A stretch of 64,000 bases of DNA from a virus (taxonomy: Duplodnaviria > Caudoviricetes), in the IMG/VR virus record IMGVR_UViG_2617271113_000004, positions 64,001-128,000 of that record, one strand, 5' to 3'. Positions 1 through 64,000 of the stretch are shown here, in pieces (positions within the stretch are counted from its first letter, which is position 1; every line of letters starts with the position of its first letter). Under the pieces are notes generated by a model. That model searched no databases and was not told the origin of the DNA. It saw only the letters and a program-made list of their open reading frames with translations. Both the position numbers and the translations under genes were made by a program.

Positions 1-64
1 AAGTCTTTCGTTCTAAAGAACGACCGGCCGCATCCTTTGCAATAGTTGTTTTTATTTCACTCAT
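1..64 (-). CDS. Partial 5' end of the next structural gene (MSEIKTTIAKD...), runs off the window
   Basis: ATG at 64-62 with a GGGGG RBS, just after the stop of the 2099-aa gene. Confidence 0.55.
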   Translation of the reverse strand, partial: MSEIKTTIAKDAAGRSLERKT

Positions 65-76
65 AGTCAACCCCCT

Positions 77-3000
77 CTATGCTTTTTTAGGAAATGATAA
101 ATGTAGATGGTTATGGTGGTTTCCTGGTTCATAAATGAATTGTATCTTAGGATACTTTTTCTTCATTTGCTGAATGATGAACCAGTCCCCGAAAATGATG
201 CCATCAAATCCTGCTTTCACACAGCTTTCCACCAATTTAATTGCATTGGTTTTATCTTTACCTGAAGGAAATCCTAATTTACCTCCTGATAATCTTCTCA
301 TTGTGTTTGGTGTATCAATATCGACTCCATATCCTGTTCCATGCCAGTTGGGATCATTAGCACGGTAAGCACTTGTTACTACAATCTTCTCCCCTGTTTT
401 AGACTTATAATCTTTGGCAACAGCATTCAGTAAGTCGTAAGTTCCTTTTCTCATAAGACTAGTTCCACCAACAATTGTAATATTAAAGGATCTACCAGTT
501 TGATTCTTAGACTCAACAAGCTTTGATCTAGCTTGACTTGAACTTAAATGGTATTTGTCTTTACCTTTTGAACCAGTTACATCTGGAGCATCATCAGTAC
601 CCCCTTTTGGATACTCATAATAACGCATAATGTGTTCAACATACTTCTTATCTCCATATCGGTTCCAACCTAATTCTGCTGCTTTCTTATCAGAGAATTT
701 ATTTGTTAATTCCTGTGTCCACTTACCGCCATTATTATTAACATAGTCGATGAACCCACCGCCAAAATTATATGATTGTAACGCTAAAGCTACATCCCCA
801 TTTGCCTTATTCATCATTTGCCCAAAGTATTTTACCCCTTGTTGTAAGCTTCTTTCTAACCCTATAGAATTTCGAGGTAAGCCTAGACTCTCAGAAGCTT
901 GAAATACATCAGGGTATCGATTATAATTCCCTCCAGTTTCTTGCATACATTTGGCTTTTAGTATTTCTGCGTACTCTGGTTTTCCTTGTTTCTTGGCTTC
1001 TGCCTCTATTTTTGGTCCTAACGTTTTAAAGTGGGAAGATAGATTAACAGCTTTTCCATTTAAAGGGATACTAGAGGAACCATCCCATTGTTCACTATCA
1101 GAATTATCTCTTGTAAATAAATCAAAGAGATTAGAGAGAATGCTATCTGCTTCTTTCAACTTTTGCTCCAAGTGACTATAATCTGGCCTGTTGTTTTCTG
1201 CCCGTCGATTTTCTAAGAACTCCGCTCTCCCACTTATTTCTTCTTTTGCTGCTTCTACATCACGTTTGTAATACTCTTCAATTTTGCCATTGTCTTCATA
1301 GGTGTTAGGTCTATCAAAGATACTTTTTATTAATTCATCTGTTGTAAAAGTTTTCTCTGAAGTTGTAGGAGATGTAGCAAAAGATTGAATTTGACCGGGT
1401 AATTCTCCATTGACTGTTCGATCTTCCACACCTATAAGTCCAAGCAAAAAGTCTGGGATACCGTCAAATACCTTGTTTGCTTCTTTGGGCTCCCCTACTA
1501 CTGATCCTTTGTTTCCATTTATACCAGCAGTAAAATTAACTCCTTCTTTCTTTAACGGAACAATTAGAACAGCTTGTCGGTTCATTAGAAACCTCTCAGT
1601 TAATTCCCCAACTGTGGAAGATATCACACCAACTGCTGCTGTTTCTATAGCAAATGTAATAATCCCCGCTGGCCCTAATAAAGCATGTTTTCCTTTCCAT
1701 AATCCTTTTGCTACACCAGCTAGTTGTTTTCCACCTTTTAGAAGTCCAGAAGTACCTTTTGCCCCCTTCAACATTGCAGAACTAGCTTTTCCTTTGATAT
1801 TAGCCATCTTTCTAGAATCAAAATCTCTCAATAGTTTAGATTGACTAAACAAATTTCCCCCTTTATTGAACACTTTCTCTATATCTTTCTCATTTAAACC
1901 ATCTAATGATTTGGTCAATGAATTGAATAATCCGTTAGCTTTCCAACGTTTTAAGTCAGCTTGAATGTCAGCTTTCGGTAAATTAGATACAGACTTTTTA
2001 ACAGTTTCGGTTGCTTTTCCAGCATTCTTCTTATAATAATCTTCCGCTTTACTTACACCTTTAAAGCTTCTGACCTTTTGTTGCATCTTCCCTGCCCGCT
2101 TGGCTGTACTTGACCATAATGCATTTAGAATAGGTAAAGACCCTGTATATCCTCTACTTGCAAGAATTGCTCTAATATGCATTCTAGCCATTGCATATGC
2201 TCCAATGGTTGTCGCCCGCATGAGTAAATCAAAAATCGATTTATCCGCATTGAAGCAGACTGCATCAGGTTTAATCATACTGATAAAACCTACATCATGG
2301 TTCATAATATGAATGGATTCTTTAACATCTGCAGGACCGCTCATATTTGAATAATAATCTTGTATAATCATTGTGTCGTAAGGTTTTACAGTAGGATCGC
2401 CCATCACCGTGAGATATCCATCGTACATATCTTTTACATAATCTCGTAGACCAGCTGCAGTAATTTTTAATGCAACACCTTCATCGAAGAACCATTTAGC
2501 TGGTTTATTTAACGCATCTCCTATAAAAGGTATCTTGTCTATTGCCCAAACACCTTTAGCATTTAAAGTCGTGTCTATATTTACTGTCTTCTGCTTTTCT
2601 GGCCATATGTCTGTATCTACATAAACAGGAGAAGTTGTGGAAATTTTACCTTCATTCATGTATGTTCCAACTGCTACAGTATACATATTTTCTTCAGTTG
2701 CTTTTATCTGATTGTGAATAATCGAAGTATAGCTGTCGTAAATATGCATCTGTTTAAAGGATTTTTTTAAGGTTCCTTTAATCGATTCACCTTCAAGATC
2801 TATATCATAATCATGACTTATAGGGAAATATGGCTTTCCAAGAAATATTGTATTTCTAAGGCCGAATGGGTGAACTGCAGTAATCATGTCTTGACCAACA
2901 GCTGCTGTAATATTAAGTACATCCCATACTGTTTTATCGAATAAGTTAATGTTTATATTTACTTCATCTGAATCACCCATACCAAGCCCATCTTGAATTT

Positions 3001-6000
3001 TTCTATACCATTTATCTTGCTCAGCATTTAATAATCCTGTTGTTTGATAAACATTCATATTAATTTCTGCTGTTTCCCTGCCTTCCATAACCCCTAGGCT
3101 AAATAAGTCTTGAAAATCTTGAACCCCTTGAGGTAAACCAGTTTCACCAAAATGCATAATTCCTAATGCATGATCTTGATATTCTCTATTGCTCAAAGAT
3201 GCGGATATATTTGACCAGAAACCTTTCGAATCTGTAAGTAACTCATCTACAATTTCAGTAGGTTCTTTTTTAGAACTCAAAAATCCACTTGTATCATCTT
3301 CAGGATCTATATCCATCATTGCATTTAATTTATTCGTTAATTCGATTCCGTCATCTTGAGCAATCATTGTCATAGTTGCACCGTTATTTTGAAGACTTGT
3401 AATGGTTCCGTTCATGATTGTAGGTAAATTTGCAGCGTTTGAACCATACCCCATGCGCATATGAACTCTTACACCAGTTCTTAAATAAATACTTTTATAA
3501 TAATTTGGATCTCTGTGTCTACTGCGTTCCGTTTCCTTAGCAACTGCCCCAGGCATCATAGCTGCCAAGAATAAGTCTCCAAAGCTAGAGTGTGTAATGT
3601 CTTGCGCTTTCTCGTGATCGTCTAATGATCCAAACACGTTGCTTAATTCACACACTAAGGTGCTAGAAGCTTGTTTTCTACTGTTATTGTAGGTAATATC
3701 AGTAACCGCTCTATAATGAAAATACTGATCTGACATTTTAGCAGTACCTATAAACTGACCTTCATCTATAAATGTCATGAAAAATGTTGGGAAAGCACGT
3801 ACTAATCTACCCCTTCGATCATGCTTTAACATATCCGTCATCATACTTGCTTCAGATATTTTACTTCCGTTATCCGCATAGGATTCCTCATCAGATCTAG
3901 ATAACTGATCAATAACTGTTTTATCATAATCATCTACGATTACAGCTTTATAATCTTTAATAGGTAATTTATCATACTTTGATTGAATAGTTTCGTAATC
4001 CCATGATTCCGTGTTATCCAAAGTGTTTATCATGTTATTAATTTGATTTACTAGACGCTTATTTGGAGCTTTATTATTTTTTAACAAAGCAGTTAGTTCC
4101 CGTTTAAAGTCTAGGTAAAGTAACACCGTACAAATAAACTGTACTTTCTCTGCGTCTTCAGCTGATGAAGGAGACAAATCAAATAGATCGTATACACGGT
4201 CAATGTTGTATTCCCCATCGTTCATAATCGCCTCTGATGATCCCCAGTAGTAAGAGAAATAACGCATCCCTAAATCTACGTTGTACTCTATACTGTTGCG
4301 TATGTGTTTCTTTTGATCTGACTCCCCATATTTACCCCTAACTCTCATTACTCCTATATACTTAGGGTTGGATTGATATTTATAATTCAGGTTTTCATCT
4401 TGCATAATAACCTGTCCTTTACTTCCTACTTTGACACCATCTAGTTCTTGATTTAAACCGGCATTATAAAAATGTCTCATATTTGGATCAAACGATTGAA
4501 CAAATGCTGTAGGATACTTTCCCTTTATGCCATACACAGAAGCAGACTTTCTGATCAACGCTTCCATGTTATCCTTGGTTAAATTATCGTTATCAACTTC
4601 TTTAGAAATATCTGCACTTGGTGATATATTAGGCATCTTTTCTTCAGAAAGACTCTTTGTTTCATCCCTCTTTTGAGTAGCAACTTCGTCTAAGGAATAA
4701 CCACTATCATCTAAAGTAGCAGTTCCTCCAGTAGCATCGTATAAATCAATCTGACCTGCGCCTTCTAAAACAGATCTATTTAATATCTGTGCAAAGTCTC
4801 TTTCGGTATCATAGTTTATAAAGAAGTCAGGGTCTACAAAGAGTCCATCATTTGTGTTAATTACACTAAATCCAGCTTGCTGCACTTCATCATATGTGGG
4901 TAATTCTAAATCTGGATATAATTCCGCTGCTTTGAAAGTTTCAAGAACCCATGCATTATAAATTGCTTGATCATTAGCATCATTACTCACCCCTACTGCA
5001 TTTTTAATCTTCTTAAAACCACTAGTAATATTTTTGATAAATGGTGGAATGCCATTCACTAAATCAATATCCCAGTTTAAATCTAATGTCATTGCATTTA
5101 TTTCATGCATTTTCTTTTCTGCTCGATTGTATGCCATTAATGTAAGATTAACATCATATACACCAGGCATCCCATCAACAGTATCTACAGTCATATCATC
5201 AATAACTACATTTGTGACTCCATATAACTTTGCTATTTGATGATTGAATTGCAGAAACCCATTAGCAACTTCTTTATGATATTCACGAGTTAGATACGAT
5301 GTCCGACGAACTAAGTTCTCTAAACTAGCTATAGCTTCCATATCTGTGCACTGGAAGCGTGCAACCATTACAGTATCTTGTGAACCTAAGTATTGATGAG
5401 TTGGGGACTGATGCATCTGTAATTGATTTGATGTAATCGAATTTTCGAAACTAATGCTGAAGTCTTCCAGATGCATGTTACCTAAAGACCATGATTCATA
5501 ATGTAAATCATACTCATACATTGCTTTGCTATATAAATCATCATACGCCTCATTGAACTCTTCTTCCTTAGCATTATCACCAAATTTGACTCCGCCATCT
5601 TTACTTACTTTTACTTTCAGCCAATCATCAAAACTTAAGTCATTCTTATCGCTAGTCCATTCTTTTATAAGTTCTTTCTTTTGTTTATTCCACTCTCGAA
5701 TTGCCTGAAGATCGTCTTCTGCTGCAATTTTAAATATATAATCATTTGTTAATTCATCTGTTAACGGTTCAAAATAAGTTAAAACACGTTCTGCATCTGC
5801 ACCTTCACCTTTAGTCATTGATTTATATAAGGCAGACGCAACAGGGTCTTTAACTGTTGTTTTATTTAAATGCCTTTCATAATACCACCTGAACATTGGC
5901 CAATGAAACATTTCATCAAAACTTCTTTCACTCGTTCCATATATATAAGTAGCAGGTTCAAAAGCATAACATTGTATAATAGCTTGTAATGTATTAGGAA

Positions 6001-6376
6001 AACCTGGTGTTGTTTGAACAGTTACATTTTGAATTGTTATAGCTTCTATTTGATGAGCTTCGTTTAAATACGTGTTCTCAATTGGCAAGAATGGACACTT
6101 CTTACTTTGAGCTAAAATCGGTCTCAATTCAAAATTGATGGAATCTTCATTGGGAAAGAAAAGAGTTAGTGTAATTATTCGATCAAAGTATCCAGACTCC
6201 TTAGGAAGGCTATTTCTACCTCTCATCACAGATACTTTCTGATGTTTCATTTGTCTGTGTACGCTTATACTGGTTGGAGGTGTTAAAAACTGCGTATCTC
6301 CAATTCGCATAAAATGATCACCGAGATGCCCATAACGGACGTCCCGATCATCAAATGCGGTTATTGCCATAAACAT
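77..6376 (-). CDS. Giant baseplate hub/tail-associated lysin with C-terminal lysozyme-like (CwlT-type) and peptidase M15 domains
   Basis: Lysozyme-like motifs MQETGG..DVFQASES..QGVKYF..ALQSYNFG..YGDKKYVEHIMRYY; Zn-peptidase motifs TSAYR..HGTGYGVDID..HHNHLH; hub-like segment GVRVHMRMGYG; position after the tail genes. Confidence 0.75.
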   Translation of the reverse strand: MFMAITAFDDRDVRYGHLGDHFMRIGDTQFLTPPTSISVHRQMKHQKVSVMRGRNSLPKESGYFDRIITLTLFFPNEDSINFELRPILAQSKKCPFLPIENTYLNEAHQIEAITIQNVTVQTTPGFPNTLQAIIQCYAFEPATYIYGTSERSFDEMFHWPMFRWYYERHLNKTTVKDPVASALYKSMTKGEGADAERVLTYFEPLTDELTNDYIFKIAAEDDLQAIREWNKQKKELIKEWTSDKNDLSFDDWLKVKVSKDGGVKFGDNAKEEEFNEAYDDLYSKAMYEYDLHYESWSLGNMHLEDFSISFENSITSNQLQMHQSPTHQYLGSQDTVMVARFQCTDMEAIASLENLVRRTSYLTREYHKEVANGFLQFNHQIAKLYGVTNVVIDDMTVDTVDGMPGVYDVNLTLMAYNRAEKKMHEINAMTLDLNWDIDLVNGIPPFIKNITSGFKKIKNAVGVSNDANDQAIYNAWVLETFKAAELYPDLELPTYDEVQQAGFSVINTNDGLFVDPDFFINYDTERDFAQILNRSVLEGAGQIDLYDATGGTATLDDSGYSLDEVATQKRDETKSLSEEKMPNISPSADISKEVDNDNLTKDNMEALIRKSASVYGIKGKYPTAFVQSFDPNMRHFYNAGLNQELDGVKVGSKGQVIMQDENLNYKYQSNPKYIGVMRVRGKYGESDQKKHIRNSIEYNVDLGMRYFSYYWGSSEAIMNDGEYNIDRVYDLFDLSPSSAEDAEKVQFICTVLLYLDFKRELTALLKNNKAPNKRLVNQINNMINTLDNTESWDYETIQSKYDKLPIKDYKAVIVDDYDKTVIDQLSRSDEESYADNGSKISEASMMTDMLKHDRRGRLVRAFPTFFMTFIDEGQFIGTAKMSDQYFHYRAVTDITYNNSRKQASSTLVCELSNVFGSLDDHEKAQDITHSSFGDLFLAAMMPGAVAKETERSRHRDPNYYKSIYLRTGVRVHMRMGYGSNAANLPTIMNGTITSLQNNGATMTMIAQDDGIELTNKLNAMMDIDPEDDTSGFLSSKKEPTEIVDELLTDSKGFWSNISASLSNREYQDHALGIMHFGETGLPQGVQDFQDLFSLGVMEGRETAEINMNVYQTTGLLNAEQDKWYRKIQDGLGMGDSDEVNININLFDKTVWDVLNITAAVGQDMITAVHPFGLRNTIFLGKPYFPISHDYDIDLEGESIKGTLKKSFKQMHIYDSYTSIIHNQIKATEENMYTVAVGTYMNEGKISTTSPVYVDTDIWPEKQKTVNIDTTLNAKGVWAIDKIPFIGDALNKPAKWFFDEGVALKITAAGLRDYVKDMYDGYLTVMGDPTVKPYDTMIIQDYYSNMSGPADVKESIHIMNHDVGFISMIKPDAVCFNADKSIFDLLMRATTIGAYAMARMHIRAILASRGYTGSLPILNALWSSTAKRAGKMQQKVRSFKGVSKAEDYYKKNAGKATETVKKSVSNLPKADIQADLKRWKANGLFNSLTKSLDGLNEKDIEKVFNKGGNLFSQSKLLRDFDSRKMANIKGKASSAMLKGAKGTSGLLKGGKQLAGVAKGLWKGKHALLGPAGIITFAIETAAVGVISSTVGELTERFLMNRQAVLIVPLKKEGVNFTAGINGNKGSVVGEPKEANKVFDGIPDFLLGLIGVEDRTVNGELPGQIQSFATSPTTSEKTFTTDELIKSIFDRPNTYEDNGKIEEYYKRDVEAAKEEISGRAEFLENRRAENNRPDYSHLEQKLKEADSILSNLFDLFTRDNSDSEQWDGSSSIPLNGKAVNLSSHFKTLGPKIEAEAKKQGKPEYAEILKAKCMQETGGNYNRYPDVFQASESLGLPRNSIGLERSLQQGVKYFGQMMNKANGDVALALQSYNFGGGFIDYVNNNGGKWTQELTNKFSDKKAAELGWNRYGDKKYVEHIMRYYEYPKGGTDDAPDVTGSKGKDKYHLSSSQARSKLVESKNQTGRSFNITIVGGTSLMRKGTYDLLNAVAKDYKSKTGEKIVVTSAYRANDPNWHGTGYGVDIDTPNTMRRLSGGKLGFPSGKDKTNAIKLVESCVKAGFDGIIFGDWFIIQQMKKKYPKIQFIYEPGNHHNHLHLSFPKKA

Positions 6377-6382
6377 AACCTC

Positions 6383-9300
6383 CTATATACTTTCTTCTAC
6401 TTTATCTCGGTACCAAATTCTATTAAGTTGGTTTGTATTATCTGAGTAATTTATAGATATACGAGACTGCGATGGGCTCATATTAGAGTTTGTAATACCT
6501 TCATTTACAAGATGGGAAAGCTGATCTTGAGTAACAGAATTTCCTTTTGCTTGAATTTGTATGTCAGCATTTTGCGTCCCTTGAAAGGCATTACTTTCCA
6601 TATTTAATGCTGGCTGTGGTTGATTTATTTCATAATGGCCATCAGTTTCAGTCGGATCATTTATCGGTTCACTGTGTCTAAGAATATTGTATCCTCCTAG
6701 TGCTCCAAGTGCAAGACCTGATCCAATAACTCCCCACCTTAATTTCTTATTTTCACTCATTGCTTCAAAGAATTCTTGAACTTTCCTCCCAATACTTTCA
6801 GATACATTCCCAGTTAGATCGTTAGCATATTCTCCTGTTGCACCCGCTAAAGTCGTAGAACGTGGTTCTCTTCTTTTTGCTTCCATTGATTCGTAAGGAT
6901 TTACTCTTGAATGGACATTCCCTTCCAAATCTATATATTCTTTTGAAGCATCTACGCCTAACATCTGATGGATCATATTTAAATACGTATTCCCCATTGT
7001 ACGCTGCTCATTTGGTGCAGAACCATTAATAATATCTGTAATGTTTTTCAGGCCTATTTCTGGATCTAAACCACTACTAGTTCCAAATTTATATGATTTA
7101 TTATACAATCCATTCTCCATATTGCCTTTAACTTTATCTATTGCAGAGAATGCTTTTTCCATCATTTCTGTATCAAAATCGTCAGCAAAATATCTTTGCT
7201 GGATTTCCCTTGTCTTGGACCAATTGCCTCGATAAATAGAATTAACCAATTCGATGGCAGGTGCCCTTCCTTCTTCTACAGTTAAACCGTGTTTAGATGA
7301 TATCGGTTTTTGCTCTAAATCTTGACCAAAATCCAAGACAGCTCGTTGTTCTGATGATCCATGATCAAGATATTCAAAGGCCATTTGTCGTAAAGTAAGA
7401 TTTAAATTAGAAGCCTGACCAATTACTCGTTTACCGATCTTCGATGCAAGTTCTTCCTGAGTATTAGGTTGAAAAGGAGCAAAGCGATCTTGCCCTTTCA
7501 ATATATAATTAGGATCATAACTCCTAGCTGATCTAGAATCTTTATTTATCTGCTTTTCATAAGCTTTTTGTCTTCTTGCTTCTTGCTCATTGTATCTGGA
7601 TTCCCATTCTTTTTGAACCTCTTTGTCCTTCATAACTACAATATTATCATAGTCACCATCTGAATCAGCTTTCATTAAATCAGACATCCATGAAGTTGTT
7701 CGGAATTCTCCTGATTTAACATCATCACTCATTCTTAATTTTGCTATCTGCATGGCATTGCTGTGGAATGTTGGATAACGTGTGTTCATTACGAATAAGT
7801 CACCATCAATCTCCCCGGAAGCACGTTTAGCCAGATCCTCATAAACACCCATTGCTTTTGCATCGTCGGGAGATATAAATGTAAACTCCCCATCTAAATC
7901 CATCGAAACTTTAGGATCCATCAATTTAAAAAGTCCATTTCCAGAAGTATTCATCCCAGCACGTAATACTTCTTTTCCTGTTTGTCCTTTAGAAGAAGTA
8001 ACATCTTTTGTAGCTTGTCTAAAATAATCATCTACCGATGCTTGAAGGCTATCCATAGCTGTGTTTCTTGCTTCTATACTTCCAGCCCGCTGTACATCGT
8101 CTGCTCGCTTATAAATATCCCCAATCTTCTTCTGTAAATCACGTAAGAAGACTTTTCCATTCGTTTCTTCTCTATTTGTAAAAGGTATAAATATATTATC
8201 AATAGCTACTCGTTCACTTGTATTTCCATTCAAATTCAAGGCTACTTTTCTACTATTCCCATTTGGAGCTTCTACACTTGGCAACTTCAACCAATACCCA
8301 TGTGCATTATCTCCACCTGTTAATGCATGTATATAATCTTTGTCAAACACCGTTTTCTTGTAGGTGTTCATATCAGCATCAATACTAGGTAAAGAACGAA
8401 AGTTTTCAACTTCTAACTCGGGTGCATTGTTAAGTAATTGGTTCTGATTGTCCACCGCCCCAGTTATTGAAGCAATGATATTTTTAGTTTCTTGTAGTCT
8501 AGTTTTATTTGAAGCTTGTGACATCATCGTTTCATACACTTTATTATACGTATTATCTAATTTAAGGTCTTTTAGTACTCCCATTTCACGATGACCCCAA
8601 TTTACTCCACCATGTTCGAAACCAATGTCTGTTCTAGCATATCTTTTTATCACATTGCCATTTTTATCATGCTCTAACCGTAATACTTTTCGGCCCTGCT
8701 CATCTGTCATCGTACTATAATTACTTACTTTACTTGCACGTGCTTCTAATATTGCTGTGTCAAATTCCAATTCCGTTTTATCATTAATTCCTAATGAGTT
8801 GAAGATTCGATTGAAACGTTGAGCAGGTATCGGTTTATTTCCTTCTTGGATAAACATTTGGGTTTCATCGTCCCATTTTAAGTTAACTTTGGAAGCCATT
8901 CGAATAGTTCTATCAAATTGTTTTTGTAGTTCCATTCTTTCCAATGCTCGACTGCTTGCCTTATCATTAGGGTGTGTTTCTGTATTGGCTTTAATAAGCT
9001 CGCTACTTATTTCTTGAGCGTGGTTAGCTAATAACTTAGCTTTACCAGATAGATACATACCAAAGTCTCTGTGTTTTTGTATATTAGCATTTAAAACCAT
9101 ACTTACAGAATCATCTCCAGTAATGGCTGACATCAAGTCCCTGCTAATTGAAACATCAGTTGCTTTTTCACCCTCTACGATATATTTAAATACATCCTCT
9201 TCCCAAGACACACCGATCCTTCCATTCTGCTGTATGACAGTAGCATCGTGTTTACCGTTGTACGTTATGGGTCTTTCATTTCCTTCTACTATTTCAGTTC

Positions 9301-12300
9301 CTAATGTCTGACCAGGTTTAACAGTTGCGCCTGGCTGCATATTTCGAAACAAGTTCACATTATCCGTTTCAGATAAGACTTTTTGTTCAGTAGCTCTCAT
9401 TTTAGACTGAATATCACTAGCTACAAGCCCTTGCTGTTCGTATATCGTTGGGATATTTGTGTGATTCCAAGACCCATCTTCATTGATAACACCTTCTCTT
9501 TTTAATAGATCAGGATTTGTTTCCTTTATAGATTCAAGGCGTTCAAGCAGTTGCTGATCATTCATAAAAGCTGTTTTCAGATTCACTCCCATATGATTTC
9601 CACCAGCTTGTTTTCTCCACTCATTACTCCATTCTCGCTGTGCTTCTGTAGTTACAAGGTCATCAAAACGAAGAAAAGCATTTGTATCCCTTGTAGCTTC
9701 TTGTATATCACTTGCGACTTTTGGAGATATGAGATGTGCATTCATAAATTGAACGGAATTATCTCTTCCCTGGAATGTGAAATGCCCATAAGGAAGATAA
9801 TCTCTAACATCTAATTTATTAAAGCTGCCTAATGCTACATTATCAGCTTTGTTTGTTCCTGCGTATAAATCTAAATTCTTCTGACTCAGCCATTCACCTG
9901 ATGCCAGCAACATTTCATAAGATTTCCGAGGCTTAATATTATCAAAAGTTACGTTTTTCTTTAAATAACCATTTTCAAATGCGTTGGAGAATATGTCTTC
10001 CTGTCTTAGCTTTCCTGTTTGATACCAGTCCTGAATCATAGCATTTTCTATATCTACATTCCCTTGTTTGAAGAAATCAGATTGATTATTGTTATAATTG
10101 AAAGTATCATTATTAGTCAAGTTCCTCTGTATACCAGAAAGTTGATTTACACTCTCATTCAGAACTCTTCTTGAACGAGTATTTGCAAGTTCAGCGTTTC
10201 CGTCTAGCATTGGATTCATAATATAGTTTATTTTATCAGTATAGTTATCTGCTAATACTTCAGCCGAAGATTTAATACCGATATTTCCATTATTGTACGT
10301 CGCAAAGCTTCGAGCATTCAATCGACGATTTCCTATCGTGTGTATCCCGTTTTGACCTATCAAAGGCATATTAATTGTCACAGCATTTGGATGATTCATT
10401 CCTTGCGAAAGATGATCAATGACACTTGTACTTTGACTTGGGTTATATATAGAAATTCTTGCGTTCTTTGTATGTTCATCCATTGAAACAGCAAAATGGT
10501 ATTTGTTATAAGCATCATTTTCAATTAAATTTGATACAACTTTTTCTAACGCATTTCGGTTATTTGGCTGTAGACCAGACAAATGTGTTTCATCTAACCT
10601 TGATAATGCCTTTTCTACTGTTGAACTAAAAGTAACCCGTGTACCAGGAGCATCATTTGGATTAAACCTAGTAGCATTTACCTCTTTTACAGTATTAACT
10701 GCTTCACGAAACATTAATTCATTTGTTTCATTATTCAATTGTTGAACAGCCGAGTTATAACCCAATGATGTTTGTTTAACCGATTGATCAAACTTAATAT
10801 TACTATGCTGAAGAATATCTGATATCTGTACAATAGCGTTATGAACCGTGGAACTTTCATTGTTTATGTCTGTAAGATTTCCAGCAATATTATTATTTAT
10901 TACCTTATTGTTATTTAAGTTCTTTATAAATCGGTTCATTCGCTCACGATATCGGTCTTCTTTCAAATCTTTATCTAAGTCTGATCCAGAGATGTCTCGT
11001 GAATAAACATAGTTTTTAATACTTTGCTCTACTGATTCAGTATTTGTCATATTTAAAGTGTGACTTGTATTAGAGAAATAGTCCGTAAAGGAAATCCTTT
11101 TTCTCTCAAAATCTTGAAGACTGATATCTTCTTGCTGCATTGGAAATGCTTCATTTACTTTATTCGAATATAATCTCCATGCCATATCACGTTGAGCTGG
11201 ATCTTTTAAATTCTCACCAATATATTTTAATGCAGTTTCATATACTGGTCTTTCTGATATTAGTCTCATTCCCATACGGAAGAATTCCTCTTGTTCGACT
11301 GGATTATGAACCCAACTCTTTGAGTTTGAATCCCAAAGACTATTAAATTTTCCTTCCATTTGATTCATTAACTCTTCATGAGTTATTCGGTTACGAATAA
11401 GTTCCTGATAATTAGAACCAGAAATGTGTTTATGTTTACCTAATAATCTCTTTTCAAGAATTTCTGCGTTACCATAAAGTCTCCTTGCCGCTTCGTAGCC
11501 ACCTGTTTTTCCGGAACCAGCCTTTTCCAAACTAAACATGCGCTCATATCTTCTTCTAGCACTATCTGTTAGCTTAGCATCATTAATTTCCCTTCTTTGG
11601 TTACTCGTTAAACCATCCCAGTTATAAAAACGATTTTGGACAAAGCCGGCCAGCTCATCAAATGCTTCATTTCCCTCACGCACAATAAAGCTGTGCATAT
11701 CTTTTTCTTTATTATATAGTCTTAGACCATATCTCTTCATTTCATTATCAGATAGGTCCATAAGACCTTCTACTTCATAAAAGCTTTTTGCATTAATAAT
11801 GGTTGTATTAAATGAGTCATTTATTGGATTATAAGATCCTGTTTCAGGGTCAAATTTAGCAGAAAATGATAGATCCCCATCTCTTTTAGCTCTAACTCCT
11901 CCAACAGCAAATAATGTTTGCCCTGTTTCCAATGACTGATTTGACCAGCTGAAACCAGGTTCATGATAATTAAATCCCGCTTGAATATTTGTTTTCGATG
12001 CATTTATTTTATTCTTGATTGTACCAATACTATGATTAATTACTCCTCCTAATCCTTCTGTTCCAATATCATGGGAAGCACTATGAGCAGATTCTAGATC
12101 AAATCCTAAGGTGCTTCTAAACTCTTGAAGTTTTGTCATACCAGTTTTTAGTGGATTACTAGAAAAATCACGACCTAATGATTTATGAAGATCAATAGGA
12201 TTGCTATAAGCAGTTTGAACAACTTGATAATAGTCAAGGTGTTTTTTGGGTTGATTAACAGGGCTATTCCCTTTTATTTGACCCCAGGACTGTAAGACAG

Positions 12301-13162
12301 GTAAATCAAAAGAATCTCCATTGTAAGATACAAAATAATTATCTTTATTCGCATTTATAAAATCATTATAAGAAGATATAGCTTGATTAGCTTTTATACC
12401 GTATTTCTCACTTATATTAATTAGTCCTGATTCTGCATGTCTAAGTACAGATTGCATATTATCGATAACCCTAGAATTAATCATTTTCTCATCTTGAAAC
12501 AGCTTATTTGCTAGTGTGTTATGAGAGAAATCAATAAGGTCATTATTCTCCAATTTAAAATTTGCGGGACTTATTCCTTTTTCTGATAATGTTGAGTATC
12601 TTGTTATATCAACCAGTGTTCGTTTTTCTGAATCAGAAAGAAGATTAAATTGATAAGGGTCGATTTTTAATCTATCCATTAACGTTACAATATTATTTTG
12701 AACATCAACAGATGGAGCAATTACTTGTGTTAGACTTTTATTAGAAGGAACAAACGTATTACCACTTCTTCTAAACCCTTGAATCGCAATTTCAGAAACA
12801 CTAAAATTTTTTCTATTCATTGCATCCCCAAGTGTCTCAATATCATAAGTAAAGTATTCATTGGCTTTCGCTAATTCATTAAATTTTTGGACTTGAAGCT
12901 GCCCTGTTTTATTATAAGGTGTACTAAAGTGGCGAGATATAGATTGTCCATTTGGCCCAGCTATATCTTGATCAAATTGACTTTTATGGGAGTTATTAAC
13001 CAATGATGCCATTTTAGTAACATTAGTAGCATAGTTGTCATTATACTGGTAACTCCTTTTATTAACAGGGTTAAATTGAGCCACAAGGTTATAATTGCCT
13101 TGTGGCGGAGACATATATTGTATCCCTGCATCTTCCATTTTTTTAATCAGATCTTCATTCAC
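6383..13162 (-). CDS. Putative virion-packaged single-chain two-barrel RNA polymerase with an N-terminal DEDDh 3'-5' exonuclease domain
   Basis: NTRYPT...MKADSDGDYD (RxP and DxDGD), IGQASN, ISSKHG; N-terminal YDIET / YNGDSFD / AHSASHD; lies in the structural operon. Confidence 0.75.
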   Translation of the reverse strand: MNEDLIKKMEDAGIQYMSPPQGNYNLVAQFNPVNKRSYQYNDNYATNVTKMASLVNNSHKSQFDQDIAGPNGQSISRHFSTPYNKTGQLQVQKFNELAKANEYFTYDIETLGDAMNRKNFSVSEIAIQGFRRSGNTFVPSNKSLTQVIAPSVDVQNNIVTLMDRLKIDPYQFNLLSDSEKRTLVDITRYSTLSEKGISPANFKLENNDLIDFSHNTLANKLFQDEKMINSRVIDNMQSVLRHAESGLINISEKYGIKANQAISSYNDFINANKDNYFVSYNGDSFDLPVLQSWGQIKGNSPVNQPKKHLDYYQVVQTAYSNPIDLHKSLGRDFSSNPLKTGMTKLQEFRSTLGFDLESAHSASHDIGTEGLGGVINHSIGTIKNKINASKTNIQAGFNYHEPGFSWSNQSLETGQTLFAVGGVRAKRDGDLSFSAKFDPETGSYNPINDSFNTTIINAKSFYEVEGLMDLSDNEMKRYGLRLYNKEKDMHSFIVREGNEAFDELAGFVQNRFYNWDGLTSNQRREINDAKLTDSARRRYERMFSLEKAGSGKTGGYEAARRLYGNAEILEKRLLGKHKHISGSNYQELIRNRITHEELMNQMEGKFNSLWDSNSKSWVHNPVEQEEFFRMGMRLISERPVYETALKYIGENLKDPAQRDMAWRLYSNKVNEAFPMQQEDISLQDFERKRISFTDYFSNTSHTLNMTNTESVEQSIKNYVYSRDISGSDLDKDLKEDRYRERMNRFIKNLNNNKVINNNIAGNLTDINNESSTVHNAIVQISDILQHSNIKFDQSVKQTSLGYNSAVQQLNNETNELMFREAVNTVKEVNATRFNPNDAPGTRVTFSSTVEKALSRLDETHLSGLQPNNRNALEKVVSNLIENDAYNKYHFAVSMDEHTKNARISIYNPSQSTSVIDHLSQGMNHPNAVTINMPLIGQNGIHTIGNRRLNARSFATYNNGNIGIKSSAEVLADNYTDKINYIMNPMLDGNAELANTRSRRVLNESVNQLSGIQRNLTNNDTFNYNNNQSDFFKQGNVDIENAMIQDWYQTGKLRQEDIFSNAFENGYLKKNVTFDNIKPRKSYEMLLASGEWLSQKNLDLYAGTNKADNVALGSFNKLDVRDYLPYGHFTFQGRDNSVQFMNAHLISPKVASDIQEATRDTNAFLRFDDLVTTEAQREWSNEWRKQAGGNHMGVNLKTAFMNDQQLLERLESIKETNPDLLKREGVINEDGSWNHTNIPTIYEQQGLVASDIQSKMRATEQKVLSETDNVNLFRNMQPGATVKPGQTLGTEIVEGNERPITYNGKHDATVIQQNGRIGVSWEEDVFKYIVEGEKATDVSISRDLMSAITGDDSVSMVLNANIQKHRDFGMYLSGKAKLLANHAQEISSELIKANTETHPNDKASSRALERMELQKQFDRTIRMASKVNLKWDDETQMFIQEGNKPIPAQRFNRIFNSLGINDKTELEFDTAILEARASKVSNYSTMTDEQGRKVLRLEHDKNGNVIKRYARTDIGFEHGGVNWGHREMGVLKDLKLDNTYNKVYETMMSQASNKTRLQETKNIIASITGAVDNQNQLLNNAPELEVENFRSLPSIDADMNTYKKTVFDKDYIHALTGGDNAHGYWLKLPSVEAPNGNSRKVALNLNGNTSERVAIDNIFIPFTNREETNGKVFLRDLQKKIGDIYKRADDVQRAGSIEARNTAMDSLQASVDDYFRQATKDVTSSKGQTGKEVLRAGMNTSGNGLFKLMDPKVSMDLDGEFTFISPDDAKAMGVYEDLAKRASGEIDGDLFVMNTRYPTFHSNAMQIAKLRMSDDVKSGEFRTTSWMSDLMKADSDGDYDNIVVMKDKEVQKEWESRYNEQEARRQKAYEKQINKDSRSARSYDPNYILKGQDRFAPFQPNTQEELASKIGKRVIGQASNLNLTLRQMAFEYLDHGSSEQRAVLDFGQDLEQKPISSKHGLTVEEGRAPAIELVNSIYRGNWSKTREIQQRYFADDFDTEMMEKAFSAIDKVKGNMENGLYNKSYKFGTSSGLDPEIGLKNITDIINGSAPNEQRTMGNTYLNMIHQMLGVDASKEYIDLEGNVHSRVNPYESMEAKRREPRSTTLAGATGEYANDLTGNVSESIGRKVQEFFEAMSENKKLRWGVIGSGLALGALGGYNILRHSEPINDPTETDGHYEINQPQPALNMESNAFQGTQNADIQIQAKGNSVTQDQLSHLVNEGITNSNMSPSQSRISINYSDNTNQLNRIWYRDKVEESI

Positions 13163-13177
13163 TAGTCTTCACTTCCT

Positions 13178-16100
13178 CTACAAATAAGCGTCCATGTTAT
13201 AACGAAATTCATCTTCAATTTCCTTTGATCGGTCTTGTTGATAATTAATTCGTGTATGTGTTTCATTACCATTACTTGGCTTTACAATAACTTGTACATT
13301 ATGAAGGCCTTGCCCTTGTAACACATCTCTTAAATTCTTTTCAACACTTTGATAACCAAGAAACTCGGGTTCATTGTAATCATTTGGAAGATCTGGAGTT
13401 AACGCTGCAGCTTCAATATCATCATTCCAATAATTGAAATCTGTTAAATCAATTCCCTCTTCCATTACAGTTTTTACCTTAATATCATCTAAACTATACT
13501 CCGGAGACCAACCTTCCCAATCTGCGTCTGGTATTGCATATTTATTAGCATAGTAAGAAAGAGGTTTCTTCTCTTCTGCTTCCATTCCCCATATTGTTTT
13601 ATAAATTCTTCTTTGGTTTTCAGGAACCAGTTCTAATATCTTTTTCCTATCCGCTGCATTTGCATCAACAAATTCATTAAAGAACCATTTATCTTTATAA
13701 GGAAGTGACTGCATTACCTTCATTCGGTCTTCGTGAGGATCAATTCCATAAAGCGTTGTATCTCGTTGTTCTTTATAATATAACGCTTGAGCAACAGGTG
13801 TAGGTAGTTGAATTTCATCCCATTGTTCTTCTATCTTCTTTAACTCAATATTTATCTTTTTCTTTTTTTCTTCCCAATTCCTAGGTTGCTCGATATACAG
13901 CTGCTTCTTTTGTTCTTCTAGTTCTCGTCTAGCTTCCTTTGTACGTTGTTCTTTTTCTTCAACATTTCTCAAAAATTCATCAGCGTCATAACCCAAATGA
14001 TCTAGCTCTTCTTTTGCCTTTTCATATAGACCTGCATATTTCATGTATTTCAAGATATCGAAATACTCATTTATGTCCTGTTCAGTTCTTCTTCTTTCTG
14101 GTATCCATCGCTCATCATTTCTATATTGATATAACTTTGCAAAGGCATTAGCGGTTAAACCAGTTATACCACCAATAATAGCTCCGGCCTTTGTTCTATT
14201 TCCCCCACCTAGAAAAATACGACCTACTACTCCACCAAACATCGCTCCACTTAAACCTGCAAGCAGTGGGTTGTCTTTACCAGCCATCTTATGAATTGCA
14301 GGTATCCCATAATCAGTAATACCAAAGTTTTCCCATGTAGACCAATCTTGACCATAAATCTGATCTCTTTCATATTCTTCTAATGCTGTTCTAACTTGTA
14401 AGAATTTCGTATTAAGCGCAGAATCAAAATGAGCAATACTTTCCCACCTTGAACCTTTTGCTATTTCTTCCGGGGAAAATCTAGCCCATACTCCAGGTGA
14501 TGAAAAATCAGATTCTAATTCTTTCATTTGTCCAGCATCAATGATTTGTTTATTTAGACTGTTAATGCCTTGAAAGACTACTGCTCGCATTGTTCCATAC
14601 GTATCACTAGAAATTCGCTTATTTTCATCTGCGTCAATACCAATAGTTATTCTATCACCTACATCAATGTACTCCTCAAGCACTCCTTCTGCATTAGCTC
14701 TAGAGTCCACACCTGCTAAACGAATTGGTTGATCCCCGTATTCTTCTGTTAAAAATGTGTAGTCATCTAAAAAGCGTGTAACTGTCACTTTCTCTTTTTC
14801 AAGCTCAGCGTCTTTATAGAGATATTCTTGAAACTCATATTTTTGTTTTCTTCTAGATACTTGTCTTTTTATTTGGGCTGCTTGCTTTCTCAACTGATCA
14901 TCTTCAACGTACTCTGTTACGTAGTCTTTCCAAAATTTATATTCATCTGACCAAGGAGCAACATCAGCAAGAATCTTAAACTTATCAAAAGCACCATAAG
15001 TTCCTGTTTCATCTGGATGCAATCGATTTAGTTTTTCATATGCTTCTCCTGGTAATCTATACTCTCCATGCGGTATAAGACTATATGGATCACCTGTTTG
15101 AAAGTTAATAAAATAGTTCCCACCTGGCAACCAATCAGGCATTGTATTTGGAATAGGATTATACTTATCTAATTGACCACTATCTCTACGAATAAATCGC
15201 CTACCAATTTCTGATAAGCTACCACCTAGCGAACCAAGTTCTGATTCCCAAAAAGCATCAGAAGCATTATAAGCCTCGTCTGATTTGGCAACTACTGTTT
15301 TTCCTACATATGGATCTCTCCCTAATATTTCATCCATGAAGATCCAGTTATAAACACCATGTGGCTCTAACCAGTTACTAGCAAGCTCTTGTCCCCTCCA
15401 TTCAAAGCTTCTAGGGTCTTGTAGTTCATTAATTTTATTTTTATCTACTTGTTGTTGATATTCATATGAAGGAGCAAACATGCCTCTAGGTTCTGTCTCA
15501 ACGCTTCTTTGATCATTTTGTTCTGCAGCAATAAATGCACTATTTAAATCTACATATTTATCATTTAACCGTCGAGGTAGATAAATTGTTTTGCCTGTTG
15601 TAGGATCACCAATGATCATATCTCCTGTAGGATCACTGTCTTCATCATATCGCCTTCTTGCAATGTAATAAGATGAACGTGCGCCATAATCTTCTGGTGA
15701 AGCATCAACATTATATTCAATTCGACCTGAAGGGGATATCCGTGTTGTAACAGGTTCAACTGGTCTTTCTCCTAATAAATCGAATTCCTCTTGTACTACT
15801 TCAGGATCTCCCCAATATTCTTTGTGCATTTCTCTTGTTGGTTTAATTAATTGTCCTATTGTCATATTTCCGATATCACCTAGAAAAGGTGTATTACTAT
15901 TAAATAAATCACCTGTTAACATATATGGTCGATCATAATAATGCTTTTTCTCCCACCAGTAAGGATCTCTTGTACCTATGAGAAATGATAATGCACCTAA
16001 TGGATTTTCAAATGTAGGAAACAGGGAATGTGCGTATTTTTCTTCCGCACTTGAAGTTACTTCAGAATACTCCCAATCGCTATGCGCTTTACGATAACTA

Positions 16101-18997
16101 TTAGGAGCAAATTCGATAATACGATCTCCTCGATAAGCTGTTCGAGAACCAATTGCCCACCATCGACCTTTACGGATTTCTTCTGTACCGTGAAGAAGAT
16201 CATCATAGGTTTCTTCTACGGTCATAGTGTCTTCTTCGCTTAATGGTGCAGCACCAGTCAATCCATTTAACAGATGGCCAGGTCCAACTTCCCCTATTCC
16301 TGGTATATGAATTTCCGGCATAGCTTCAAAATGCTCTATTCCTGGCTTTAACATTCTTTCTCTACGCAACTCATCAGTGGATCCAAAAGTCTCTCGTAAT
16401 TCAGCATCTTCGATTCGTTGATTAGCTTTATAATTTTCCCAACGTTCTTCGATACCAGCCCCAGTGTGTTTATCTAATAAATAATCTGTGTACTGATACC
16501 CTTCCGCTGCTCCAACAATTGGAAGCCCTCTTTTCAGCAACAGAGAACTCCAGATTTGTAACGGGCTTCCCATAGAAGCATCTGACAAACCTAAACCTAA
16601 ACTACCTAAAGCTTCTTGAATACGATATACAGGATAATACGACCCAAATATGGATAGAGTAGTTACATCTTCTGGATTTCTTCTTCCTGTTCGAAAGCTA
16701 CTTTGTTTTAATAAGTCAGCAATTCCTTCACCGCTACCTAGGTTTTTAAATATATTTGCTTTGTTTACTGCAATATATTCATTTGCAATTTGATTTGTAT
16801 GTTGAGCATTTGTATTCTTATGAAGAAGTGGATTTATTTTCTTCGCCATTTGACTTAAACTACTTTGAAAGCTTTTACTTGCATCGTCATTTTCAAGCAA
16901 AAGTCCATTAACATCCTCAAAGATTCGTTCATAATTCCCATTAACATGTCTACCAGCTTGCTCAAACATTTGCTGGTTAATTAGCCATTCGGCTTCTTGT
17001 AGATCCTTTTTTAAAATTGCTCCAGATTTTTGACTATCTTTTAACTTTTTCCTTAATTGATGTTGAACTTCTTTTGACCTCAATAGTCCATTTGGTTTCA
17101 CTTCGGTTATTTGCCTGATTAATTCTTTACCAACTTCTTGGTTTATTTCATCCATTCCTGTTTTAATTTGTATCGTACCACCCATAATCATACTTGTTTG
17201 ACCATGAGGAATGGTTTTGCCAAGTACTTCATCTGGGTTTCTTTCAAAGTTCCGATACAATTGATTAAATGCAAAACTTGTATCAATATTTTCGTCTTGG
17301 CCTAAATGTTTAAATAGACGAATCATGTCATCGTCTCTGGAGAAATTAATATTCATTTCATTAATTTTATTAAGCAGAGAAGTAGGTAGATCACTTTTAA
17401 TCTCATTAAAAACTCTTGATGATAAGCCTTTTGAATTTTGATCAAGAAAACGTTGCATGTCATGATATTGACTTGGCGAATCAATACCATGTTGCAGTGC
17501 TTTGTTTATTTTTCTTCGATCCCAATCCTTATCCCAAAATTTTGAGAATACACTAAAACCTTCAACAGCTATTGGATCTTTTTCCTGACCACCGATATCT
17601 AATAATTTAGCTAACTTGCTATTGGATGCATCCATACCCATAATAGATCTAGATCCATCTGTCATGGTTCCACTCATTTGTCTGGAAATTGTTGATATTG
17701 TTCCAAATCGGGCTGATGTCAAATACATATCTCTTTCAGGATTTAGAACTTCAAGTGGTTTATTACTCGTAATAGCCTGGTGATCAAATAAACGCATAAA
17801 TTTTCCGTTTGAAAAAATAACATCTTCAGTTAGTGGCTCATTTGCTTTCAAACCTAGATGACCATTTAGCATAGGTTGAACGGTACCACGTTTAAAAATC
17901 CTAAAGCTAGATTGCTCTCTGGCTGATCGAATATTTATGATATCCCTTAAGTGCATTAATCCACCTGGAAGAGTGTGAGACCACCATTCCATTGCGTCCC
18001 GTTTCACTTGATCTAACGGCTTATAATCTGTTAATCCAGTTGCTTTTCCATCTTTCAAATTGACATATAAATTATTATCGAATATAGCGTCCTTGAAATC
18101 CTTATTGTATCCTAATACACTATCAATTTGTGATTTTACATCCTCTGGCAAGATTGCTTTTTGACTCTTGTGTAGATCTAATACATCCTGGATGGTTGCC
18201 TGTTTAAGGTTAGATCCAATAATCGTTTGTTTTATTGTACCATTAGCTTTAGTAATACTTTCTATGTCTTTGGAAGTAGCAGCTCTTAACTTTTCTTGTA
18301 TTCCCTCTATCCATTCTTTTCCCTGTTGAGACGTTTTAGAGAAATCTTTACTTTTGTTTTTTAACCGAATATCGTTAACTAAATCAATAACACCTTTATC
18401 TTGAATTCCTTCTTGGTTTAATAAATGTCGGATATCAGAGTTACTTCCTTTTCGGAGAACACCATTATATCCACGGCCAATGCCTCTTTCAATTTGATCT
18501 GCTGTATCTTTCGTTATATTATTTGATTTTCGTACCTCTTGCATTACCGATTGAAGTCGAAGTCCTTCACTCATATATTCAGGTACATCATTTTCAATCA
18601 ATTGTTGTCGTTGTCTAAGATAACGAGTCATATCAAATTCTCTACTAGACAGTAGGCTCTTCTCTTGCTTGTCTTTGAGAGACAAAAGATCCTCTTTTTT
18701 GTTTTGATATGTATCTCTTGACTTCTTTAAACGATCTAAGCTAAAGTTTTTCGCAAACGACCCTTCTTCATTCATCGTCTCTCTAAAGGCTTGTCGGGAA
18801 GCGGATACTTCTCTATTTAAGAATCTAGAAAGTTGGCGCATTGCTCCTGATCTATGCCCAATCGCTAATGCACCAACTGCTGCAACAGCACCTAAACCAG
18901 CCTTTTGATATAAAGGCATCTCTTCATTTTCAGAAGTCAAATAACGGCGGTATTCATGATTAGAATTTTGGTAATCTTCTACTCTTAACTCTTCCAT
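13178..18997 (-). CDS. Giant virion protein (tape-measure or ejected protein) with hydrophobic segments and an SNase-like domain
   Basis: Follows the tail chaperones (usual tape-measure position); VTRFLDDYTF...PIRLAGVDS resembles thermonuclease motifs; Gly-rich hydrophobic helices. Confidence 0.55.
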   Translation of the reverse strand: MEELRVEDYQNSNHEYRRYLTSENEEMPLYQKAGLGAVAAVGALAIGHRSGAMRQLSRFLNREVSASRQAFRETMNEEGSFAKNFSLDRLKKSRDTYQNKKEDLLSLKDKQEKSLLSSREFDMTRYLRQRQQLIENDVPEYMSEGLRLQSVMQEVRKSNNITKDTADQIERGIGRGYNGVLRKGSNSDIRHLLNQEGIQDKGVIDLVNDIRLKNKSKDFSKTSQQGKEWIEGIQEKLRAATSKDIESITKANGTIKQTIIGSNLKQATIQDVLDLHKSQKAILPEDVKSQIDSVLGYNKDFKDAIFDNNLYVNLKDGKATGLTDYKPLDQVKRDAMEWWSHTLPGGLMHLRDIINIRSAREQSSFRIFKRGTVQPMLNGHLGLKANEPLTEDVIFSNGKFMRLFDHQAITSNKPLEVLNPERDMYLTSARFGTISTISRQMSGTMTDGSRSIMGMDASNSKLAKLLDIGGQEKDPIAVEGFSVFSKFWDKDWDRRKINKALQHGIDSPSQYHDMQRFLDQNSKGLSSRVFNEIKSDLPTSLLNKINEMNINFSRDDDMIRLFKHLGQDENIDTSFAFNQLYRNFERNPDEVLGKTIPHGQTSMIMGGTIQIKTGMDEINQEVGKELIRQITEVKPNGLLRSKEVQHQLRKKLKDSQKSGAILKKDLQEAEWLINQQMFEQAGRHVNGNYERIFEDVNGLLLENDDASKSFQSSLSQMAKKINPLLHKNTNAQHTNQIANEYIAVNKANIFKNLGSGEGIADLLKQSSFRTGRRNPEDVTTLSIFGSYYPVYRIQEALGSLGLGLSDASMGSPLQIWSSLLLKRGLPIVGAAEGYQYTDYLLDKHTGAGIEERWENYKANQRIEDAELRETFGSTDELRRERMLKPGIEHFEAMPEIHIPGIGEVGPGHLLNGLTGAAPLSEEDTMTVEETYDDLLHGTEEIRKGRWWAIGSRTAYRGDRIIEFAPNSYRKAHSDWEYSEVTSSAEEKYAHSLFPTFENPLGALSFLIGTRDPYWWEKKHYYDRPYMLTGDLFNSNTPFLGDIGNMTIGQLIKPTREMHKEYWGDPEVVQEEFDLLGERPVEPVTTRISPSGRIEYNVDASPEDYGARSSYYIARRRYDEDSDPTGDMIIGDPTTGKTIYLPRRLNDKYVDLNSAFIAAEQNDQRSVETEPRGMFAPSYEYQQQVDKNKINELQDPRSFEWRGQELASNWLEPHGVYNWIFMDEILGRDPYVGKTVVAKSDEAYNASDAFWESELGSLGGSLSEIGRRFIRRDSGQLDKYNPIPNTMPDWLPGGNYFINFQTGDPYSLIPHGEYRLPGEAYEKLNRLHPDETGTYGAFDKFKILADVAPWSDEYKFWKDYVTEYVEDDQLRKQAAQIKRQVSRRKQKYEFQEYLYKDAELEKEKVTVTRFLDDYTFLTEEYGDQPIRLAGVDSRANAEGVLEEYIDVGDRITIGIDADENKRISSDTYGTMRAVVFQGINSLNKQIIDAGQMKELESDFSSPGVWARFSPEEIAKGSRWESIAHFDSALNTKFLQVRTALEEYERDQIYGQDWSTWENFGITDYGIPAIHKMAGKDNPLLAGLSGAMFGGVVGRIFLGGGNRTKAGAIIGGITGLTANAFAKLYQYRNDERWIPERRRTEQDINEYFDILKYMKYAGLYEKAKEELDHLGYDADEFLRNVEEKEQRTKEARRELEEQKKQLYIEQPRNWEEKKKKINIELKKIEEQWDEIQLPTPVAQALYYKEQRDTTLYGIDPHEDRMKVMQSLPYKDKWFFNEFVDANAADRKKILELVPENQRRIYKTIWGMEAEEKKPLSYYANKYAIPDADWEGWSPEYSLDDIKVKTVMEEGIDLTDFNYWNDDIEAAALTPDLPNDYNEPEFLGYQSVEKNLRDVLQGQGLHNVQVIVKPSNGNETHTRINYQQDRSKEIEDEFRYNMDAYL

Positions 18998-19008
18998 AGC
19001 ATTCCCAC

Positions 19009-19767
19009 CTATTCAAAATCCCCTTTAAGTTCTTCTTCTGCTTTAAACCAAGAAAGTTCAGGAATTATATCTAATTCCTCATTAGGATTATAATTTATAT
19101 ATCTTCCGTTCTTTGCTTCATTTTCTTCTAGCATAGCTATCACTTCAGCTTCACTTAACTCTCCATTTTCTCCCTTCTCCTTTGAAAGTGATTGGCTAGT
19201 ATCAGTTTCATTAGTGAAGTTATATTGATAATTCTGCTGAGCAGGATTTTGTTCTTCTTGAGTAAACTGAAGTGGTACTCCTTTTAACTCTTTTAAAATG
19301 TACTCTGCTCTTGAAAGATAATACATACTCTTATTAATTGGCCAATTCGATATTTCTTCAATAGACAAAGAAGGGAAGGCTTCATGAATAATACAATCTA
19401 CCTGAAAATCAAAATGAAGCATCTCTTCACGATAGTGTTGCAGAAGCACTTCTGCCTGTCCTTCCATTAAATTAGATGTCTGGATAATATTGTTTGATAA
19501 GGATTCAGCTACTCCGGCAGGTCCTGAAGAAAAGTCATATTTAGGATGTAATACACAAAGATTACACACATGCTCTTGAAGTTTAGTAATATCGTCTTGA
19601 AAATTTATTAGAGCTTGATTATACTCTTGACGACCTATTTCTCTATATATAAAATTTAAATCCAATTCTTTTTCTTCATCACCGATATTAATCTCATAAA
19701 TATTAGCGTATTTTTCTTTCCACTCATGTACTAGACTTTCTTTTACTTGCAATCTCATTATTATCAT
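19009..19767 (-). CDS. Tail assembly chaperone, long paralog
   Basis: N-terminus VHEWKEKYANIY..YREIGRQEY matches the adjacent 154-aa ORF; synteny. Confidence 0.6.
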   Translation of the reverse strand: MIIMRLQVKESLVHEWKEKYANIYEINIGDEEKELDLNFIYREIGRQEYNQALINFQDDITKLQEHVCNLCVLHPKYDFSSGPAGVAESLSNNIIQTSNLMEGQAEVLLQHYREEMLHFDFQVDCIIHEAFPSLSIEEISNWPINKSMYYLSRAEYILKELKGVPLQFTQEEQNPAQQNYQYNFTNETDTSQSLSKEKGENGELSEAEVIAMLEENEAKNGRYINYNPNEELDIIPELSWFKAEEELKGDFE

Positions 19768-19775
19768 CCCAATTT

Positions 19776-20240
19776 TTACAATTGTATTGGAGCACTTTGT
19801 GCAAAGAAGCCAGATTTACTCATAATCATTTCATTCAAAACTGTAGGTAAACCAGCGTTTCCTTTTGTTAGCTTGGAAACGGAAAAGTTTCTAGGAAATA
19901 TAACACATTTGTCAGTTATAATCTCTTCTTTATCAAAGGCAGTATAATCTTGGTTTAATGCTACTTCTCGATATTCAGCTCTATTTAATTGTCTAAACAT
20001 ATATATGTCAGAATCAAAAGGAACAAAATAAATATTTCCATACTTATCCTTCCACTCTTCAACTTCTTGTCTGGTAGGCCCTTTTGGAACTACTTCTTGC
20101 GCCCACTCTTCTTTTGAAAATTCTTCACCACGCTCGGTGATAATTACATCTTCTTTCTTCTTTTGTACTGCTTCCTCTAAATTTTCTTGTTCTTCTTTAT
20201 CTTCTGAGAACATCTCTAGTTGTTTATCCTGATTTTCCAT
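19776..20240 (-). CDS. Tail assembly chaperone
   Basis: VEEWKDKYGNIY..FRQLNRAEY; lies between tube genes and the tape-measure-like gene. Confidence 0.65.
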   Translation of the reverse strand: MENQDKQLEMFSEDKEEQENLEEAVQKKKEDVIITERGEEFSKEEWAQEVVPKGPTRQEVEEWKDKYGNIYFVPFDSDIYMFRQLNRAEYREVALNQDYTAFDKEEIITDKCVIFPRNFSVSKLTKGNAGLPTVLNEMIMSKSGFFAQSAPIQL

Positions 20241-20264
20241 TATAATCGCTCCTCATTTTAATAT

Positions 20265-20278
20265 TGTAATGCATTACA
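20265..20278. promoter_or_regulatory. Palindromic operator-like site TGTAATGCATTACA, copy 1
   Basis: Perfect 14-bp intergenic palindrome just downstream of a minus-strand TATAAT; recurs at 52386 and 53938. Confidence 0.65.
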
Positions 20279-20298
20279 TAATACTATTATATTAGTTT

Positions 20299-21075
20299 TT
20301 AAAGTGTATTGGAAGACCCATTTAAGTCCTGTGCCATAAAAGAATAAACTTCTTGAATAGGAGCACCTTGATCTGCTGTAGCTACTCTCTTTTGCACTCC
20401 AGTTATCTGAACCCCATTGACAGTTTCAACTGTTAAATTAGGCTTTATTGATTGATCTTTAGAAGAATAAAATTGATTATTTCTATAAGACTCTTCAACT
20501 GCTCCATAGTTAATTCTTAGATTAAATCCATAGGGATTATTTCGTTGAAAATATGGCGCATAAGCATCTGTCAATAGGTGGTCTTCACCTTCTGTTTCTT
20601 CTCCCCAAATTGCACGTTCATATTCTTCTGCAATTTGCTCAAAGCTTTCTTTTCCATATAGACGAAGAATCTCATCTAGTTTATATTTTTCATAATGTTC
20701 TATATTAATTCCTTTAGAATTTGACACAGAAGTTAATGTATGTTGAATAGCTTCTGCATGCTGTAATACTTGCTGTAAATAGCTAACAGATTTAAAGTTC
20801 ATGCTAAAAGCTCCCATAATCTGTCTTCTCCCTCTTACCACTTCATCGTAAGTGTAGCTATTATATCCATAGATAGGCAAAATTTCTTCTTTTAAAGAGA
20901 ACTCTAGGCTTGTTATTTCGTCTACCCATATATCTCCGAAATAAATGTGCATATCTGCTCCGGAAAAATATTCTTGACTATATAGTTGATATTCAACTCT
21001 AGTGTCCTTTCTGTTGTAATTATCACGCTGTGGCATTAAAGTTCTTTTACTCAACCCGCTTCCTTGAATAATCAT
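20299..21075 (-). CDS. Tail tube-like protein (paralog 3)
   Basis: FSGADM..EEILPIYG..RGRRQIMGAF shared with the other two tube-like ORFs. Confidence 0.65.
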   Translation of the reverse strand: MIIQGSGLSKRTLMPQRDNYNRKDTRVEYQLYSQEYFSGADMHIYFGDIWVDEITSLEFSLKEEILPIYGYNSYTYDEVVRGRRQIMGAFSMNFKSVSYLQQVLQHAEAIQHTLTSVSNSKGINIEHYEKYKLDEILRLYGKESFEQIAEEYERAIWGEETEGEDHLLTDAYAPYFQRNNPYGFNLRINYGAVEESYRNNQFYSSKDQSIKPNLTVETVNGVQITGVQKRVATADQGAPIQEVYSFMAQDLNGSSNTL

Positions 21076-21088
21076 AATTTAGACTCCT

Positions 21089-21961
21089 CTATATTTGTTT
21101 TGTCATTGGATCAATATCCAATGCATAGAATTCATATACATTTTGTGTCATCATATCATTTATACTCATAACCATTCCTTCGGTATATGTACTAACACCA
21201 TAAATAGTTAGTGTAGATCTACTTCCGAATTCATTTGCCATGGTTAAATTAATATCGAATAATGGCATTTCATCCATAAGCATTTTGTGTCCTTGTTCTT
21301 TTAGCTCCTCTATACATCGATAAACTGCACTTTGATCAAATACAACAAATGTTAGGATTCCAGTAATTGTACGCATTCCTCTTGTGTATCCTTTAGAAGT
21401 GACTCTACCTAAACCTCTAACTGGTACCTTTTCTCTTAAAATAGAATATGAAACATTAGACAACTCTCCAAATACAACTGGACTTCTTCCTGGTATTGTT
21501 ATGCTAGCTACCATGTCAGAACCAGAGTAACTATTGTTTGAATAATTATCTTGAAATTGGCTTCTTTGATTATTTGAATTAGATGGAAACTTGCTTTCTA
21601 CCGTTCCCTTATTATTATTTTGATGAAGCGGACTATCATCAATTATAATTCCATCTTTATCTAATTCATTTTTTAAATTGTCTAATTGTCTACCATACTC
21701 AAAAGACTCATTATCTGTCATTTCATTTCCATAGTTATTCTGAAGGTAATTTAATACTTTATAAGACCTTGCTTTTCCCATTGTATAACTTATAGAAGCA
21801 AATACTTCTGATATCGTCCACTTCCAACCTTGTTTCTTCATCTCTCGAAGGATGTAGTTTAATCTAAGTTCTAGTTGATGTTTAGCTATACCACTTTCTA
21901 TATATATGCTATTTTCTTTTATCAGTTTTAACATAGCTTGGATAAGTAGCTCCATTTGCAA
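21089..21961 (-). CDS. Tail tube-like protein (paralog 2) with N-terminal extension
   Basis: YSGSDM..REKVPV..RGMRTITGIL..MPLFDINLTMANEFG. Confidence 0.65.
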   Translation of the reverse strand: MQMELLIQAMLKLIKENSIYIESGIAKHQLELRLNYILREMKKQGWKWTISEVFASISYTMGKARSYKVLNYLQNNYGNEMTDNESFEYGRQLDNLKNELDKDGIIIDDSPLHQNNNKGTVESKFPSNSNNQRSQFQDNYSNNSYSGSDMVASITIPGRSPVVFGELSNVSYSILREKVPVRGLGRVTSKGYTRGMRTITGILTFVVFDQSAVYRCIEELKEQGHKMLMDEMPLFDINLTMANEFGSRSTLTIYGVSTYTEGMVMSINDMMTQNVYEFYALDIDPMTKQI

Positions 21962-21971
21962 TACCCCTTTT

Positions 21972-22002
21972 AAAAAAAGGAACAGCTGATTATGCTGTTC
22001 CT
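21972..22002 (-). terminator. Intrinsic terminator after the major tube gene
   Basis: AGGAACAGC-7 nt-GCTGTTCC followed by a T7 run on the minus strand. Confidence 0.8.
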
Positions 22003-22018
22003 CTTCTGTTTTATTCTT

Positions 22019-22750
22019 TTATGCTAAAAGATCTCCACCAGATGTTCGAGCACTTGAGCGCCCTTCATATCTTAAGTTATCTTTTCTTTTAATTCCTTTA
22101 ATCTTCCGAGCAACAAAGGAATAAGCTTTTGCTGTTACGACATCATCAATGGAGAACCCAGACCCTTCATTTAATAACTGAATCCCATGAATTTCCATTC
22201 CTGATCTATTACCAAATTCGTTTGCCATTGTAATTGTAATATTGAAAGGCATTAACTGATCTGCATATTCAGGTTCATAAAATCCTGTTAAATTATCTGG
22301 ATTAAAATCTCCAGCTGAACCATAACCTAAGTTTGTCATTTGTTCATCCCAAGTTGTAATTCCATAGGTATCTGCACCATCAGCACTTCTTGATTTCAAG
22401 CCACTTAGAATTTGATCTTGAATACTGCCAGCATTTGCACGAAATGTTTGGTACTTCATAAGTGCTGGTGCATTTCCACCATAGTCTTTTCGCATTTCTT
22501 CTAATAAGGCATCTCGGTCAAATGTTACAAATACTAATGATCCAGAAATTCCTCGTTTACCTCTCGAGAAAGATCGAGGGTCTGCGCTACTCATTGTATA
22601 TATTGGAGCAACTTCTCTAGAAATACTGTAATTAAGTGCTTGAAGTTCTCCAATTACACGTCCATTGAAAGTAGCTGCAATATCTGCTCCACTGTAGGAA
22701 CTAAATGTTTTAGTATATTCTTCAGTATTCATTTCCACTTCACTCCTCAA
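22019..22750 (-). CDS. Major tail tube protein
   Basis: Directly after the sheath gene and followed by a terminator; YSGADI..REVAPIY..RGKRGISGSL..MPFNITITMANEFG. Confidence 0.75.
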   Translation of the reverse strand: MRSEVEMNTEEYTKTFSSYSGADIAATFNGRVIGELQALNYSISREVAPIYTMSSADPRSFSRGKRGISGSLVFVTFDRDALLEEMRKDYGGNAPALMKYQTFRANAGSIQDQILSGLKSRSADGADTYGITTWDEQMTNLGYGSAGDFNPDNLTGFYEPEYADQLMPFNITITMANEFGNRSGMEIHGIQLLNEGSGFSIDDVVTAKAYSFVARKIKGIKRKDNLRYEGRSSARTSGGDLLA

Positions 22751-22801
22751 TTGGATTAAAAATCATATAAATAGGGGAGGGATATCCCTCCTCCTAGCTG
22801 T

Positions 22802-25645
22802 TTACAAGCTTTGGCGTAATGCTACAGAAGTGTGGATTCGTCTAGTTTCAAATTCAGGAACTAATTCTAATGTTATAAATGCATTACCAAGTACTTTTTC
22901 TCTTGAGCTAGTATAGATAGAGAATTTAAAGTCTTGTAATACTCCTCTTTCTTTTAGAGTATCTAAACCAGCTTGAATTTCTGTTGCAAGAGAATTTCGC
23001 TGTGCTAATCCATTCGGAAGTCCAATAAACGGTTCTGACTTCGTTCTAATTAACTGAACAGTTGCATGTGTAATGTTTACTGTTGAAAGTCTTTCATAAT
23101 CAGAATTCGGCTGTCCTGCAGTTACACCGTCTTTTACTTTAAATTGTCTAGATCCATTAGGTGTGACTCTTTCTTCAAATGTTACAAATCTAGCACCGGC
23201 AAGTTGATTATGCTGCGCTTCTGAGAGGTTGTAACGCATTCCTTGAATAGAGATCTCTTTATTTGTGGTAGACACTTCTGGATTTAGCAATGAGTTCAAG
23301 GCTGCATAAATCACTGCTCCACTTGCTACATAACTTCCTAGTTTCTCATTTACCAAACCAACTTCAGGACCAAACACTACGTTAACGTAATGACCGATAT
23401 CAATAGGTTCATTTTCTTCATTCAAGACAACATCATGTGTTCCTTCGTTGTACATGAAGTGATTATTTATATCAGAAGCCATTAGCTGGTCTATATGGTC
23501 TTGAATCCCTAGTAAACTAGCATTTTTCACAGGAGTCATTCCAATAAAACCAATTGTTTCCCAAACTTTTGCTGTTGCAACAGCACAGTGTTGAGCTAAT
23601 TGAGTTGCAAAGTTTTTATCTGGATCTTCTACCATAATAATAGATCCGTTTGGCTCGTAAGTTTCACGGCCAATTAGAGTATCTGCATTCGCCTCTACTA
23701 AAACAATGGAATCTACAGGATAGTTTTCAAGCTTACTATATATGCCTTGAACCACTAGCTTTACTTCATCCAGAGTTCCTGGTACAATCTCATAAATTCC
23801 ACCTAAAACATCATACAATTCTTTCATGCTCTTCAAATCATCTACATTAAAGAATCCATTAGAGCCCAACCATAGATATCTTGCAGGATCATCAGGAAGT
23901 TTATTCTCATCAATGTGTAAGTCATACTCTTCAGTTACTTCATTAAACTTCTGGCCAAGGAATACTTGCCCATCTGTTGGAACTAAACCTTTAACAGAAG
24001 CACTTCCTCCTTCAGGTACACTTAACCGAACAATATTATTATTCGCATCATTGTTTACATAATTAGCAAATTCATTAATTGTACGAATACCCTTCAAGTC
24101 TCTGGTTCTATATTCAAGAACTTCATCTCTTATAGACAAACGTTTATCAGTTGGTTTTATAATATAAATGATCTTTTCATTACCTGATGGATCATTGGCT
24201 GTTACATCACTACGGATATCAATTGAAACGCCTTGCAATGAGTCTGGATCTAGAATGTCTTTAAGACCACCATATGTTTCACCTGCATACAAACCTTCAA
24301 CTACCAATTTAGGATTAACATCCGTTGATTCTGTCGTTTTATAAGAAGATTTTAATTTAATTCCTACAGGAACTGCACCAGCAGTAATGACTACTTTCGC
24401 TTTATCTGAAGGAGATTCTGGGTAAACCATTGAAAAATCCCCATTAGGGTTTTCAGTAGATTTTGGAGTTAATTCGTATTGGTTGTCTCCAATCTCATAA
24501 AATACTTTAAAATCCTCTTGTTTAGGCAAATAATTTAAAACATAAGTTTTATCTTCACCTGGTACTGTATGTTCATTTGTTGCAGTTATTGCTGCCTCAT
24601 CATAGTAGAAATAATCTGCTGATACTTCAGCTGAAGAGTTAAGAGGATCATAAGTACCATTTTCTACTTCTGTTTGATAAGCGTCAGTAAACCGAATACC
24701 ACCCTGTTCATATTCTAGAGAAGTGTACTCATCCTTTAATGGATCAACTATGGAGTCATCTTCCCTACCTGGTCTCCACAACCATTCACCTTTAGAATTC
24801 AACTGAGGAACACCTACTCCATTAACATACACATTAATTGTATGTCCTGCTGCTACATCATCTGAAAAGAATCGATGTTGACTTGAGAAGTAATTCGTTT
24901 TTGTAGGATCTTGAGTCAATGAACCACTTGGATCTGAACGTAATACTTCATAATAGGTTCTCTTATTAAAATTGAACGCAACTTCTATTTTATGTCCAGG
25001 TCGAAATACATTTGGTTTAAAAAATATAGTTTCTTCACCGATTGTGTCATCAACATTTAAGACTGTATTTCCAATAGCAGTTGCTCCAGTGTATTCTTTA
25101 ACAAGTGTTCCATCTTGCTTTTTCTCTCTAATATAAGAAACTGGAGTACTGGATAATCTTCCAGCATCCTCTACTTCAATTGCTTTTGAAAAGGCAATAT
25201 TACCTGCACTAACGCCAAGTACTTGTTCTAATGCTCGCTCAATATCTTGCACGGATAATTCAGTTTTTGCTCGGCTGCCACTAATTCGCATTAAACGAAC
25301 ATCCTCATTACCTGCTGCTAGAGCTTCATACATTGAACGAATTAAGTTTCCTTGATGAGGAACCTTTACAGTTTTAGTGATTTTCTCACCAGTGTTAGGA
25401 TTTAAATCGCCAGTTTCAATTTCTTCTTTCTTTTGCATCCCACCAAATAATCTTTCAGCGGCTTTCGGACCACCAATAGCTTGCACAGATACAGGCTCAC
25501 CAACTGGCCCATCAATAGCAGTACCTAAAATCAGCAATGATTTAGTACTTGCATTAATATTTTGCTGACCAGAGTATAAGTTTCCGTTTTCATATTCAAC
25601 TTTAACTCCAGGCAAATTTTCATACTTGTCAAATTGGCTTGGCAT
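22802..25645 (-). CDS. Contractile tail sheath protein with large inserted domains
   Basis: N-terminal LPGVKVE..ILGTAIDGPVGEP; C-terminal sheath motifs DGVT..PFIGLPN..LELVPEFETRRI. Confidence 0.85.
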   Translation of the reverse strand: MPSQFDKYENLPGVKVEYENGNLYSGQQNINASTKSLLILGTAIDGPVGEPVSVQAIGGPKAAERLFGGMQKKEEIETGDLNPNTGEKITKTVKVPHQGNLIRSMYEALAAGNEDVRLMRISGSRAKTELSVQDIERALEQVLGVSAGNIAFSKAIEVEDAGRLSSTPVSYIREKKQDGTLVKEYTGATAIGNTVLNVDDTIGEETIFFKPNVFRPGHKIEVAFNFNKRTYYEVLRSDPSGSLTQDPTKTNYFSSQHRFFSDDVAAGHTINVYVNGVGVPQLNSKGEWLWRPGREDDSIVDPLKDEYTSLEYEQGGIRFTDAYQTEVENGTYDPLNSSAEVSADYFYYDEAAITATNEHTVPGEDKTYVLNYLPKQEDFKVFYEIGDNQYELTPKSTENPNGDFSMVYPESPSDKAKVVITAGAVPVGIKLKSSYKTTESTDVNPKLVVEGLYAGETYGGLKDILDPDSLQGVSIDIRSDVTANDPSGNEKIIYIIKPTDKRLSIRDEVLEYRTRDLKGIRTINEFANYVNNDANNNIVRLSVPEGGSASVKGLVPTDGQVFLGQKFNEVTEEYDLHIDENKLPDDPARYLWLGSNGFFNVDDLKSMKELYDVLGGIYEIVPGTLDEVKLVVQGIYSKLENYPVDSIVLVEANADTLIGRETYEPNGSIIMVEDPDKNFATQLAQHCAVATAKVWETIGFIGMTPVKNASLLGIQDHIDQLMASDINNHFMYNEGTHDVVLNEENEPIDIGHYVNVVFGPEVGLVNEKLGSYVASGAVIYAALNSLLNPEVSTTNKEISIQGMRYNLSEAQHNQLAGARFVTFEERVTPNGSRQFKVKDGVTAGQPNSDYERLSTVNITHATVQLIRTKSEPFIGLPNGLAQRNSLATEIQAGLDTLKERGVLQDFKFSIYTSSREKVLGNAFITLELVPEFETRRIHTSVALRQSL

Positions 25646-26262
25646 TAGGATTCCTCCTCATTATTTTCATTGTTATATATACCAGCTTGAATAGCTAGTT
25701 GTTCAATTTGATTTAGGAAATGATAAGTAATATTCTCGAAATGCATTTCATAAATTAATGGTCGTTTAGCATAAGAAGCATTAAATTCTGTATAATTCTC
25801 ATCTTCTTCTTGTTTAAAAAAGAATATTTGCTGAATTCCTTTCTTCTTAAAGAAACTACTATATTGAAGAATAAAGGATTCAAATTCTTCCATTATACGA
25901 TCTGCTTCTTCATCACTCTTAGAGTAAATATCAAAACCTACCATCACTCTCTGTACTTGTCCCTTAGTTTCTATAAATTCATTAGAGCGTAAATCATGTC
26001 TAGTCAATGACCTGTGCCTTGGTCCAAACTTTTCTTTAAATTCTTCGAGAGGCATTCTCTCTTTAGTTCTATAAGTAATAATACTTCGACTGTTCTCTGC
26101 GTCATCTTTCACAAAGTTGCGCTTAATTACGCTGTCCTTGCCAGCAGCTTCCCAAAGCTTTTTTAACACATCAATAAATCCAAGAAAGTTAATGCCACTT
26201 TCTGATCTTAATCGATCCGATTCATAAGGATCTGACTTATTGCTAAAACTAGAATATTCCAA
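25645..26262 (-). CDS. Tail terminator/completion protein
   Basis: Immediately upstream of the sheath; typical size; FDIYSKS motif. Confidence 0.5.
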   Translation of the reverse strand: MEYSSFSNKSDPYESDRLRSESGINFLGFIDVLKKLWEAAGKDSVIKRNFVKDDAENSRSIITYRTKERMPLEEFKEKFGPRHRSLTRHDLRSNEFIETKGQVQRVMVGFDIYSKSDEEADRIMEEFESFILQYSSFFKKKGIQQIFFFKQEEDENYTEFNASYAKRPLIYEMHFENITYHFLNQIEQLAIQAGIYNNENNEEES

Positions 26263-26270
26263 AATACCAC

Positions 26271-27326
26271 CTACCTCATAACTCTTATTTGTGAGTGTGC
26301 AGTAATTCGATTTACAGAAAAAATCGGTACGACATCCAAATTGATATAAATTCTTCCCTCAAATCCATTTTCCATGATGGCATACTCACCGTTCTTAAGC
26401 CTTCCAAGAGTTATATATTCTTCAATCTTAGCCTCAATTATTTCTTGTATCTTTCTAATTTGGGATTCAGATTGTATGTTTCCAATAAAATATTGAAAGG
26501 TATTACTTAACTCCTGTATTAAATATTGAACGATCCTAAAATTTGATATATGCTTATGAACACTTCCAGAAGTACTAACAGCACATGTTGCATTGGAGCA
26601 AATGATACCGTTCTTTATACTTTCTCGAAATGTAACTACACCAATATTCTGAAATAAAATCAACTCTTCCTTATTCCAAACTTTTTCTAGTTTAATATTT
26701 AAGGTTTTATTCACCGGGCTTACACCTGGTTCAATTGACACAATCAAAGCTGCGTAAATTACTGCTGACGAATGATTTAAAGCCTGATCAGAAACTAACG
26801 AAATATATTTCCCCATTTCATGTATGTCAGTTATATCCTCGAAAGTAAGGTGTTGGATTACTTCTCTCAAAAATTGAATATCTTCGGCAGTGTCTATATC
26901 TAAGAATCCATGGATTAAATCACCCTGCAATTCTTTATCAGTCGCAAATTCGATAAAGGCGTCAATTTCCGATTGATCTTTATAATTAAATTCGTCTAGA
27001 TAAATAAGATCAAAGGAATACGACTGCAAACATCTATAAACTGTTGAATAATCATTATCACGCATTCTCACAAAGATAACTGCAATAGAATCATCTACTT
27101 TCATTGCATCTTTATATCGCTCTATTAAAGGACCAGAACGGAATATACTCTCGGCTAATTTTAAATTATATATCAAGGTAGGTTCATATAATGGTCCTTC
27201 ATATGATTCTGCAGCTATAATTAATCGTTTACCAACATCTATCCCATGATAATTATCAATTAATGGTAATCGATTATACTCAATTGTAGGAGATAGCATT
27301 TTGATCACTCTCTCTAACAGGTTCAA
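26271..27326 (-). CDS. Minimal sheath-like paralog
   Basis: GPLYEP, IYAAL..PGVSPVNK, YFIGN, LDVVPIFSVNRI parallel the main sheath. Confidence 0.65.
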   Translation of the reverse strand: MNLLERVIKMLSPTIEYNRLPLIDNYHGIDVGKRLIIAAESYEGPLYEPTLIYNLKLAESIFRSGPLIERYKDAMKVDDSIAVIFVRMRDNDYSTVYRCLQSYSFDLIYLDEFNYKDQSEIDAFIEFATDKELQGDLIHGFLDIDTAEDIQFLREVIQHLTFEDITDIHEMGKYISLVSDQALNHSSAVIYAALIVSIEPGVSPVNKTLNIKLEKVWNKEELILFQNIGVVTFRESIKNGIICSNATCAVSTSGSVHKHISNFRIVQYLIQELSNTFQYFIGNIQSESQIRKIQEIIEAKIEEYITLGRLKNGEYAIMENGFEGRIYINLDVVPIFSVNRITAHSQIRVMR

Positions 27327-27762
27327 AATATGAATATATTTGATAGAACTCTGTTCTTCCTTTGTTTCCTCTTTGCGGGTCCGCTATGCTAATTACGTTT
27401 TTCTCTAGTATGGATAAAGGTACACCATTTTTCCATTCAGCTTCTATTAGGAGATCGCCTTCTTTTGGATTGATATCATGTTCTAAATAATAAACATAAG
27501 CTTTTGCAGATAGGTTGCCAATCTCAAAATTCTTTCTAGCTCTTACCAGAGATTCCGGAACCGATGATATTGTCCGCCTTGTTCTAACTTTTTCAATGTT
27601 TGTTACAAACCCCGTTCCAAAGCAATTCGGACAATCAGTTCTGGATTGCCCTCCACTTCGTTCAGAGTAACATTCGCAGCGAAATCGTTTGTCTCTGCGA
27701 ATATAGATAGCATCATATCCATATTTATCTAATACATTCCTTAAATCTTTACGAATATCCAT
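27280..27762 (-). CDS. Head closure/neck protein with Zn-binding motif
   Basis: CEC...CPNCFGTG; synteny. Confidence 0.55.
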   Translation of the reverse strand: MDIRKDLRNVLDKYGYDAIYIRRDKRFRCECYSERSGGQSRTDCPNCFGTGFVTNIEKVRTRRTISSVPESLVRARKNFEIGNLSAKAYVYYLEHDINPKEGDLLIEAEWKNGVPLSILEKNVISIADPQRGNKGRTEFYQIYSYFEPVRESDQNAISYN

Positions 27763-28898
27763 TAGATGTCCCTACTTTCAGGAGCTTGTACGCCTCCTCT
27801 GCTAGTTGCAGAAATAGGGTTACTATAGCCTCTTGCATTACGACCCATCAAAGCATCTTTCCAGAATTTTAATTCTTGCTCATTCTCTTTTATTAATCGT
27901 TGTAACACAATTACTTCTGGAGGTTCATCACTACCACTTGAAGAGCCAGTTGATTCTGTGCTTTTCTTCGTTACCTCAAAATCACCTAATACAAAACTGT
28001 CATTAGAACCCTCGACTGAGGTAATAGTTGTACTATCATCATCTTCTTCTCTTGTATAAATCATTTTAATAATCAATTGATTTAGAAGTTGATTTGCAGC
28101 CTGGTAAACTGAATATTTAGAAGCAGGAAAAAAAGTGTTATCTCTTTCAGTTAATAGTTGAAAACCTGTAAGATTTGCACTGGCTGTCATACGTAAGAGT
28201 TGATGAACTTTCTGTCCAGCATTGCGTAATGCTATATAAATGTCTTCCATTTTGAAGTAAAAAAATATATCTTTTAATATCGATTTTACTTCTAATGGAC
28301 TTGCATATAATGGTGAATAAGAGGAGCTAAAATTTAAAGCGTAATTACCTCCTAGCTTTTCGCCAGTATTTACCGATTGAATTTGATTTGTAACATAAAT
28401 GATATATGTGTGATTTGGTTTTAATCCCTCGTCTAAAGTTATGTGTACTTTATTTTCTTCTACCTTTAATGTTGTTGATATTTGGAAATCGAAAGGCAAT
28501 ACATATTTTGTGTTTTTAGCATATGGCTCCGTTTGATCCGTTTCAGAACTTTCCATATTAGCACTAGATTCAAATGTATTTACAATAATATTGTTTTTAA
28601 CTGAAAACATTTCTGTTTCTTCATAAGAATTTCCATTTACCAATACTTTATAAATAATGAAATACACATCTTCTGAAAGGCCATTCAACTTATACTCATA
28701 TTGATACGAATATCCATTATTCAATGTATTAAGTGTAACACTATCAACTACTACTGCGCTATCTCCGATTCCACGCTGTATGATAGCTGTAACTGGTTGA
28801 TCTACACTCAGCACATTATCTCCTGTATCTTTTGTTACTATTTCTAATAATATTGTGGAATTGCTCGCTATTTCACCAATATTCTTCAACACCATCAC
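27762..28898 (-). CDS. Head-tail adaptor-like protein with N-terminal Ig-like domains
   Basis: Synteny; beta-rich N-terminus and helical C-terminus. Confidence 0.45.
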   Translation of the reverse strand: MMVLKNIGEIASNSTILLEIVTKDTGDNVLSVDQPVTAIIQRGIGDSAVVVDSVTLNTLNNGYSYQYEYKLNGLSEDVYFIIYKVLVNGNSYEETEMFSVKNNIIVNTFESSANMESSETDQTEPYAKNTKYVLPFDFQISTTLKVEENKVHITLDEGLKPNHTYIIYVTNQIQSVNTGEKLGGNYALNFSSSYSPLYASPLEVKSILKDIFFYFKMEDIYIALRNAGQKVHQLLRMTASANLTGFQLLTERDNTFFPASKYSVYQAANQLLNQLIIKMIYTREEDDDSTTITSVEGSNDSFVLGDFEVTKKSTESTGSSSGSDEPPEVIVLQRLIKENEQELKFWKDALMGRNARGYSNPISATSRGGVQAPESRDI

Positions 28899-28918
28899 CT
28901 ACCTTAAATTCATTCCAT

Positions 28919-29845
28919 TTAATTTTTTTCTTCGATGACATAAATACTTTTTGAAGAAACTGTATTTGGGTCGATTGACTGATTAAATTCAACTATAATA
29001 TCTTCTATTTCTTGAATGTTCCTTGAGTCATTCGCTGGTGTACTGTTTATTATTTCAAGATTATCGATTGAAGCATTTTTAGTTTCGAATGCAAAATGTT
29101 GTTGAAGTGCTTCTATAGCGGAAGATTTACTTACCAATTTACTTTTCGTGCTTAATTTAACACCTTGATTATCTTTAGTTATCTTTTCTGTTACTTGTTT
29201 TTGACCATTATAATAGTATCGTATAGTAGGGCTATAATGACTTTTTCTACCATCTGCATCTACTGATCTAATACGTGCATAGTATCTTCCTTTATTATAA
29301 TTTATATGAGGAGTAACACTCGTTTCATATATTGGAGTAGTAGAATTTGGCCAAATTAAGTTTTGAAAGTTGGTTGTATTAGATATTTCTAATTCATAAT
29401 AAGCAGCATCTATTGAAGGTTTCCAATTAAAAGTTATATCATCACTGATTTCTACTAAATCACTTGGTGCCGTTAATATCGGTGGATTAATCTTTTCAGT
29501 CTGATTAGTATAAAATTCACAAATATACGTTTCTGCTAACTTAATTCCAGTAATATCCTCAATTCCATTGGTACCACCTAATAATTGAACTTGATAATGG
29601 GAATTTGGTTTCATATTTTGTAATGGTTTGATGGTTAAACGTTTGTTATTATATTTAAATTCAATACCTTCACTAACCTCTTCTGTGGAATTAAAAAGAA
29701 TAATCTTTTCAGATGTTAGTCTCTTTTTGTTTATATCTAAAAAGAAGAAGATATCAATCTGTTGATCCAATGAAACATTATCGGATAAATGATATGGAAA
29801 CGTCCTACTAACAAAATTCATTTTTCCACCTCCTCCTTTGCTCAA
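28919..29845 (-). CDS. Ig-like (Big_5/FN3) virion protein
   Basis: LTIKPLQNMKPNSHYQV, FNWKP..YELEIS..YYARIRSVD, STPAND..IVEFNQSIDP. Confidence 0.65.
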   Translation of the reverse strand: MSKGGGGKMNFVSRTFPYHLSDNVSLDQQIDIFFFLDINKKRLTSEKIILFNSTEEVSEGIEFKYNNKRLTIKPLQNMKPNSHYQVQLLGGTNGIEDITGIKLAETYICEFYTNQTEKINPPILTAPSDLVEISDDITFNWKPSIDAAYYELEISNTTNFQNLIWPNSTTPIYETSVTPHINYNKGRYYARIRSVDADGRKSHYSPTIRYYYNGQKQVTEKITKDNQGVKLSTKSKLVSKSSAIEALQQHFAFETKNASIDNLEIINSTPANDSRNIQEIEDIIVEFNQSIDPNTVSSKSIYVIEEKN

Positions 29846-30147
29846 TAATGCTTATAATTAGCACTTATAACAGATTTTTCTTGTGGAATTTGCTCAGACG
29901 AAAATATAATGTTTTTGTTAGAGATGTTAAGCGTATAGTCTATATTTTTACGCATGAACATGCCATCTTTAAATATCTGTAAGCTTTCAGGTAATGGTTG
30001 ATGTAGCAGTGTGAAGACTTTATTAGTTCCATTTAATTCTCCTGCTGGTGTTTCATCGTAAGAAAACTTAGCACCAGAGAAGTCAGGCATTACACCTAAC
30101 TTCTTTCTAAATGCAGGATAACCAGGATAAGATCGAACGATGGCCAT
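29842..30147 (-). CDS. Small virion protein with one beta-sandwich repeat
   Basis: ETPAGELNGTNKVFTL resembles ETPSGDLNGSNRRFDL in the 703-aa fibre protein. Confidence 0.55.
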   Translation of the reverse strand: MAIVRSYPGYPAFRKKLGVMPDFSGAKFSYDETPAGELNGTNKVFTLLHQPLPESLQIFKDGMFMRKNIDYTLNISNKNIIFSSEQIPQEKSVISANYKHY

Positions 30148-30161
30148 ATAGTACTCCCCCT

Positions 30162-30671
30162 TTATTTGAACAGAACAGCAAAATCATAAACTTCTGGCCG
30201 AGTAGTTCCTGAATATCGACAATCTACTTGTAGCTGAAAATATTTTGTTAAAGGCATATAAACTGGTGCATCTACATCTATTTTTATCCAACTATTTGTA
30301 GGACTTGTTCTATAATAAAAATCAACATAACTATTGCTATCAGGATTATTTTCATATTCAGACAAGATATAAAATTCTTCTGTAGCAACTGGAAGCTCCA
30401 TAAAATTCGTTATCCATTGATCTTGATTGATTGAAAATCTTAATGAGTTTAATTCTGCTGTACTCGAAGAATCTCTATGGTTATTGTTAATGAAAGGTTC
30501 TGCAAAATAATAATTGTAGGGAGATACAAGCATAAGCATGTCGTATCTCTCTTTAGTTGTTTTTGTTTTTACAAACTCAGCAATGTTTCGTTGCATATTA
30601 TTTAAATGAAAATCATGAAGTATTTGCCCATCTAAAAAAGTAATGCGTTCCATATGTTTTGGTACATCCAT
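30162..30671 (-). CDS. Hypothetical virion protein
   Basis: ORF with RBS in the structural operon. Confidence 0.6.
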   Translation of the reverse strand: MDVPKHMERITFLDGQILHDFHLNNMQRNIAEFVKTKTTKERYDMLMLVSPYNYYFAEPFINNNHRDSSSTAELNSLRFSINQDQWITNFMELPVATEEFYILSEYENNPDSNSYVDFYYRTSPTNSWIKIDVDAPVYMPLTKYFQLQVDCRYSGTTRPEVYDFAVLFK

Positions 30672-30686
30672 AATAGTAACCCCCTT

Positions 30687-32453
30687 TTAGAATGTGACCG
30701 ACCAAGTAATTCGCATACCAGTATTTGCATCTTTTGTAACAGGACCTATACCTGATATGTTAAACATTTTACTAGTTGAAGCCTCTTTCTCATCAAACAT
30801 GGCTACTTGGTATATTTCATGAGCTTCTTTGTTAAAGAAGTAAGTGATTACAACATTATCGCCACTTACAACACTATCTACATCGACTCTTTTTCCGTCT
30901 GCTTGTACATTAAATATTTCAGCATTTCCGTTTCTAGTTACTGAACTAACCTCAAATGATCCTTCTTTCGTTTTTGAAATAGCATTACTCAAAATAAAAG
31001 TTGATTCACCAGAAGATGTGAACGTTTCTGTTTTTTCTGTTCTTACAGCTCCTGGAACTCCTTTTGGAAAGTCAGCTATAAATTTTACTACGGTACCAGA
31101 ATTTACTTTATACTCAATTGTTAATTGCCCTGGCGTATGCACTGGGACACCATTACTTGGGTTTGAACTAAATTGCATAATTCCTGCATTTGCGTTCATC
31201 ATCCAAACATCACCAGATCCAATTCTCATACCACGATCTTGGATATTATAGGATACCACTTCATTTGTATTAGCATCTTCATGAACAACTCGAACTAACT
31301 CAACAATCGGAGCTGTACTCAACTGATAATTAAGATGCAAGTTATTATCTTGAACTTTTACTTCAACCTGATATTCATTACCATCCATAGGAATTTCAGT
31401 AAATTCAACTGTTGCAGCATTGGCATCTTTGATTGCAATATCATCCCCTACAACAAGGTCTTGATCTACTTCTTCACCTTCACCAGCTAATTTTTTTGCT
31501 GATATGATTTCTAAGAGTTTCTTTCCATTAACATCCAATGGATACACAACATCAATATTTGTGTCTCCATCCTTATCTCCAGATACAAAATTAGCAGTAA
31601 TATTCTTAGTGGCCATTGGTATTGTAGGCAATACCTCCAATTCTGGCTTACCTTCTTCAATAACAGAAGGATATAATACAGGCATTCTTGCATTTTCAAA
31701 CTCATTATCCATTCTAATTAAGGCCTTGTCCATTTGAGAGAATGAAACTGGCTGGTGCTCAGGATGGCTCTCCGGTTTACCGCCTAGCCCCATAAATCCA
31801 AGACCATACTGCTTCAAGTAGCTATAAGAAACCTCTACATTGGATTTAGATGTTTGAAAGCTAATTTCTCCAGTTGAATAGTTTATTGCATATTGTTTAT
31901 TAGTATCGTTAGGTACATTTGCTCTAGTCCATTTTTCTCCATTTATAGAGACACTTTCTGTTCCTTCAATTAATTTACTCTGTTTACCCTGGAGTCCTTG
32001 ATATTTTACCGTAAGAGCAGCTTTTGGAGCTTCTCTAAACTCAATAACCCCAACTTCAGCGTCTTTAATAAATACATCCTCATTTATAACTAAACTATTA
32101 TCTCCAACTTGAACTGACAGTAATTCTGTAACGTCTTTCATATCAGTTATATTAAATGTTTTTTCCGTATTCGTTGATAATATGTCTTGACTGGCACTTT
32201 TTATTGATTCAGGTTGTATCTTCATATTATAAACAAAATAGCCTTCTTCGTTTGAGATACTATTTGTTTCACCTTTTTCAGTTTCTAAAACTCGACTTGT
32301 CTTAGCTGGGTTTGACATCATATTTGCAACTATTTCATTAGCACTCGTAACAACCAAATTCTTTTTTTCTTTAGTAAAAAAGATACCTTCTTCATTATAT
32401 AATTCAAGTTTTACATTTCCTTTGGGATTCATTGCACTGACATCATTTAGCAT
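30687..32453 (-). CDS. Fibre/appendage structural protein, paralog A
   Basis: PKGNV..NLVV N-terminus and TKDANTGMRITWSV C-terminus; internal beta-sandwich repeats. Confidence 0.6.
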   Translation of the reverse strand: MLNDVSAMNPKGNVKLELYNEEGIFFTKEKKNLVVTSANEIVANMMSNPAKTSRVLETEKGETNSISNEEGYFVYNMKIQPESIKSASQDILSTNTEKTFNITDMKDVTELLSVQVGDNSLVINEDVFIKDAEVGVIEFREAPKAALTVKYQGLQGKQSKLIEGTESVSINGEKWTRANVPNDTNKQYAINYSTGEISFQTSKSNVEVSYSYLKQYGLGFMGLGGKPESHPEHQPVSFSQMDKALIRMDNEFENARMPVLYPSVIEEGKPELEVLPTIPMATKNITANFVSGDKDGDTNIDVVYPLDVNGKKLLEIISAKKLAGEGEEVDQDLVVGDDIAIKDANAATVEFTEIPMDGNEYQVEVKVQDNNLHLNYQLSTAPIVELVRVVHEDANTNEVVSYNIQDRGMRIGSGDVWMMNANAGIMQFSSNPSNGVPVHTPGQLTIEYKVNSGTVVKFIADFPKGVPGAVRTEKTETFTSSGESTFILSNAISKTKEGSFEVSSVTRNGNAEIFNVQADGKRVDVDSVVSGDNVVITYFFNKEAHEIYQVAMFDEKEASTSKMFNISGIGPVTKDANTGMRITWSVTF

Positions 32454-32477
32454 GTGAACACCTCATAACCTTTTTAA

Positions 32478-34589
32478 TTATTTGCCACCTTGAAATGGAT
32501 CTCCGTTCTCATTAGTTAGTGTTATTGTCCAAGTAACACGTAAACCAGTTGCAAGATCTTTTCGTGCTTCTCCTACTCGAACTAGAGAAAATGCTTTAAC
32601 AGGATAACCTGTAAATCCCTTAATATGATCATCCATTCTAGGACCATCAAACAGTCCCATTTCACGAATAGTTACACTACTATTTGGAACATTTTCTTCA
32701 AATTCAGCTACAAACTGAACACTACCTTTATCTAAAGCGTACCAAGGATACTCATTCACATCTTTTGGTTTTAATACAACTTGTCTTGAATAATTTGTGG
32801 GAACTCCTGGCTTTTCATCAGAGTAATAATATAACTCCAAGTTCGTTAAGATTTCATTGTTCATTAATTCCTGACTTATTAATACTGTTTTATTTGATGT
32901 GTCCTCAGGATCTAATACATAAACGTTATTAGTTCGAAGTTCTTGTATGTCTTCTTTAAATTTAAGAATAGATTTATTTTGATCTAACAATAGTAATTCT
33001 TTGGAAGGGTTAATAGTATAATCTGTCTCTAGAACATTCACTGTTTTTGTAATGTCATAATCTACAGTGATTACACTTCCCTCAGCTGGGGCAGATCCAA
33101 AATAAATGTAAGCATAATCGTCATATGAATTTAATTTATATTCATCACTACGGATTCCTTCGCTAATTACATTTCCGTCTACTTTCACAGTAATTGTTTC
33201 AATTCTTCCAAACGAAAGATCAAATCTTCTATTGGAACCATTTAAATCTCCAGATGGTGTCTCTCCTATAACCTGTAGTTCAATATCTTTTGTTATTAGG
33301 TTAGACACTTTTTCATCTTGCATAATTTGACCTGTAGTTTCGAATGATACCATCAACCCAGTCAATGCTCGATTGAAATATGCTTTTCCATAACGCTCGT
33401 CCATGTAATATTTACCTTCGGCAACTTCATCTAATGTCTCCACTTTTTCTAGTTTTACACTATTATAAGAGATTGCAACTGAACCTGGTTTAACAGGAGC
33501 ATGTTCCAATTGAATAGTATAAGGGGCAACTGAAGTTGTGTTATAAGCAGTTGGCGTTATAAATTTATTAGTGAAGTTTTCAAATTCATGAATCAGACCA
33601 TTCATATCTTTACTAAATGCATCCCATTTTAATCCGTTAATCGAAACAACAGGATTTGTTACAGTTGCATCTGCACCAGTGAATTTAATACTCACGTTTG
33701 ACTGCTCTTCCTGATTTAAATTTTCGATCAAGAGATGATTTTCAGATACTTCTCCATCCGCTAAATCAGTGTCTAATGTCTCTATCGTTGTCTCTAATAC
33801 ATCATTTATAAAAACACCAATTTGTCCTCCATTATTGCTCGTTTGATACAATAATTCGAAATTGCTTATTTTCTGAGTAAATGTAATCTCATCGTTAACC
33901 TGAGTAGTTTGTTTTATCTCATCACCAGTGAATGAACCAGTATAAGTTAACCTTTCGTCTGCTAGTGATACATCATAATTTACACCATCACCTAAACCGA
34001 TAAACAAGTTTGAAAAAGTAGAGTAGATTTCTGCAGATAATGGTGCAGTTGATGCATTAGCAGCAGAGTGCAAACTAAAAGCCTTTTGGTTCGGTTCTAC
34101 TGATGGCTCCTCTTTCAAATACAATGTATTTGGATAATATGAATATTCAATATTAAATTCTTCATCATCAACTACATTCCATATATCGTTAGGGTGACTT
34201 ACAATAATATTTGTATCATTTTCAACTTCAGTTATTTTATCAACCGACAAATGATACACCTTGCTTGAATCTGACCTAAGAGTTCTATTCTTATATAAAA
34301 CTCGTGATGGATCTCCGCTAAATGCACGAAGTAAAATTTCTTCTGCACCATCCACCACCAAGTTAGGCTGATCGGCAAGGACTCCTACAACCTCTCCATT
34401 TGAGTTAATTTCTTCTATTTGAATATGACCTTTAGGTTTCATTGAAAATTCATCATGTAAACCTTCACGGCCTTTGTTGTTAGTTCTTTTTTGAAGAAGA
34501 TTTAACTTATTTACAACACTATTTTTCTTAGGACCATCGGGTAAAGATGCAATTAATTTTTTAATACGTTCAAAATTCAAAACCAACAC
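32478..34589 (-). CDS. Fibre/appendage structural protein, paralog B
   Basis: PKGHI..NLVV and IREMGLF..RKDLATGLRVTWTI; paralog of the adjacent ORF. Confidence 0.6.
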   Translation of the reverse strand: MLVLNFERIKKLIASLPDGPKKNSVVNKLNLLQKRTNNKGREGLHDEFSMKPKGHIQIEEINSNGEVVGVLADQPNLVVDGAEEILLRAFSGDPSRVLYKNRTLRSDSSKVYHLSVDKITEVENDTNIIVSHPNDIWNVVDDEEFNIEYSYYPNTLYLKEEPSVEPNQKAFSLHSAANASTAPLSAEIYSTFSNLFIGLGDGVNYDVSLADERLTYTGSFTGDEIKQTTQVNDEITFTQKISNFELLYQTSNNGGQIGVFINDVLETTIETLDTDLADGEVSENHLLIENLNQEEQSNVSIKFTGADATVTNPVVSINGLKWDAFSKDMNGLIHEFENFTNKFITPTAYNTTSVAPYTIQLEHAPVKPGSVAISYNSVKLEKVETLDEVAEGKYYMDERYGKAYFNRALTGLMVSFETTGQIMQDEKVSNLITKDIELQVIGETPSGDLNGSNRRFDLSFGRIETITVKVDGNVISEGIRSDEYKLNSYDDYAYIYFGSAPAEGSVITVDYDITKTVNVLETDYTINPSKELLLLDQNKSILKFKEDIQELRTNNVYVLDPEDTSNKTVLISQELMNNEILTNLELYYYSDEKPGVPTNYSRQVVLKPKDVNEYPWYALDKGSVQFVAEFEENVPNSSVTIREMGLFDGPRMDDHIKGFTGYPVKAFSLVRVGEARKDLATGLRVTWTITLTNENGDPFQGGK

Positions 34590-34616
34590 CTCGCATTATT
34601 TTTAAAGGAATCATGT

Positions 34617-36539
34617 TTATTGCCCTTTTAGGGTATTTGTTCCTAATATAAAATCTCCTAATGTTATATCTCCATTTAAATCACCTAGAAAATAAACTAC
34701 GGACTCTTCTTCAGTCAGCGTGTATATATCATATGGCATTGGCAGCACTTCAGACTCTAAATGATCTTTTATCTTTCTAATACTTTGATCATAAATATTT
34801 GTTTTATAAGTATTTATAAAATCTCCATCAACGGATAACAGCATAGAATGATTAAGTTTAGAATAATCTACAGTTATATCTAAAGTGCTATGATCATATA
34901 GCATAATCTTTTGTAATGCTTTTCTTATAAAATCATATCTAGATGATTCTATATCTAAATTTTCTTCCAATTGAAGTTCCTTGATTTCTACTTCATTATT
35001 CTTATTTGTTATTGAAGACACTAAAATTGAATCAATCACTTCTAAAAGAAAAGATTCTTGATATTGTTTATAATTATTGGTAGAAATAATTGAAGATCTA
35101 TCTTTGAAAGAACTAATATATGAACTCTCTAAACTGTTGCAAACGTTATTGTGCTCTAATACAGTAACTTCATAGGTCGTTGTTTCTTTATCCAATTGTA
35201 CAGCCGTATTGAGTTTTTTTCTTTTAATTGTTAAATTCTCGTGAATATTAGAAAGGACTTCAATAAATTCAGTCGGAGCATAATCTATCCATAGCCCGAT
35301 TTTACTTTCAATTAATGGCGTAAGGATCAAATCAGAAAAATCGACATGGTATTCAACATCTCTTTTTTTACAGTCATCTAAGAGTAAATCAATAATATCT
35401 TTTATTAAAATGTGCCTTTCATTCTCTTTTTCTTTTATAAGTTCGTATTGGCCTATTTGTTCTACAGTATCTACATTGTTTATATCATGCATCTCATGAT
35501 TTAACTGAAGTTCCTGCTGATCAACAATCAAGAACGGTAAGTAAATGTCACTCAAAACGCTTTTAAACAAGTTATAGAATTGCTCATTTTTTTTGTATAC
35601 AATTTCCTCATAGACGATAGGCTCTGATATTAATTTTACAGCATCATTTATACAAGACACAAAGCTATCATTAAGCTCAGAGTTATATAAGCTGGTAATT
35701 ATAGCGTTTTTTATCTCTAGTTCATATATGCCTTGTAAAAGAATAGTTATTTCTTCTTCATTTCTCAAGATTGCTTCATATTCCGTCTCCTGAATAATGC
35801 GATCTAACTGATCATCCAGGAAAGACTCTAAAAGGATAGCAACGAAATCCTCTTGGTCCTCATTAAAACGATCTAATAATTTGTAACTTCTAACTAATTC
35901 AGCAAAGTAATTAACCGAACCAATTAAATCCTCATGTAAACCTTTTTTAATCGAAGATGATATAAGAGAGTTGACCTCTTCAATTACTGTTGATTTATTA
36001 TACTTTTTATCATAATTCCTATTTAATAAAGGAGTTTTATCTTTAAATAATACTTGAATAGCATCTTCAACTGTTGAATTAATCGTATACTCTAAATTTG
36101 AATCATTTGCTGTTAAAAGCACATCAATGATGTCATGAAGTAACTCAAATAGTATCGTTTCATTATCGATTCCTTTAATGTTTGAATAGACCCAATCGCT
36201 TACTTTCGTATTAGATACTCCTCTAATACGAAAATGATTAAAGTCGTTAGCATCAACTTCATTAAAATGTTTATGAGTAACCCAATGGGATTCCTTCACT
36301 CCATGTGTGGCCATTGATAATTTGGAGCGAAGGCGGAATATATCCTTGTTTGGGTTATAATTTTCTTCTGAAATGCCTGTATCTATAATCTTCCTGTGTA
36401 GTGTAAAAAGTTCTTGATTATTTAAATCGATAGCCTTAAGACGGAGATATTGATTGTTGAACTCAGGTTGAAAAGTGAACGTTTTAAATAATCGATCAAT
36501 ATGTGAGTCCTTTACAGGTTGATTTCTCACCTTGCTCAC
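34617..36539 (-). CDS. Hypothetical acidic virion protein
   Basis: 640-aa ORF in the structural operon. Confidence 0.6.
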   Translation of the reverse strand: MSKVRNQPVKDSHIDRLFKTFTFQPEFNNQYLRLKAIDLNNQELFTLHRKIIDTGISEENYNPNKDIFRLRSKLSMATHGVKESHWVTHKHFNEVDANDFNHFRIRGVSNTKVSDWVYSNIKGIDNETILFELLHDIIDVLLTANDSNLEYTINSTVEDAIQVLFKDKTPLLNRNYDKKYNKSTVIEEVNSLISSSIKKGLHEDLIGSVNYFAELVRSYKLLDRFNEDQEDFVAILLESFLDDQLDRIIQETEYEAILRNEEEITILLQGIYELEIKNAIITSLYNSELNDSFVSCINDAVKLISEPIVYEEIVYKKNEQFYNLFKSVLSDIYLPFLIVDQQELQLNHEMHDINNVDTVEQIGQYELIKEKENERHILIKDIIDLLLDDCKKRDVEYHVDFSDLILTPLIESKIGLWIDYAPTEFIEVLSNIHENLTIKRKKLNTAVQLDKETTTYEVTVLEHNNVCNSLESSYISSFKDRSSIISTNNYKQYQESFLLEVIDSILVSSITNKNNEVEIKELQLEENLDIESSRYDFIRKALQKIMLYDHSTLDITVDYSKLNHSMLLSVDGDFINTYKTNIYDQSIRKIKDHLESEVLPMPYDIYTLTEEESVVYFLGDLNGDITLGDFILGTNTLKGQ

Positions 36540-36548
36540 CTCTGTTCA

Positions 36549-37091
36549 TTACTTAGATTCTTTAGATTCACTTTTCTTTTTGGTTTGCTTTTTCGTATTT
36601 TTCTTTGGAGCTTGTTTTTCTTCTGTTTTCTTTTCTTCCTCTTTTTCCTGATTAGTGTCTTCTACTACGATCTCATTATTTTCTTCTACATCTAATGCAG
36701 TTGCTTCTACCTGTTGAGCACCTGGTTCTCCGCTACCTTCACCTGTTCCTGGTTCCGGATCTGGTTCCGGATCTGGCTCCGGATCTGGCTCCTGAGGTAC
36801 TTCTGGAATTGCTACACTATTATTTTGCACAGAGTCAATTCGTTCTTGTGCTTTTCTACGTAAGATATCATACTTGGACATCCATTTATTTAAAGTGGCA
36901 TCTGGAAATTTACCTTCATACAAAATCAATGCGGGAACATGTGCGCAGCAAGCATTACAAATACCTGTTAAATCTGTTGAGTCGTTATAGAATATTTTTT
37001 GTACAGGATTATCTAGAGTAATATATGTGTTTGTTTTTTCATCATAAAACCCACTCTTATTTCGTGCTAAACCAACTTTTAGATATTTCAT
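36549..37091 (-). CDS. Hypothetical head-associated protein with PD/PE linker and Lys-rich tail
   Basis: ORF after the capsid gene with RBS; (PDPE)n. Confidence 0.6.
   Translation of the reverse strand: MKYLKVGLARNKSGFYDEKTNTYITLDNPVQKIFYNDSTDLTGICNACCAHVPALILYEGKFPDATLNKWMSKYDILRRKAQERIDSVQNNSVAIPEVPQEPDPEPDPEPDPEPGTGEGSGEPGAQQVEATALDVEENNEIVVEDTNQEKEEEKKTEEKQAPKKNTKKQTKKKSESKESK
36749..36792. repeat. 12-bp tandem repeat CTGGYTCCGGAT, about 3.7 copies (encodes PDPE)
   Basis: Directly visible. Confidence 0.9.
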
Positions 37092-37116
37092 GTTTTGTAA
37101 TATCCTCCTTTAAATT

Positions 37117-37149
37117 AAAAGGACGAGCAACCTCTTATCGCTCGCCCTT
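37117..37149 (-). terminator. Intrinsic terminator after the major capsid gene
   Basis: AAGGGCGAGC...GCTCGTCCTTTT on the minus strand. Confidence 0.7.
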
Positions 37150-37179
37150 CGGGTGTTTGTGGTTTCTATATATTTTTAA

Positions 37180-38262
37180 TTAAACTACTTTAACTCTTTC
37201 TGGAATTGGATATGATTTTTCAAAGTTAATGTTTCTTGCAGCTGCTACTGCTTTACCTTCATTTAGGACACCAACACCATAACGTTCTTTAACTTTAATG
37301 GTTTGAATATCACGCATTGGATCATCGAATTGTTCTGTCGATAACGGGTCTTTTTCAAGTAAGATTCCGATATTGTTACGATCCACCACATACATATCGA
37401 ACTTCTTCTGTTCATGATTAAATGGAGCAAACGGTGTAAAGTTTAGATTAATTGCAAATGGTATACGACCTTGTACTTGATCTGGTTTAATTGCAAGGTT
37501 AGTTACTTGAGAACCACCTAATGCAGCATGTGTAAGACTGTTCATAATATCATTTTTGAAGAATACAGACCACGTTAATGGATGCATAATAATATCCGTT
37601 GGATTGTATCCATTAGCCATGACAGCAATAAACATATCAATTAAATCTTCTGTAGATAATGTATTATTAGGGTTTCCTTCAAAGTCTAGTCCACTTGTAC
37701 CTGCTTCTTTATAATCCTGGCGGATATCGTTATTAAATACAGTATGTCCATGTGCTGAAAATTGTCTGAAGATCTTCTCTTCTTTCAAACGAGACATAGC
37801 TGATCCAGCTTGACGTAACAAAATTCCAATAACATCCCATTGCGAATCACTAATCATTTCATCAGTTACACGAACAACCATACCTGATTTACCAACTTTA
37901 ACCTCTTGTGTACGGTGTAGTTGGAAATCTGGAGATTCTTCTAGGTAACTTTGAGACTCACCAATATCATGTGCTCTCATAGCTCCAATGGAAGGAAACT
38001 CAATAGAACGTCCCTCAGTTAATCGAACTTTCTGAAGCAAGTCTGAACCAATATAGTTTGGTTCAGCAGCTTCTCGCATCATGCCAGTTACTACTCGTGG
38101 AAGTAAAATCTTAGCATCTTGTGTACTTAATGCTTCTTTAACAGTAACAAGTTTTTCTTTTGGAATCTGTGTTAAATCTTCTTCTAAGTTAAGTTGAGTC
38201 TCCATGCGTTCCAAGATATTTTTAGACTCTTCGCTCAGCTCTAAGTTTTCTGTATTGTACAT
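37180..38262 (-). CDS. Major capsid protein (HK97 fold)
   Basis: LLPRVVTGMMREAAE, IGESQSY, VGKSG..VTDEMISDSQWDVI, IIMHP; follows protease and decoration genes. Confidence 0.85.
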   Translation of the reverse strand: MYNTENLELSEESKNILERMETQLNLEEDLTQIPKEKLVTVKEALSTQDAKILLPRVVTGMMREAAEPNYIGSDLLQKVRLTEGRSIEFPSIGAMRAHDIGESQSYLEESPDFQLHRTQEVKVGKSGMVVRVTDEMISDSQWDVIGILLRQAGSAMSRLKEEKIFRQFSAHGHTVFNNDIRQDYKEAGTSGLDFEGNPNNTLSTEDLIDMFIAVMANGYNPTDIIMHPLTWSVFFKNDIMNSLTHAALGGSQVTNLAIKPDQVQGRIPFAINLNFTPFAPFNHEQKKFDMYVVDRNNIGILLEKDPLSTEQFDDPMRDIQTIKVKERYGVGVLNEGKAVAAARNINFEKSYPIPERVKVV

Positions 38263-38299
38263 TCATGTTCCTCCTTAATATCTTTCATTTGCTAGTGCA

Positions 38300-39523
38300 T
38301 TACTTTTGAAGTAAAATTCGGACTGCACCGACAGAACCTTTCCAATCCCACCCAGTAGGCACACCAGGAAGTTGGCCAGTAGCTTTAAAGCTTGCTGTAA
38401 CTTCTTGTGGAGAGTTACCGGTATTATTAACTTCGAGTGTAACTAAACCAGATTCATAGTGAATGTTGGCTGGTTCTACAACTTGACCGCCAACTTTAAT
38501 CTCAACAGATCCCTCTACAAGAGGAGTTTTTTCAATGCGGTAATATTGTTTTCCGCTAGATCCAGGATTAACACTTCCTAAAAGAACATCTTTGAAAGGA
38601 ACTTCAATTCTAGAACCATTTGTCAATCCAGGAATACCTTGCGGATAATATTTACTTGATTTTGCATCAAAGTTACGATATGTTTTTTCATAAGGATATC
38701 CAGGGAACTTATTGTCTTGAATATCATCTGCTGTCATACCACTAGAGCTATCTATTTCTGCAAGCTGTTCATCTGTTGATCCTACCCACTGTAACCATCC
38801 TTGAGGAGGAAGATTAGTTTCAACTGCCCAAACTTGGCCAATCACTTGCTCTTGAAGTCTTGAAATCTCAGCAATTGCAGCAAATTTTTGATCCGCAGTC
38901 GCTTCTGTGCTTTTTAATACATCACGTTGAGCCTCAAAATCAGCTACAATTAATCGTCCATTTTCATCTGACATCACATAGTCACCGTGTTTTACCGGCT
39001 TATCGATGTCTTTGTCATAAAAACTTCCCCATTCAATCTCTTCTGCATTAGCTCTCGAAGGAATGTAAGGCAATTCAATATAAATTTCATTTTCTACTGT
39101 AGGCTGCATACCATTAAATCCATCTACAAATTCCTCATAGAGATTTCCATATGCAACACCAATCGCTTTGTTTGCTGTACGGGTATGATCTTGTCCACTT
39201 TTCCCAACTTCAAGTACATCTTTACCGCCATTAGCTAAAGTAAGAACTGGTCGCTGCACATTAGCATCAAAATCATTGATTGTTCCATTTTTGAATTCTC
39301 CACCATCATCAGTTGAAATCGCAACTGCACGACCCTTAGGAATTACGACCCATCCATCTCCACCAAAGTGATATCGAAACAATCCTTTTAGGCGTGGATC
39401 TACTAAGAATTTTTCCCCAGGTGAATCATGGGTGCCTGCTTGCAATTTAGTATTACTACGAAAATATTGATCTTTTGTATCAAGAACAGGGGTTGCACCT
39501 TTAAATAAAGCCATTTGCTTCAC
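38300..39523 (-). CDS. Head decoration/minor capsid protein
   Basis: Between protease and capsid genes; VVIPKGRAVA, IGVA, GDYVMSDENG. Confidence 0.6.
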   Translation of the reverse strand: MKQMALFKGATPVLDTKDQYFRSNTKLQAGTHDSPGEKFLVDPRLKGLFRYHFGGDGWVVIPKGRAVAISTDDGGEFKNGTINDFDANVQRPVLTLANGGKDVLEVGKSGQDHTRTANKAIGVAYGNLYEEFVDGFNGMQPTVENEIYIELPYIPSRANAEEIEWGSFYDKDIDKPVKHGDYVMSDENGRLIVADFEAQRDVLKSTEATADQKFAAIAEISRLQEQVIGQVWAVETNLPPQGWLQWVGSTDEQLAEIDSSSGMTADDIQDNKFPGYPYEKTYRNFDAKSSKYYPQGIPGLTNGSRIEVPFKDVLLGSVNPGSSGKQYYRIEKTPLVEGSVEIKVGGQVVEPANIHYESGLVTLEVNNTGNSPQEVTASFKATGQLPGVPTGWDWKGSVGAVRILLQK

Positions 39524-39541
39524 TCCTTAATTGAATTAATA

Positions 39542-40996
39542 TTACTTACCTTTGAACATTTTGGTGAATATCTTTACACTATCATCGTAAGTCATAGGAT
39601 TTTTCTTATTTTGTTCATTTACTACAGATCCAGGATTGGTAACAGTAGTATCTTTTTCAACCCTTTTTTTAGATTCATTTAGTAAATCATTTAATGTATC
39701 TTTCAATGAATCCTCTGATCGTTTCTCATGTTCAGAAACTGCTTCCTCACGATCCACCCCTATCACTTCCGATTTGCGTAGAGATAGTTTTAGATCGACT
39801 ACTTTTTCTGCTAAAGCTTTATGATTGGATTCAATCAATGTTGCTTTTTCTTGTAACAAGCGTTGCACCTCAGCTTCAGCAGTTTCAAGTTTGCTCTCCA
39901 GTTTTTGATTCTTCATGACAAACTTAGATAAGCTCTCTTGTAAGGAATTTATTTTGATCTGCGCTTCTTCTAGTTCATTAACTTCCTTGTTATTCTCAGT
40001 AATATCTTCAGAAGTTGATGATTTATCATCTGTTTCTATTGTTTCATCAACATCTTTTGTATTTTGAGATGGTTGTGTATTGTTCTCTTCAGATTCATTA
40101 GTTACATCTTCATCTGAAGTTGATTTATTTTCTGTTGTAGTGTTATCTTCATTAGTATTACTGGTCTGCAGGGTGTTTTCTTCATCCTCAAGCATATTAG
40201 TTTCACTCCCTTCTTTAACATTCGTTAGAAGATCCACCATTTGTTTTACATCCTCATTGAGATGTTCATAAAGATTAACCTCTGGATTCTCAGTGTTTTG
40301 ATATAAACCTTCTGCCATTTGAATCACTTCCATGTTTACTTGCTCATTGGTATTACTTCCTGATTCGTCTACTACTTCTACAGAGCGATTGCCTGCATTT
40401 TCGTCGGCAGGTGTATTTACATAACTCACTTCTCGACCAAATGTGTTTCCGATAATAAAATGGCATTGTTGTTCGTCATATGTGTCTCCTGGAAAATGCC
40501 CGCAATATTCTTGTGTGCGGTCAGTTCCACAAATATTACAAGTTACTTTATCGGTGGAGGCACCAATGGAAACGGTTTGATATCGACCATCAAGTACTTT
40601 CTCAACAGCATCTGGATCTGTAATTTCTACGGTAAACATAAGTCCACTCTTACCTGATAAGGTTTGTTCTGCATATTCTGCTTTCAAGATTCTACCTATT
40701 GCTTCACCGTTGTATTGATTGTGATGTGTTAATACTGGTTTATTATAGGGTTGAGTCCAAGATTTAAGACCACCTTTTAGGCCTTCTTCTGTGTAGTACG
40801 TTGAATTTCTTGTTTTCCCTACATGAATAGCTTCCATCTTAACAATAAGCTTTCGGTTCTTTTTATCTTTTGCAGACTCATTCAGCATTTTAACTGTGTC
40901 AGGTTGAATCTTACCTACTAACTTCGTGTTTTCTTCTAAAGCGTTTTTTGATACTAATTTTTTGTTTTGATGTTCTTCAATTGTATATAACATCAC
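39542..40996 (-). CDS. Prohead protease fused to scaffold (acidic linker and coiled coil)
   Basis: PVLTHH..AIGR..VLDGRYQTVSIG..EVSYVNTPAD; C-terminal coiled coil. Confidence 0.85.
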   Translation of the reverse strand: MMLYTIEEHQNKKLVSKNALEENTKLVGKIQPDTVKMLNESAKDKKNRKLIVKMEAIHVGKTRNSTYYTEEGLKGGLKSWTQPYNKPVLTHHNQYNGEAIGRILKAEYAEQTLSGKSGLMFTVEITDPDAVEKVLDGRYQTVSIGASTDKVTCNICGTDRTQEYCGHFPGDTYDEQQCHFIIGNTFGREVSYVNTPADENAGNRSVEVVDESGSNTNEQVNMEVIQMAEGLYQNTENPEVNLYEHLNEDVKQMVDLLTNVKEGSETNMLEDEENTLQTSNTNEDNTTTENKSTSDEDVTNESEENNTQPSQNTKDVDETIETDDKSSTSEDITENNKEVNELEEAQIKINSLQESLSKFVMKNQKLESKLETAEAEVQRLLQEKATLIESNHKALAEKVVDLKLSLRKSEVIGVDREEAVSEHEKRSEDSLKDTLNDLLNESKKRVEKDTTVTNPGSVVNEQNKKNPMTYDDSVKIFTKMFKGK

Positions 40997-43149
40997 ATCT
41001 CACCTCCCTTAAATTTTGTAACCTCACACTCACAATTAGGGTGCCAAGGCGGTATTTTATAAAATATAGCAACTTCATCAAGAGATGAGAGTTGTTTCAA
41101 AGGAATAGGTTCTTTATTCTTTCTTTGGCATGCCTTACAATCACCTTCATAGTAAACAGATGCGTATTCTTCATCTTCTTGCATTAATACTAAGGAATAT
41201 CCATAATTGTAGCTTTTTGCAAGTAATGTTTTAGCATTACTTTTAACACTTGAACGAACAGCTTCAAACGCTGAAGCAACACTAGACATTACATCTTTCT
41301 CACTTTCAAATTTATCTAAATTAGATTGAGTTATTGATGAAATGCGTGTTTCTATTCTATCTAGCTGTTCCTCTATTTCGGTTTTAATTGTATTATGAGC
41401 TAAAGACTCATTAATTTTTCCGACACCTTTAATCTTGGAATGTGCTTCATCTACGCCTTTATTAAATAAATAAATGGTTTGTTTTTGAAACTCATTTTGG
41501 AAACGATCTCTCTCTAATCGATTAAATGAAAATAAATTAGAAGACTCCTCTAAGGGAAATGTTAGCCTTTGTATTTTTGTTTCTATTTGTTCCAGCACAC
41601 TTGCCTTCATATGATTAAATGCCTGATTTAGTGTTTCTTCTGTTTCCCATAAGGAATCAATCAAAGAACGCTTAAAATTCGTTTCTGATTCATTAGTAAT
41701 GCCATTCATTGTATCTTTTGTAAACTCTGTTGCTCTTTTAGGGCCATCCTTTTTTCCGTGTTGATTTTGTGGTTGATTTTTATTCTGTGTTGCATTTGCA
41801 GCTGGATCAGAATCGGTAGCACCTATCATTTGATAACGTAAACGAGATTCATCAGCTGTAGGTTCCTGTCCCATATTCGCTCTCGTTTCTTCCCAAGTCT
41901 GAATATCACTAAGGAATTTGTGAATTTCATGATTTTCTTTTGCAATCAATCTTTCTTGCTCAATTTCATTGAATACGAAATCTACGTTAAAATCTGGATT
42001 GACTAAAGGATCATATCCACCCTCAATTAATAATTCATCAATAATAAATTTATCAATGGCTGTCTGAAGTACTTTTTGCCAACCCTTTACTCGGTCTGCT
42101 TTTTGTCCAGTCATAGCATCAGCAGTGTTGCGATTTGCCGTGTTACCTCTACCAAAATCAACTTGTGATAATCCCATTCCAGCAAATACACGATTTTCAA
42201 AATAATCTAGATACGGCCTTCCGTCAATGGCATCTACATTAACTGCTTCAACATTATGACGCTCAGGTATGACAAATATACTGTCCTCTGTCATTCCGTC
42301 AACTGTTGCTTGAACCTGTTCTATTTCTTCATCGGTGGCTTCAAATCCATCTTTATTTTCGCCTACTTTATATTTTAATAAAGGGAAAATGTGTTTATAC
42401 AACAGTAAAGAAGCATTCTCTTCTACTTTTCGAAGAAGTCGTATATCCTCAATTACTGGAGCTAGCCAAGGATCACCGAAAGCAGATCCTGAACGTACAT
42501 TAGTAGCAATATGAATGATATCCTCAGGATTAAATTCAATTGCATCTCCACCGCCCTCAACTTCTTGTTGATACTTTGTTACCGTCCCATTCTCATCTCT
42601 TGCAATTGAGATTGTTTGAGGTGGGAGAATAAAGTAACCAACTACTGGCTCTTTTGATGGAGGCACGGGAGTTAGGCTAACTCCAGGAGGTAGACCTGCA
42701 CCATTTTTTGCACGTGCCTTAGCGATAAAACAATTGGATGACCAGACAATATCTCTAGCTATACCATGGAATAAACTTTCTACAGGAGTTCCAGTAGCTA
42801 CTTCCATCATTTCAAGACGTAGTTTGAGATAATCTAATGCCTGTTCATTCTTTGATTTGAAGTTCCAACCGGATTTAAATATGAGCTCTTCATATTTCAT
42901 AACCCCTTGAGTAAGATACCCGTCTTTTCTAATGGCATTAGCAATGGTAGTTAGGTCAACATCATGTGTTTCAAAGTTATCCCTACCACCTCCGCCACCA
43001 GAACTATTACTAATCTGATAACCCACCCTTTTCGCTTTGGCTGTTTTAGGATCTCGATTAATCGAACTCCTTGAACCAGAAGAACTTGAAGGAGATGTCG
43101 CATTATTAAATCTAATGTTATTGAACAAGTTATAAAATAATTTTGACAA
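40993..43149 (-). CDS. Portal protein with C-terminal Mu gpF/SPP1 gp7-like domain
   Basis: FNPEDIIHI..AFGDP portal motif; C-terminal CKAC...PPWHPNCEC. Confidence 0.8.
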   Translation of the reverse strand: MSKLFYNLFNNIRFNNATSPSSSSGSRSSINRDPKTAKAKRVGYQISNSSGGGGGRDNFETHDVDLTTIANAIRKDGYLTQGVMKYEELIFKSGWNFKSKNEQALDYLKLRLEMMEVATGTPVESLFHGIARDIVWSSNCFIAKARAKNGAGLPPGVSLTPVPPSKEPVVGYFILPPQTISIARDENGTVTKYQQEVEGGGDAIEFNPEDIIHIATNVRSGSAFGDPWLAPVIEDIRLLRKVEENASLLLYKHIFPLLKYKVGENKDGFEATDEEIEQVQATVDGMTEDSIFVIPERHNVEAVNVDAIDGRPYLDYFENRVFAGMGLSQVDFGRGNTANRNTADAMTGQKADRVKGWQKVLQTAIDKFIIDELLIEGGYDPLVNPDFNVDFVFNEIEQERLIAKENHEIHKFLSDIQTWEETRANMGQEPTADESRLRYQMIGATDSDPAANATQNKNQPQNQHGKKDGPKRATEFTKDTMNGITNESETNFKRSLIDSLWETEETLNQAFNHMKASVLEQIETKIQRLTFPLEESSNLFSFNRLERDRFQNEFQKQTIYLFNKGVDEAHSKIKGVGKINESLAHNTIKTEIEEQLDRIETRISSITQSNLDKFESEKDVMSSVASAFEAVRSSVKSNAKTLLAKSYNYGYSLVLMQEDEEYASVYYEGDCKACQRKNKEPIPLKQLSSLDEVAIFYKIPPWHPNCECEVTKFKGGEM

Positions 43150-43248
43150 TCTATCTCCTCCTTCAATAACCTATATTTCCTTATATAAAGCTATAGAGCC
43201 TATTTTATTAATTCTTCAATAATTATACATGATACACTGTCATATGAG

Positions 43249-44478
43249 CTAAACCGCTGATAACGAGTATCCATTGGTACGAGCATACTCAGCAATCCAA
43301 TTATCCGATACGTCGTTAGTTCCTTCTAAATCCTCAACTATTCTATAAAATAGTCTTATTTCTTCCTTTTTTTGAATTGCAGATAGCTGACGACCATAAA
43401 ATACACTCTCATTTTTATAAATATTGATCATGTCTGTGACACTTTCATTATAATCTTTTCTTGTCTTTTGAATTGAATTAACAAGAATATCCGCTATGCG
43501 ATCCGTTGATTTTCCACTTTCTTCGGGCTGTTCATATAGCCAGTCCTTAAGATCGTTATTTGCTTTGTTTACGATTTGTTGATAGAAATAATTTCGTTGT
43601 GATGTAAATGCCTCTTTCTTATCATCAATCATCATATACTGCTGCTTAATCGAGTTGTGTACAGATTTCATTTCTTTAAAACTCAGTATTAGATGTGATT
43701 TTAATGCTTGAACATTTTTTAAATCTGCTAATTGTCTTATAAGCATTTCTACATTTCCATCTATTAATTCTTGAGGATTATGAATAATCTCCTCTGCTCC
43801 TTCAATAATCGTTTCAAATTGAATAGCCCTGTTACGATGCACATATGCTATATCTCCCAACGATGTATGAAATGTATCTAAATTTCTTCTCTGCTTTTCA
43901 AGTTCTTCTATTTCCTTCTCAATTTCATCCAATTCACCATGCATCTGATTTTCATAAGCTTCTAATAACTTGTATTCAGATAGAATCCATGTCGATATAG
44001 AGTCTTTTTCTGCTTTAATTACTTTTTCAGTTTCCGTTTCAGAAGTGATTTGTGTTCGATAATGATTGTCAATGAATGTAACTTGTTTTTCTAGAGAAGC
44101 TTTCATATAAAATAACATTGAGTAAATCTCTAAATCTGCAGTTCCATCAAAACCACAATAAGTGTCTTCTACCTGAAAAGCTTTTTCTAATTCTCGTTCT
44201 TCTAACAAGATTAAATAATCATTAAATTGCTCCTTGTTTTGTCTGTTTTTAATAACTTCTAAAAGCGAGTTCATTCGATCAATTAGTTGCTGATAATCAA
44301 TGATTGCTCTAGTTATTAAAAAATCTTGAGAACGATCTATTTTGTTTACTGTATCCGATCCTAAAGGGAACTTCGATTCTTTATCTGGATATTGCATGTT
44401 CGGTCTATAACTAATTAAATGCCTTTCATAATTGGTATCAATTCCAATGTCTCCATACCATGTTTTATGTTTATTCAT
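43249..44478 (-). CDS. Hypothetical helical/coiled-coil protein
   Basis: 409-aa ORF between TerL and portal. Confidence 0.6.
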   Translation of the reverse strand: MNKHKTWYGDIGIDTNYERHLISYRPNMQYPDKESKFPLGSDTVNKIDRSQDFLITRAIIDYQQLIDRMNSLLEVIKNRQNKEQFNDYLILLEERELEKAFQVEDTYCGFDGTADLEIYSMLFYMKASLEKQVTFIDNHYRTQITSETETEKVIKAEKDSISTWILSEYKLLEAYENQMHGELDEIEKEIEELEKQRRNLDTFHTSLGDIAYVHRNRAIQFETIIEGAEEIIHNPQELIDGNVEMLIRQLADLKNVQALKSHLILSFKEMKSVHNSIKQQYMMIDDKKEAFTSQRNYFYQQIVNKANNDLKDWLYEQPEESGKSTDRIADILVNSIQKTRKDYNESVTDMINIYKNESVFYGRQLSAIQKKEEIRLFYRIVEDLEGTNDVSDNWIAEYARTNGYSLSAV

Positions 44479-44604
44479 CTAAAAACCACCCTTTTCAATA
44501 TGTAACGCAGCTGATGCTGCGCTGGGAGAAGATATCTAGAAATAGATGCAGGGTATTATCTTCCACCTGCTTAAAACAGGGACAACGCATTAGTTCAGAT
44601 ATTC

Positions 44605-46365
44605 CTAAAACGTAGATCGCTTAAATCCTTTACTTCTACTAGATCCTCTTGCTCCAAATGATGATTTCGTTCTTTTCTTTGAATATCCCATAGGCACTTT
44701 TTCCATATACCAGTTTGGATTATCCTTAGGCTCTGGAATGCGTTTCTTTTTTGTTTGGAATACATCATCATTTCTTCCGAACGCTTTCTCACGGAGACGA
44801 TCTGAATTGCCATGCTCTTTAACAAAAGCCTTTCTTGCTGGATTTATTTTCTCTAAAATTTTTGCGATATCAGGAAACTCAATGGTAAATCCAAGTATAG
44901 TTAACATAAATGCATCTAATGCATGCTCATTTTCAGATGTATATTCAGGTTTACCTGTTTTTGAAATACGTAATACTTGATAATCCATCATTTGCTTCCA
45001 GACCATATCATCAAAAGGAGAAAGGATTATTTGATCCCTTTCAAGCAATATGCTAGTTTGATTAACCATAAAGTTCTTTGCATCTTTTTTGTCTATCTCT
45101 CTGGACCCTGGATCACGTATTTCAATCTTCTCTGAAAAGTGAATTCGTTTTACTTTTTGCAACATACCGCTTTCTGGGTTATCTCTACCATGTTTTCTAA
45201 GTGCCTCTATTTGATATTCACCGTGACCGGCATCGATATAAAAGAATTTTGGATTCCAAATTGTGTTTATCTCGATTAGTTTTTGTACTGCATTGTCGTA
45301 TGTCCATTCTCCTCTGGTTATTTCATAACGTTTTGCTACTCTAAATTTTTTCCTTAATTCATCAAATTCCGTTACAATAATTTGAGTCGCTGCACCAAAT
45401 TTATCCCAGTCAGTTCCTACGATACGCACAGCAGGAGGAGCTTGATTTTTCATCGTATATTCCGGCATATACGTTATATCATTTAAATCAATACCACTCT
45501 TTTTATATTGTGCTTTTTCATAAACATTCAGTTCACGATAAGCATATAAAAATTGAGATTTTGCCCTTTCTACGGCAGCTTTATTAAATACTCCAACAGT
45601 TTCTTCACCAAACTCGGCTTCTACTTCGTGAATGTAACCTTGTTCGGTCATGGTAGCACGCATTTCCGCTTCCATGGTTTCATCAAAGTCAGGGTTTACC
45701 ATAGAAGGAAAATGATAAGCTTTATAACCTGTGTCCGGATTCGTACATACATCGTAAAAAAAGTCACGCTTACCAGTAGGTGTGGAAGATACCCATATAC
45801 CAATTCGCTTTGGATCTTCCATAGCGATAGCTGTAACGGCATCAATACCATCCCTATTCATATAGTCAATCTCATCCATGAATATAAAATCAGCACGCTG
45901 ACCACGTACACTAGCGCCGCTTTGTCCTTGTGTAGCTCCAACTGTAAAACCCATGATTTTTGAACCATTATTGAAAGATGTAATAAAAGGATTTTTCGTT
46001 GAACTAGAAGAATTAGCAAGTTCATCACAATCATTTATTAACTCTTGCAAACGCATAAATATTAAACGGACTTGATGTTCATAAGGAGTAGTAATTAAAA
46101 GTCGTGCATTTTTATGATGAAAGGCGTACCATAAACAGAATACAACCATTGTTTCTGTTTTACCTACACGTCTTCCCATACGAGCTGCAATTCTCCGAGT
46201 GCCATTCATGATATCTTTGATCATGTCTTCTTGATACCATCTGGCTTTCCATGGATTTCCTTTAGGATCTTTTAATTTCCAATAAGCCCACTTCACAGGA
46301 TCGGAGCGAATCTCTCTTTCTACTTCCTGCATTTCTTCTTTATCTAAAATAGCTTCCTCACTCAT
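44605..46365 (-). CDS. terL: Terminase large subunit
   Basis: Walker A MGRRVGKT, Walker B FIFMDE, SSTP coupling motif, nuclease residues GTDW and EHALDA. Confidence 0.93.
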   Translation of the reverse strand: MSEEAILDKEEMQEVEREIRSDPVKWAYWKLKDPKGNPWKARWYQEDMIKDIMNGTRRIAARMGRRVGKTETMVVFCLWYAFHHKNARLLITTPYEHQVRLIFMRLQELINDCDELANSSSSTKNPFITSFNNGSKIMGFTVGATQGQSGASVRGQRADFIFMDEIDYMNRDGIDAVTAIAMEDPKRIGIWVSSTPTGKRDFFYDVCTNPDTGYKAYHFPSMVNPDFDETMEAEMRATMTEQGYIHEVEAEFGEETVGVFNKAAVERAKSQFLYAYRELNVYEKAQYKKSGIDLNDITYMPEYTMKNQAPPAVRIVGTDWDKFGAATQIIVTEFDELRKKFRVAKRYEITRGEWTYDNAVQKLIEINTIWNPKFFYIDAGHGEYQIEALRKHGRDNPESGMLQKVKRIHFSEKIEIRDPGSREIDKKDAKNFMVNQTSILLERDQIILSPFDDMVWKQMMDYQVLRISKTGKPEYTSENEHALDAFMLTILGFTIEFPDIAKILEKINPARKAFVKEHGNSDRLREKAFGRNDDVFQTKKKRIPEPKDNPNWYMEKVPMGYSKKRTKSSFGARGSSRSKGFKRSTF

Positions 46366-46387
46366 TAGGTTGAATCACCCTTTTCTA

Positions 46388-46753
46388 TTAGGAATCAACC
46401 ATAGTATCTGTCATACCACCAATTGCTCCACCAACAGCGGCACCAACTCCATATGTTAATGCCTTTCTCCAACCAGAACCAAAACTTTTATTATATGTTC
46501 TAACTGAAGGACTATTATTAAAATTATCACGAAGTTGAGCCCTAGCATCATTTCTTGCTGTATCAGACATTGAATTATTTCTTAGCTGCACTGATTGATT
46601 TCTAAACTTGCGCATTTGACGCTTTGCACCTAAACTTACACCTGCATGAACAAATCCTGCAGATGCTGCTGTTGCCGCAGCACCAATTGCCATCCCATTA
46701 ACAGCACTATCTGGATTTACTTTTTGATAGGATTCATTGCTATTCATATACAT
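46388..46753 (-). CDS. Small Gly/Ala-rich hydrophobic protein
   Basis: GAAATAASAG and GVGAAVGGAIGG helices. Confidence 0.6.
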   Translation of the reverse strand: MYMNSNESYQKVNPDSAVNGMAIGAAATAASAGFVHAGVSLGAKRQMRKFRNQSVQLRNNSMSDTARNDARAQLRDNFNNSPSVRTYNKSFGSGWRKALTYGVGAAVGGAIGGMTDTMVDS

Positions 46754-46769
46754 GTGTTATTCACCTCTT

Positions 46770-47204
46770 TTAATAAACTCGTTGAGCTCCTCTAGCATGA
46801 TTTGCCATATTAGCAGTAACATGTTGGCGTGCTTGTTGAATTTGATTTAACCCTTGATATTGCATAGACTGTTGGGCTTGAGAGGATTGATAGTTGCTTC
46901 CAAACCTGTTTCGGTTTGCATGAAATTTTGCTTTTTTCTGTTCTGCGGCGTTGATTAAATCAGGTGCTACCTGTACAGCTGCCGCACCAGCAGAAATTGC
47001 CAGACCTCCAAGAAGACCACCAGGGGCCATTGACCATACTGCGTTTGTTAGTAATGCTTTACCAACTGCCACTGGTGCGGACTCGCCCTCTTTCATACGC
47101 ATATAAGAGTCTAATCCTACGAATCCAACTCCAAGCCCTGTATTTATTTTATCTAACTTATTTATAGAGCCTCTGCCATTCGCAGGCTCTTGTTGAGTTG
47201 CCAT
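46770..47204 (-). CDS. Small Gly/Ala-rich protein with Gln-rich tail
   Basis: GGLLGGLAISAGAAA; coupled to the upstream ORF. Confidence 0.6.
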   Translation of the reverse strand: MATQQEPANGRGSINKLDKINTGLGVGFVGLDSYMRMKEGESAPVAVGKALLTNAVWSMAPGGLLGGLAISAGAAAVQVAPDLINAAEQKKAKFHANRNRFGSNYQSSQAQQSMQYQGLNQIQQARQHVTANMANHARGAQRVY

Positions 47205-47207
47205 ACA

Positions 47208-47540
47208 TTACCCTCCATGTCTAAGATTGTGCAAGGCAAAAGCCAGATCGCCATTTGCTTCTATTCCTGTATAATTTGGCGTATAGTCTAACCCGTCTCC
47301 TCTTGATCCAGGCAGAGATTCAGGTTCTCTCATTTGCGCTTCATTTTCTAATCTTTGATATGGAGCAGAGTATATTTGATGTCCGCCAAATCCTACAGCA
47401 CTTACTCCCATAGCTATTTTTCCTTTACCACCCACGGTTCGCCCAGTCCATAAATTATTTAGATTCCTTTGATCTACCTTTTTAATAAAAGGCTCTTTGG
47501 GATTAAATTCTTTTGCAAGTCCTTTCATAAATCTTTTCAT
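47208..47540 (-). CDS. Small Gly-rich hypothetical protein
   Basis: RBS GGGGGA; in operon. Confidence 0.55.
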   Translation of the reverse strand: MKRFMKGLAKEFNPKEPFIKKVDQRNLNNLWTGRTVGGKGKIAMGVSAVGFGGHQIYSAPYQRLENEAQMREPESLPGSRGDGLDYTPNYTGIEANGDLAFALHNLRHGG

Positions 47541-47551
47541 GCCTTATCCCC

Positions 47552-47884
47552 CTATACCATAGGAATTCCTACAATATCGCTTTGGCCTTTGCTATTTCGA
47601 TATGCAGAACCGCCACTTGCTGTACGATAAGCAGCATCTCCAGCGATGTAAGCAGAACCAGCTAGTGCCGCCGCACGTTTCTTACTAATTGTTCCCGAGT
47701 TAAATTTATGAGATGTTCTTTCACTTGGACTAAGCTTATCGTAGGCTTGTCTAGCTTCTTTGTTTCGAATAGCATACGTCATTGGTCTTCCATCTCCAGT
47801 GACCGTATTTTTGACATCTCCATAAAGTGCCTTAAAACCATTTACTGCTTGATTTGAGAATAACTTTGGGTTCAAGAGAATCAC
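47552..47884 (-). CDS. Small Ala/Gly-rich hypothetical protein
   Basis: Overlaps the stop of the TerS-like gene; in operon. Confidence 0.55.
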   Translation of the reverse strand: MILLNPKLFSNQAVNGFKALYGDVKNTVTGDGRPMTYAIRNKEARQAYDKLSPSERTSHKFNSGTISKKRAAALAGSAYIAGDAAYRTASGGSAYRNSKGQSDIVGIPMV

Positions 47885-48648
47885 TCCTCCTCGTTATAAT
47901 CTATAGGTTCAACATCAATGATGTCGTCTTCTTCTGGCATTTTCATATTCATCTTCTTGTAATAGGCTTTTTTAGCTTCGTGTTCCGACTGCTTATTTTT
48001 TTCCATGTCTTGATTTACTTTAACCATTTCAGCTGCTTGTACAGATGGATCTTGTTTGATGGTTAACTTTTGACCTTCTTTATCTTTTCTTGTTGAGTTC
48101 AACAATTGGTAGGATTTATTCTTGCGGTTGATTAGTTTTTCTTTGTAGTCTGTTAGAGGATGAAGTTCTTGCCTCGTAATCGGTTCCCCATCTTCACTCA
48201 TTCCTACTGTGTTATTAACGATATAATCTGCGTCCCAAGCCATCTTATTATCACAACGAAGCAAGCCAATATCTGCATCTACAAGATCTTTTACGATCAT
48301 TAAGTCAATTGTGTCACTTGCTTTTCTATTCTCTAGATCTATTTCGAAATGTTCAGCATATCGTTCAAATAGGTCTTCGATTGCAGCAATTTCAATGGGG
48401 CACTTCTCGCCATATGGAGCTTTCTCCATCTCTACTAGAGGACAAGAGTGAGAATAAGGACACGCCTCCGCTTTACAAATGATCGGAACTGACGCATATA
48501 GACCATGCTTTGTATTTCTGAGTCTTTTAGCTACTTGAATAGCTTCAACAGCATCTGGATTAGAAGTCCATGCTGTATGGTCTAATTCTTTCGCACTTGC
48601 AGATATAGCAGCTAATCCAGCTTCTGTTTTAGGTCCTGTCTTGCTCAT
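47881..48648 (-). CDS. Probable terminase small subunit
   Basis: First gene of the late operon; TGPKTEAG and NTKHGLYA motifs seen in phage TerS-like proteins; Cys cluster. Confidence 0.6.
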   Translation of the reverse strand: MSKTGPKTEAGLAAISASAKELDHTAWTSNPDAVEAIQVAKRLRNTKHGLYASVPIICKAEACPYSHSCPLVEMEKAPYGEKCPIEIAAIEDLFERYAEHFEIDLENRKASDTIDLMIVKDLVDADIGLLRCDNKMAWDADYIVNNTVGMSEDGEPITRQELHPLTDYKEKLINRKNKSYQLLNSTRKDKEGQKLTIKQDPSVQAAEMVKVNQDMEKNKQSEHEAKKAYYKKMNMKMPEEDDIIDVEPIDYNEEE

Positions 48649-48785
48649 AGAAATTCCTCCTAAATATAAAAGGGCATACTCACTCGATCCCCCTTAACCT
48701 GCTGGTGCTTTGTGAGGCGGTGCAGTTGCCCGTTCTTTAATTTTACAATACCTGTATTTTTTAAGAAATTTTTCTAAGAAGGAAT

Positions 48786-48818
48786 AAAAAAAGCAGGATG
48801 CTTCTAATGCATCCTGCT
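48786..48818 (-). terminator. Intrinsic terminator of the partition operon
   Basis: AGCAGGATGC-7 nt-GCATCCTGC followed by T7. Confidence 0.85.
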
Positions 48819-48876
48819 ACAGTGACGGTCGTACCCATTGTTAATGTTTTGCTTTGTTATTCTTTTTTTTGCACTT

Positions 48877-49068
48877 TTACTGCTGTTTTTCCTTTTGCTT
48901 TAGTTCCTCAATATACGCCTTCTCTTTTGCTTCTTCAGTTATCGCTTTTTCAAGAAGTCTTCTGATTTCATATGCTCTATCATTTGGCTTGATGTCCTTA
49001 AAATGATTTCGTAGCAAGTCGTCATTCTTTCGAATTCGAGCTACAAGCATATTATTGTCTTGCGACAT
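48877..49068 (-). CDS. ParR/AlfB-like small DNA-binding adaptor (ribbon-helix-helix-like)
   Basis: 63 aa overlapping the actin-like gene; beta strand LVARIR then helices DRAYEIRRLLEKAI. Confidence 0.6.
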   Translation of the reverse strand: MSQDNNMLVARIRKNDDLLRNHFKDIKPNDRAYEIRRLLEKAITEEAKEKAYIEELKQKEKQQ

Positions 49069-50215
49069 GCGGTTGCATCTCCTTCACAGGACTTACATAC
49101 TCCTCTAATACTTTCTCTTGACCAAGCTCATCTGATAACTCAAGAACACCATACATATAAAATCCTAGAAGGTTCGTAAATTGGGAATTTTCCATTATAA
49201 TAAATCCTTGGATATTTTCTTTTTCAAAGTTCTTGCCAACTTCCTTTGCGTAGACATGAGCCCCCCCACCAGTGGCAATAATCAATTGTAACCGGTTAGA
49301 CTCATTTCCCCATGCTGTTGTAATTGAATCAGCAATAGGTTTAGCTCGATCAGCAATAACAGCTTGAATTTCATCTGATACATCAAAGTCAGTATTTCTA
49401 TATTTAATATTTCCAGTCTGAATCGCATAGTCTAAATCCTGATCTGACGGGTGGAACATATAACCCATATCAGCGAATTTTAATTCGATAGATCTGCGAA
49501 GACGCTTATATACTTCTGTTACTCCAATTGTTGATTTATTTTTTGTGTCATCTTCTAGTACAACCCCATTACGGAATAAAGCATAATCCGTAGATACATG
49601 TCCGAAGTCAATGACTCCTAAATATTCTGCACGATGTTCAGACGGTGCTAAGAAGCTTTCTTCATCAAAGCGAAATTGATTGTATGTAACGGTACCTTCT
49701 GGTTGTCTTAACACAACTACGCTTTTGACTTTCACGTCTTTTTTAATGCTATTTTTACTGTCTAAATAGAACTCTACGGTAAAGTCTTTACTTAAGAATG
49801 ATTCTAAGTCTTCTTTAATCTTCATGTCGTAATCTGTATTCGGAAGCCCCGTAACAATAGTAACTTCATATGTTCCACTTTTATCAGGAAGGCTTAACCC
49901 AATTCCTGTATGGAAAAGAACCCTACTCTTTTCATCATTGGCACGATTACGTTTTTCAGTACGCACGTTTACATTTTCTTCTACTGGCATACCTAAAGCA
50001 TTATCTCCAACGAAATATGTTCCTTCTTCCGTTTTCACCACTAATTCTTGTATGTTTATTTCACTAGAGGATAGCAATGGACGGCTTGCTGGTGTCCCAC
50101 TAACTACGCCACTTGGTATTACATGTGGCTCTGGCTTTGCATTTGACATATACTTTAAACCACCAAAACCTACGTCTACCCCTACTAAATATGGCACCTT
50201 CTTCTCTTTCGTCAT
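49052..50215 (-). CDS. parM: ParM/Alp actin-like partition ATPase
   Basis: Actin-fold motifs VGVDVGFGGLK, VTGLP, QPEG, VIDFGHVSTD, TGGGA. Confidence 0.9.
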   Translation of the reverse strand: MTKEKKVPYLVGVDVGFGGLKYMSNAKPEPHVIPSGVVSGTPASRPLLSSSEINIQELVVKTEEGTYFVGDNALGMPVEENVNVRTEKRNRANDEKSRVLFHTGIGLSLPDKSGTYEVTIVTGLPNTDYDMKIKEDLESFLSKDFTVEFYLDSKNSIKKDVKVKSVVVLRQPEGTVTYNQFRFDEESFLAPSEHRAEYLGVIDFGHVSTDYALFRNGVVLEDDTKNKSTIGVTEVYKRLRRSIELKFADMGYMFHPSDQDLDYAIQTGNIKYRNTDFDVSDEIQAVIADRAKPIADSITTAWGNESNRLQLIIATGGGAHVYAKEVGKNFEKENIQGFIIMENSQFTNLLGFYMYGVLELSDELGQEKVLEEYVSPVKEMQPHVARQ

Positions 50216-50237
50216 TCCCTATTTCTCCCTCCAGTAT

Positions 50238-50271
50238 AATATGTTTAAATTGTTAACATTTTGAACATATT
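50238..50271. promoter_or_regulatory. 34-bp imperfect palindrome, candidate parC/operator
   Basis: AATATGTTTAAATTGTTAACATTTTGAACATATT between promoter and parM RBS. Confidence 0.6.
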
Positions 50272-50274
50272 CCT

Positions 50275-50303
50275 AGTTTACCTATAAATGCTGATAGATG
50301 CAA
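50275..50303 (-). promoter_or_regulatory. SigA-type promoter of the partition operon
   Basis: TTGCAT-17 bp-TAAACT. Confidence 0.55.
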
Positions 50304-50314
50304 GTATTACCAAT

Positions 50315-50344
50315 AAAAAAGCACCGCTTTTTGCGATGCTTTCT
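50315..50344 (-). terminator. Probable terminator ending the tRNA cluster transcript
   Basis: AAAGCATCGC-AAAAA-GCGGTGCTTTTTT on the minus strand. Confidence 0.55.
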
Positions 50345-50577
50345 TTAGGAAAAGGAAGGATAATGGAATTTTAGAGCTTGCAGCTCTTTTAAAGAGCCTA
50401 GGAAAACAGGGAAACCCAAGCTCCTTAAAACAACTGCAAATCGATATGGACAGGAACTAAAGAGACATCAAATATTAATATTAACGATATATGAGATAAA
50501 ATGAAAGGAGTGTAATATGAATGAAAGATAGTCTCTTTAGCCCTATTCCTATATCAAGGCAAAGGGGGTAATAGTTG

Positions 50578-50641
50578 TGTTCTTGACTGGACTCTCACCA
50601 GTATCTCTTGTGACAAGCGCATTAACTTATACTACAAGAAC
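50578..50641 (-). ncRNA. tRNA-like RNA with a truncated anticodon arm
   Basis: Acceptor GTTCTTG/CAAGAAC, D arm GTAT/ATGC, T arm ACTGG-TGAGAGT-CCAGT; anticodon arm only CTTG-TCA-CAAG. Confidence 0.6.
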
Positions 50642-50648
50642 ATATAAG

Positions 50649-50726
50649 CGCCCTCTTGGGAGTTGAACCCACCCACAACAGCATATGGCCATCTATCTGT
50701 TGACTCATCCACCGAAAGGAAAGGGC
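50649..50726 (-). ncRNA. tRNA-like RNA with an enlarged anticodon loop
   Basis: Acceptor GCCCTTT/AGAGGGC, T arm GGG-TTCAACT-CCC, stem CAACAG/CTGTTG closing 15 nt. Confidence 0.55.
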
Positions 50727-50732
50727 ATATAA

Positions 50733-50807
50733 TCTCGATAGCAGGACTTGAACCTACGACCTCTGCGTCCCAAACGCAGCGCTCTACGCAAACTGAGCTA
50801 TATCGAG
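50733..50807 (-). tRNA. tRNA-Pro (TGG)
   Basis: Full cloverleaf; anticodon arm CTGCG-TTTGGGA-CGCAG; T loop TTCAAGT. Confidence 0.93.
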
Positions 50808-50817
50808 TTGTATCCTT

Positions 50818-50964
50818 GCAGTTGTAAACCACTCTAACAACTGCTCTGTATTCATGTTTAGCACTAACTCTTGTCAGGTGATACGCCTTAGCTAAATGTA
50901 AAATACATTTTTTTGCTCAATTTTATTCTTGCCTGTATCAGAAGGCTGAGCCGTGGAGTTGTTA
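50818..50964 (-). ncRNA. Candidate structured ncRNA with complementary hairpin loops
   Basis: Closing stem 50835-42/50957-64; two inner arms whose loops (TGATAC and GTATCA) are complementary; strand inferred from the cluster. Confidence 0.45.
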
Positions 50965-50972
50965 TAAAATAG

Positions 50973-51066
50973 TGACCTTCATAGGAATTGAACCTATATC
51001 CACCTCTTGCTAAGCAATAAACCAGTCATCACCTAGTAAGTGTAGTAGAATTCTCCAGTAAGATCA
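50973..51066 (-). ncRNA. tRNA-like RNA with an expanded central domain
   Basis: Acceptor TGATCTT/AAGGTCA, perfect T arm ATAGG-TTCAATT-CCTAT, no canonical anticodon arm. Confidence 0.5.
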
Positions 51067-51100
51067 TTATGTATACGGGTCAAGATTAATTGACCCGATT

Positions 51101-51505
51101 TTATAAAGCAGGCAATGGATGAAGAGTCATACTTTCGTCAGTAACCCATCCTCCTGCAGCAGGATCATCAAAATAATGATAAATATATTGTCCAACTGCT
51201 TTTTGATTAACATCTGGTAGAAGAAAACCCACATTAACTACTCTTTTATTTTCCTCATCTGTTATTACTTCTTCATGAATTAGCTCTGCGTCCATTATAG
51301 TGAAAGGTTCTCCTGTTCCAGGATAGTTCATAAAGTTATCAACGAACCGTGGTCCATGGTTAGGATACATTTCATCTGGTGGATAAAACTGTATTCTTGT
51401 GTTTTGAGTAGGTTCTACAGCAAAATGTAATATTTCTGTAAATACACCATTTTTTCCACCTGCATAGTTACACATATACACTGCTTCTGGTTCTGTGAAA
51501 TCCAT
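51101..51505 (-). CDS. Hypothetical protein inside the tRNA cluster
   Basis: 134 aa, RBS AGGAG, followed by hairpin 51076-51097. Confidence 0.65.
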   Translation of the reverse strand: MDFTEPEAVYMCNYAGGKNGVFTEILHFAVEPTQNTRIQFYPPDEMYPNHGPRFVDNFMNYPGTGEPFTIMDAELIHEEVITDEENKRVVNVGFLLPDVNQKAVGQYIYHYFDDPAAGGWVTDESMTLHPLPAL

Positions 51506-51536
51506 ACCATCAGCTCCTATATTTTATTAGTTGACA

Positions 51537-51606
51537 TTCCCTGTTGGAGTTGCACCTTACCATCTACAGTTAACTCACTATAGACTGACTACTAACTAGT
51601 AGGGAA
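51537..51606 (-). ncRNA. Degenerate tRNA-like RNA
   Basis: Acceptor TTCCCT/AGGGAA, T-like GG-TGCAACT-CC, long stem TCTATAG/CTGTAGA; 4 nt from the tRNA-Asn CCA. Confidence 0.4.
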
Positions 51607-51610
51607 CATA

Positions 51611-51685
51611 TGGCTGAGTAGGTAGGATTCGAACCTACGACTAACCGGTTAACAGCCGATTGCTCTACCGCTGAGCTACTACTCA
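51611..51685 (-). tRNA. tRNA-Asn (GTT) with encoded CCA
   Basis: Full cloverleaf; ATCGG-CTGTTAA-CCGGT; GGTTCGAATCC. Confidence 0.95.
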
Positions 51686-51764
51686 ATATTGCAAATGCTC
51701 TAATGAAGAACATTTGCCTTTAAAAAGAGAAGAATAAATATGCTTCTAACAAACCCTTAAATAG

Positions 51765-51793
51765 ATAATACTACAAAATGTAATGTCTTTCAA
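51765..51793 (-). promoter_or_regulatory. SigA-type promoter of the tRNA cluster
   Basis: TTGAAA-17 bp-TATTAT; spacer contains the half-site CATTACA. Confidence 0.65.
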
Positions 51794-51852
51794 TATATTT
51801 ATTATAATATTTTAAACTTTTTTTATATTCAGTTTTTAATCTAGACATCTTG

Positions 51853-52395
51853 TTATTCTCTTTTTATATTCATCTGTAGATTTGCATTATTGATGAAAGC
51901 TTGATAATCGTTCTCTACCCTTCCTCCAACTACATATATTGGTCCTTCAGACTTATGGAGAATTTCACGAGACAGCTTAAGTATTTTCCTGAAATAACTA
52001 TTATCAATAAACTCTATATCTTCCATAATAACTGCATCTGCAGATAGTCCTGCAACCAGATGGCTATCACCATTAACACCAAAAAAGGTAATCCGTTTTC
52101 CATTATCTAAACATAGCGTGTTTGAATTAGAATAAATAACATTAACTCCCTGCTCTTCGAAAACGTCTTTATAGACCCTTGTATTCAAGGTTACAGTGCC
52201 TCCTATCAATACTACATGGTTCCATTCGGATTTGTTTATTTTTTTGGCAATATTATAGGATTTTCCACTTCCTCTGTCAGCAGTAACAGCTAATGTTTTA
52301 CAGTTAGCTTCTTGAAATAAGTCCCATTTATCTTTTTTCTTAAATAGTCTTTTAAATATTTTTTTCATAATTAATTCTCCTTTTTTGTAATGCAT
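51853..52395 (-). CDS. Stand-alone terminase-ATPase-like P-loop protein (start probably 52368)
   Basis: ADRGSGKS Walker A; LDNGKRITFFG; GLSADAVIMED Walker B-like. Confidence 0.55.
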   Translation of the reverse strand: MHYKKGELIMKKIFKRLFKKKDKWDLFQEANCKTLAVTADRGSGKSYNIAKKINKSEWNHVVLIGGTVTLNTRVYKDVFEEQGVNVIYSNSNTLCLDNGKRITFFGVNGDSHLVAGLSADAVIMEDIEFIDNSYFRKILKLSREILHKSEGPIYVVGGRVENDYQAFINNANLQMNIKRE

Positions 52396-52398
52396 TAC
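52386..52398. promoter_or_regulatory. Palindromic operator-like site, copy 2
   Basis: TGTAATGCATTAC upstream of the RBS of the P-loop gene. Confidence 0.6.
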
Positions 52399-52440
52399 TT
52401 TATTAAGGCAAAGATACTTTCAGTACAAATAACACTCCTT

Positions 52441-52875
52441 CTATATAAAACAACTAATTGCAATGGCAATAATAAATATCCTTACGATGTGAACAGTCTG
52501 ATCAATGGAGATAATAACAAATTGGGGTACGTTCTTTATTTCAAAGTTTTTTTGTTTTGCTATTTTCTTTTCTAAGAAATTCTTCCAGACTATTATTGGT
52601 TTTCTTGAATCAACAAGATAGTGTTCGATTAATGTTATTAAAAATACGATACTTGCTACCACCCAATTAAATGGTATAAGTAACAGTAATCCAATTGTTA
52701 GTGAATATACGAAACAATGCCTGAATCTTGCCAAACGCTTTTTTGTTTTATTCTGTGCTTGCCAGTCAGTTTGAAATAAATAATCTCCTATGTTATGACC
52801 TACATACTGAAAAATAAATGCTGTGCAGAAAATAATCATATTCACTATTTTGTTTCCTCCTTTACTCCAAGCCAT
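52441..52875 (-). CDS. DUF3307-like membrane protein
   Basis: HNIGDYLFQTDWQA..HC..HYLVD..DQTVH. Confidence 0.75.
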   Translation of the reverse strand: MAWSKGGNKIVNMIIFCTAFIFQYVGHNIGDYLFQTDWQAQNKTKKRLARFRHCFVYSLTIGLLLLIPFNWVVASIVFLITLIEHYLVDSRKPIIVWKNFLEKKIAKQKNFEIKNVPQFVIISIDQTVHIVRIFIIAIAISCFI

Positions 52876-53102
52876 TCTTTTGGGGACTTACCTAAAGCTC
52901 CTTTAAACATGTTGAAACTATTTTCTGCCTTCTGTTTACGAATCCATTCAGGTGTCCTATTTTCTTTTAATAACTCTTCTCTATGTTGACGGTGTTCGAT
53001 ATTAAACATATTTCGATATACCTGTAGTGCATAATAGCACTCGTTATGAGTAGGTTTTCGACCTTCAATCATATCTACTGCAATCTCATACAGTGTCCGC
53101 AT
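52845..53102 (-). CDS. Hypothetical phage protein
   Basis: RBS AGGAG; 85 aa. Confidence 0.6.
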   Translation of the reverse strand: MRTLYEIAVDMIEGRKPTHNECYYALQVYRNMFNIEHRQHREELLKENRTPEWIRKQKAENSFNMFKGALGKSPKEWLGVKEETK

Positions 53103-53119
53103 GTTTTATCTCCTAACTT

Positions 53120-53332
53120 TTAATTTACACCTATCTTAATCACAGTATCAATAACTGCCTTAAATAAATAATCCTTCGTTTTCTGTTCTACAGGTAATTC
53201 ATTGTAGGGAACTAAACAAGGATGCGTCTTATCGGGTGCATCTTCCCACTTTGGTTGTGATAAATCTCCAATACTTTCACAGTATGCTTTATTTACGTTA
53301 TGACATAATTCAGCTATTTGATTTTTGTTCAT
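53120..53332 (-). CDS. RyR-domain-like phage protein, apparently internally shortened
   Basis: CHNVNKAYCESIGD..WEDAP joined directly to KTHPCLVPYNELPVEQKTKD. Confidence 0.6.
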   Translation of the reverse strand: MNKNQIAELCHNVNKAYCESIGDLSQPKWEDAPDKTHPCLVPYNELPVEQKTKDYLFKAVIDTVIKIGVN

Positions 53333-53334
53333 GT

Positions 53335-53700
53335 TTATTTCTCCCCTTTTTTAATTCTTTTTTTCCATAGATATTTCGGGGATAGCATAACCCCTTCTTC
53401 TATTTTCACTTTATTTTTTCTTTGAAGATACCTAGCTAGAGTAAGTAGAACAGTGTGATAGTTATATTTTAGTTTTTGATGTATATCATAGAAGATCTTC
53501 AATAAATTAACTGGTCCTGAAGCTATTAGTAATTCACCTCTAATGTAATCATCGTGCCATACTTTAAAGTCACTTCTATTCTCACATTCCCACCAATACT
53601 CAACAGATATTCTTGTTGGCCACCAAGTTCGTTTATTTTTTATTTTTTTATATTCCTGTGATTCGTACTTGTACTCAGATAACTGTAATCTCTTCACCAT
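53335..53700 (-). CDS. Hypothetical protein
   Basis: RBS GGGGGAG; 121 aa. Confidence 0.55.
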   Translation of the reverse strand: MVKRLQLSEYKYESQEYKKIKNKRTWWPTRISVEYWWECENRSDFKVWHDDYIRGELLIASGPVNLLKIFYDIHQKLKYNYHTVLLTLARYLQRKNKVKIEEGVMLSPKYLWKKRIKKGEK

Positions 53701-53713
53701 TTCTCCCCCTTTA

Positions 53714-53896
53714 CTATTTGTAAATCTTACTACGATCTATTGGCACTATTTTAGAATAGCCATAACCTAAATCGATTATCTCTGAATTGTTCCTCAAGTC
53801 TACAGAACCATTTTCTACTAAGCGTTCATGCAGTGTTTTCTGTTCTGTTTTCTTTCTTCTGATGTATGTAGGCTTCTTCCCGTTTTCCATATACAA
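53714..53896 (-). CDS. Hypothetical protein
   Basis: RBS AGGAGG; 58-60 aa. Confidence 0.55.
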   Translation of the reverse strand: MYMENGKKPTYIRRKKTEQKTLHERLVENGSVDLRNNSEIIDLGYGYSKIVPIDRSKIYK

Positions 53897-53937
53897 ATCC
53901 TCCTTTTTATTTTCATTTATTCTTATTTAGACCTAAG

Positions 53938-53951
53938 TGTAATGCATTACA
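53938..53951. promoter_or_regulatory. Palindromic operator-like site, copy 3
   Basis: Perfect TGTAATGCATTACA just downstream of minus-strand GTGACT-17-TAAACT. Confidence 0.65.
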
Positions 53952-54040
53952 AATAGTTTATCTTACTCTGAATTTAAAGTCACTACCTAAACCTGGGGAA
54001 AAACCCTTATAGGGGAAAATTTCTAAAAAAAATTGCTCGG

Positions 54041-54067
54041 GGTACTACCTTTTATATAGGGAGTTTT
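54041..54067 (+). promoter_or_regulatory. Candidate phage-RNAP promoter motif GGYACTAC-N4-TATATAGGG, copy 1
   Basis: At the strand switch upstream of the first plus-strand ORF; 22/27 match to an inverted copy at 60346-60372. Confidence 0.45.
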
Positions 54068-54122
54068 CCAGGGCGTTTGTAGCCCCCACCCCTAACAAAC
54101 TATTAGAAAAGGATGATGAACA

Positions 54123-54302
54123 ATGCAAACAGTATCATTAGTAAACTTATTCAACCAATTAAAAGGATCAGGCAAATGTATCCGATTCGGTGACTTAATG
54201 AAAAGAGGATTTAATGCTGATCTAATCAAGGTAGCTGTAGAGAGATGTGAGATCGAACTAGGATTAGATGGAGAAGGATACACCATTGTTGTATTTAACT
54301 AA
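54123..54302 (+). CDS. Small hypothetical protein (59 aa, MQTVSLVNLF...)
   Basis: RBS AAAGGA; open frame read manually, absent from the ORF track. Confidence 0.6.
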   Translation: MQTVSLVNLFNQLKGSGKCIRFGDLMKRGFNADLIKVAVERCEIELGLDGEGYTIVVFN

Positions 54303-54305
54303 TGA

Positions 54306-54374
54306 ATCGAAACACCTTTCAAGAAAGGAAGGTGTATGCAGGACATGACCACCCTGTACTGATGAGATAGGTCA
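54306..54374 (+). ncRNA. Hammerhead ribozyme, type II with pseudoknot
   Basis: ATC-GAAA-CACCTTT..GAAGGTG-TA^TGCAGG..CCTGTA-CTGATGA-GAT; loop I TGACC pairs with 3' GGTCA. Confidence 0.85.
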
Positions 54375-54424
54375 CACTATTGTCCAGCTCATGACATGAA
54401 ACCGAGCATTAGAAAGGAGTCAAT

Positions 54425-54910
54425 ATGACTACAACGAGCATGAATAAGGATGCACTAACTACTGTACTAGCAGGTGCAAAGGAAGGAGTCAATAAGATAA
54501 AGAAGTCAAAACGATTTGAATCCATAGTTGAGAAAGCAGGTGTTGCATTAGGTAAAGCATACCGTGCAACAGAAGCTTTTATTAAAGGACATTGGAAGAA
54601 TGCTGCGCTTGCCACAGCTACAACAGTAGGTGCTGGTGCGATAACCACTGGGCTAGGCAGTGCGTTATGCGCAGGCGCCTTACTATATGGTGGCATAAAG
54701 ACACTAGCCTACTACCTAAGCCATAAACAGGTGCGATTCAAAGATGCAACTATCAATTTGTTTATTGAAAGTAGTATTGGATTCGTATATGGCATGGGCT
54801 TACTACTTGCTTATCTAATAGGTGGCACATTGCTAATCACGCTATCTGCTGAATTGGGACATTTCCTAGCTGCTAACTGGATGTATGTGCTGTATCTACT
54901 AGTAGGTTAA
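54425..54910 (+). CDS. Multi-pass membrane protein
   Basis: RBS AAAGGAG; 3-4 hydrophobic helices. Confidence 0.7.
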   Translation: MTTTSMNKDALTTVLAGAKEGVNKIKKSKRFESIVEKAGVALGKAYRATEAFIKGHWKNAALATATTVGAGAITTGLGSALCAGALLYGGIKTLAYYLSHKQVRFKDATINLFIESSIGFVYGMGLLLAYLIGGTLLITLSAELGHFLAANWMYVLYLLVG

Positions 54911-55143
54911 TAGCCTTGTAGTGTACCTCTGCCCCTCTCTATAGCGACACATCACATAGCTACTATAGAGTGTATGAACAGCTAGGTGATCGATAGGTGT
55001 TGTACATGCCCTGCTCTATCGTCAAAGAGATAATCATGTGCCTGTAGTGATTCCTGTAGAGTAACCGCTCGTCATTACAGAAGCTTTATATGTAATACCA
55101 ATCAATTAGATTTAAAACAAATTAATCATTGGAGGAATTTAAA

Positions 55144-55251
55144 ATGAAAAACTTATTAATCAAATTCGTACAACAGGACGCTACAGATAAGAAGATTCAA
55201 CTTGTATTCGTTGGAATGTTAGCTTTTCTATTCTTTGCACTAACACACTAA
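55144..55251 (+). CDS. 35-aa single-TM peptide
   Basis: RBS GGAGG; MKNLLIKFVQQDATDKKIQLVFVGMLAFLFFALTH. Confidence 0.55.
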   Translation: MKNLLIKFVQQDATDKKIQLVFVGMLAFLFFALTH

Positions 55252-55273
55252 AAAACAATTGGAGGAATGAACG

Positions 55274-55477
55274 ATGGACGTAACTTACAAACAATTAATT
55301 CTCGAAGGAAAATATCTTGGCTACTGTGGTCATATGGGATACCTGTATTCCATCTTTGTTAGATATGACGAGAAGGAACAGGAAGTATATCAAATCTATG
55401 GTGTTCATGGAAATGCGTTACATTTTCTTATTGAATATCCAATACTACGAAAGGAGCATGATGTAGATGAACTATAA
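55274..55477 (+). CDS. Hypothetical protein
   Basis: RBS GGAGG. Confidence 0.6.
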   Translation: MDVTYKQLILEGKYLGYCGHMGYLYSIFVRYDEKEQEVYQIYGVHGNALHFLIEYPILRKEHDVDEL

Positions 55478-55850
55478 TATGCCAACTGGAAGATATGTTG
55501 AATTATACGTCAAAGAAATCTTCAAAGAACTGTTTGAAACAACTTATGTTGAAGCAACAAAAGAAGATGATCTATATCGAGGGACAGACTTCTTCATTGG
55601 GTCTGTTCCTATTGATGTAACCATTAATGAAAGTAAAGATCACTGCAAGTTAATTAAGAAGTATTTATTGGATGGCGTTACAGTCTCCGTGTCCAAACGT
55701 AACCGTAACGCCAGGGTAACATTCGAAAGACCAGTATTAGTCTTTCATTTTGATCTGTACGATTTGCGAGATCGTATGCAGATCTGTGAGTTAATCGATG
55801 AATCACTCACACAAGACATTATAACAGAAATCTTAGGCCTTTATAAATAA
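55467..55850 (+). CDS. Hypothetical protein, possible PD-(D/E)xK-like fold
   Basis: E...D...GTDFFI..IDVT pattern; RBS AAGGAG. Confidence 0.5.
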   Translation: MNYNMPTGRYVELYVKEIFKELFETTYVEATKEDDLYRGTDFFIGSVPIDVTINESKDHCKLIKKYLLDGVTVSVSKRNRNARVTFERPVLVFHFDLYDLRDRMQICELIDESLTQDIITEILGLYK

Positions 55851-55869
55851 GGCTAACCACAAAGGAGAA

Positions 55870-58800
55870 ATGATTACTATGAAAAATCAAACTGCGACTG
55901 TATCAAATCAATCTAACCAAACTAAAGGAGATGTTATTAAAATGGAAAATCGTACAATGTTAAAAGAAAATGGTTATCTATACACTGTTCAGGACATTCT
56001 TGCTGCCCTATCTAAATCAGAAGGTTTCAAATCACGTGATTCAAAGAACTTTGCTCGTGTACTAAGAGCAATGTCAGAAGGAAAGGCATTACTTGATATC
56101 TTAGCTAATCCGTCACTAGCAGGAGTACCGAATAATCAAGTTCGGTACTTTACTGAGTTTGTAGAAAACAACAAACTAGCAAAACGTGTATATAAACCAA
56201 CACGTAAAGGTGTACTTGTTCCAATTGCTGATATTAATCTAATGGAAATGCAAGAAGATAAAGTATACTCAACAATTGATTATTCTGAAGTAAATGTAGA
56301 CTCTTATAAAGAGATTAGTGAATCGTTCTTGAGTGAAACACTAGCTTCTACACCAGAGATGATTGAGTTTACTCGTAATGGAAAACTTATTAAACAACGC
56401 ATGATGCTTCCTATGCGTCATGTCTTCTTCGTGAGCTTAGGCTTGGAGCTCCCTGAAGAAGAAGCGGACTATGATCAGGAAGACTTTGATAATATTCATC
56501 TTCGTGAACGAGTAATGAAAGATGGATTTTATTTTACAGACGAAAATGGTGAAGAAGGACATGCTTACTTCTTCTTACGCACTCCATCTCAAGCACGTGT
56601 GTTACAAGCAGTCTTTATTGATACAGCTTTCATGTCCCCTGTTCAAGCGTTAAAACTATTAGGTCATGAATTAATTGCTTATGGCTCTCAAGATAATGAA
56701 GGCAATTATGTTGTTAAAGTAGACAAAATGATTACTCGTCCAGGTCTAGCTGGTACAAATACTGTTGCTTCTAAGACAGTTGATATTGGAAATATCGTGG
56801 AGATTAATCATAAAGGTGAACAACGCTTAGTTGGTGGTGTGCATACCCTACGTGTTGTAGAAGATAGACAAGTTGAAATTAAAACAGGTACGTATCGTGC
56901 TTGGGACAAAGAGAAACAATGCTTTAAAGAGTTTGATGCAAATGAGCATCCGATCTCACTAACAGCAGCAGATGGTGCGATCTTCTGTGATGAAGAGATT
57001 TATCATACACTTGGTGCAGAGTTCGGTCAATTTAACGATGCATGGCAAATTCGCATTACTCCATTTGTTAAAGGTCTTATGGTGTTCGTGCCAAATCTAC
57101 GTGCTTACTATGATGATCATATTATTGCATTTAAGTCTGCTGTTAAAGGTGACTTTGCTAATCTAATTACAGCTAATCCTGACTTCAAACCACAACTACG
57201 TATTGCTATGTTTAACCGTAATCTTAATCAAGAAAAGACGTATACGGATATGCCTTATCAATTTGTACAAGCTTCTTCACTAAACACAAGTGACCTATGG
57301 AAAGTTATGAAACCACACTTAGAAAAAGTAGGCAATGCATTACACGATCCAAGTATCATGAAGAAATATGTAGGGCTAGATAAAGTCATTGATGCTGATC
57401 TATTCGATCAGGAAACAGAACACTACATGATTGATCAGTCTCGAGTATCAACGTTTACTTCGTTCTTAGATATGTTTGATTGGACTTATGAAGATGTGCA
57501 TATGAAACGCTATGCATTAGATGTGCTCAAAGAAAAGATTGCTGATTGGAAAACCGGCAATGTGCCTGTAGAAGGACATTATCGCTATTTAATGCAAGAT
57601 CCATATGCTGTACTAGAAGCTGGTACAAAGTATACCGTTCGCAATGAAAATGGAGATCTAATGATAACAAATCGTGGATCTTATCACATTCAACCAAACG
57701 AAGCATTTGTCCCATCTGCTCATGAACATAAATCAAATGTCTATGTAGCAGCTGGACGTAACCCAATGATTGCAAAAGGTGAGTGGCAAGTGGTCCGTCA
57801 TCGCCCTATCGATATGTATAACCGTGCTTATAAGAAAGGTGCTTTCCGTAACATTACACTTATGAGTGTGCATGACATGAGACTATTTGCTATGGGTGGA
57901 GCTGACGTTGATGGAGATACTGCACTAACTGTAACAGATGAAACAATTGTACAAGCATTAAAGCGTAAAGAAACTTCTCCAGTAATGGATATCTCTTTTG
58001 TTGAGAAAGATGGCAATATCGAATTCTTAGGAGATGGTGTTCCTTATTCAAAAGAAATGACTGGTGTATATCGTATGCCAGAACACTTAGTAGACAAGCA
58101 AAATAATTACAAGATCACATTTACAAAAGAACAAAATACAGATGAACTCTATGAAGAGGTTCATAAGCTAGGTGTTGATTATGTCATACGTACATTAAAG
58201 CCAAACAAAATTGGTATTGCTACTAACATTGCATCTATCTTGGCAGATGCTGTTCGTGGCTTAGGCTATGACTTATATTTGAATAATGTATCTCAAGATC
58301 AAGTAATGACTACGATTAAACAGTATGAGAACTGGATTGACATCCTACGCTTAGTACAAGGTTGGGAAATTGATGCAGCTAAACATGGTGGTGCCTATCA
58401 AGAAGTCATGAAAGAAACATTAGACTTTATGGATAACCCACCTGAATCATTATCATATCTACACAAAGGTCTTGGTCGTCGTGTATGGAATAAGCCTAAT
58501 TGGTTAGCAGCACGTGTTGGAAAGAAAGGTCATGATCTGGGGTCTGTGTTGTCACGTCTTATGGATCTTGTTCAACAATTCGAAGACAATATGTTAACGA
58601 ATGAATTGGAAAGAATGCATCTAGAAGCAGATAGCTTTTCTCTGTTAGCTAAACTAAACAGTGCATTCCAATTAGATCCTGCTTACTTTAATGAGCTTGC
58701 TAATCATGTAAAACAATTAAAAGCTTCTTATGGTTCAGCTGTTCGTAAGACACATCAAGCAGCTCAAGATAAGAAGCAAGTTATTATTGAATCAAATACA

Positions 58801-59376
58801 CCTGATCATATACGTGATCTCCAATTTGAAGAAATTGAAGTGAAGTTAAACAACTATATTGGAGACATCGCAGATATGGCTCGTGATAAGATTGCAGAGC
58901 TTATGAGTATGTATCCAGCTAAAGATATTGGATATGTATCTTACTATGTAACATATGTAGATCGTAAGAAAGAAGCATCTCTCTCTTTCCCATGGACTGT
59001 AGCACGTGAAGCATTTATTCAGACACTTTCTTATGTGGAGAATAAAGAGAAGCAAGATCAACTTACTGCGAATGAAGTTGTAGACAATAATATTACACTT
59101 GCTGTATGTATTCCTGATGCGATTCAAGAGCAGTTTACAATGGAGAAAGTATTAGAAGGATTGCATAAGCAACCATCATTCATTCAAGCTGTAGGTGATA
59201 AGTATAGACTAATCATTGGTCAAACTGAAGTAGGCTTTGTATTTAATTCAGCTAAGAATATTAAGTCACTTCTAGGTCATGATAAGTATGAACTTAATAT
59301 CAGTACGTCTACACCTGGCCGTGGAACACGTACAGTTAACCTAGAAGTGAATGAACTAATCAAGATAGGAGCCTAA
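55870..59376 (+). CDS. YonO-like single-subunit DNA-dependent RNA polymerase (cellular RdRP-related)
   Basis: RTPSQAR, DGAIF, WQIRITPFVKG, GRNP, MGGADVDGD, KIGIATN, EIDAAKHG. Confidence 0.88.
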   Translation: MITMKNQTATVSNQSNQTKGDVIKMENRTMLKENGYLYTVQDILAALSKSEGFKSRDSKNFARVLRAMSEGKALLDILANPSLAGVPNNQVRYFTEFVENNKLAKRVYKPTRKGVLVPIADINLMEMQEDKVYSTIDYSEVNVDSYKEISESFLSETLASTPEMIEFTRNGKLIKQRMMLPMRHVFFVSLGLELPEEEADYDQEDFDNIHLRERVMKDGFYFTDENGEEGHAYFFLRTPSQARVLQAVFIDTAFMSPVQALKLLGHELIAYGSQDNEGNYVVKVDKMITRPGLAGTNTVASKTVDIGNIVEINHKGEQRLVGGVHTLRVVEDRQVEIKTGTYRAWDKEKQCFKEFDANEHPISLTAADGAIFCDEEIYHTLGAEFGQFNDAWQIRITPFVKGLMVFVPNLRAYYDDHIIAFKSAVKGDFANLITANPDFKPQLRIAMFNRNLNQEKTYTDMPYQFVQASSLNTSDLWKVMKPHLEKVGNALHDPSIMKKYVGLDKVIDADLFDQETEHYMIDQSRVSTFTSFLDMFDWTYEDVHMKRYALDVLKEKIADWKTGNVPVEGHYRYLMQDPYAVLEAGTKYTVRNENGDLMITNRGSYHIQPNEAFVPSAHEHKSNVYVAAGRNPMIAKGEWQVVRHRPIDMYNRAYKKGAFRNITLMSVHDMRLFAMGGADVDGDTALTVTDETIVQALKRKETSPVMDISFVEKDGNIEFLGDGVPYSKEMTGVYRMPEHLVDKQNNYKITFTKEQNTDELYEEVHKLGVDYVIRTLKPNKIGIATNIASILADAVRGLGYDLYLNNVSQDQVMTTIKQYENWIDILRLVQGWEIDAAKHGGAYQEVMKETLDFMDNPPESLSYLHKGLGRRVWNKPNWLAARVGKKGHDLGSVLSRLMDLVQQFEDNMLTNELERMHLEADSFSLLAKLNSAFQLDPAYFNELANHVKQLKASYGSAVRKTHQAAQDKKQVIIESNTPDHIRDLQFEEIEVKLNNYIGDIADMARDKIAELMSMYPAKDIGYVSYYVTYVDRKKEASLSFPWTVAREAFIQTLSYVENKEKQDQLTANEVVDNNITLAVCIPDAIQEQFTMEKVLEGLHKQPSFIQAVGDKYRLIIGQTEVGFVFNSAKNIKSLLGHDKYELNISTSTPGRGTRTVNLEVNELIKIGA

Positions 59377-60345
59377 CGCCTACAAGCTCCTATGCTGTTA
59401 GTATAGCATATCTAAAGTAGTACGACCATTGTTCGTGTATGGAGTCCAACATTGCTAGTTCCTCTTAGGACTAACTAGGATGTTGGTCTTCTATATACGA
59501 ATGTTATCTTATATTGCAAGGATAATGTTCGGATATAGAAGAAATCCTTCGGATAGGTGTATCAGCATAGCAATGCTCCCCTCTCCTCCCTACCGTTGCA
59601 TAGCGACACTGCCTTCGGCACAGCAGACCACCTCCGCCCGCTCCTTCTATTTGCCAGTTAAGCTTGCTAGCGCCCACTCTCACAGCACGTTCACCGACTA
59701 CACTAGTAGTATGCGGGTTATGTTTCAGCACAGCTCACTTGTCCACTATTTGTCAGCCTGTCGGCTAGCTCATTGAGTTATAGCCCCCACTATAGCTCGC
59801 TCACGCTTTCCTATTGCCCACTAATGGGTAAACCCTCGGTAACTCTGCATTCTATCTGCACGGCTCTCATTTTGCCTCCTAGAGGGCGGGGTGGGAGCAT
59901 TGCCGAGGGAAAAGTGTGTGTGCAGATGTAGCAAGCGTACCGATATAGATAGCTCTGCCGAAGAAGAAAGCTCAGCGTAGCTCTGCTTATCTATAGTCTA
60001 CATACTGCAACTATAAGCTTATTAGCTAGCTCATCCTCTGCTGTATATTTCTGTTCATACCAACATAGTAAGCGTACTGTATCTTTTAGTAGCCTATCCT
60101 CTCTGCCCCCTATTTATGTGAGCATAACCCCCCATTGTATCCGATCTTTTCGTTTGCGCTACTTATAAAAGTGCAGAGCTTCCCCACGGCCGACAACTAC
60201 ATAAGAGCTGCGGTACTAGCTTTCTTTATTGTTGGCTTTACTGTTTATTTTGTATGCTTATTGTAGTAGTATGACTGTATCAGTTAGCTTTACTTTTACT
60301 AAGTAAGACTTACTGTTTATTTGATGAACTCTTTCTTTTATCTTC
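59377..60345. other. About 1 kb non-coding, locally GC-rich, densely base-paired region (candidate ncRNA or origin)
   Basis: Many hairpins and long-range complements; no ORF with an RBS. Confidence 0.5.
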
Positions 60346-60372
60346 AAAACCCCCTATATAGTATGTAGTGCC
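60346..60372 (-). promoter_or_regulatory. Candidate phage-RNAP promoter motif, inverted copy 2
   Basis: Minus strand GGCACTAC-ATAC-TATATAGGGGGTTTT. Confidence 0.45.
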
Positions 60373-60607
60373 TTTCATAAGTAAGTAATGCTTAAGAAAA
60401 ACCCTCTCATATATTATTAACACCTGAAAAACCTTAGGAAATGCTACACTTCGATATAATTGTCACAAATTGTTCACATTATGTTCGTAATATATCGAGG
60501 TGAAAATGCGAACAAAGAGGTATCTTTATACTGACTTTATGTTATGATAGGTATTACATTGCCTGTCGGCAAGTTAGGTAGATATCACGTAATAGGGGTG
60601 CAAGAAA

Positions 60608-60796
60608 ATGACAGAGAGAGATTTATTAAAGTTTCAGTACCGTCTGGGATACTACGAAGAATTACTACAGAAGAAGTATACTACCTTTGCTCATATAGAG
60701 AAGCTAGATCGTTTGGAAAGAAAGATAGATGAATGGTATTTTTATTCTACAGAGTTATATGAAGAACAAGAAGAACTACAGGAATGTGTAGGTTAA
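60608..60796 (+). CDS. Small acidic helical protein
   Basis: RBS AGGGGTG; followed by hairpin AGAGGGAG/TTCCCTCT. Confidence 0.55.
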   Translation: MTERDLLKFQYRLGYYEELLQKKYTTFAHIEKLDRLERKIDEWYFYSTELYEEQEELQECVG

Positions 60797-60857
60797 ACTT
60801 CTATAGAGGGAGGTATACTCTTCCCTCTCTGTTATCTTACTAAGGAGGAAGTATGTC

Positions 60858-61004
60858 ATGCATCTATTAGAGAAACTCGATCTAGCTATAAGTAATTGTG
60901 TTTCAGGAGAGTCTGTATCGGTGGAATTTACATATGATGAACTACAGACAATACGTAAGATGGTAGTACTGTCTGCTTATGAAGATAGATTATCTAATGA
61001 TTAA
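60858..61004 (+). CDS. 48-aa hypothetical protein
   Basis: RBS AAGGAGG; MHLLEKLDLAI... Confidence 0.5.
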   Translation: MHLLEKLDLAISNCVSGESVSVEFTYDELQTIRKMVVLSAYEDRLSND

Positions 61005-61013
61005 TGGAGGTGA

Positions 61014-61187
61014 ATGATATTGTATAAGCTTACTACATATAAAGATGAGAAACTATTGCCTAATAAGCGTAGTTCATCTTATTCCCTATCTAATTATAAA
61101 GTATATGGTCTCCCCTCTCGCTATAGTTTTAGACCATTAAGAAGTGGTCCTGATTACATTTCTTCTAGTAAGTCATTTTATGTATAA
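61014..61187 (+). CDS. 57-aa basic hypothetical protein
   Basis: RBS GGAGGTG; MILYKLTTYK... Confidence 0.4.
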   Translation: MILYKLTTYKDEKLLPNKRSSSYSLSNYKVYGLPSRYSFRPLRSGPDYISSSKSFYV

Positions 61188-61375
61188 CGTCCCTTTTTAA
61201 TTGGGGGCGATTGGAAAATTATCTGAATTTTCCGTTACATTATCAGTTCCATATATCAATTCAGACGACCCACTTAGCCCTCCATTTATCTTCTTTAAGG
61301 CGGAGGAAGCAAAGTAGATTTATTAAGCTTATTCTTCTAGCTCTATTAAAAGAGTGAGCTTAGTTTTTTTAGGAG

Positions 61376-61783
61376 GTGACTTTCAATATCGGTAATGACT
61401 TTAGAGTAATTATTGCTGGCGGTAGAGATTTTAATAATTATGATGTGCTTTATCAATGTGCTAAGTGGGCTTTATTAAATTATATCCACTCAGATATTCC
61501 TATAACCATAGTAAGTGGAACAGCACGTGGTGCAGATTCATTAGGAGAGAGTTTTGCAAAAGATAACTCATTCTCTATACTCCCCATCCCTGCTGATTGG
61601 AAACGCTATGGGAAGAAAGCGGGTTATCTTCGTAATGCAGAAATGGCTAAACATGCTAATGCATTAATTGCGTTTTGGGATGGCCACTCACGTGGAACTA
61701 GACATATGATTGATCTTGCTTATAAACATAATCTTGAAGTCTTAATATTTGATTATCAAGGAAACTTAAATCGAGGTGATTGA
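61376..61783 (+). CDS. SLOG family protein (DUF2493/YspA-like)
   Basis: VIIAGGRDF, IVSGTARGAD, PADWKRYGKKAGYLRNAEMA, FWDGHSRGT. Confidence 0.88.
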   Translation: MTFNIGNDFRVIIAGGRDFNNYDVLYQCAKWALLNYIHSDIPITIVSGTARGADSLGESFAKDNSFSILPIPADWKRYGKKAGYLRNAEMAKHANALIAFWDGHSRGTRHMIDLAYKHNLEVLIFDYQGNLNRGD

Positions 61784-62057
61784 TATGTGCACCGAAGGTT
61801 ATGCATTCGTTAATAAATATGGAGAATATTTAACGCTTCATCATGTTTTGTATGAGAATATTGTTGTATGCTCTACTCCTACGTTAGAATCGGTTAATTT
61901 AATCCCTACGCTGCCCGAAGCAAAAAGAGCATATAATTTTATCGTAAACAACTTAGGATATTGGAACCTTATTACATTAGATGACAATGTTCCTGTAAGG
62001 ATAGTTAAAGTAACTAATCGCACAGTTATTCAAGACACTAATGTAGTTTTATATTAA
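61776..62057 (+). CDS. Hypothetical protein
   Basis: Overlapping ORF with GAGGTG RBS. Confidence 0.55.
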   Translation: MIDMCTEGYAFVNKYGEYLTLHHVLYENIVVCSTPTLESVNLIPTLPEAKRAYNFIVNNLGYWNLITLDDNVPVRIVKVTNRTVIQDTNVVLY

Positions 62058-62085
62058 TAGAACTTATATCGGAAGGATGATGTAA

Positions 62086-62181
62086 ATGAAAGTTAAATGC
62101 CCTTCATGTCATAAATCAGTTAAGCTTAGATCAAATGGTCATGCTGTCTGTAAATGTGGTGCTCACCATAAAGTTATCTAA
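62086..62181 (+). CDS. 31-aa zinc-ribbon microprotein
   Basis: RBS AAGGA; MKVKCPSCHKSVKLRSNGHAVCKCGAHHKVI. Confidence 0.55.
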   Translation: MKVKCPSCHKSVKLRSNGHAVCKCGAHHKVI

Positions 62182-62198
62182 TAGGAGTGTGTTATTAA

Positions 62199-62345
62199 AT
62201 GGGATTTCTCATATTAATCATTGCCGGCATATTCACTGGCTTCGGATTCATTATTGGAATTGAATATTGGAAACGTAAGAGTATCTTAGGCTATCAGAAT
62301 GGTTATGAAGATGGTATAGAAGATGCTTTTAGATTTAAACAATAG
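62199..62345 (+). CDS. 48-aa membrane-anchored peptide
   Basis: RBS AGGAG; N-terminal TM helix then GYQNGYEDG. Confidence 0.55.
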   Translation: MGFLILIIAGIFTGFGFIIGIEYWKRKSILGYQNGYEDGIEDAFRFKQ

Positions 62346-62352
62346 ATAGGAG

Positions 62353-63093
62353 TTGTATTATATGAAACGGATTTTAGCTATTAGCGACATACATGGATGT
62401 CTTGATGAATTAAATGCTATATTAGATCAAGTTAATTATTGTCCAGAAAAAGATCGTCTTGTTCTAGTTGGAGACTACGTAGATCGTGGGTTAAAAAGCA
62501 GGCAAGTGATTGAACGTGTAATGGACTTACAAGAGCATGGTGCTATTGTTCTTAGAGGAAATCATGACCAAATGTTTATTAACTGGTTGATTAAGCATAA
62601 CATTATAGATCAAGAACTGTATTTAAGTAATGGTGGTATTCACACAATAGAAAGTTATGTAGGTTATGATTTCTTTGAAGATGGAATCATCAATGATAAA
62701 TTACAGGAAGCAAAGCAAATTATATATACGCATTACAGAGATCACATTACATTCTTATACCACCTTCCCTATTATTATGAGATAAAAGACCATGTTTTTG
62801 TACATGCTGGTATTGATCCTCTACATGTGGATTGGAAATCAACTAGTTTAGAAGATATGCTTTGGATTCGTAAAGACTTTCTAGATCAGCCTCACTTACA
62901 TGACGTAACATTTGTTCATGGACACACACCTTGTTTTACAGCGCATGATAGCCATGACATATACTTTGATGATAAGAAGATTGGAATTGACGGAGCATGT
63001 GCGTATGGTGGTCAGTTAAATTGTCTTGAAATAAATGACAGCTCTTATGAAATGCATTACGTAAAAAGAAATGAAATACCCTCAAAACTTTAG
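62353..63093 (+). CDS. Calcineurin-like metallophosphoesterase (lambda-phosphatase/PrpA-type)
   Basis: SDIHG, GDYVDRG, RGNHD, FVHAG, HGHT, IDGAC. Confidence 0.92.
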   Translation: MYYMKRILAISDIHGCLDELNAILDQVNYCPEKDRLVLVGDYVDRGLKSRQVIERVMDLQEHGAIVLRGNHDQMFINWLIKHNIIDQELYLSNGGIHTIESYVGYDFFEDGIINDKLQEAKQIIYTHYRDHITFLYHLPYYYEIKDHVFVHAGIDPLHVDWKSTSLEDMLWIRKDFLDQPHLHDVTFVHGHTPCFTAHDSHDIYFDDKKIGIDGACAYGGQLNCLEINDSSYEMHYVKRNEIPSKL

Positions 63094-63137
63094 GGAGAAT
63101 ATTTATGAAATTTGCTGGGTAAAAGGAGATTTTTAAT

Positions 63138-63596
63138 ATGTCAAATGAAATACGTTTTTATTCTCGGAGTAAAAAATACTTTGAATTTAGTAATTTTAGC
63201 AATAATGGATTTACAATTCACAATGAATTTACAGGCAACTTATTTTATCCAACTGTAGAGCATTACTTTCAATCTCTTAAGTTTCTTGATCACTCATACT
63301 CTGAAAAAGTACGTACTGCCTCTACTCCAGGAGAAGCTAAAAGACTAGGTAAATCTCGTCAATATCCTATTCGTAATGATTGGGATGATACTCGTTTATA
63401 TGTAATGATGACGGCAGTTGAAGCTAAATTTTCACAAAACCCTGAGCTAGAGAAAATGTTAGTAGACACAGGCGATGCAGTACTTATTGAGGATTCTCCT
63501 TATGATTACTTTTGGGGAGCAGGAAAAAATAATACTGGTCAGAACATGCTCGGAAAATTATTAATGAATTATAGAGATAAACTGAATAGGTTATGA
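63138..63596 (+). CDS. NADAR (YbiA-like) family protein
   Basis: FSNF, YPTVEHYFQSLKF, AKFSQN, LIEDSPYDYFWG, GQNMLGKLLM. Confidence 0.92.
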   Translation: MSNEIRFYSRSKKYFEFSNFSNNGFTIHNEFTGNLFYPTVEHYFQSLKFLDHSYSEKVRTASTPGEAKRLGKSRQYPIRNDWDDTRLYVMMTAVEAKFSQNPELEKMLVDTGDAVLIEDSPYDYFWGAGKNNTGQNMLGKLLMNYRDKLNRL

Positions 63597-63599
63597 GCT

Positions 63600-63893
63600 A
63601 TGAGTAGTATACGTATCAACAGTTCTGATCAATATTATAAAGGCATTTTGCTTAATTGCATTTCACGTCGCTCATATAAAATGAATAAAGCTAAACGTTT
63701 TACTATTAATCATACCAATCAAAATGTATGGATACCTAATAAGCATTTACTTAATGATGGAACTATAAAGTATGGTGAAAATATAGACTATGTATTTCGT
63801 AAGGCTCAAAGGCAATTAGAAATAGCTGGTTACACTGGACCAATAGTTGGTATTAAAAGAAGCACTTTAACAACACATGGGATTAATAAATAG
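63600..63893 (+). CDS. Hypothetical protein
   Basis: 97-aa ORF directly after NADAR; QNVWIPNKHL. Confidence 0.55.
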   Translation: MSSIRINSSDQYYKGILLNCISRRSYKMNKAKRFTINHTNQNVWIPNKHLLNDGTIKYGENIDYVFRKAQRQLEIAGYTGPIVGIKRSTLTTHGINK

Positions 63894-64000
63894 TTTAAAC
63901 GAACAGGAAGGATTTTTTTATGTGCTTAGTTTGTAGTGGAGTAATTAATTATTTATGATTACTACTCTAATTCAAGACTGAAATTGACGATAAATAATAA

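What the first reader, a model, noticed from the sequence alone, without database searches (positions are those of the whole stretch)
6383..13162. Candidate virion RNA polymerase fused to a DEDDh exonuclease inside the tail operon
Seen: the C-terminal half has RYP then ADSDGD (nt ~7652-7666), IGQASN and SSKHG, in the same order as RNP/DVDGD/IGIATN/AAKHG in the YonO-like RNAP of this window. It also has beta/beta'-like segments (WGHREMG, KGQTGKEVL). The N-terminus has all three DEDDh motifs (YDIET, YNGDSFD, HSASHD). Known: DxDGD is the catalytic Mg-binding motif of two-barrel RNAPs, and crAss-like phages package a ~2200-aa single-chain RNAP. Inference: this is an ejected RNAP with a built-in 3'-5' nuclease (proofreading, RNA 3' trimming or template processing), an architecture I do not recognise as characterised.
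Basis: partly seen in the sequence, partly recalled or inferred. Interest (0 to 1): 0.92.

Follow-up and report, generated by a model that had tools for sequence, protein, structure and literature searches.

The report
Exonuclease-fused RNA polymerase in tail operon
A 2,259-residue protein encoded among the tail genes of a large Bacillus-type phage is predicted to combine a DnaQ-type exonuclease with a complete single-chain copy of the cellular RNA polymerase core, so the phage probably carries its own transcription enzyme into the cell, a strategy known from a few other phages but not annotated for this family.

Summary
In 33 aligned family members the DEDDh residues (D107, E109, D286, H360, D365) and R1795/P1797/D1833/D1835/D1837 are invariant. 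The acidic and Lys residues stay invariant in 20 more diverse members.

AlphaFold2 models (pLDDT 85 and 77) match these folds:
- aa 98-391: Pol III epsilon, Z 14.3
- aa 859-1552: RNAP beta, Z up to 13.5
- aa 1569-2067: beta', Z 9.7, Foldseek E about 1e-6

So this is a beta-beta' fused two-barrel RNAP with an N-terminal exonuclease. It sits between a gp145-like giant protein and the baseplate hub, in the slot that 0305phi8-36 workers called tape measure.

The closest precedent is Thermus phage P23-45 gp96, a tape-measure-fused virion RNAP (PMC10770324). Packaging, ejection and the nuclease's role were not tested. A YonO-like second RNAP co-occurs in 5 of 8 carriers examined.

I found no paper describing this family as an RNAP. 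The scan reached the same reading earlier on two other genomes (e1-5753837, e1-5753845).

Verdict: new variant of a known kind, interest 0.72.

The parts
6383..13162 (-). Whole gene, 2,259 aa (P0001): exonuclease, unassigned middle, beta-like, beta'-like, hydrophobic segment, C-terminal module
   Evidence: 34 full-length relatives of 2,226-2,633 aa
11990..12871 (-). DEDDh (DnaQ-like) 3'-5' exonuclease domain, aa 98-391. Exo I D107/E109 (nt 12836-12844), Exo II N281-D286 (nt 12305-12322), Exo III H360-D365 (nt 12068-12085)
   Evidence: VIA Z 14.3 to Pol III epsilon 1j53_A, 167 of 174 residues at 2.5 A. Motif residues invariant in 33 of 33 and 20 of 20. Pfam RNase_H_2 in 13 of 20 members, best E 2.2e-6
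10589..11989 (-). aa 392-858: confidently modelled mixed alpha/beta region with no assigned fold
   Evidence: pLDDT mostly 80-95. Fold-search rows barely test it. ESM Atlas gave no usable hit
9791..10588 (-). aa 859-1124: like the N-terminal part of RNAP beta
   Evidence: VIA Z 9.1 to Xanthomonas beta 6j9e_C residues 26-697 (206 aligned) and Z 9.1 to plastid beta 8qma_A
8507..9775 (-). aa 1130-1552: like the C-terminal half of RNAP beta, with the first double-psi barrel. Invariant E1242, K1326, K1333 (nt 9164-9187) and E1526 in WGHREMG
   Evidence: VIA Z 13.5 (phiKZ nvRNAP 7ogp_C, 281 aligned, 5.2 A), 13.2 (AR9 7s00_C), 13.1 (bacterial beta 6j9e_C 697-1342, 323 aligned). Invariance
6962..8458 (-). 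aa 1569-2067: RNAP beta'-like module with the second double-psi barrel (aa 1737-1870). R1795-x-P1797 (nt 7772-7780) and D1833-x-D-G-D1837 (nt 7652-7666)
   Evidence: Foldseek: at least 500 PDB matches at E<=0.001, and all 50 rows shown are bacterial RNAP chains, best E 1.2e-6, prob 1.00. VIA Z 9.7 to Pol I A190 (404 aligned) and 8.2 to M. tuberculosis beta' (401 aligned). Isolated DPBB domains match model 608-741, e.g. 7dww_A Z 6.4, 84 of 86 residues at 2.4 A. hhalign puts NTRYPTFH on E. coli beta' NRAPTLH and KADSDGD on NADFDGD, but only at E 0.021, prob 2.3%
6386..6790 (-). aa 2125-2259: Gly-rich hydrophobic segment (aa 2143-2161, nt 6680-6736) plus a conserved C-terminal tail. Candidate membrane or assembly module
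   Evidence: Kyte-Doolittle 19-aa mean 1.22. A comparable segment occurs in the last 200 aa of 31 of 33 members. An HMM of this module hits the C-termini of WH1 gp095 (E 6e-14) and KLEB27-3 gp034 (E 4.9e-9) but not 0305phi8-36 gp146 (E 8.1). Low pLDDT in the model
13178..18997 (-). Upstream giant gene (1,939 aa), homolog of 0305phi8-36 virion protein gp145, with hydrophobic segments. Same operon
   Evidence: BLASTP E 7e-111. gp145 is marked as a virion protein by mass spectrometry in the record. Hydrophobic segments
77..6376 (-). Downstream giant gene (2,099 aa): baseplate hub with a lysozyme-like domain, homolog of 0305phi8-36 gp147
   Evidence: Pfam Lysozyme_like E 8.5e-32. phrog_20474 score 1303. 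tblastn to gp147
55870..59376 (+). Second, YonO/QDE-1-like single-chain RNAP (1,168-aa frame; 1,165 aa in the protein collection) at the start of the plus-strand arm. Candidate non-virion partner
   Evidence: Pfam RdRP PF05183 E 1.7e-8. Genome search E 1.2e-10. R627, P629, D676, D678, D680 invariant in 23 relatives

Best explanation
The gene encodes a giant tail-module protein of a 0305phi8-36-like phage of Bacillales. The record is a 191-kb provirus. Its C-terminal 1,200 residues are a single-chain fusion of RNA polymerase beta and beta' with a complete two-barrel active site. Its N-terminus is an intact DEDDh 3'-5' exonuclease. It ends in a hydrophobic segment and a conserved tail.

Most likely mechanism (inferred):
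1. The protein is assembled into the tail with its two giant neighbours, through the C-terminal module.
2. It leaves the virion at infection and stays at the entry site.
3. It transcribes the first phage genes from the incoming DNA before any phage protein is made. The gene for the YonO-like second RNAP is a candidate target. This is the scheme shown for Thermus phage P23-45 gp96 and gp64.
4. The exonuclease works on a 3' end in the same reaction. It either removes misincorporated or backtracked RNA 3' ends, a job done in cells by the RNAP site with Gre/TFIIS, or it trims the entering DNA end to expose a template.

Shown here: the frame, the motifs and their invariance, the predicted folds, the gene order, and the co-occurrence with a second RNAP. 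Inferred: packaging, ejection, template, timing and the nuclease's substrate.
For: Folds:
- The C-half model has pLDDT 77.1 and pTM 0.72. The N-half model has pLDDT 85.4 and pTM 0.71.
- Beta-like: Z 13.5, 13.2 and 13.1, plus Z 9.1 for the beta N-terminal part.
- Beta'-like: Z 9.7 to 8.2 and Foldseek E 1.2e-6, prob 1.00.
- QDE-1 spans both barrels at Z 10.2 (360 aligned).
- Exonuclease: Z 14.3.

Active-site residues: the pattern matches the eight residues that Ruprich-Robert and Thuriaux call universal for two-barrel RNAPs (three Asp, one further Asp, R-x-P, two Lys; passages of PMC2919709). Here these are D1833/D1835/D1837, E1242, R1795/P1797 and K1326/K1333, invariant or nearly so. The DEDDh residues are invariant in 33 of 33 and 20 of 20 sequences.

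Context:
- The order gp145-like, this gene, hub recurs in KLEB27-3, WH1 and four plasmid records of 200-260 kb.
- Orthologs are labelled 'structural protein' (KLEB27-3) and 'virion structural protein' (WH1).
- Hardies 2007 treats the same-position gene of BtI1/BwK1 as the tape measure (passages of PMC2147016).

Second RNAP: a YonO-like gene was found in G000 and in 4 of 5 plasmid records that carry the family, but in neither of the two lytic phages. That is 5 of 8 carriers. Five further pairs of homologs share identical longest-contig lengths.

Precedent: P23-45 gp96, a tape-measure protein with a DFDGD two-barrel RNAP that transcribes pre-early genes, including the nvRNAP gene (abstract and sections 6, 12, 13 of PMC10770324).
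Against: - No proteomic or expression data for this family were seen. The 'structural' labels may be homology transfers.
- Both halves are predicted as compact globular folds, not a long helical ruler. How about 250 kDa would sit in or pass a tail tube is unexplained.
- The DxDGD loop itself has pLDDT below 50 (model 698-707).
- Sequence-level links to RNAPs are at noise level: no PDB sequence hit, Pfam RNA_pol_Rpb1_2 in only 2 of 20 members (best E 0.015), and hhalign to E. coli beta' at prob 2.3%.
- Similarity to gp96 is weak (Z 5.5), so any likeness in strategy is convergent.
- The two-RNAP cascade is not universal. KLEB27-3, WH1 and pG9842_140 gave no YonO-like match. 0305phi8-36 has the YonO-like gene, but its slot protein gp146 has no DxDxD.
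- The two domains can separate. P0046 (1,873 aa) aligns only from aa 526 of P0001, so it lacks the exonuclease part. The 1,777-aa pG9842_140 protein keeps the exonuclease region but did not align to aa ~1015-1585 and has no DxDGD.
- The two halves were modelled separately, so nothing shows that the nuclease site faces the polymerase site.
Confidence: 0.55

Rival explanations
1. The polymerase reading is right, but the exonuclease has nothing to do with the transcript. It is an injected nuclease that attacks host DNA or RNA 3' ends (shut-off or counter-defence), or it processes the phage genome end. It merely rides on the same delivered protein.
For: - The domains are separable in natural variants.
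- The structural neighbours include DNA and RNA exonucleases without preference: epsilon, 3'hExo, TREX1, RNase T, ExoI, Cap18, DinG-exo.
- About 470 residues of unassigned fold lie between the nuclease and the polymerase.
Against: The fusion is kept in 31 of 39 representatives found with the polymerase part. These have full lengths of 2,164-2,729 aa. Seven of the other eight are 115-623 aa, and I could not check whether they are cut by contig ends. Nothing tested here tells the substrates apart.
Confidence: 0.25
2. The protein is not packaged. It is a late-made intracellular RNAP that happens to be encoded in the tail operon, or a tail-assembly factor.
For: - No virion proteomics were seen for this family.
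- The fold is globular rather than tape-like.
- It is not the gene directly after the chaperone-like genes.
Against: - Its position between two virion-protein homologs is fixed in all loci examined.
- The conserved C-terminal hydrophobic module is shared with proteins labelled virion structural.
- An enzyme made only late cannot explain why a separate YonO-like RNAP is kept.
Confidence: 0.1
3. The two-barrel module makes DNA rather than RNA, or extends a DNA 3' end, and the epsilon-like exonuclease proofreads it. This would be the logic of archaeal PolD (two-barrel DP2 plus exonuclease DP1). The role might be to repair or complete the injected genome.
For: - The best structural match of the nuclease is the proofreading subunit of Pol III (Z 14.3).
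- PolD shows that a two-barrel core can be a proofread DNA polymerase (abstracts of PMC6355029 and PMC4996933 in the listing).
Against: - The 50 rows shown by the fold search hold RNAP beta, beta', RdRPs and isolated barrels, and no PolD DP2. This is absence from a list, not a test.
- Beta-lobe-like and beta'-like accessory regions typical of transcribing enzymes are present.
- Sugar selectivity cannot be read from these data.
Confidence: 0.07
4. The polymerase and nuclease folds are inactive relics in a purely structural tape-measure or hub-associated protein.
For: - A natural variant with the polymerase core deleted exists on pG9842_140.
- The positional counterpart in 0305phi8-36 has no DxDxD.
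Against: All metal-binding and basic residues of both sites are invariant down to 17% identity. That is not expected without catalytic selection.
Confidence: 0.03

Closest known systems
Thermus phage P23-45 gp96, tape-measure-fused virion two-barrel RNAP, with non-virion RNAP gp64 (Chaban et al. 2024, PMC10770324; abstract and sections 6, 12, 13 read)
   Same: - A giant tail-module protein carrying a two-barrel RNAP with DxDGD.
- Hydrophobic or membrane segments.
- A second, non-virion single-chain RNAP elsewhere in the genome.
   Different: - In gp96 the RNAP is at the N-terminus of a 5,002-aa protein with a long tape and a metallopeptidase. Here it is C-terminal in a 2,259-aa protein that is predicted globular throughout.
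- Fold similarity is weak: Z 5.5 for 8h2n_A, and 7.3 for P74 gp62.
- The paper describes gp96 as flat and lacking a clamp, and places it in the phage/plasmid/RdRP clade. The protein here looks more like multisubunit beta/beta'.
- The word 'exonuclease' does not occur in the paper's main text.
Multisubunit RNAPs of jumbo phages phiKZ and AR9 (7ogp, 7s00), and bacterial beta/beta'
   Same: - They are the best structural matches of the beta-like half (Z 13.5, 13.2, 13.1, tied).
- The beta'-like half matches cellular largest subunits (Z 8.2-9.7).
   Different: - Those enzymes consist of two to five polypeptides, and the jumbo-phage virion enzymes are packaged in the head (recalled). Here there is one chain in the tail module.
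- No sequence similarity is detectable by phmmer or Pfam at significant levels.
crAss-like phage phi14:2 gp66 virion RNAP (6vr4)
   Same: A single-chain two-barrel RNAP of about 2,200 aa inside a giant virion protein.
   Different: - Weak fold match (Z 6.5, 416 aligned).
- Podovirus cargo protein (recalled).
- No exonuclease.
YonO / QDE-1 family (Pfam PF05183), including 0305phi8-36 orf99 and the window's own 1,168-aa protein
   Same: - Single chain with two barrels.
- The same order of RxP, DxDGD, IGxAxN and KHG motifs.
- QDE-1 aligns over both barrels (Z 10.2).
   Different: - P0001 has no PF05183 hit.
- Profile-profile probability is 0.3%.
- P0001 has beta-lobe-like and beta'-like regions that fit multisubunit enzymes better.
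Corynebacterium glutamicum NCgl1702, a 2,169-aa beta::beta' fusion of a mobile element (passages of PMC2919709; PMC7824862)
   Same: A giant single polypeptide described as a beta::beta' fusion of presumed phage or mobile-element origin.
   Different: - It was not compared here, because no sequence was at hand.
- The passages read mention no exonuclease or tail context.
Polymerases with a separate proofreading exonuclease: archaeal PolD DP1-DP2 (abstracts) and coronavirus nsp14 ExoN with the RdRp (recalled)
   Same: A polymerase coupled to a 3'-5' exonuclease. PolD has a two-barrel core, and nsp14 is a DEDDh enzyme that proofreads RNA.
   Different: - PolD makes DNA and its nuclease is Mre11-like.
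- nsp14 serves a right-hand RdRp and is a separate protein.
- I know of no two-barrel RNAP with a fused DEDDh domain, and found none in the searches.

Membership tests
Two-barrel (double-psi beta-barrel) RNA polymerase superfamily | Two double-psi beta-barrel domains forming one active site | tested here: met
   This rests on predicted structure only. Model aa 1130-1552 aligns to the barrel-bearing half of beta (Z 13.5-13.1). Model aa 1737-1870 aligns to isolated DPBB domains (7dww_A Z 6.4, 84 of 86 residues, 2.4 A) and lies within beta' matches (Z 9.7). QDE-1 spans both barrels (Z 10.2).
Two-barrel (double-psi beta-barrel) RNA polymerase superfamily | DxDxD metal-binding triad in the beta'-type barrel, preceded by R-x-P | tested here: met
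   D1833, D1835, D1837 and P1797 are invariant in 33 of 33 and 20 of 20 sequences. R1795 is invariant in 33 of 33 and at 90% or more in A4. hhalign register to E. coli beta' NRAPTLH and NADFDGD is correct but weak (E 0.021, prob 2.3%). The loop has pLDDT below 50.
Two-barrel (double-psi beta-barrel) RNA polymerase superfamily | Two basic residues and one acidic residue supplied by the beta-type barrel | tested here: inconclusive
   K1326, K1333 (7 apart) and E1242 are invariant in both alignments and lie in the stretch aligned to beta.
Two-barrel (double-psi beta-barrel) RNA polymerase superfamily | Template-dependent RNA synthesis | not testable with these tools
   Needs an in vitro primer-extension or transcription assay.
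Multisubunit-type beta/beta' lineage (as opposed to the YonO/QDE-1/crAss/P23-45 clade) | Beta and beta' accessory regions beyond the barrels, and detectable sequence relation | tested here: inconclusive
   Fold: the beta N-terminal part matches at Z 9.1, the beta C-half at Z 13, and beta' over about 400 aligned residues. All are higher than for crAss gp66 (6.5) and gp96 (5.5). Sequence: Pfam RNA_pol_Rpb1_2 hits only 2 of 20 members, best E 0.015. hhalign to E. coli beta gave nothing relevant. A possible sandwich-barrel-hybrid insert rests on Z 5.3-5.8 only.
YonO / QDE-1 RdRP family (Pfam PF05183) | Match to the family profile | tested here: not met
   P0001 has no PF05183 hit at E<=0.1. hhalign of the family against 23 YonO-like relatives gives prob 0.3%, E 0.19.
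DEDDh (DnaQ-like) 3'-5' exonuclease | Exo I DxE, Exo II D, Exo III H-x4-D | tested here: met
   D107, E109, D286, H360 and D365 are invariant in 33 of 33 and 20 of 20 sequences.
DEDDh (DnaQ-like) 3'-5' exonuclease | RNase H-like exonuclease fold | tested here: met
   Z 14.3 to epsilon (167 of 174 residues, 2.5 A), 13.8 to 3'hExo, and more than 40 further exonuclease rows. In Pfam, P0001 is below the cut-off (RNase_H_2 17.8 vs 22 bits), but 13 of 20 members match, best E 2.2e-6.
Tail tape measure protein | Gene directly after the tail chaperone pair; long, mostly helical protein whose length sets tail length | tested here: not met
   A 1,939-aa gene lies between the chaperone-like genes and this one. 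Both halves are modelled as compact mixed alpha/beta domains with pLDDT 85 and 77. There is no BLASTP similarity to 0305phi8-36 gp146, and the C-terminal HMM is not significant on it (E 8.1). The relation to tail length is not testable here. A C-terminal hydrophobic segment, common in tape measures, is present in 31 of 33 members.
P23-45 gp96-type tail-associated virion RNAP system | Presence in virions, and transcription of pre-early genes including a second RNAP gene | not testable with these tools
   Only context is available. The gene is in the tail module, and a YonO-like second RNAP was found in 5 of 8 carriers examined. The fold match to gp96 is weak (Z 5.5).

The most novel reading that the evidence does not exclude
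This is the first transcription enzyme of the cellular (beta/beta') type that carries its own dedicated DEDDh exonuclease. Either it is a virion-delivered RNAP that proofreads or rescues backtracked transcripts with a separate nuclease site instead of the Gre/TFIIS route, or it is a two-barrel enzyme that synthesises or extends DNA with epsilon-like proofreading, a bacterial-virus parallel to archaeal PolD. In either case it is the founding member of a wider, unannotated set of tail-encoded single-chain RNAPs. That set is hinted at by structural matches in Acinetobacter phage ME3, Microcystis phage MaMV-DC and a gut siphovirus 'minor tail protein'.
Probability: 0.2. Interest if true: 0.9.

Novelty: new variant of a known kind. 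Interest (0 to 1): 0.72.

Why it matters
- It would give Bacillus and Paenibacillus phages and phage-plasmids of about 200 kb a host-independent start of transcription. This group was thought to have only a YonO-like RNAP or none. The 2021 jumbo-phage survey lists only the YonO-like enzyme for 0305phi8-36 (passages of PMC7824862).
- It would be a second, independent case of an RNA polymerase built into the tail-delivery machinery. That would strengthen the idea that transcription can be coupled to DNA entry.
- A compact (about 1,200 aa) single-chain beta-beta' enzyme is a useful minimal model for the cellular RNAP core.
- A covalently linked 3'-5' exonuclease raises a directly testable question: can a two-barrel RNAP use an external proofreading site?
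- Public records now name these proteins 'hypothetical', 'structural protein' or 'ribonuclease H-like domain-containing protein', so the annotation can be improved.

Tried and rejected
- Sequence searches that found no polymerase. phmmer of P0001 against PDB gave 0 hits at E<=10. A family profile against PDB gave only marginal PolB-exonuclease hits, best E 0.0014. PHROGs gave 0 families. phmmer of aa 1250-2150 against 1.84 billion representatives gave 39 hits, all the same family, with no known RNAP.
- hhalign of the family against the YonO-like family gave prob 0.3%. Against E. coli beta it gave a spurious alignment to the exonuclease motif. BLASTP of P0001 against the window's YonO-like protein gave a best E of 1.5.
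- Homology to 0305phi8-36 gp146 was rejected. BLASTP gave nothing below E 1, gp146 has no DxDxD, and the C-terminal HMM gave E 8.1. Only a visual resemblance of the last residues remains. This echoes Hardies' remark that only the last 60 residues aligned to the BtI1/BwK1 gene.
- The middle region aa 400-860 gave no usable hit in the ESM Atlas, and the fold-search rows barely cover it. I do not claim it has a new fold.
- Promoter hunt: an 11-mer count over 75 intergenic regions of the 191-kb record gave only one recurrent element, a 14-bp palindrome, and nothing specific to the plus-strand arm. I dropped this line.
- Papers. Searches for 0305phi8-36 with RNA polymerase, two-barrel with tape measure, virion RNA polymerase/exonuclease/two-barrel, DPBB/phage/DnaQ, tape measure/virion RNAP/Bacillus and ME3 found no description of this family as an RNAP. 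Searches for KLEB27-3 and vB_BceM_WH1 found no paper.
- Iyer and Aravind 2012 and the PMC copy of Drobysheva 2021 are not held. The bioRxiv version of Drobysheva was seen only in a listing.
Supplementary Data 3 and 4 of PMC10770324 (23 RNAP families; a survey of viral genomes with two RNAPs) could already list this family.

Full report
**What is there**

The window is bases 64001-128000 of a 191,052-bp IMG/VR provirus record, estimated 97% complete. My own rough ORF call shows two arms. The minus-strand arm runs to about genome position 118,286 and holds the virion genes. The plus-strand arm holds the rest.

The finding is one open frame, 6383-13162 on the minus strand, of 2,259 aa. It is the middle one of three giant genes:
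- Upstream, 13178-18997 encodes 1,939 aa. It is a clear homolog of 0305phi8-36 gp145 (E 7e-111). The record marks gp145 as a virion protein found by mass spectrometry.
- Downstream, 77-6376 encodes 2,099 aa. It is the lysozyme-bearing baseplate hub, the homolog of gp147.
- Further upstream are two small genes of unknown PHROG families in the place of the tail chaperones, then tube-like genes and the sheath.

**The observation**

ADSDGD is at nt 7652-7669. The window's 1,168-aa protein (55870-59376 +) has the four corresponding motifs in the same order.

**Relatives**

A word-seeded search with aa 1400-2050 found 34 proteins, all of 2,226-2,633 aa. Many sit on contigs of 200-229 kb from Bacillus, Priestia and Paenibacillus. 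They are named 'hypothetical', 'ribonuclease H-like domain-containing', or 'DNA polymerase III epsilon subunit-like'.

An exhaustive phmmer search of aa 1250-2150 against 1.84 billion representatives found only 39 proteins:
- 31 are 2,164-2,729 aa long.
- One is 1,873 aa.
- Seven are 115-623 aa.
- None is a known RNAP.

In public phage records only three distant orthologs appear, annotated 'structural protein', 'virion structural protein' or 'hypothetical':
- KLEB27-3 gp034
- WH1 gp095
- Edson

The KLEB27-3 and WH1 proteins both carry NRYPT...AD(Y/H)DGD. Edson was not inspected. In the plasmid collection ten records match, eight over at least 80% of the length. The order gp145-like, this gene, hub recurs in the loci I opened.

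**Conservation**

I aligned 33 sequences: P0001 plus 32 of the 34 hits. I left out P0003, which is the window's own protein, and P0020. In this alignment D107, I108, E109, N281, F285, D286, H360, D365, R1795, P1797, D1833, D1835, G1836 and D1837 are invariant.

I then aligned 20 more diverse sequences, down to 17% identity. The invariant set shrinks to 30 columns, which include:
- the five DEDDh residues
- E1242, K1326, K1333 and E1526
- P1797
- D1833, D1835 and D1837

It is the pattern of charged residues that Ruprich-Robert and Thuriaux describe as universal for two-barrel RNAPs (passages read).

**Predicted structure**

I modelled two overlapping halves with the family alignment as input.

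- N-half (aa 1-1130): mean pLDDT 85.4, pTM 0.71.
  - aa 98-391 align to DEDDh exonucleases. The best is the Pol III epsilon domain at Z 14.3, with 167 of 174 residues at 2.5 A. More than 40 other exonucleases follow.
  - aa 859-1124 align to the N-terminal part of bacterial and plastid beta at Z 9.1.
- C-half (aa 1130-2259): mean pLDDT 77.1, pTM 0.72.
  - Foldseek against the PDB gave at least 500 matches at E<=0.001. All 50 rows shown are bacterial RNAP chains. I take them to be beta' from their lengths and chain letters. The best E is 1.2e-6 with prob 1.00.
  - The Foldseek-independent aligner split the model in two. Model residues 1-423 match the C-terminal half of beta or Rpb2: phiKZ nvRNAP Z 13.5, AR9 13.2, Xanthomonas beta 13.1, Pol I 12.6.
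  - Model residues 440-938 match the largest subunits: Pol I A190 Z 9.7, Pol II Rpb1 9.6, archaeal A' 9.0, M. tuberculosis beta' 8.2.
  - Single-chain enzymes span both parts: RDR2 Z 10.6, QDE-1 10.2, P74 gp62 7.3, crAss gp66 6.5, P23-45 gp96 5.5.
  - Isolated double-psi barrels match model 608-741, the segment that holds RxP and DxDGD.

Caveats:
- The DxDGD loop itself has pLDDT below 50.
- The last ~180 residues are poorly modelled.
- I had no coordinates, so I could not measure residue-level equivalences.

**Sequence-level checks are weak but consistent**

- Pfam finds RNase_H_2 in 13 of 20 members and RNA_pol_Rpb1_2 in 2 of 20, with best E 0.015.
- hhalign of the family against E. coli beta' gives one local alignment (E 0.021, probability 2.3%). 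Its register puts TSSKG...SG on KGKQGRF...SGRS, NTRYPTFH on NRAPTLH and KADSDGD on NADFDGD.
- Against the YonO-like family the probability is 0.3%.

So the protein is not a member of the YonO/QDE-1 family. By fold it is nearer to the multisubunit enzymes.

**Is it a tape measure?**

The 0305phi8-36 authors assigned the tape-measure role to orf146, the gene in this position, mainly from tail length. They noted that the same-position gene of the BtI1 and BwK1 prophages aligned only over the last 60 residues. Those prophage genes are probably members of the present family, but I did not test that.

Here gp146 shows no similarity to P0001. P0001 is predicted globular, not tape-like. The C-terminal module (a hydrophobic Gly-rich segment plus a tail) is conserved in 31 of 33 members. 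It is shared with WH1 gp095 and KLEB27-3 gp034.

I therefore call it a tail-module protein in the tape-measure slot, not a demonstrated tape measure.

**A second RNAP**

The window's 1,168-aa protein matches Pfam RdRP, like 0305phi8-36 orf99. Hardies et al. proposed orf99 as a phage RNAP.

| Record | Carries the P0001 family | YonO-like gene |
|---|---|---|
| G000 | yes | found |
| Four of five plasmid records | yes | found |
| pG9842_140 | yes (deleted variant) | not found |
| KLEB27-3 | yes | not found |
| WH1 | yes | not found |
| 0305phi8-36 | no DxDxD in the slot protein gp146 | found |

That is 5 of 8 carriers. Five further pairs of homologs have identical longest-contig lengths. The pairing is therefore frequent but not obligatory.

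**Natural variants**

- P0046 (1,873 aa) aligns only from aa 526 of P0001, so it lacks the exonuclease part. It keeps RYPSFH...GDQDGD.
- The 1,777-aa protein of pG9842_140 keeps the exonuclease region. It did not align to aa ~1015-1585 and has no DxDGD.

**Mechanism**

The best-supported reading is a delivered transcription enzyme on the model of P23-45 gp96. In my reading:
- The polymerase module makes the first transcripts.
- The C-terminal module holds the protein in the tail and perhaps at the membrane.
- The nuclease acts on a 3' end.

Which 3' end is open. It could be the RNA end, for proofreading or rescue. It could be the DNA end, to expose a template. Or it could be a host target. All of this is inference.

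Unexplained or unsupported points:
- How a globular 250-kDa protein is housed and ejected.
- The lack of proteomic evidence.
- The imperfect pairing with the second RNAP.

**Novelty**

Tail-associated and virion two-barrel RNAPs are known (P23-45, crAss-like phages, phiKZ-like phages). Three things appear new:
- the family itself
- its multisubunit-like single-chain architecture in a myovirus tail module
- the fused DEDDh exonuclease

I found no paper that describes it. However, the supplements of PMC10770324 and two key papers could not be read.

BFVD matches suggest that similar unannotated proteins exist in other phages:
- an unnamed protein, E 7e-25
- a gut siphovirus 'minor tail protein', E 2e-16
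- Acinetobacter phage ME3, E 1e-10
- Microcystis phage MaMV-DC, E 2.5e-8

The scan's own earlier follow-ups on two other genomes (e1-5753837, e1-5753845) reached the same reading. I saw them only after forming mine, and they are not independent evidence.

**Verdict**

- Observation: confirmed.
The folds and active sites are supported. Delivery and the nuclease's role are untested.
- Novelty: new variant of a known kind.
- Interest: 0.72.

Noticed in passing
window coordinates about 53938 (genome 117938); other copies at genome 10395, 19030, 27243, 84265, 146640, 155004, 172118: A 14-bp palindrome, TGTAATGCATTACA, recurs in intergenic regions of both arms. Its 11-mers occur in 7 of the 75 intergenic regions, and about 20 times in the genome counting both strands. 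It could be an operator or a promoter element.
   Followed up: partly
window 13178-18997 (-): The 1,939-aa gp145 homolog directly follows the chaperone-like genes, which is the classical tape-measure position. It has hydrophobic segments at aa 28-53 and 1577-1598. It has no Pfam or PHROG family. Its role relative to the RNAP protein is open.
   Followed up: partly
L011 (NC_011774.1, B. cereus G9842 pG9842_140) 8713-14046: This is a 1,777-aa variant of the family. It keeps the exonuclease region and the C-terminus. It did not align to aa ~1015-1585 of P0001 and has no DxDGD. The 140-kb record also lacks a gp145-like giant gene upstream, and no YonO-like match was found in it. It is possibly a decaying element.
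   Followed up: partly
protein P0046 (1,873 aa): This family member aligns only from aa 526 of P0001, so it seems to lack the exonuclease domain while keeping the RxP and DxDGD motifs.
   Followed up: partly
BFVD entries A0A8S5SD80_1, A0A172Q021_2, A0A172Q0S6, A0A075BUT7_2: Predicted structures of a gut siphovirus 'minor tail protein', two Acinetobacter phage ME3 proteins and a Microcystis phage MaMV-DC protein match the RNAP half (E 2e-16 to 2.6e-5). These scores are better than those of the annotated giant-virus RNAP subunits. They may be further unannotated single-chain phage RNAPs.
   Followed up: no
window 55870-59376 (+): The YonO-like RNAP has about 330 residues after the conserved KHGG motif, with a faint Pfam GDPD (glycerophosphodiester phosphodiesterase) hit at aa 949-1047 (E 0.092, below the cut-off). 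This is probably noise, but I did not examine it.
   Followed up: no
L002 (0305phi8-36) 7648-15261, gp146: The positional counterpart in 0305phi8-36 (2,537 aa, virion protein by mass spectrometry, annotated as hypothetical tape measure) has no DxDxD and no detectable similarity to this family. The slot therefore holds unrelated giant proteins in related phages.
   Followed up: yes

Follow-up and report, generated by a model that had tools for sequence, protein, structure and literature searches.

In the reading that we favor, and to which we give about even credence, two inverted 27-bp motifs bracketing the RNA polymerase operon of this provirus are not a functional pair: motif 1 would lie in a conserved control region, and motif 2 would be a non-conserved look-alike. 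The window, the whole stretch of DNA analyzed, comprises 64,000 nucleotides, positions 64,001 to 128,000 of IMG/VR record IMGVR_UViG_2617271113_000004; the full provirus record has 191,052 bp. Positions of the features discussed are collected in Table 1. An earlier note had described the 27-mers as an inverted motif enclosing a polymerase module, and their sequences, positions and orientation were confirmed, with 22 of 27 positions identical and the arms 6278 nt apart. What the note placed between them was recovered in part, namely the YonO-like gene and the structured region, with the ribozyme present only as a sub-threshold hammerhead-like match. The description of the pair therefore holds for sequence, coordinates and contents, but not for a pairing beyond chance, and the pair is absent from relatives.

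Table 1. Features of the junction, the polymerase operon and the surroundings of motif 2, with positions in the window.
Feature	Position	Strand	Remarks
14-bp perfect palindrome TGTAATGCATTACA	53938-53951		between junction block and first minus-arm gene
Candidate junction control block	53989-54092		single-copy, ~100 bp, between the two gene arms
AAACCTGGGGAAA	within 53989-54092		first element of junction block
Palindrome CCCTTATAGGGG	54004-54015		junction block; followed by T-run and A-run
AAAAAAATTGC	54026-54036		junction block
Motif 1	54041-54067	+	reads GGTACTACCTTTTATATAGGGAGTTTT
GGTA	54041-54044		junction block, within motif 1
Nested helices (predicted)	54057-54094	+	include TAGGG and sequence just downstream
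Outer helix (predicted fold)	54057-54064 with 54088-54094		
Inner hairpin (predicted fold)	54071-54074 with 54082-54085		
CGTT	54074-54077		junction block
CCCCACCCC	54084-54092		last element of junction block
First + arm gene	54123-54302	+	59 aa, no family match
Hammerhead type II-like sequence	54305-54376	+	29.3 bits, gathering score 37, E 0.0076 (Rfam)
YonO-like (PF05183) polymerase gene	55870-59376	+	1168 aa
Noncoding region	59377-60170	+	folds well on + strand only
Motif 2	60346-60372	-	reads GGCACTACATACTATATAGGGGGTTTT
Element C, GAAAAACCCTCTCATATATTATTAACACC	60396-60424		given on + strand; ~25 bp outside motif 2

Motif 1 and motif 2 are the sole copies of the 27-mer in the record. The earlier note had looked to a record-wide motif scan for further copies; none was found beyond these two when the 191,052 bp were searched with a 20-nt core allowing up to two mismatches. 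The window contained 19 far inverted pairs (inverted 27-mers separated by more than 200 bp and matching at 22 or more positions), vs 14, 11, 8, and 8 in four dinucleotide shuffles. The intergenic DNA of the whole record (11,584 bp) holds nine inverted pairs at 22/27 or better, and because eight of these belong to a 14-bp palindrome family unrelated to the 27-mers, motif 1 and motif 2 are the only other intergenic pair. Intergenic-only shuffles gave a mean of 0.53 inverted pairs, with 9 of 30 (30%) yielding at least one. An expectation of zero for the pair is post hoc, as the search pattern was derived from the pair itself, and the analysis did not place the 22/27 match level above chance expectation.

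The motif pair is the longest inverted pair in 53700-60800. When the two intergenic stretches were aligned locally, the score was 34 vs 19.2 +/- 2.8, with 0 of 300 shuffles reaching 34, and the alignment spans exactly 27 bp, with no residual similarity in the flanks. An extended duplication around the two motifs was ruled out by the dissimilar flanks. Motif 2 matches motif 1 in both halves and shares its lineage-specific ACTAC, which reads GTAG in most relatives. Matching of ACTAC and of both halves, together with the 0/300 shuffles, counts against a look-alike, since motif 2 in this respect resembles a recent functional copy.

Motif 1 is located in the strand-switch region between the two gene arms of the record, one with - strand genes at 1 to ~117,700 and the other with + strand genes at ~118,425 to 189,932; the minimum of cumulative GC skew coincides with this junction. 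The junction block is found a single time in each genome, this record included, and is kept in 7/7 related genomes, down to 33-37% polymerase identity. Invariant in all seven (polymerases 33-70% identical) are AAAAAAATTGC, GGTA, CGTT, and GCCCC(C)ACCCC, and a scan of IMG/VR (2.9 million viral contigs) with the block pattern matched only six contigs, all known before. The first half of motif 1 overlaps the family-invariant GGTA. The least conserved part of the block is TATAGGG: the aligned spot reads TATAGGG in two of the seven genomes and ATAGGG in a third, and the others carry TAT-G variants. Palindromes also recur at the junction, with CCCTATA(TA)GGG kept in 7/7 genomes and TATAGGGG...CCCCTATA in L019. 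The 14-bp palindrome TGTAATGCATTACA is one copy of a multi-copy family, and its sequence had no match in the literature searched.

Since this conserved block heads a + strand arm for which no sigma-70-type promoter was predicted, motif 1 plausibly belongs to the promoter and leader of the right arm. The block could instead be an origin, a packaging site or an operator cluster, and we keep the replication or packaging reading because the block is single-copy and stands at the cumulative GC-skew minimum. Gene orientation explains a skew minimum at the junction equally well. Nothing found ties motif 2 to a replication or packaging signal.

Promoter predictions in 53700-60800 returned no sigma-70-type promoter anywhere on the + strand; all 13 predictions lie on the - strand (shuffle mean 25.5). 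At motif 1 no -35/-10 hexamers stand 16-18 bp apart: at 14-17 bp downstream of TTGCTC there is only TATATA, TATAGG, or ATAGGG, and the spacing from TTGCTC to the TAT-G element ranges from 13 to 17 among relatives. The absence of + strand predictions agrees with the earlier remark that the TATA-GGG end does not resemble SigA promoters. The resemblance to single-subunit RNAP promoters drawn in the same note survives for TATAGGGAG, a literal match to the start region of such promoters, but extends neither to the upstream specificity region nor to a T7-type polymerase. A six-frame search of the 191,052-bp record for the latter (PF00940) gave 0 matches, with control genomes equally silent.

In the predicted fold, the TATAGGG of motif 1 is the 5' arm of a leader helix. 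Leader structure was judged from single-sequence folds, in place of consensus folding, which on the leader alignment gave nothing beyond three trivial pairs. Four of the seven genomes have the outer helix in their minimum-energy fold, and L016 retains it through ATGG/CCAT replacing AGGG/CCCT. Folding z for the leader region on the + strand ranged from -0.88 to -2.65 in 7/7 genomes, with similar values on the - strand; for the helix region the means were ~-1.4 (- strand) vs ~-1.6 (+ strand). As the signal is equal on both strands, it could reflect an inverted repeat in the DNA and not an RNA leader.

From these features we infer a promoter, a start site and a structured leader as follows. Motif 1 would be a piece of a single-copy control region at which the arms diverge, with - strand structural genes read leftwards and + strand genes, the polymerase operon first, read rightwards. 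The A-run, TTGC, and GGTA would form the recognition region of a non-sigma-70-type right-arm promoter, with transcription beginning around 54052-54059, on the GGG of TATAGGG or immediately ahead of it. The 5' end of the transcript would be a stem-loop, TAGGG pairing with CCCTA around the inner hairpin, and then the gene at 54123, the first of the polymerase operon, whose start codon lies 56 nt past motif 1. Palindrome CCCTTATAGGGG lies 47 bp upstream and probably either works for the leftward arm or is a regulator-binding site. The polymerase that reads the control region could be the YonO-like enzyme or the host core with the 254-aa phage sigma factor. Restricted to this lineage, motif 2 would be a look-alike that matches by coincidence or acts as a weak antisense promoter at most.

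Motif 2 points leftwards into noncoding DNA. Downstream of it, on its strand, there are no ORFs of at least 50 aa before 59932, and the small ORFs on the - strand include none that is convincing. At the aligned columns, motif 2 is absent from both of the two close relatives, the O. profundus element and L022. The former, which is the closest relative (194,705 bp), has its own motif-1 27-mer without a second copy at up to seven mismatches, and similarity between the O. profundus element junction and site 2 was not significant. Motif 2 has GGCA where the family-invariant GGTA stands, and it lacks both the conserved upstream block and a downstream helix partner. The RNA predicted to start at motif 2 folds no better than expected (z +0.61), and ~170 nt past the motif, at 60187-60173 on the - strand, there is a weak terminator-like hairpin. 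Element C, unlike motif 2, is kept in both close relatives. On the + strand, site 2 also carries direct repeats of GAAAAACC-type words at about 60345, 60396, and 60427, and a conserved imperfect palindrome at 60447-60502. The earlier note had proposed convergent promoters for a phage RNAP; motif 1 stands as a plausible promoter or leader, but the pairing is not supported, motif 2 being absent in the two close relatives. Lack of further copies and lack of conservation of motif 2, both of which that note had held to speak against its proposal, were found here.

The product of the YonO-like gene matched PF05183 at 1.7e-8 (1.2e-10 in the six-frame search) and has a GADNDGD-type metal-binding motif, in which A-D-x-D-G-D is invariant among 16 homologues. 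The closer homologues of the polymerase reach 44-71% identity. The small genes directly after motif 1 have no family assignment. Folding of the noncoding region that follows the polymerase gene gave z -5.2 on the + strand (0/20 shuffles) and z -0.85 on the - strand; the region contains conserved patches, and 3 of 18 pairs are compensatory among three sequences. Rfam assigned no family to the junction, site 2, or the structured region, its sole match being the sub-threshold hammerhead. With 53500-61000 as query, megablast matched nothing in the phage collection; tblastn with the polymerase gave a single weak match, to BUCT082, and PDB sequence searches with the polymerase and two giant neighboring proteins gave none. 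In the Oceanobacillus-containing family, the polymerase was present in 1 of 246 genomes.

Both motifs could be promoters of the YonO-like polymerase with TATAGGG as initiator, motif 1 driving the polymerase operon and right arm and a short antisense or noncoding RNA from motif 2 converging on the + strand transcript and limiting or tuning it, a reading that we consider unlikely. The phage does encode a YonO-like polymerase, as a YonO promoter would call for, the + strand operon has no predicted sigma-70-type promoter, both motifs are intergenic with TATATAGGGRGTTTT in common (the 5 of 27 differing positions fall mostly upstream), and the weak terminator-like hairpin follows motif 2. SPbeta YonO itself uses very few promoters, according to the available text of PMC5467207. 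Among relatives, L017, L018, L019, and L023 have TATAGGG(A/G/T)GC, a C/T-rich leader and a + strand gene 3' of the polymerase gene, and all three TATAGGGRG copies of a 228,841-bp relative are either at the junction (two) or 1.7 kb downstream of the polymerase gene (one). The boxes in four distant relatives may thus be the family's true initiator motif, which would favor a function for motif 2. Against this, TATAGGGRG was not enriched in four relatives' records (5 matches vs 6 for the reversed control), and a degenerate 15-mer gave 22 matches vs 27 for its control in the O. profundus genome. In a flank profile from 14 TATAGGG boxes of relatives, motif 1 ranked at the 56th percentile of random positions and motif 2 at the 47th, which leaves no common motif beyond the heptamer. 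TATAGGG is intergenic at 5 of 14 sites in the record, a count given no weight because intergenic DNA is richer in AT. Absence of motif 2 from both close relatives, its GGCA, its missing upstream block and the lack of a structure signal in its predicted RNA also argue against a second promoter, and a self-dependent polymerase operon would need another way to start. A bolder form, which we likewise hold to be doubtful, makes the TATAGGG boxes starts recognized by the YonO-like enzyme itself, the junction a back-to-back promoter pair and motif 2 a recently acquired antisense promoter. If so, one 100-bp region would launch two giant units, ~118 kb leftwards and ~73 kb rightwards, the antisense RNA from motif 2 would target the polymerase operon and its trailing structured RNA, and the first promoter sequence for the YonO-like double-barrel polymerase class would be in hand.

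Somewhat less probable still is that the 27-mer is the binding site of one phage protein (a repressor, activator, or replication initiator) acting through looping or handcuffing, as iterons do when they flank a replication gene. Related short words recur at the junction and site 2: the junction has palindromes of the same flavor, CCCTATA(TA)GGG being present in 7/7, and site 2 has the GAAAAACC-type repeats and the conserved imperfect palindrome. Small unassigned genes come directly after motif 1, and the junction is at the GC-skew minimum, which gene orientation explains equally. The 27-mer itself, however, has only two copies, the second not conserved, and neither an iteron array at the junction nor a binding protein was found. 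Pairing of the arms in + strand RNA, as a ~27-bp duplex enclosing the polymerase mRNA and the structured RNA like the processing stalks that flank ribosomal RNAs, seems to us very improbable. Both arms would be carried by a single + strand transcript starting upstream of motif 1, as the only + strand terminators predicted in between are weak intragenic sites, and 2 of the 5 mismatches become G-U pairs on + strand RNA only, giving 24/27 pairs; we estimate that two G-U-compatible mismatches in five are expected ~20% of the time. A start at the GGG would leave just 9 nt of motif 1 in the RNA, and co-variation of the arms is not seen in relatives, since these lack the partner. That the motifs end a mobile element as terminal inverted repeats, or serve as crossover sites at which a 6.3-kb segment inverts, draws on their inverted orientation and on their rank as the longest inverted pair in 53700-60800, and we regard it as the remotest of these explanations. 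The conserved block runs unbroken across the outer edge of motif 1 in 7/7 genomes, the orientation of the polymerase operon relative to the block is the same in all seven, and relatives with the same gene order lack the partner repeat. The five enclosed proteins have no recombinase or transposase domain (Pfam, PHROG), and the outer flanks, ...TTGCTCGG and TTTCATAAG..., show no direct repeat of the kind left by target-site duplication. With the block continuous, gene order collinear in every relative and no recombinase or transposase, the earlier suggestion of an invertible or mobile segment was rejected.

In the available text of PMC5467207, the promoter of the YonO-type single-chain polymerase is still undefined. 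The control region that we favor would give the roughly 190-230-kb two-armed phages a compact, conserved, single-copy candidate heading the polymerase operon, and the junction block is directly testable as a candidate YonO-type control region. The pair also carries a caution, as AT-rich phage DNA yields inverted matches of 22/27 at the level expected by chance; the conserved biology here is one arm and its surroundings, not the bracket.

Among known systems, T7-type promoters have a G-rich start followed by a 5' stem-loop, as motif 1 appears to have, and TATAGGGAG, nine bases of motif 1, matches what we take to be -4 to +5 of the T7-type class III consensus. Unlike T7-type promoters, motif 1 is mismatched in the upstream specificity region and does not belong to a conserved ~23-bp motif, there are only two copies in 191 kb, and motif 2 is antisense to the surrounding genes. 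Temperate phages make short convergent antisense RNAs, for example lambda OOP, and motif 2, if active, would likewise yield a short RNA that converges with a longer transcript at the latter's 3' end. Unlike OOP, this antisense RNA is hypothetical, and its promoter-like site has neither conservation nor a conserved terminator.

Phage 0305phi8-36 offers a parallel in genome plan. The available text of Hardies et al. 2007 (PMC2147016) describes a two-arm genome whose PF05183 polymerase is orf99 and in which a 21-bp candidate promoter motif occurs 14 times. The prophage terminase is 34% identical to that of 0305phi8-36 (40-45% to those of Bacillus phages WH1 and Edson and Moorella phage MTATph1). 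By that description, both phages have a structural arm and a non-structural arm with a PF05183 polymerase, and in both a phage-specific repeated noncoding motif has been proposed as a promoter, though the 27-mer has 2 copies here against the 14 described for the 21-bp motif. The multi-copy element of the family to which this prophage belongs is a different one, the 14-bp palindrome, which is absent from 0305phi8-36 and was ruled out as the 21-bp motif. A protein search with this polymerase in 0305phi8-36 gave nothing at E <=0.001.

SPbeta provides the remaining comparison. Its YonO is a prophage single-chain polymerase homologous to multisubunit polymerases, with one mapped late-operon start whose promoter sequence is undefined in the available text of Forrest et al. 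2017 (PMC5467207); the likeness drawn here is accordingly one of features, and the literature searched, covering that text, yielded no definition of a YonO promoter. The structural genes of SPbeta follow the polymerase operon, whereas here they diverge from it, and identity between the polymerase of this prophage and the YonO-type gene of the SPbeta-like phage BUCT082 is only 22% over 274 residues. A large noncoding stretch lies beside the polymerase gene both here and in SPbeta-like phages, with BUCT082 having a 1.7-kb gap between an HU-like gene and yonK, and the same text reports an unannotated noncoding RNA after the YonO start site of SPbeta. It also describes very few YonO start sites, heading very long operons, from a promoter that is not of the sigma-70 type (PMC5467207). 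Like SPbeta with its YonO, this prophage encodes a PF05183 double-barrel phage polymerase.

The few relatives of the YonO-like polymerase were found in a 194,705-bp contig of Oceanobacillus profundus DSM 18246 (69-70% identity), in a 4.5-kb metagenome contig, L022 (74%), and in five more distant viral or metagenome contigs (33-37%). The polymerase was present in 1 of 246 genomes of the bacterial family that includes Oceanobacillus. An earlier note had described two inverted 27-mers bracketing an RNAP module, and the sequence read-out bore out their coordinates and identity at 22 of 27 positions; this was the longest inverted pair within 53700-60800. Between them, the polymerase, in which A-D-x-D-G-D is invariant among 16 homologues, and a structured noncoding stretch were borne out, whereas the claimed ribozyme match was only sub-threshold. 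Convincing ORFs were not found in ~1.17 kb 3' of the polymerase gene. A scan with a 20-nt core (≤2 mismatches) returned motif 1 and motif 2 only, with no third copy in the whole 191,052-bp record. The window covers bases 64001-128000 of that provirus record.

Features of the polymerase region, the two arms, and related contigs (window coordinates unless a contig is named)
Feature	Position	Strand	Details
Motif 1	54041-54067	+	GGTACTACCTTTTATATAGGGAGTTTT
Motif 2	60346-60372	-	GGCACTACATACTATATAGGGGGTTTT
First gene, 59 aa	54123-54302		between motifs
Hammerhead type II-like match, sub-threshold	54305-54376	+	29.3 bits vs gathering score 37
Three further small genes			between hammerhead-like match and polymerase gene
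Polymerase gene, 1168 aa	55870-59376	+	Pfam RdRP PF05183, 1.7e-8
Large terminase	44605-46365		left arm
Sigma-70-family protein, divergent, 254 aa			far out on left arm
14-bp palindrome copies	53938-53951; 20265-20278; 52386-52399 (1 mismatch)		
TATAGGG(A/G/T)GC boxes	L017 11389; L018 13104 and 13123; L019 12352; L023 13199	+	3' of polymerase gene

The 22/27 match alone did not show that the pair exceeds chance, and an expected count of 0 for the 27-mer pattern is circular, since the pair itself supplied that pattern. For an unbiased count, we took inverted 27-mers with at least 22 matches lying >200 bp apart, with dinucleotide shuffles as control. The window gave 19 rows, against 14, 11, 8, and 8 in four shuffles. 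The intergenic DNA of the record (11,584 bp) held nine inverted and eight direct 27-mer pairs, of which one unrelated palindrome family accounted for eight and seven, respectively. Removing this family left the motif 1/motif 2 pair and, as the sole other pair, a direct repeat (23/27) at 130516 and 130815 of the record (window coordinates 66516 and 66815, outside the window). Shuffled intergenic DNA (n = 30) had a mean of 0.53 inverted pairs, with at least one in 9 of 30. Local alignment of the two intergenic stretches scored 34 against 19.2 ± 2.8, a value reached by 0 of 300 shuffles. The similarity was confined to 27 bp, with none in the flanks of either motif, which argues against a larger duplication.

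We then compared the junction, where the gene arms diverge, across seven genomes: the window, the O. profundus element (L014), and distant relatives L016, L017, L018, L019, and L023. Facing repeats could mark the ends of an invertible or mobile segment, as the earlier note had proposed, and this reading was rejected: homology crosses the outer edge of motif 1 in all seven genomes, the polymerase operon keeps one orientation in relatives, the five enclosed genes encode no recombinase or transposase domain, and there is no flanking duplication at the outer edges of the motifs.

Motif 1 lies within the strand-switch region (53897-54122). On a crude gene map, nearly all genes are on the minus strand from 1 to about 117,700 of the record and on the plus strand from about 118,425 to 189,932, and cumulative GC skew is lowest at the switch. 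Directly upstream of the first plus-strand gene, a series of elements is kept in 7/7 genomes, with no change in its order or in its orientation to the polymerase gene: AAAC-T-GGAAA, the palindrome CCCTATA(TA)GGG, a T-run, and AAAAAAATTGC, followed by four variable bases, GGTA, 36-42 bases, CGTT, and GCCCC(C)ACCCC. The block occurs once per genome, and scanning the viral collection with AAAAAAATTGC-N4-GGTA-N36-42-CCCCACCCC returned only six contigs, all already known. Motif 1 overlaps the invariant GGTA with its first half (GGTACTAC), where most relatives have GGTAGTAGG; its second half is the least conserved part. At the aligned position, TATAGGG is present in the window and L019, ATAGGG in the O. 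profundus element, TTATGGA in L016, TATGCG in L017, and TATAGCG in L018, with nothing similar in L023. Single-sequence folds predict an outer helix, in which TAGGG pairs with CCCTA just after CCCCACCCC, enclosing an inner hairpin with CGTT in its loop. The outer helix appears in the minimum-energy fold of four of the seven genomes and is retained as ATGG/CCAT in L016; RNAalifold on a MAFFT alignment of the junction gave no consensus structure. Folding z-scores were negative in all seven genomes on the plus strand (-0.88 to -2.65) and similar on the minus strand, and the signal is therefore an inverted repeat, at the RNA or DNA level.

The control region to which motif 1 belongs is real, conserved, and present in a single copy. 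The suggestion that motif 1 is a promoter agrees with this block and with the prediction of no sigma-70-type promoter on the plus strand of 53700-60800, but the convergent pair did not hold up as a conserved unit. The block may be an origin, packaging site, or operator; most likely, it is a putative non-sigma-70-type promoter with the 5' leader of the right arm.

Conservation of the pair in related phages failed at motif 2, where, in a three-way alignment after the polymerase gene, neither L022 nor the O. profundus element has sequence related to AAAACCCCCTATATAGTATGTAGTGCC; a neighboring element at 60396-60424 (GAAAAACCCTCTCATATATTATTAACACC) is kept in both. Across the whole O. profundus contig, its motif-1 27-mer does not recur at ≤7 mismatches, and its junction shows no significant similarity, on either strand, to its own site 2, the counterpart of the region around motif 2. 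Motif 2 has GGCA in place of the invariant GGTA, no A-run/TTGC block upstream, and no C-rich partner downstream. The RNA predicted from it is unstructured (z +0.61) and without a convincing ORF, and a weak terminator-like hairpin lies on the minus strand at 60187-60173. On these comparisons, motif 2 is a look-alike peculiar to this lineage, whether it arose by chance or acts as a minor antisense promoter, and the two motifs do not form a conserved bracket. Between site 2 and the next plus-strand genes, an imperfect 27+27-bp palindrome (60447-60502) containing TGTCACAAATTGTTCAC, identical in the O. profundus element, looks like a candidate operator region.

Evidence on TATAGGG as the initiator throughout the phage family is mixed. 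Towards the left arm, the junction palindrome reads TATAGGG in all relatives (TATAAGGG in the window). L017, L018, L019, and L023 carry, 1-3 kb beyond the polymerase gene, a plus-strand TATAGGG(A/G/T)GC box with a C/T-rich leader (about 60-130 nt) and then a plus-strand gene after it; L017 and L019 have the 24 bases upstream of the box in common, and L019 carries a 14-bp palindrome copy between the box and its gene. All three TATAGGGRG copies of a complete 228,841-bp relative are at the junction or post-polymerase box site. However, TATAGGGRG counts across four records were at control level (5 vs 6 for the reversed motif), motifs 1 and 2 scored no better than random genome positions against a flank profile from 14 relatives' boxes, and the closest relative, the O. 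profundus element, lacks TATAGGGRG at the junction and site 2.

The perfect 14-bp palindrome TGTAATGCATTACA has seven perfect and five one-mismatch copies in the record, most of them 4-25 nt upstream of a ribosome-binding site in either arm and several with a TATAAT-like hexamer immediately before them. In the O. profundus element, four perfect and nine one-mismatch copies were counted, and perfect copies occur in L016-L019 despite polymerases only 33-37% identical. It was not found in L023, phage 0305phi8-36, or the literature searched. It is a candidate master-regulator operator or promoter-proximal element of the whole phage family. One copy adjoins a left-arm cluster (L054; G000:C1 about 10,000-11,900, outside the window) encoding the sigma-70-family protein, a RusA-like resolvase, and a RemA-like DNA-binding protein. 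The phage could therefore draw on two transcription devices of its own, this divergent sigma-70-family protein and the polymerase; the T7-type polymerase family had no match in the record, the control genomes being silent too.

Downstream of the polymerase gene, the plus strand of 59377-60170 folds far better than shuffles (z -5.2, 0/20; minus strand, z -0.85). Patches of this stretch are conserved in L022 and the O. profundus element, and the core of the stretch (59790-59925) has 18 consensus pairs, three of them compensatory, from three sequences only. Rfam gave no match to the stretch at E up to 1, and it may be a large noncoding RNA of a new kind. The hammerhead-like element has two boxes, CTGATGAG and CGAAAC; the first is TTGATAAG at the matching O. 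profundus place, and activity of the predicted element is therefore doubtful there. On the left arm of L014, near tRNA genes, a GOLLD RNA was detected (999-1443, minus strand; 205.9 bits vs gathering score 150), with no match at E up to 1 in the corresponding tRNA region of the window (49900-52000). An extra third tRNA, missed in the first pass, lies at 50578-50641 (minus strand). Three giant genes in a row (77-18997, minus strand; 2099, 2259, and 1939 aa) have no PDB sequence relative; the first has a lysozyme-like domain, and the other two no clear domain.

The large terminase shares 45% identity with that of Moorella phage MTATph1, 40% with those of Bacillus phages WH1 and Edson, and 34% with that of 0305phi8-36. 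As far as the consulted portions of the 0305phi8-36 paper describe (Hardies et al. 2007, PMC2147016), that phage has a structural arm and a non-structural arm with a PF05183 polymerase, a two-arm plan common to this prophage, and a 21-bp candidate promoter motif in 14 copies. The nearest studied system to the polymerase region is SPbeta YonO, for which the consulted sections of PMC5467207 report a single mapped start that precedes an unannotated noncoding RNA and yonK, and leave the promoter sequence undefined; the excerpted review PMC8270828 locates the SPbeta pac site close to yonR-yonP, beside yonO. In the SPbeta-like Bacillus phage BUCT082, a 1.7-kb stretch almost without annotated genes (L053 7244-8961) lies between an HU-like gene, which follows a YonO-type gene, and a YonK-family gene, where those sections of PMC5467207 put the unannotated RNA. 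The stretch at 59377-60170 recalls this RNA next to SPbeta yonO, as those same sections describe it.

Follow-up and report, generated by a model that had tools for sequence, protein, structure and literature searches.

Two structured RNA elements lie in the gap between the first two cistrons of a rightward gene block, in the provirus-type genome of a giant Bacillus-type phage: a type II hammerhead that very probably self-cleaves as a genuine ribozyme and, starting about 5–6 nt 3′ of the ribozyme end, a 27-nt H-type pseudoknot (here called the pseudoknot leader) that is, judged by covariation in both of its helices, a well-supported structured RNA absent from Rfam. A preliminary description of this DNA, made from its letters, had noticed the hammerhead and missed the pseudoknot leader, which is the new element here. 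The DNA analysed (the window) is a stretch of 64,000 nucleotides comprising bases 64001–128000 of a 191,052-base IMG/VR record (record class provirus, 97% complete by CheckV), and the positions of the features discussed are collected in Table 1.

The list of open reading frames (ORFs) has genes directed leftward as far as ~53896 and rightward from 54123 onward, and the rightward block starts at a divergent regulatory region. Scans of viral, metagenome-independent and genome collections by protein pattern gave one relative of the 1168-aa ORF of this block, the Oceanobacillus profundus DSM 18246 contig NZ_QWEH01000007.1 (194,705 bases; L001 below), whose counterpart protein is 69% identical to that of the window. 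A blastn search of 53800–56000 against 50,697 phage records gave no match, tblastn of the 1168-aa polymerase-like protein against the same records gave a single weak match only, and a PDB sequence search with this protein gave no meaningful match. Alignment with L001 shows that the divergent intergenic region is conserved. It holds a perfect palindrome, TGTAATGCATTACA, that is invariant between the two genomes and looks like an operator, and a TTGCTC-N16-TATAGG / CCTTTTATATAGGG box, also conserved, that is a candidate promoter for the rightward genes; a sigma-70 consensus scan called no plus-strand promoter and did not pick up this box, and the same simple scan found no terminator in the gap that follows the 59-aa ORF.

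The preliminary description placed the hammerhead between a 59-aa ORF and a membrane-protein gene, upstream of an RNA polymerase (RNAP) gene, and the three ORFs in Table 1 bear this out; no ORF of at least 30 aa overlaps the hammerhead on either strand. Neither the 59-aa nor the 161-aa product has a family match in Pfam, PHROG or NCBIfam. The 1168-aa product matches Pfam RdRP PF05183 at 34.1 bits (cut-off 23.8) and has a GGAD.DGD motif at residues 676–683, both of which fit the YonO type of single-chain two-barrel polymerase, a polymerase that in SPbeta uses one start site to transcribe the late genes (PMC5467207, in the portion available), so that the label “RNAP” appears reasonable for it; the label “first early transcript” in the preliminary description is best taken as tentative.

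Table 1. Positions in the window of the RNA elements, their parts and the neighbouring features.
Feature	Position	Strand	Remarks
Perfect palindrome TGTAATGCATTACA	53938..53951	.	Divergent intergenic region; invariant in L001; operator-like
Promoter-like box CCTTTTATATAGGGAG	54048..54063	+	5′ of 59-aa ORF; preceded by TTGCTC at 54034–39; conserved in L001
59-aa ORF	54123..54302	+	First cistron; stop codon 3 nt 5′ of ribozyme
Type II hammerhead ribozyme	54306..54374	+	Core and all helices read in sequence; Rfam RF02276; L001 comparison
Stem II	54306–08 ATC / 54366–68 GAT	+	3 bp, open
GAAA, G12–A15.1	54309–12	+	GAA = 54309–11
Hairpin III	54312–54335	+	A54312-U54335, then 54313–19/54328–34
Cleavage triplet GUA	G54334-U54335-A54336	+	A17 (H17) = A54336; cut predicted between 54336 and 54337
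Hairpin I	54337–54358	+	Stem I 54337–42/54353–58, 6 bp with one G.U
CUGAUGA, C3–A9	54359–65	+	Catalytic core
Loop I/3′-tail pseudoknot	TGACC 54346–50 / GGTCA 54370–74	+	5 bp, exact complement
Pseudoknot leader, 27-nt H-type	54381..54407	+	S1 and S2 covariation; single genome copy; no Rfam match
S1	UGUC 54381–84 / GACA 54393–96	+	Pseudoknot leader helix
Loop CAGCUCAU	54385–92	+	GCUC 54387–90 within loop pairs with GAGC 54404–07 = S2
Spacer UGAAACC	54397–54403	+	Between S1 and GAGC
Shine-Dalgarno (SD) AGAAAGGAG	54411..54419	+	3 nt 3′ of pseudoknot, 5 nt 5′ of ATG; read from sequence
161-aa ORF, putative membrane protein	54425..54910	+	C-terminal half hydrophobic
1168-aa ORF, two-barrel (YonO/RdRP-type) RNA polymerase-like	55870..59376	+	Pfam RdRP PF05183; GGAD.DGD motif

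The claim that this gap contains an intact type II hammerhead with a pseudoknot was upheld in every part by reading of the sequence from 54100 to 54600 (each core nucleotide, the three stems and the TGACC/GGTCA pairing), by a match to Rfam and by comparison with L001. Core residues C3-U4-G5-A6-N7-G8-A9 and G12-A13-A14 are present, with all 11 invariant core positions kept, the A15.1-U16.1 pair and the N-U-H triplet are in place, and the topology is that of type II, in which loops close stems I and III and stem II is open (full-length match to RF02276 positions 1–66). Stem III could be extended by one more pair, C54320-G54327, and the G.U pairs of the hammerhead are compatible with the plus strand only. 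The minimum free energy (MFE) fold of 54303–54378 consists of hairpins III and I at −19.5 kcal/mol (z = −2.2; 7 of 200 shuffled sequences fold equally well), and the L001 copy folds into the same hairpins at −21.8 kcal/mol (z = −2.2).

The Infernal comparison with the Rfam Hammerhead_II model (RF02276) that the preliminary description had proposed as a check came out in part as expected: the model matches 54305–54376 over its whole length, but at 29.3 bits, under the gathering cut-off of 37, as does the syntenic element of L001 (positions 4553–4622) at 24.4 bits. The window match has an E value of 3e-4 in a 281-nt scan and 0.071 across the 64-kb window, and it is the sole Hammerhead_II match at E ≤ 10 in the 191-kb genome. 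The same model at E ≤ 10 also matches 11 of 14 control genomes, none of them above the cut-off, and the score by itself is therefore suggestive and no proof. The pseudoknot does not enter into the RF02276 score, and the stem I consensus of that model is a different one. A scan of the window at gathering thresholds returned two tRNAs and nothing else.

We regard the comparison with L001 as decisive support for the hammerhead. A covariance model built from the window sequence and its proposed structure matches the L001 element at 40.2 bits (E = 8.5e-7), and this model found nothing else above 18.4 bits in 30 sources (293,797 bases, pseudoknot loci included). Because MAFFT by itself misaligned the two hammerheads, a two-row alignment fitted with the window-built model was used, in which 23 pairs were counted, including the pseudoknot and C3-G8; 45 of 46 cells are standard pairs, and when the partners are slid by 1–3 columns as a control only 30–52% of cells pair. 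There are four compensatory double changes (stem II A-U to G-C, stem III U-A to C-G, pseudoknot C-G to U-A, and C3-G8 to U3-A8), and two stem I pairs change on one side with pairing kept through G.U. This covariation comes from two sequences only and from an alignment that, being built on the window’s own proposed structure, favours that structure; every pair was also inspected by eye in both sequences. The L001 core reads UUGAUAA, its only two core changes being those of C3 and G8 together to U3 and A8, its cleavage triplet is GUC where the window has GUA, and its pseudoknot, TTGACT/AGTCAA, has 6 bp versus 5 bp in the window. Over the whole ribozyme 48 of 70 aligned columns are identical, to be compared with 64% identity for the 59-aa ORF product (36/56 residues) and 34% for the 161-aa product (43/126 aligned residues) on its two sides, and the changes are therefore of the kind that a constrained RNA fold allows.

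Type II hammerheads with a loop I/tail pseudoknot are very common in bacteria and prophages, many of them near integrases or prophages, and their stem II often has two pairs only, which is also the minimum (Perreault 2011, PMC3088659, in the portions available). The same portions describe prophage genes flanked by hammerheads, read there as suggesting processing of long phage transcripts, and report the C3-G8 to U3-A8 covariation in several natural examples, the variant being cited as active in vitro. We scanned IMG/VR with a hammerhead-shaped pattern, CGAAACACC..GGTGT..YTGATRAGA, which gave 109 stretches; there are 89 distinct matches among those listed, the window and L001 included. Among these listed matches stem I has at least 4 bp in 85 of 89, the core is CTGATGA in 82, TTGATGA in 6 and TTGATAA in 1 (L001), the H17 residue is most often C (73 matches), followed by A (12), G (3) and T (1), and in 43 the tail is complementary to loop I over 4 nt or more. 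The hammerhead is, because of these pattern-scan statistics and the survey of Perreault 2011, an ordinary member of a known phage-rich class that default thresholds miss. It shares with the type II hammerheads of RF02276 the core, the capped stems I and III, the short open stem II, the loop I/tail pseudoknot, the intergenic position in a phage-type genome and, in the L001 relative, the U3-A8 covariation. It differs from the prophage examples of Perreault 2011 in being present as a single copy per genome and not in pairs that flank genes, and from typical type II hammerheads in its sub-cut-off Rfam score, in its GUA triplet, which is less usual than GUC, and in the second conserved pseudoknot that lies directly 3′ of it.

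The pseudoknot leader occupies the short interval between the ribozyme and the ribosome-binding site of the 161-aa ORF, and the window and L001 share a nearly identical stretch from the 3′ side of the ribozyme up to that site. Its general architecture is S1a - CA - GCUC - AU - S1b - N2-4 - AAACC - GAGC, in which S1a pairs with S1b and GCUC in the loop with the terminal GAGC (S2). In 43 distinct 29-mers the trinucleotides on either side of CAGCUCAU pair with each other at 43/43, 43/43 and 39/43 cells, and the middle S1 pair is UA in 25 rows, AU in 16, CG in 1 and GC in 1; the relaxed S1 positions were left unconstrained by the pattern search and covary, and 0 of 500 shuffles reach the observed covariation score. 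A covariance model of this 43-row alignment found 83 copies in 63 sources (50 distinct rows), where the inner S1 pairs form at 50/50, 50/50 and 46/50 cells and one of them is UA in 29 rows, AU in 18, CG in 2 and GC in 1. S2 is paired in all 200 of 200 cells of these 50 rows, with double changes from G-C to A-U in two rows and from C-G to U-A in two rows, and again none of 500 shuffles matches the observed score. The G.U pairs in S1 are compatible with the plus strand only, the helices have only 3–4 bp each, and the unpaired CA, AU and AAACC are the most conserved nucleotides.

No Rfam family was found over the pseudoknot leader at E ≤ 10 in the 281-nt scan (in which the only matches at that level were Hammerhead_II and a 12-bit match to sroH) or at E ≤ 5 in the window. 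Rfam likewise gave 0 matches at gathering thresholds in 20 further pseudoknot loci and none at E ≤ 1 in the locus of Bacillus phage vB_BceM_WH1 (below). A literal string search of the literature for the pseudoknot leader returned unrelated primers only; figures and supplements lie beyond such a search. Several other identities were considered and set aside. A repeated phage promoter is rejected by the single genome copy, and a promoter reading of the 27-mer also by the SD-like sequence that begins within 0–6 nt of its 3′ end in 16 of 62 contexts, so close that hardly any leader would remain, and by the G.U pairs and covariation, which point to RNA. A palindromic operator of the form TGTC-N8-GACA is rejected since many other sequences occupy these positions, with the helical pairing maintained by covariation. 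Identity with the Tn916 canT antiterminator, a 452-nt region (PMC11658703, in the portion available), or with the pLS20 conAn antiterminator lacks support, though this falls short of a rejection by sequence.

Exact-word scans for the pseudoknot core found 4 further IMG/VR stretches and 23 metagenome stretches, with 41 IMG/VR stretches once one loop was relaxed; the exact-word matches L003, L005 (two IMG/VR stretches) and L037 lie in coding-like sequence that has none of the rest of the motif and were set aside as chance. The core is also present in phage vB_BceM_WH1, 5′ of gp127. The window genome has one strong copy (47 bits); the O. profundus assembly and WH1 have one copy each, and a 158-kb phage contig has five. 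In low-GC DNA contexts the pseudoknot is oriented as the next ORF and lies either just 3′ of a promoter-like CTCCTTATA(T/A)ATAG box or just 3′ of the preceding stop codon. An SD-like sequence follows at 0–6 nt in 16, at 7–20 nt in 8 and not within 30 nt in 38 of 62 distinct contexts; the pseudoknot-then-SD juxtaposition of the window recurs in other phage copies. One family of metagenome loci has two copies that flank a sigma-70-region-4-like gene, the copies preceding FtsK-like, Rep_OBD/RepB, MerR-type excisionase-like and tyrosine-integrase genes, from which we take this family to be an integrative mobilisable element. In some integrative elements the 3′ half of the pseudoknot can alternatively form a terminator-like hairpin (AAACCGAG/CUCGGUUU plus a U run).

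The short, GC-richer IMG/VR contigs with the pseudoknot are RNA viruses (tombus-like): a scan of 10 neighbouring proteins gave 4 Viral_coat (S domain), 1 RdRP_3 and 1 phage scaffold protein, with 4 matching nothing, and one such contig (L167) has three to four tandem copies between a polymerase-side ORF and the coat gene. The genes downstream of the various copies are unrelated to one another. No pseudoknot was found in 108 hammerhead-pattern loci (912,852 nt), and the two elements are therefore no obligate pair; since they co-occur neither in these loci nor in the other pseudoknot loci among the 30 sources searched with the hammerhead model, their pairing is particular to this phage lineage.

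Among described RNAs the pseudoknot leader bears some resemblance to elements that block 5′–3′ exonucleases. The coremin Xrn1-resistant motif of plant and fungal RNA viruses, GUCCGAAGACGUUAAACUAC, consists of a ~4-bp hairpin with a YGAD or YGNNAD loop (loops of 7 and 8 nt are also known), a conserved spacer of 8–10 nt and, directly after it, a second hairpin; its sites are intergenic regions and 3′ UTRs, it can be repeated, and tombus-like viruses are among its carriers (PMC10520033). Like coremin/xrRNA_C, the pseudoknot leader has a GUC/GAC stem, a loop that begins with C and ends with A and a non-C, a spacer of the ..U-N-AAAC.. kind, and intergenic, tandem occurrence in tombus-like viruses; in the window copy, 7 of the 8 positions that follow GAC in its spacer (A)UNAAACC agree with coremin GUUAAACUAC, a resemblance only. 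Unlike coremin, its loop CAGCUCAU has 8 nt with A and not G at position 2, which misfits YG(NN)AD, its GAGC pairs back to the loop of the first hairpin so that there is no second hairpin (and no conserved hairpin follows), and it occurs in DNA phages and bacterial integrative elements as well. In view of the octaloop and of a pseudoknot in place of the second hairpin, we do not class it as coremin.

The luteo/tombus xrRNAs are intergenic and lie 5–20 nt 5′ of start codons or of coding subgenomic RNA starts (PMC6299227, in the portions available). They share with the pseudoknot leader a loop that pairs with downstream sequence a few nucleotides 5′ of a coding start, and they are proposed to generate or shield the 5′ end of an RNA that codes for protein (PMC6299227 and the available parts of PMC12397905); they are larger, however, with other conserved sequences, and no Rfam family matches the pseudoknot copies. 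A flaviviral xrRNA blocks bacterial RNase J1 in vitro (PMC5760640, in part), and RNase J1 is called an enzyme that xrRNAs “never naturally encounter” in the part of MacFadden 2018 available. The literature searched yielded no description of xrRNAs in phages; the word “phage” occurs 0 times in the available text of PMC12397905, and that of PMC6299227 is likewise without phages.

The preQ1-I riboswitch aptamer is a further very small H-type pseudoknot: its P1 is short, the 3′ end pairs with its loop, and the tail that joins them is A-rich. The pseudoknot leader is like it in size and layout and unlike it in its conserved nucleotides.

What might the two elements do together? For both, the sequence features, the conservation and the covariation are observed; catalysis, transcription of the plus strand and all that follows on RNA stability are inferences. 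The plus-strand transcript with the 59-aa ORF likely folds into the hammerhead and cuts between A54336 and U54337. As loops close stems I and III, the upstream RNA would end in hairpin III plus UA and the downstream RNA would start with hairpin I. The upstream product, carrying the 59-aa cistron, would have a 2′,3′-cyclic phosphate end, and the downstream product would have a 5′-OH and a hairpin I paired from nucleotide 1, whose loop could still pair with 54370–74. Cleavage would in this way allow the first cistron and the remainder of the operon, from the 161-aa gene through the polymerase-like gene, to have separate fates. The stop codon of the 59-aa ORF is 3 nt from stem II in the window and 1 nt in L001, so that a terminating ribosome would transiently block folding, and some coupling of the two events is conceivable.

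The preliminary description had suggested that the 5′-OH end could stabilise the downstream mRNA against 5′-end-dependent decay or uncouple the first cistron. The latter part is plausible, and the former is doubtful and not well founded for this host group: the host of the relative belongs to the Bacillaceae, and in B. subtilis the 5′-OH product of the glmS ribozyme is an RNase J1 substrate and is rapidly degraded (PMC3328962, in the portion available, citing Collins 2007). Since a 5′-OH invites RNase J1 in B. subtilis, any protection would have to come from structure, and two structures are near the new 5′ end, the flush stem I and the covarying pseudoknot leader. The window element resembles the glmS/RNase J1 pathway in its 5′-region self-cleavage, its 5′-OH downstream product and a host group with a 5′–3′ exonuclease, and differs from it in belonging to another ribozyme class with no sign of a ligand and in having a structured new end followed by a pseudoknot, so that protection may replace decay. 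We suggest that the 5′-OH end, an RNase J1 substrate in Bacillaceae, would be either shielded by the flush hairpin or trimmed, and that trimming would be stopped by the pseudoknot at 54381, acting as a 5′ guard, to leave a short, stable, translatable leader that resembles the promoter-proximal pseudoknot arrangement of other phages and integrative elements.

This exonuclease-guard reading of the pseudoknot leader is offered tentatively, as a possibility drawn from analogy: the coremin loop consensus and second hairpin are both missing, the helices are short, and the pseudoknot also occurs where there is no ribozyme. The fuller proposal, in which hammerhead and pseudoknot form a two-step 5′-end maturation module and the pseudoknot is an xrRNA-type element, the first for bacterial phages and integrative elements, common to them and tombus-like RNA viruses, we consider rather unlikely as it stands. 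There is a real chance, if one short of even, that the pseudoknot leader is instead a regulator of the riboswitch or protein-binding kind, an element that recruits ribosomes or a new tiny self-cleaving ribozyme, which the hammerhead places near a 5′ end or frees from the upstream cistron. Its architecture is that of the smallest pseudoknot aptamers, its most conserved nucleotides are unpaired, as in aptamers and ribozymes, an SD-like sequence lies directly 3′ of many copies, the alternative terminator-like hairpin is available in some integrative elements, and a spread over DNA phages, integrative elements and RNA viruses is typical of small ribozymes too. The downstream genes, however, are mutually unrelated and include no consistent set related to a ligand, the terminator alternative exists in few contexts only, and its use by viruses of bacterial as well as eukaryotic type speaks for a mechanical role that is independent of the host.

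It is improbable that the hammerhead is active and serves to lower the downstream operon, with RNase J1 destroying the 5′-OH message and so limiting the membrane protein and the polymerase-like gene. The fate of the glmS product in B. subtilis (PMC3328962, in part) and the Bacillaceae host of the relative speak for such a down-switch, but pairing at the new 5′ end begins with nucleotide 1, in the sequence and in the MFE folds, two pseudoknotted structures conserved in both phages follow it, and a ribozyme that constitutively destroys its message would be an odd way of setting a level. Very improbable is a look-alike or decayed, non-cleaving hammerhead whose hairpins are a protein-binding or RNase III site or a cistron spacer, as the sub-cut-off Rfam score, the matches of the model to control genomes and the comparison of two sequences only might suggest, since the 11 invariant core positions are kept, the L001 core changes form the paired natural variant cited as active in vitro (PMC3088659, in part), and the tertiary pseudoknot covaries although it would have no role in plain hairpins.

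By itself the hammerhead is one more example of a class known since 2011 as frequent in prophages, and together with its L001 counterpart it gives a clean natural C3-G8/U3-A8 swap between two relatives. Greater weight falls on its neighbour, a 27-nt pseudoknot with both helices covarying that stands 5′ of genes in Firmicutes-type phages and integrative mobilisable elements and recurs with nearly the same sequence in tombus-like RNA viruses, as tandem copies that separate the polymerase gene from the coat gene. Should the pseudoknot leader block both RNase J-type and Xrn1-type enzymes, exonuclease-resistant RNAs would cease to be peculiar to eukaryotic RNA viruses, there would be a simple reason for a phage to place a ribozyme 5′ of such a pseudoknot, and the element would be a mechanical RNA device used across host domains.

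Just 3' of the type II hammerhead ribozyme, the leader folds as an H-type pseudoknot in which a hairpin stem (S1) is combined with pairing between the hairpin loop and a downstream GAGC (S2). Covariation is present in both helices, and Rfam holds no match to the structure. Copies (Table) precede genes in Firmicutes-type phages and in integrative mobilisable elements, and occur in tandem in tombus-like RNA-virus contigs; L numbers denote loci gathered in our comparisons, L001 being the syntenic locus on an Oceanobacillus profundus contig.

Locations of the pseudoknot and of neighbouring features
Feature	Location	Strand	Description
H-type pseudoknot, 27 nt	window 54381-54407		S1 - CAGCUCAU loop - S1' - N2-4 - AAACC - GAGC
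Pseudoknot copy	L001 4625-4651
Pseudoknot copy	L036 6003-6031
Further pseudoknot copies	L006/L165/L171/L176, L012-L034, L146-L182
Perfect 14-bp palindrome TGTAATGCATTACA	window 53938-53951		divergent regulatory region
Conserved box CCTTTTATATAGGG	window 54048-54063
Small conserved hairpin, then GCCCCCACCCC	window 54076-54097		3' of CCTTTTATATAGGG box
Three tRNA genes	window 50578-50641, 50733-50807, 51614-51685	minus	46-71 bits

Two to four tandem pseudoknots are present at 1571-1720 (minus strand) of L167 and also in L149, L152, L180 and L181; the L167 array has a 467-aa ORF on one side and, on the other, a gene for a coat protein (Viral_coat S domain). The extra tandem copies carry the compensatory S2 variants GUUC/GAAC and ACUC/GAGU. 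The pseudoknot resembles coremin, the exonuclease-resistant motif of plant and fungal RNA viruses.

In one family of integrative elements the copies are paired: at L016 3921-4476 a 148-aa sigma-70-region-4-like gene lies between two copies about 525 nt apart, an arrangement repeated in L014, L015, L017, L018, L020, L024, L026 and L028-L033; the operon that such a pair heads includes FtsK-like, Rep_OBD/RepB, excisionase-like and integrase genes. At some of these loci AAACCGAG of the second copy can pair with CUCGGUUU further downstream, and U's come next, giving a terminator-like arrangement.

Upstream, in the divergent regulatory region, the palindrome is identical in the window and its Oceanobacillus relative and is probably a repressor operator. 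The CCTTTTATATAGGG box recalls the CTCCTTATA(T/A)ATAG boxes found 5' of the pseudoknot in other elements, and Bacillus phage vB_BceM_WH1 has CCCACCCCTA, similar to GCCCCCACCCC, about 25 nt 5' of its pseudoknot.

Hammerhead-pattern matches are themselves clustered in IMG/VR contigs L110 (7744-11029), L102, L054 and L097, with 3-5 within a few kilobases, the same arrangement as the 'ribozymes flanking genes' described earlier in prophages.

A GOLLD RNA (RF02032; 195.8 bits), incomplete at the locus end, adjoins two tRNA genes in L001 (1-443, minus strand); GOLLD has no match anywhere in the window's genome, and tRNAs occupy the syntenic place there. Beside the three tRNA genes of the window (Table), a 360-nt non-coding stretch (50216-50577) gave only a weak, sub-threshold GcvB-like match.

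The 1168-aa protein encoded at window 55870-59376 scores above the Pfam RdRP (PF05183) cut-off and contains the motif GGAD.DGD. Its sole close relative comes from the O. profundus contig, and 50,697 phage records yielded one weak tblastn match. We consider this protein a candidate single-chain RNA polymerase that is YonO-like and very divergent.
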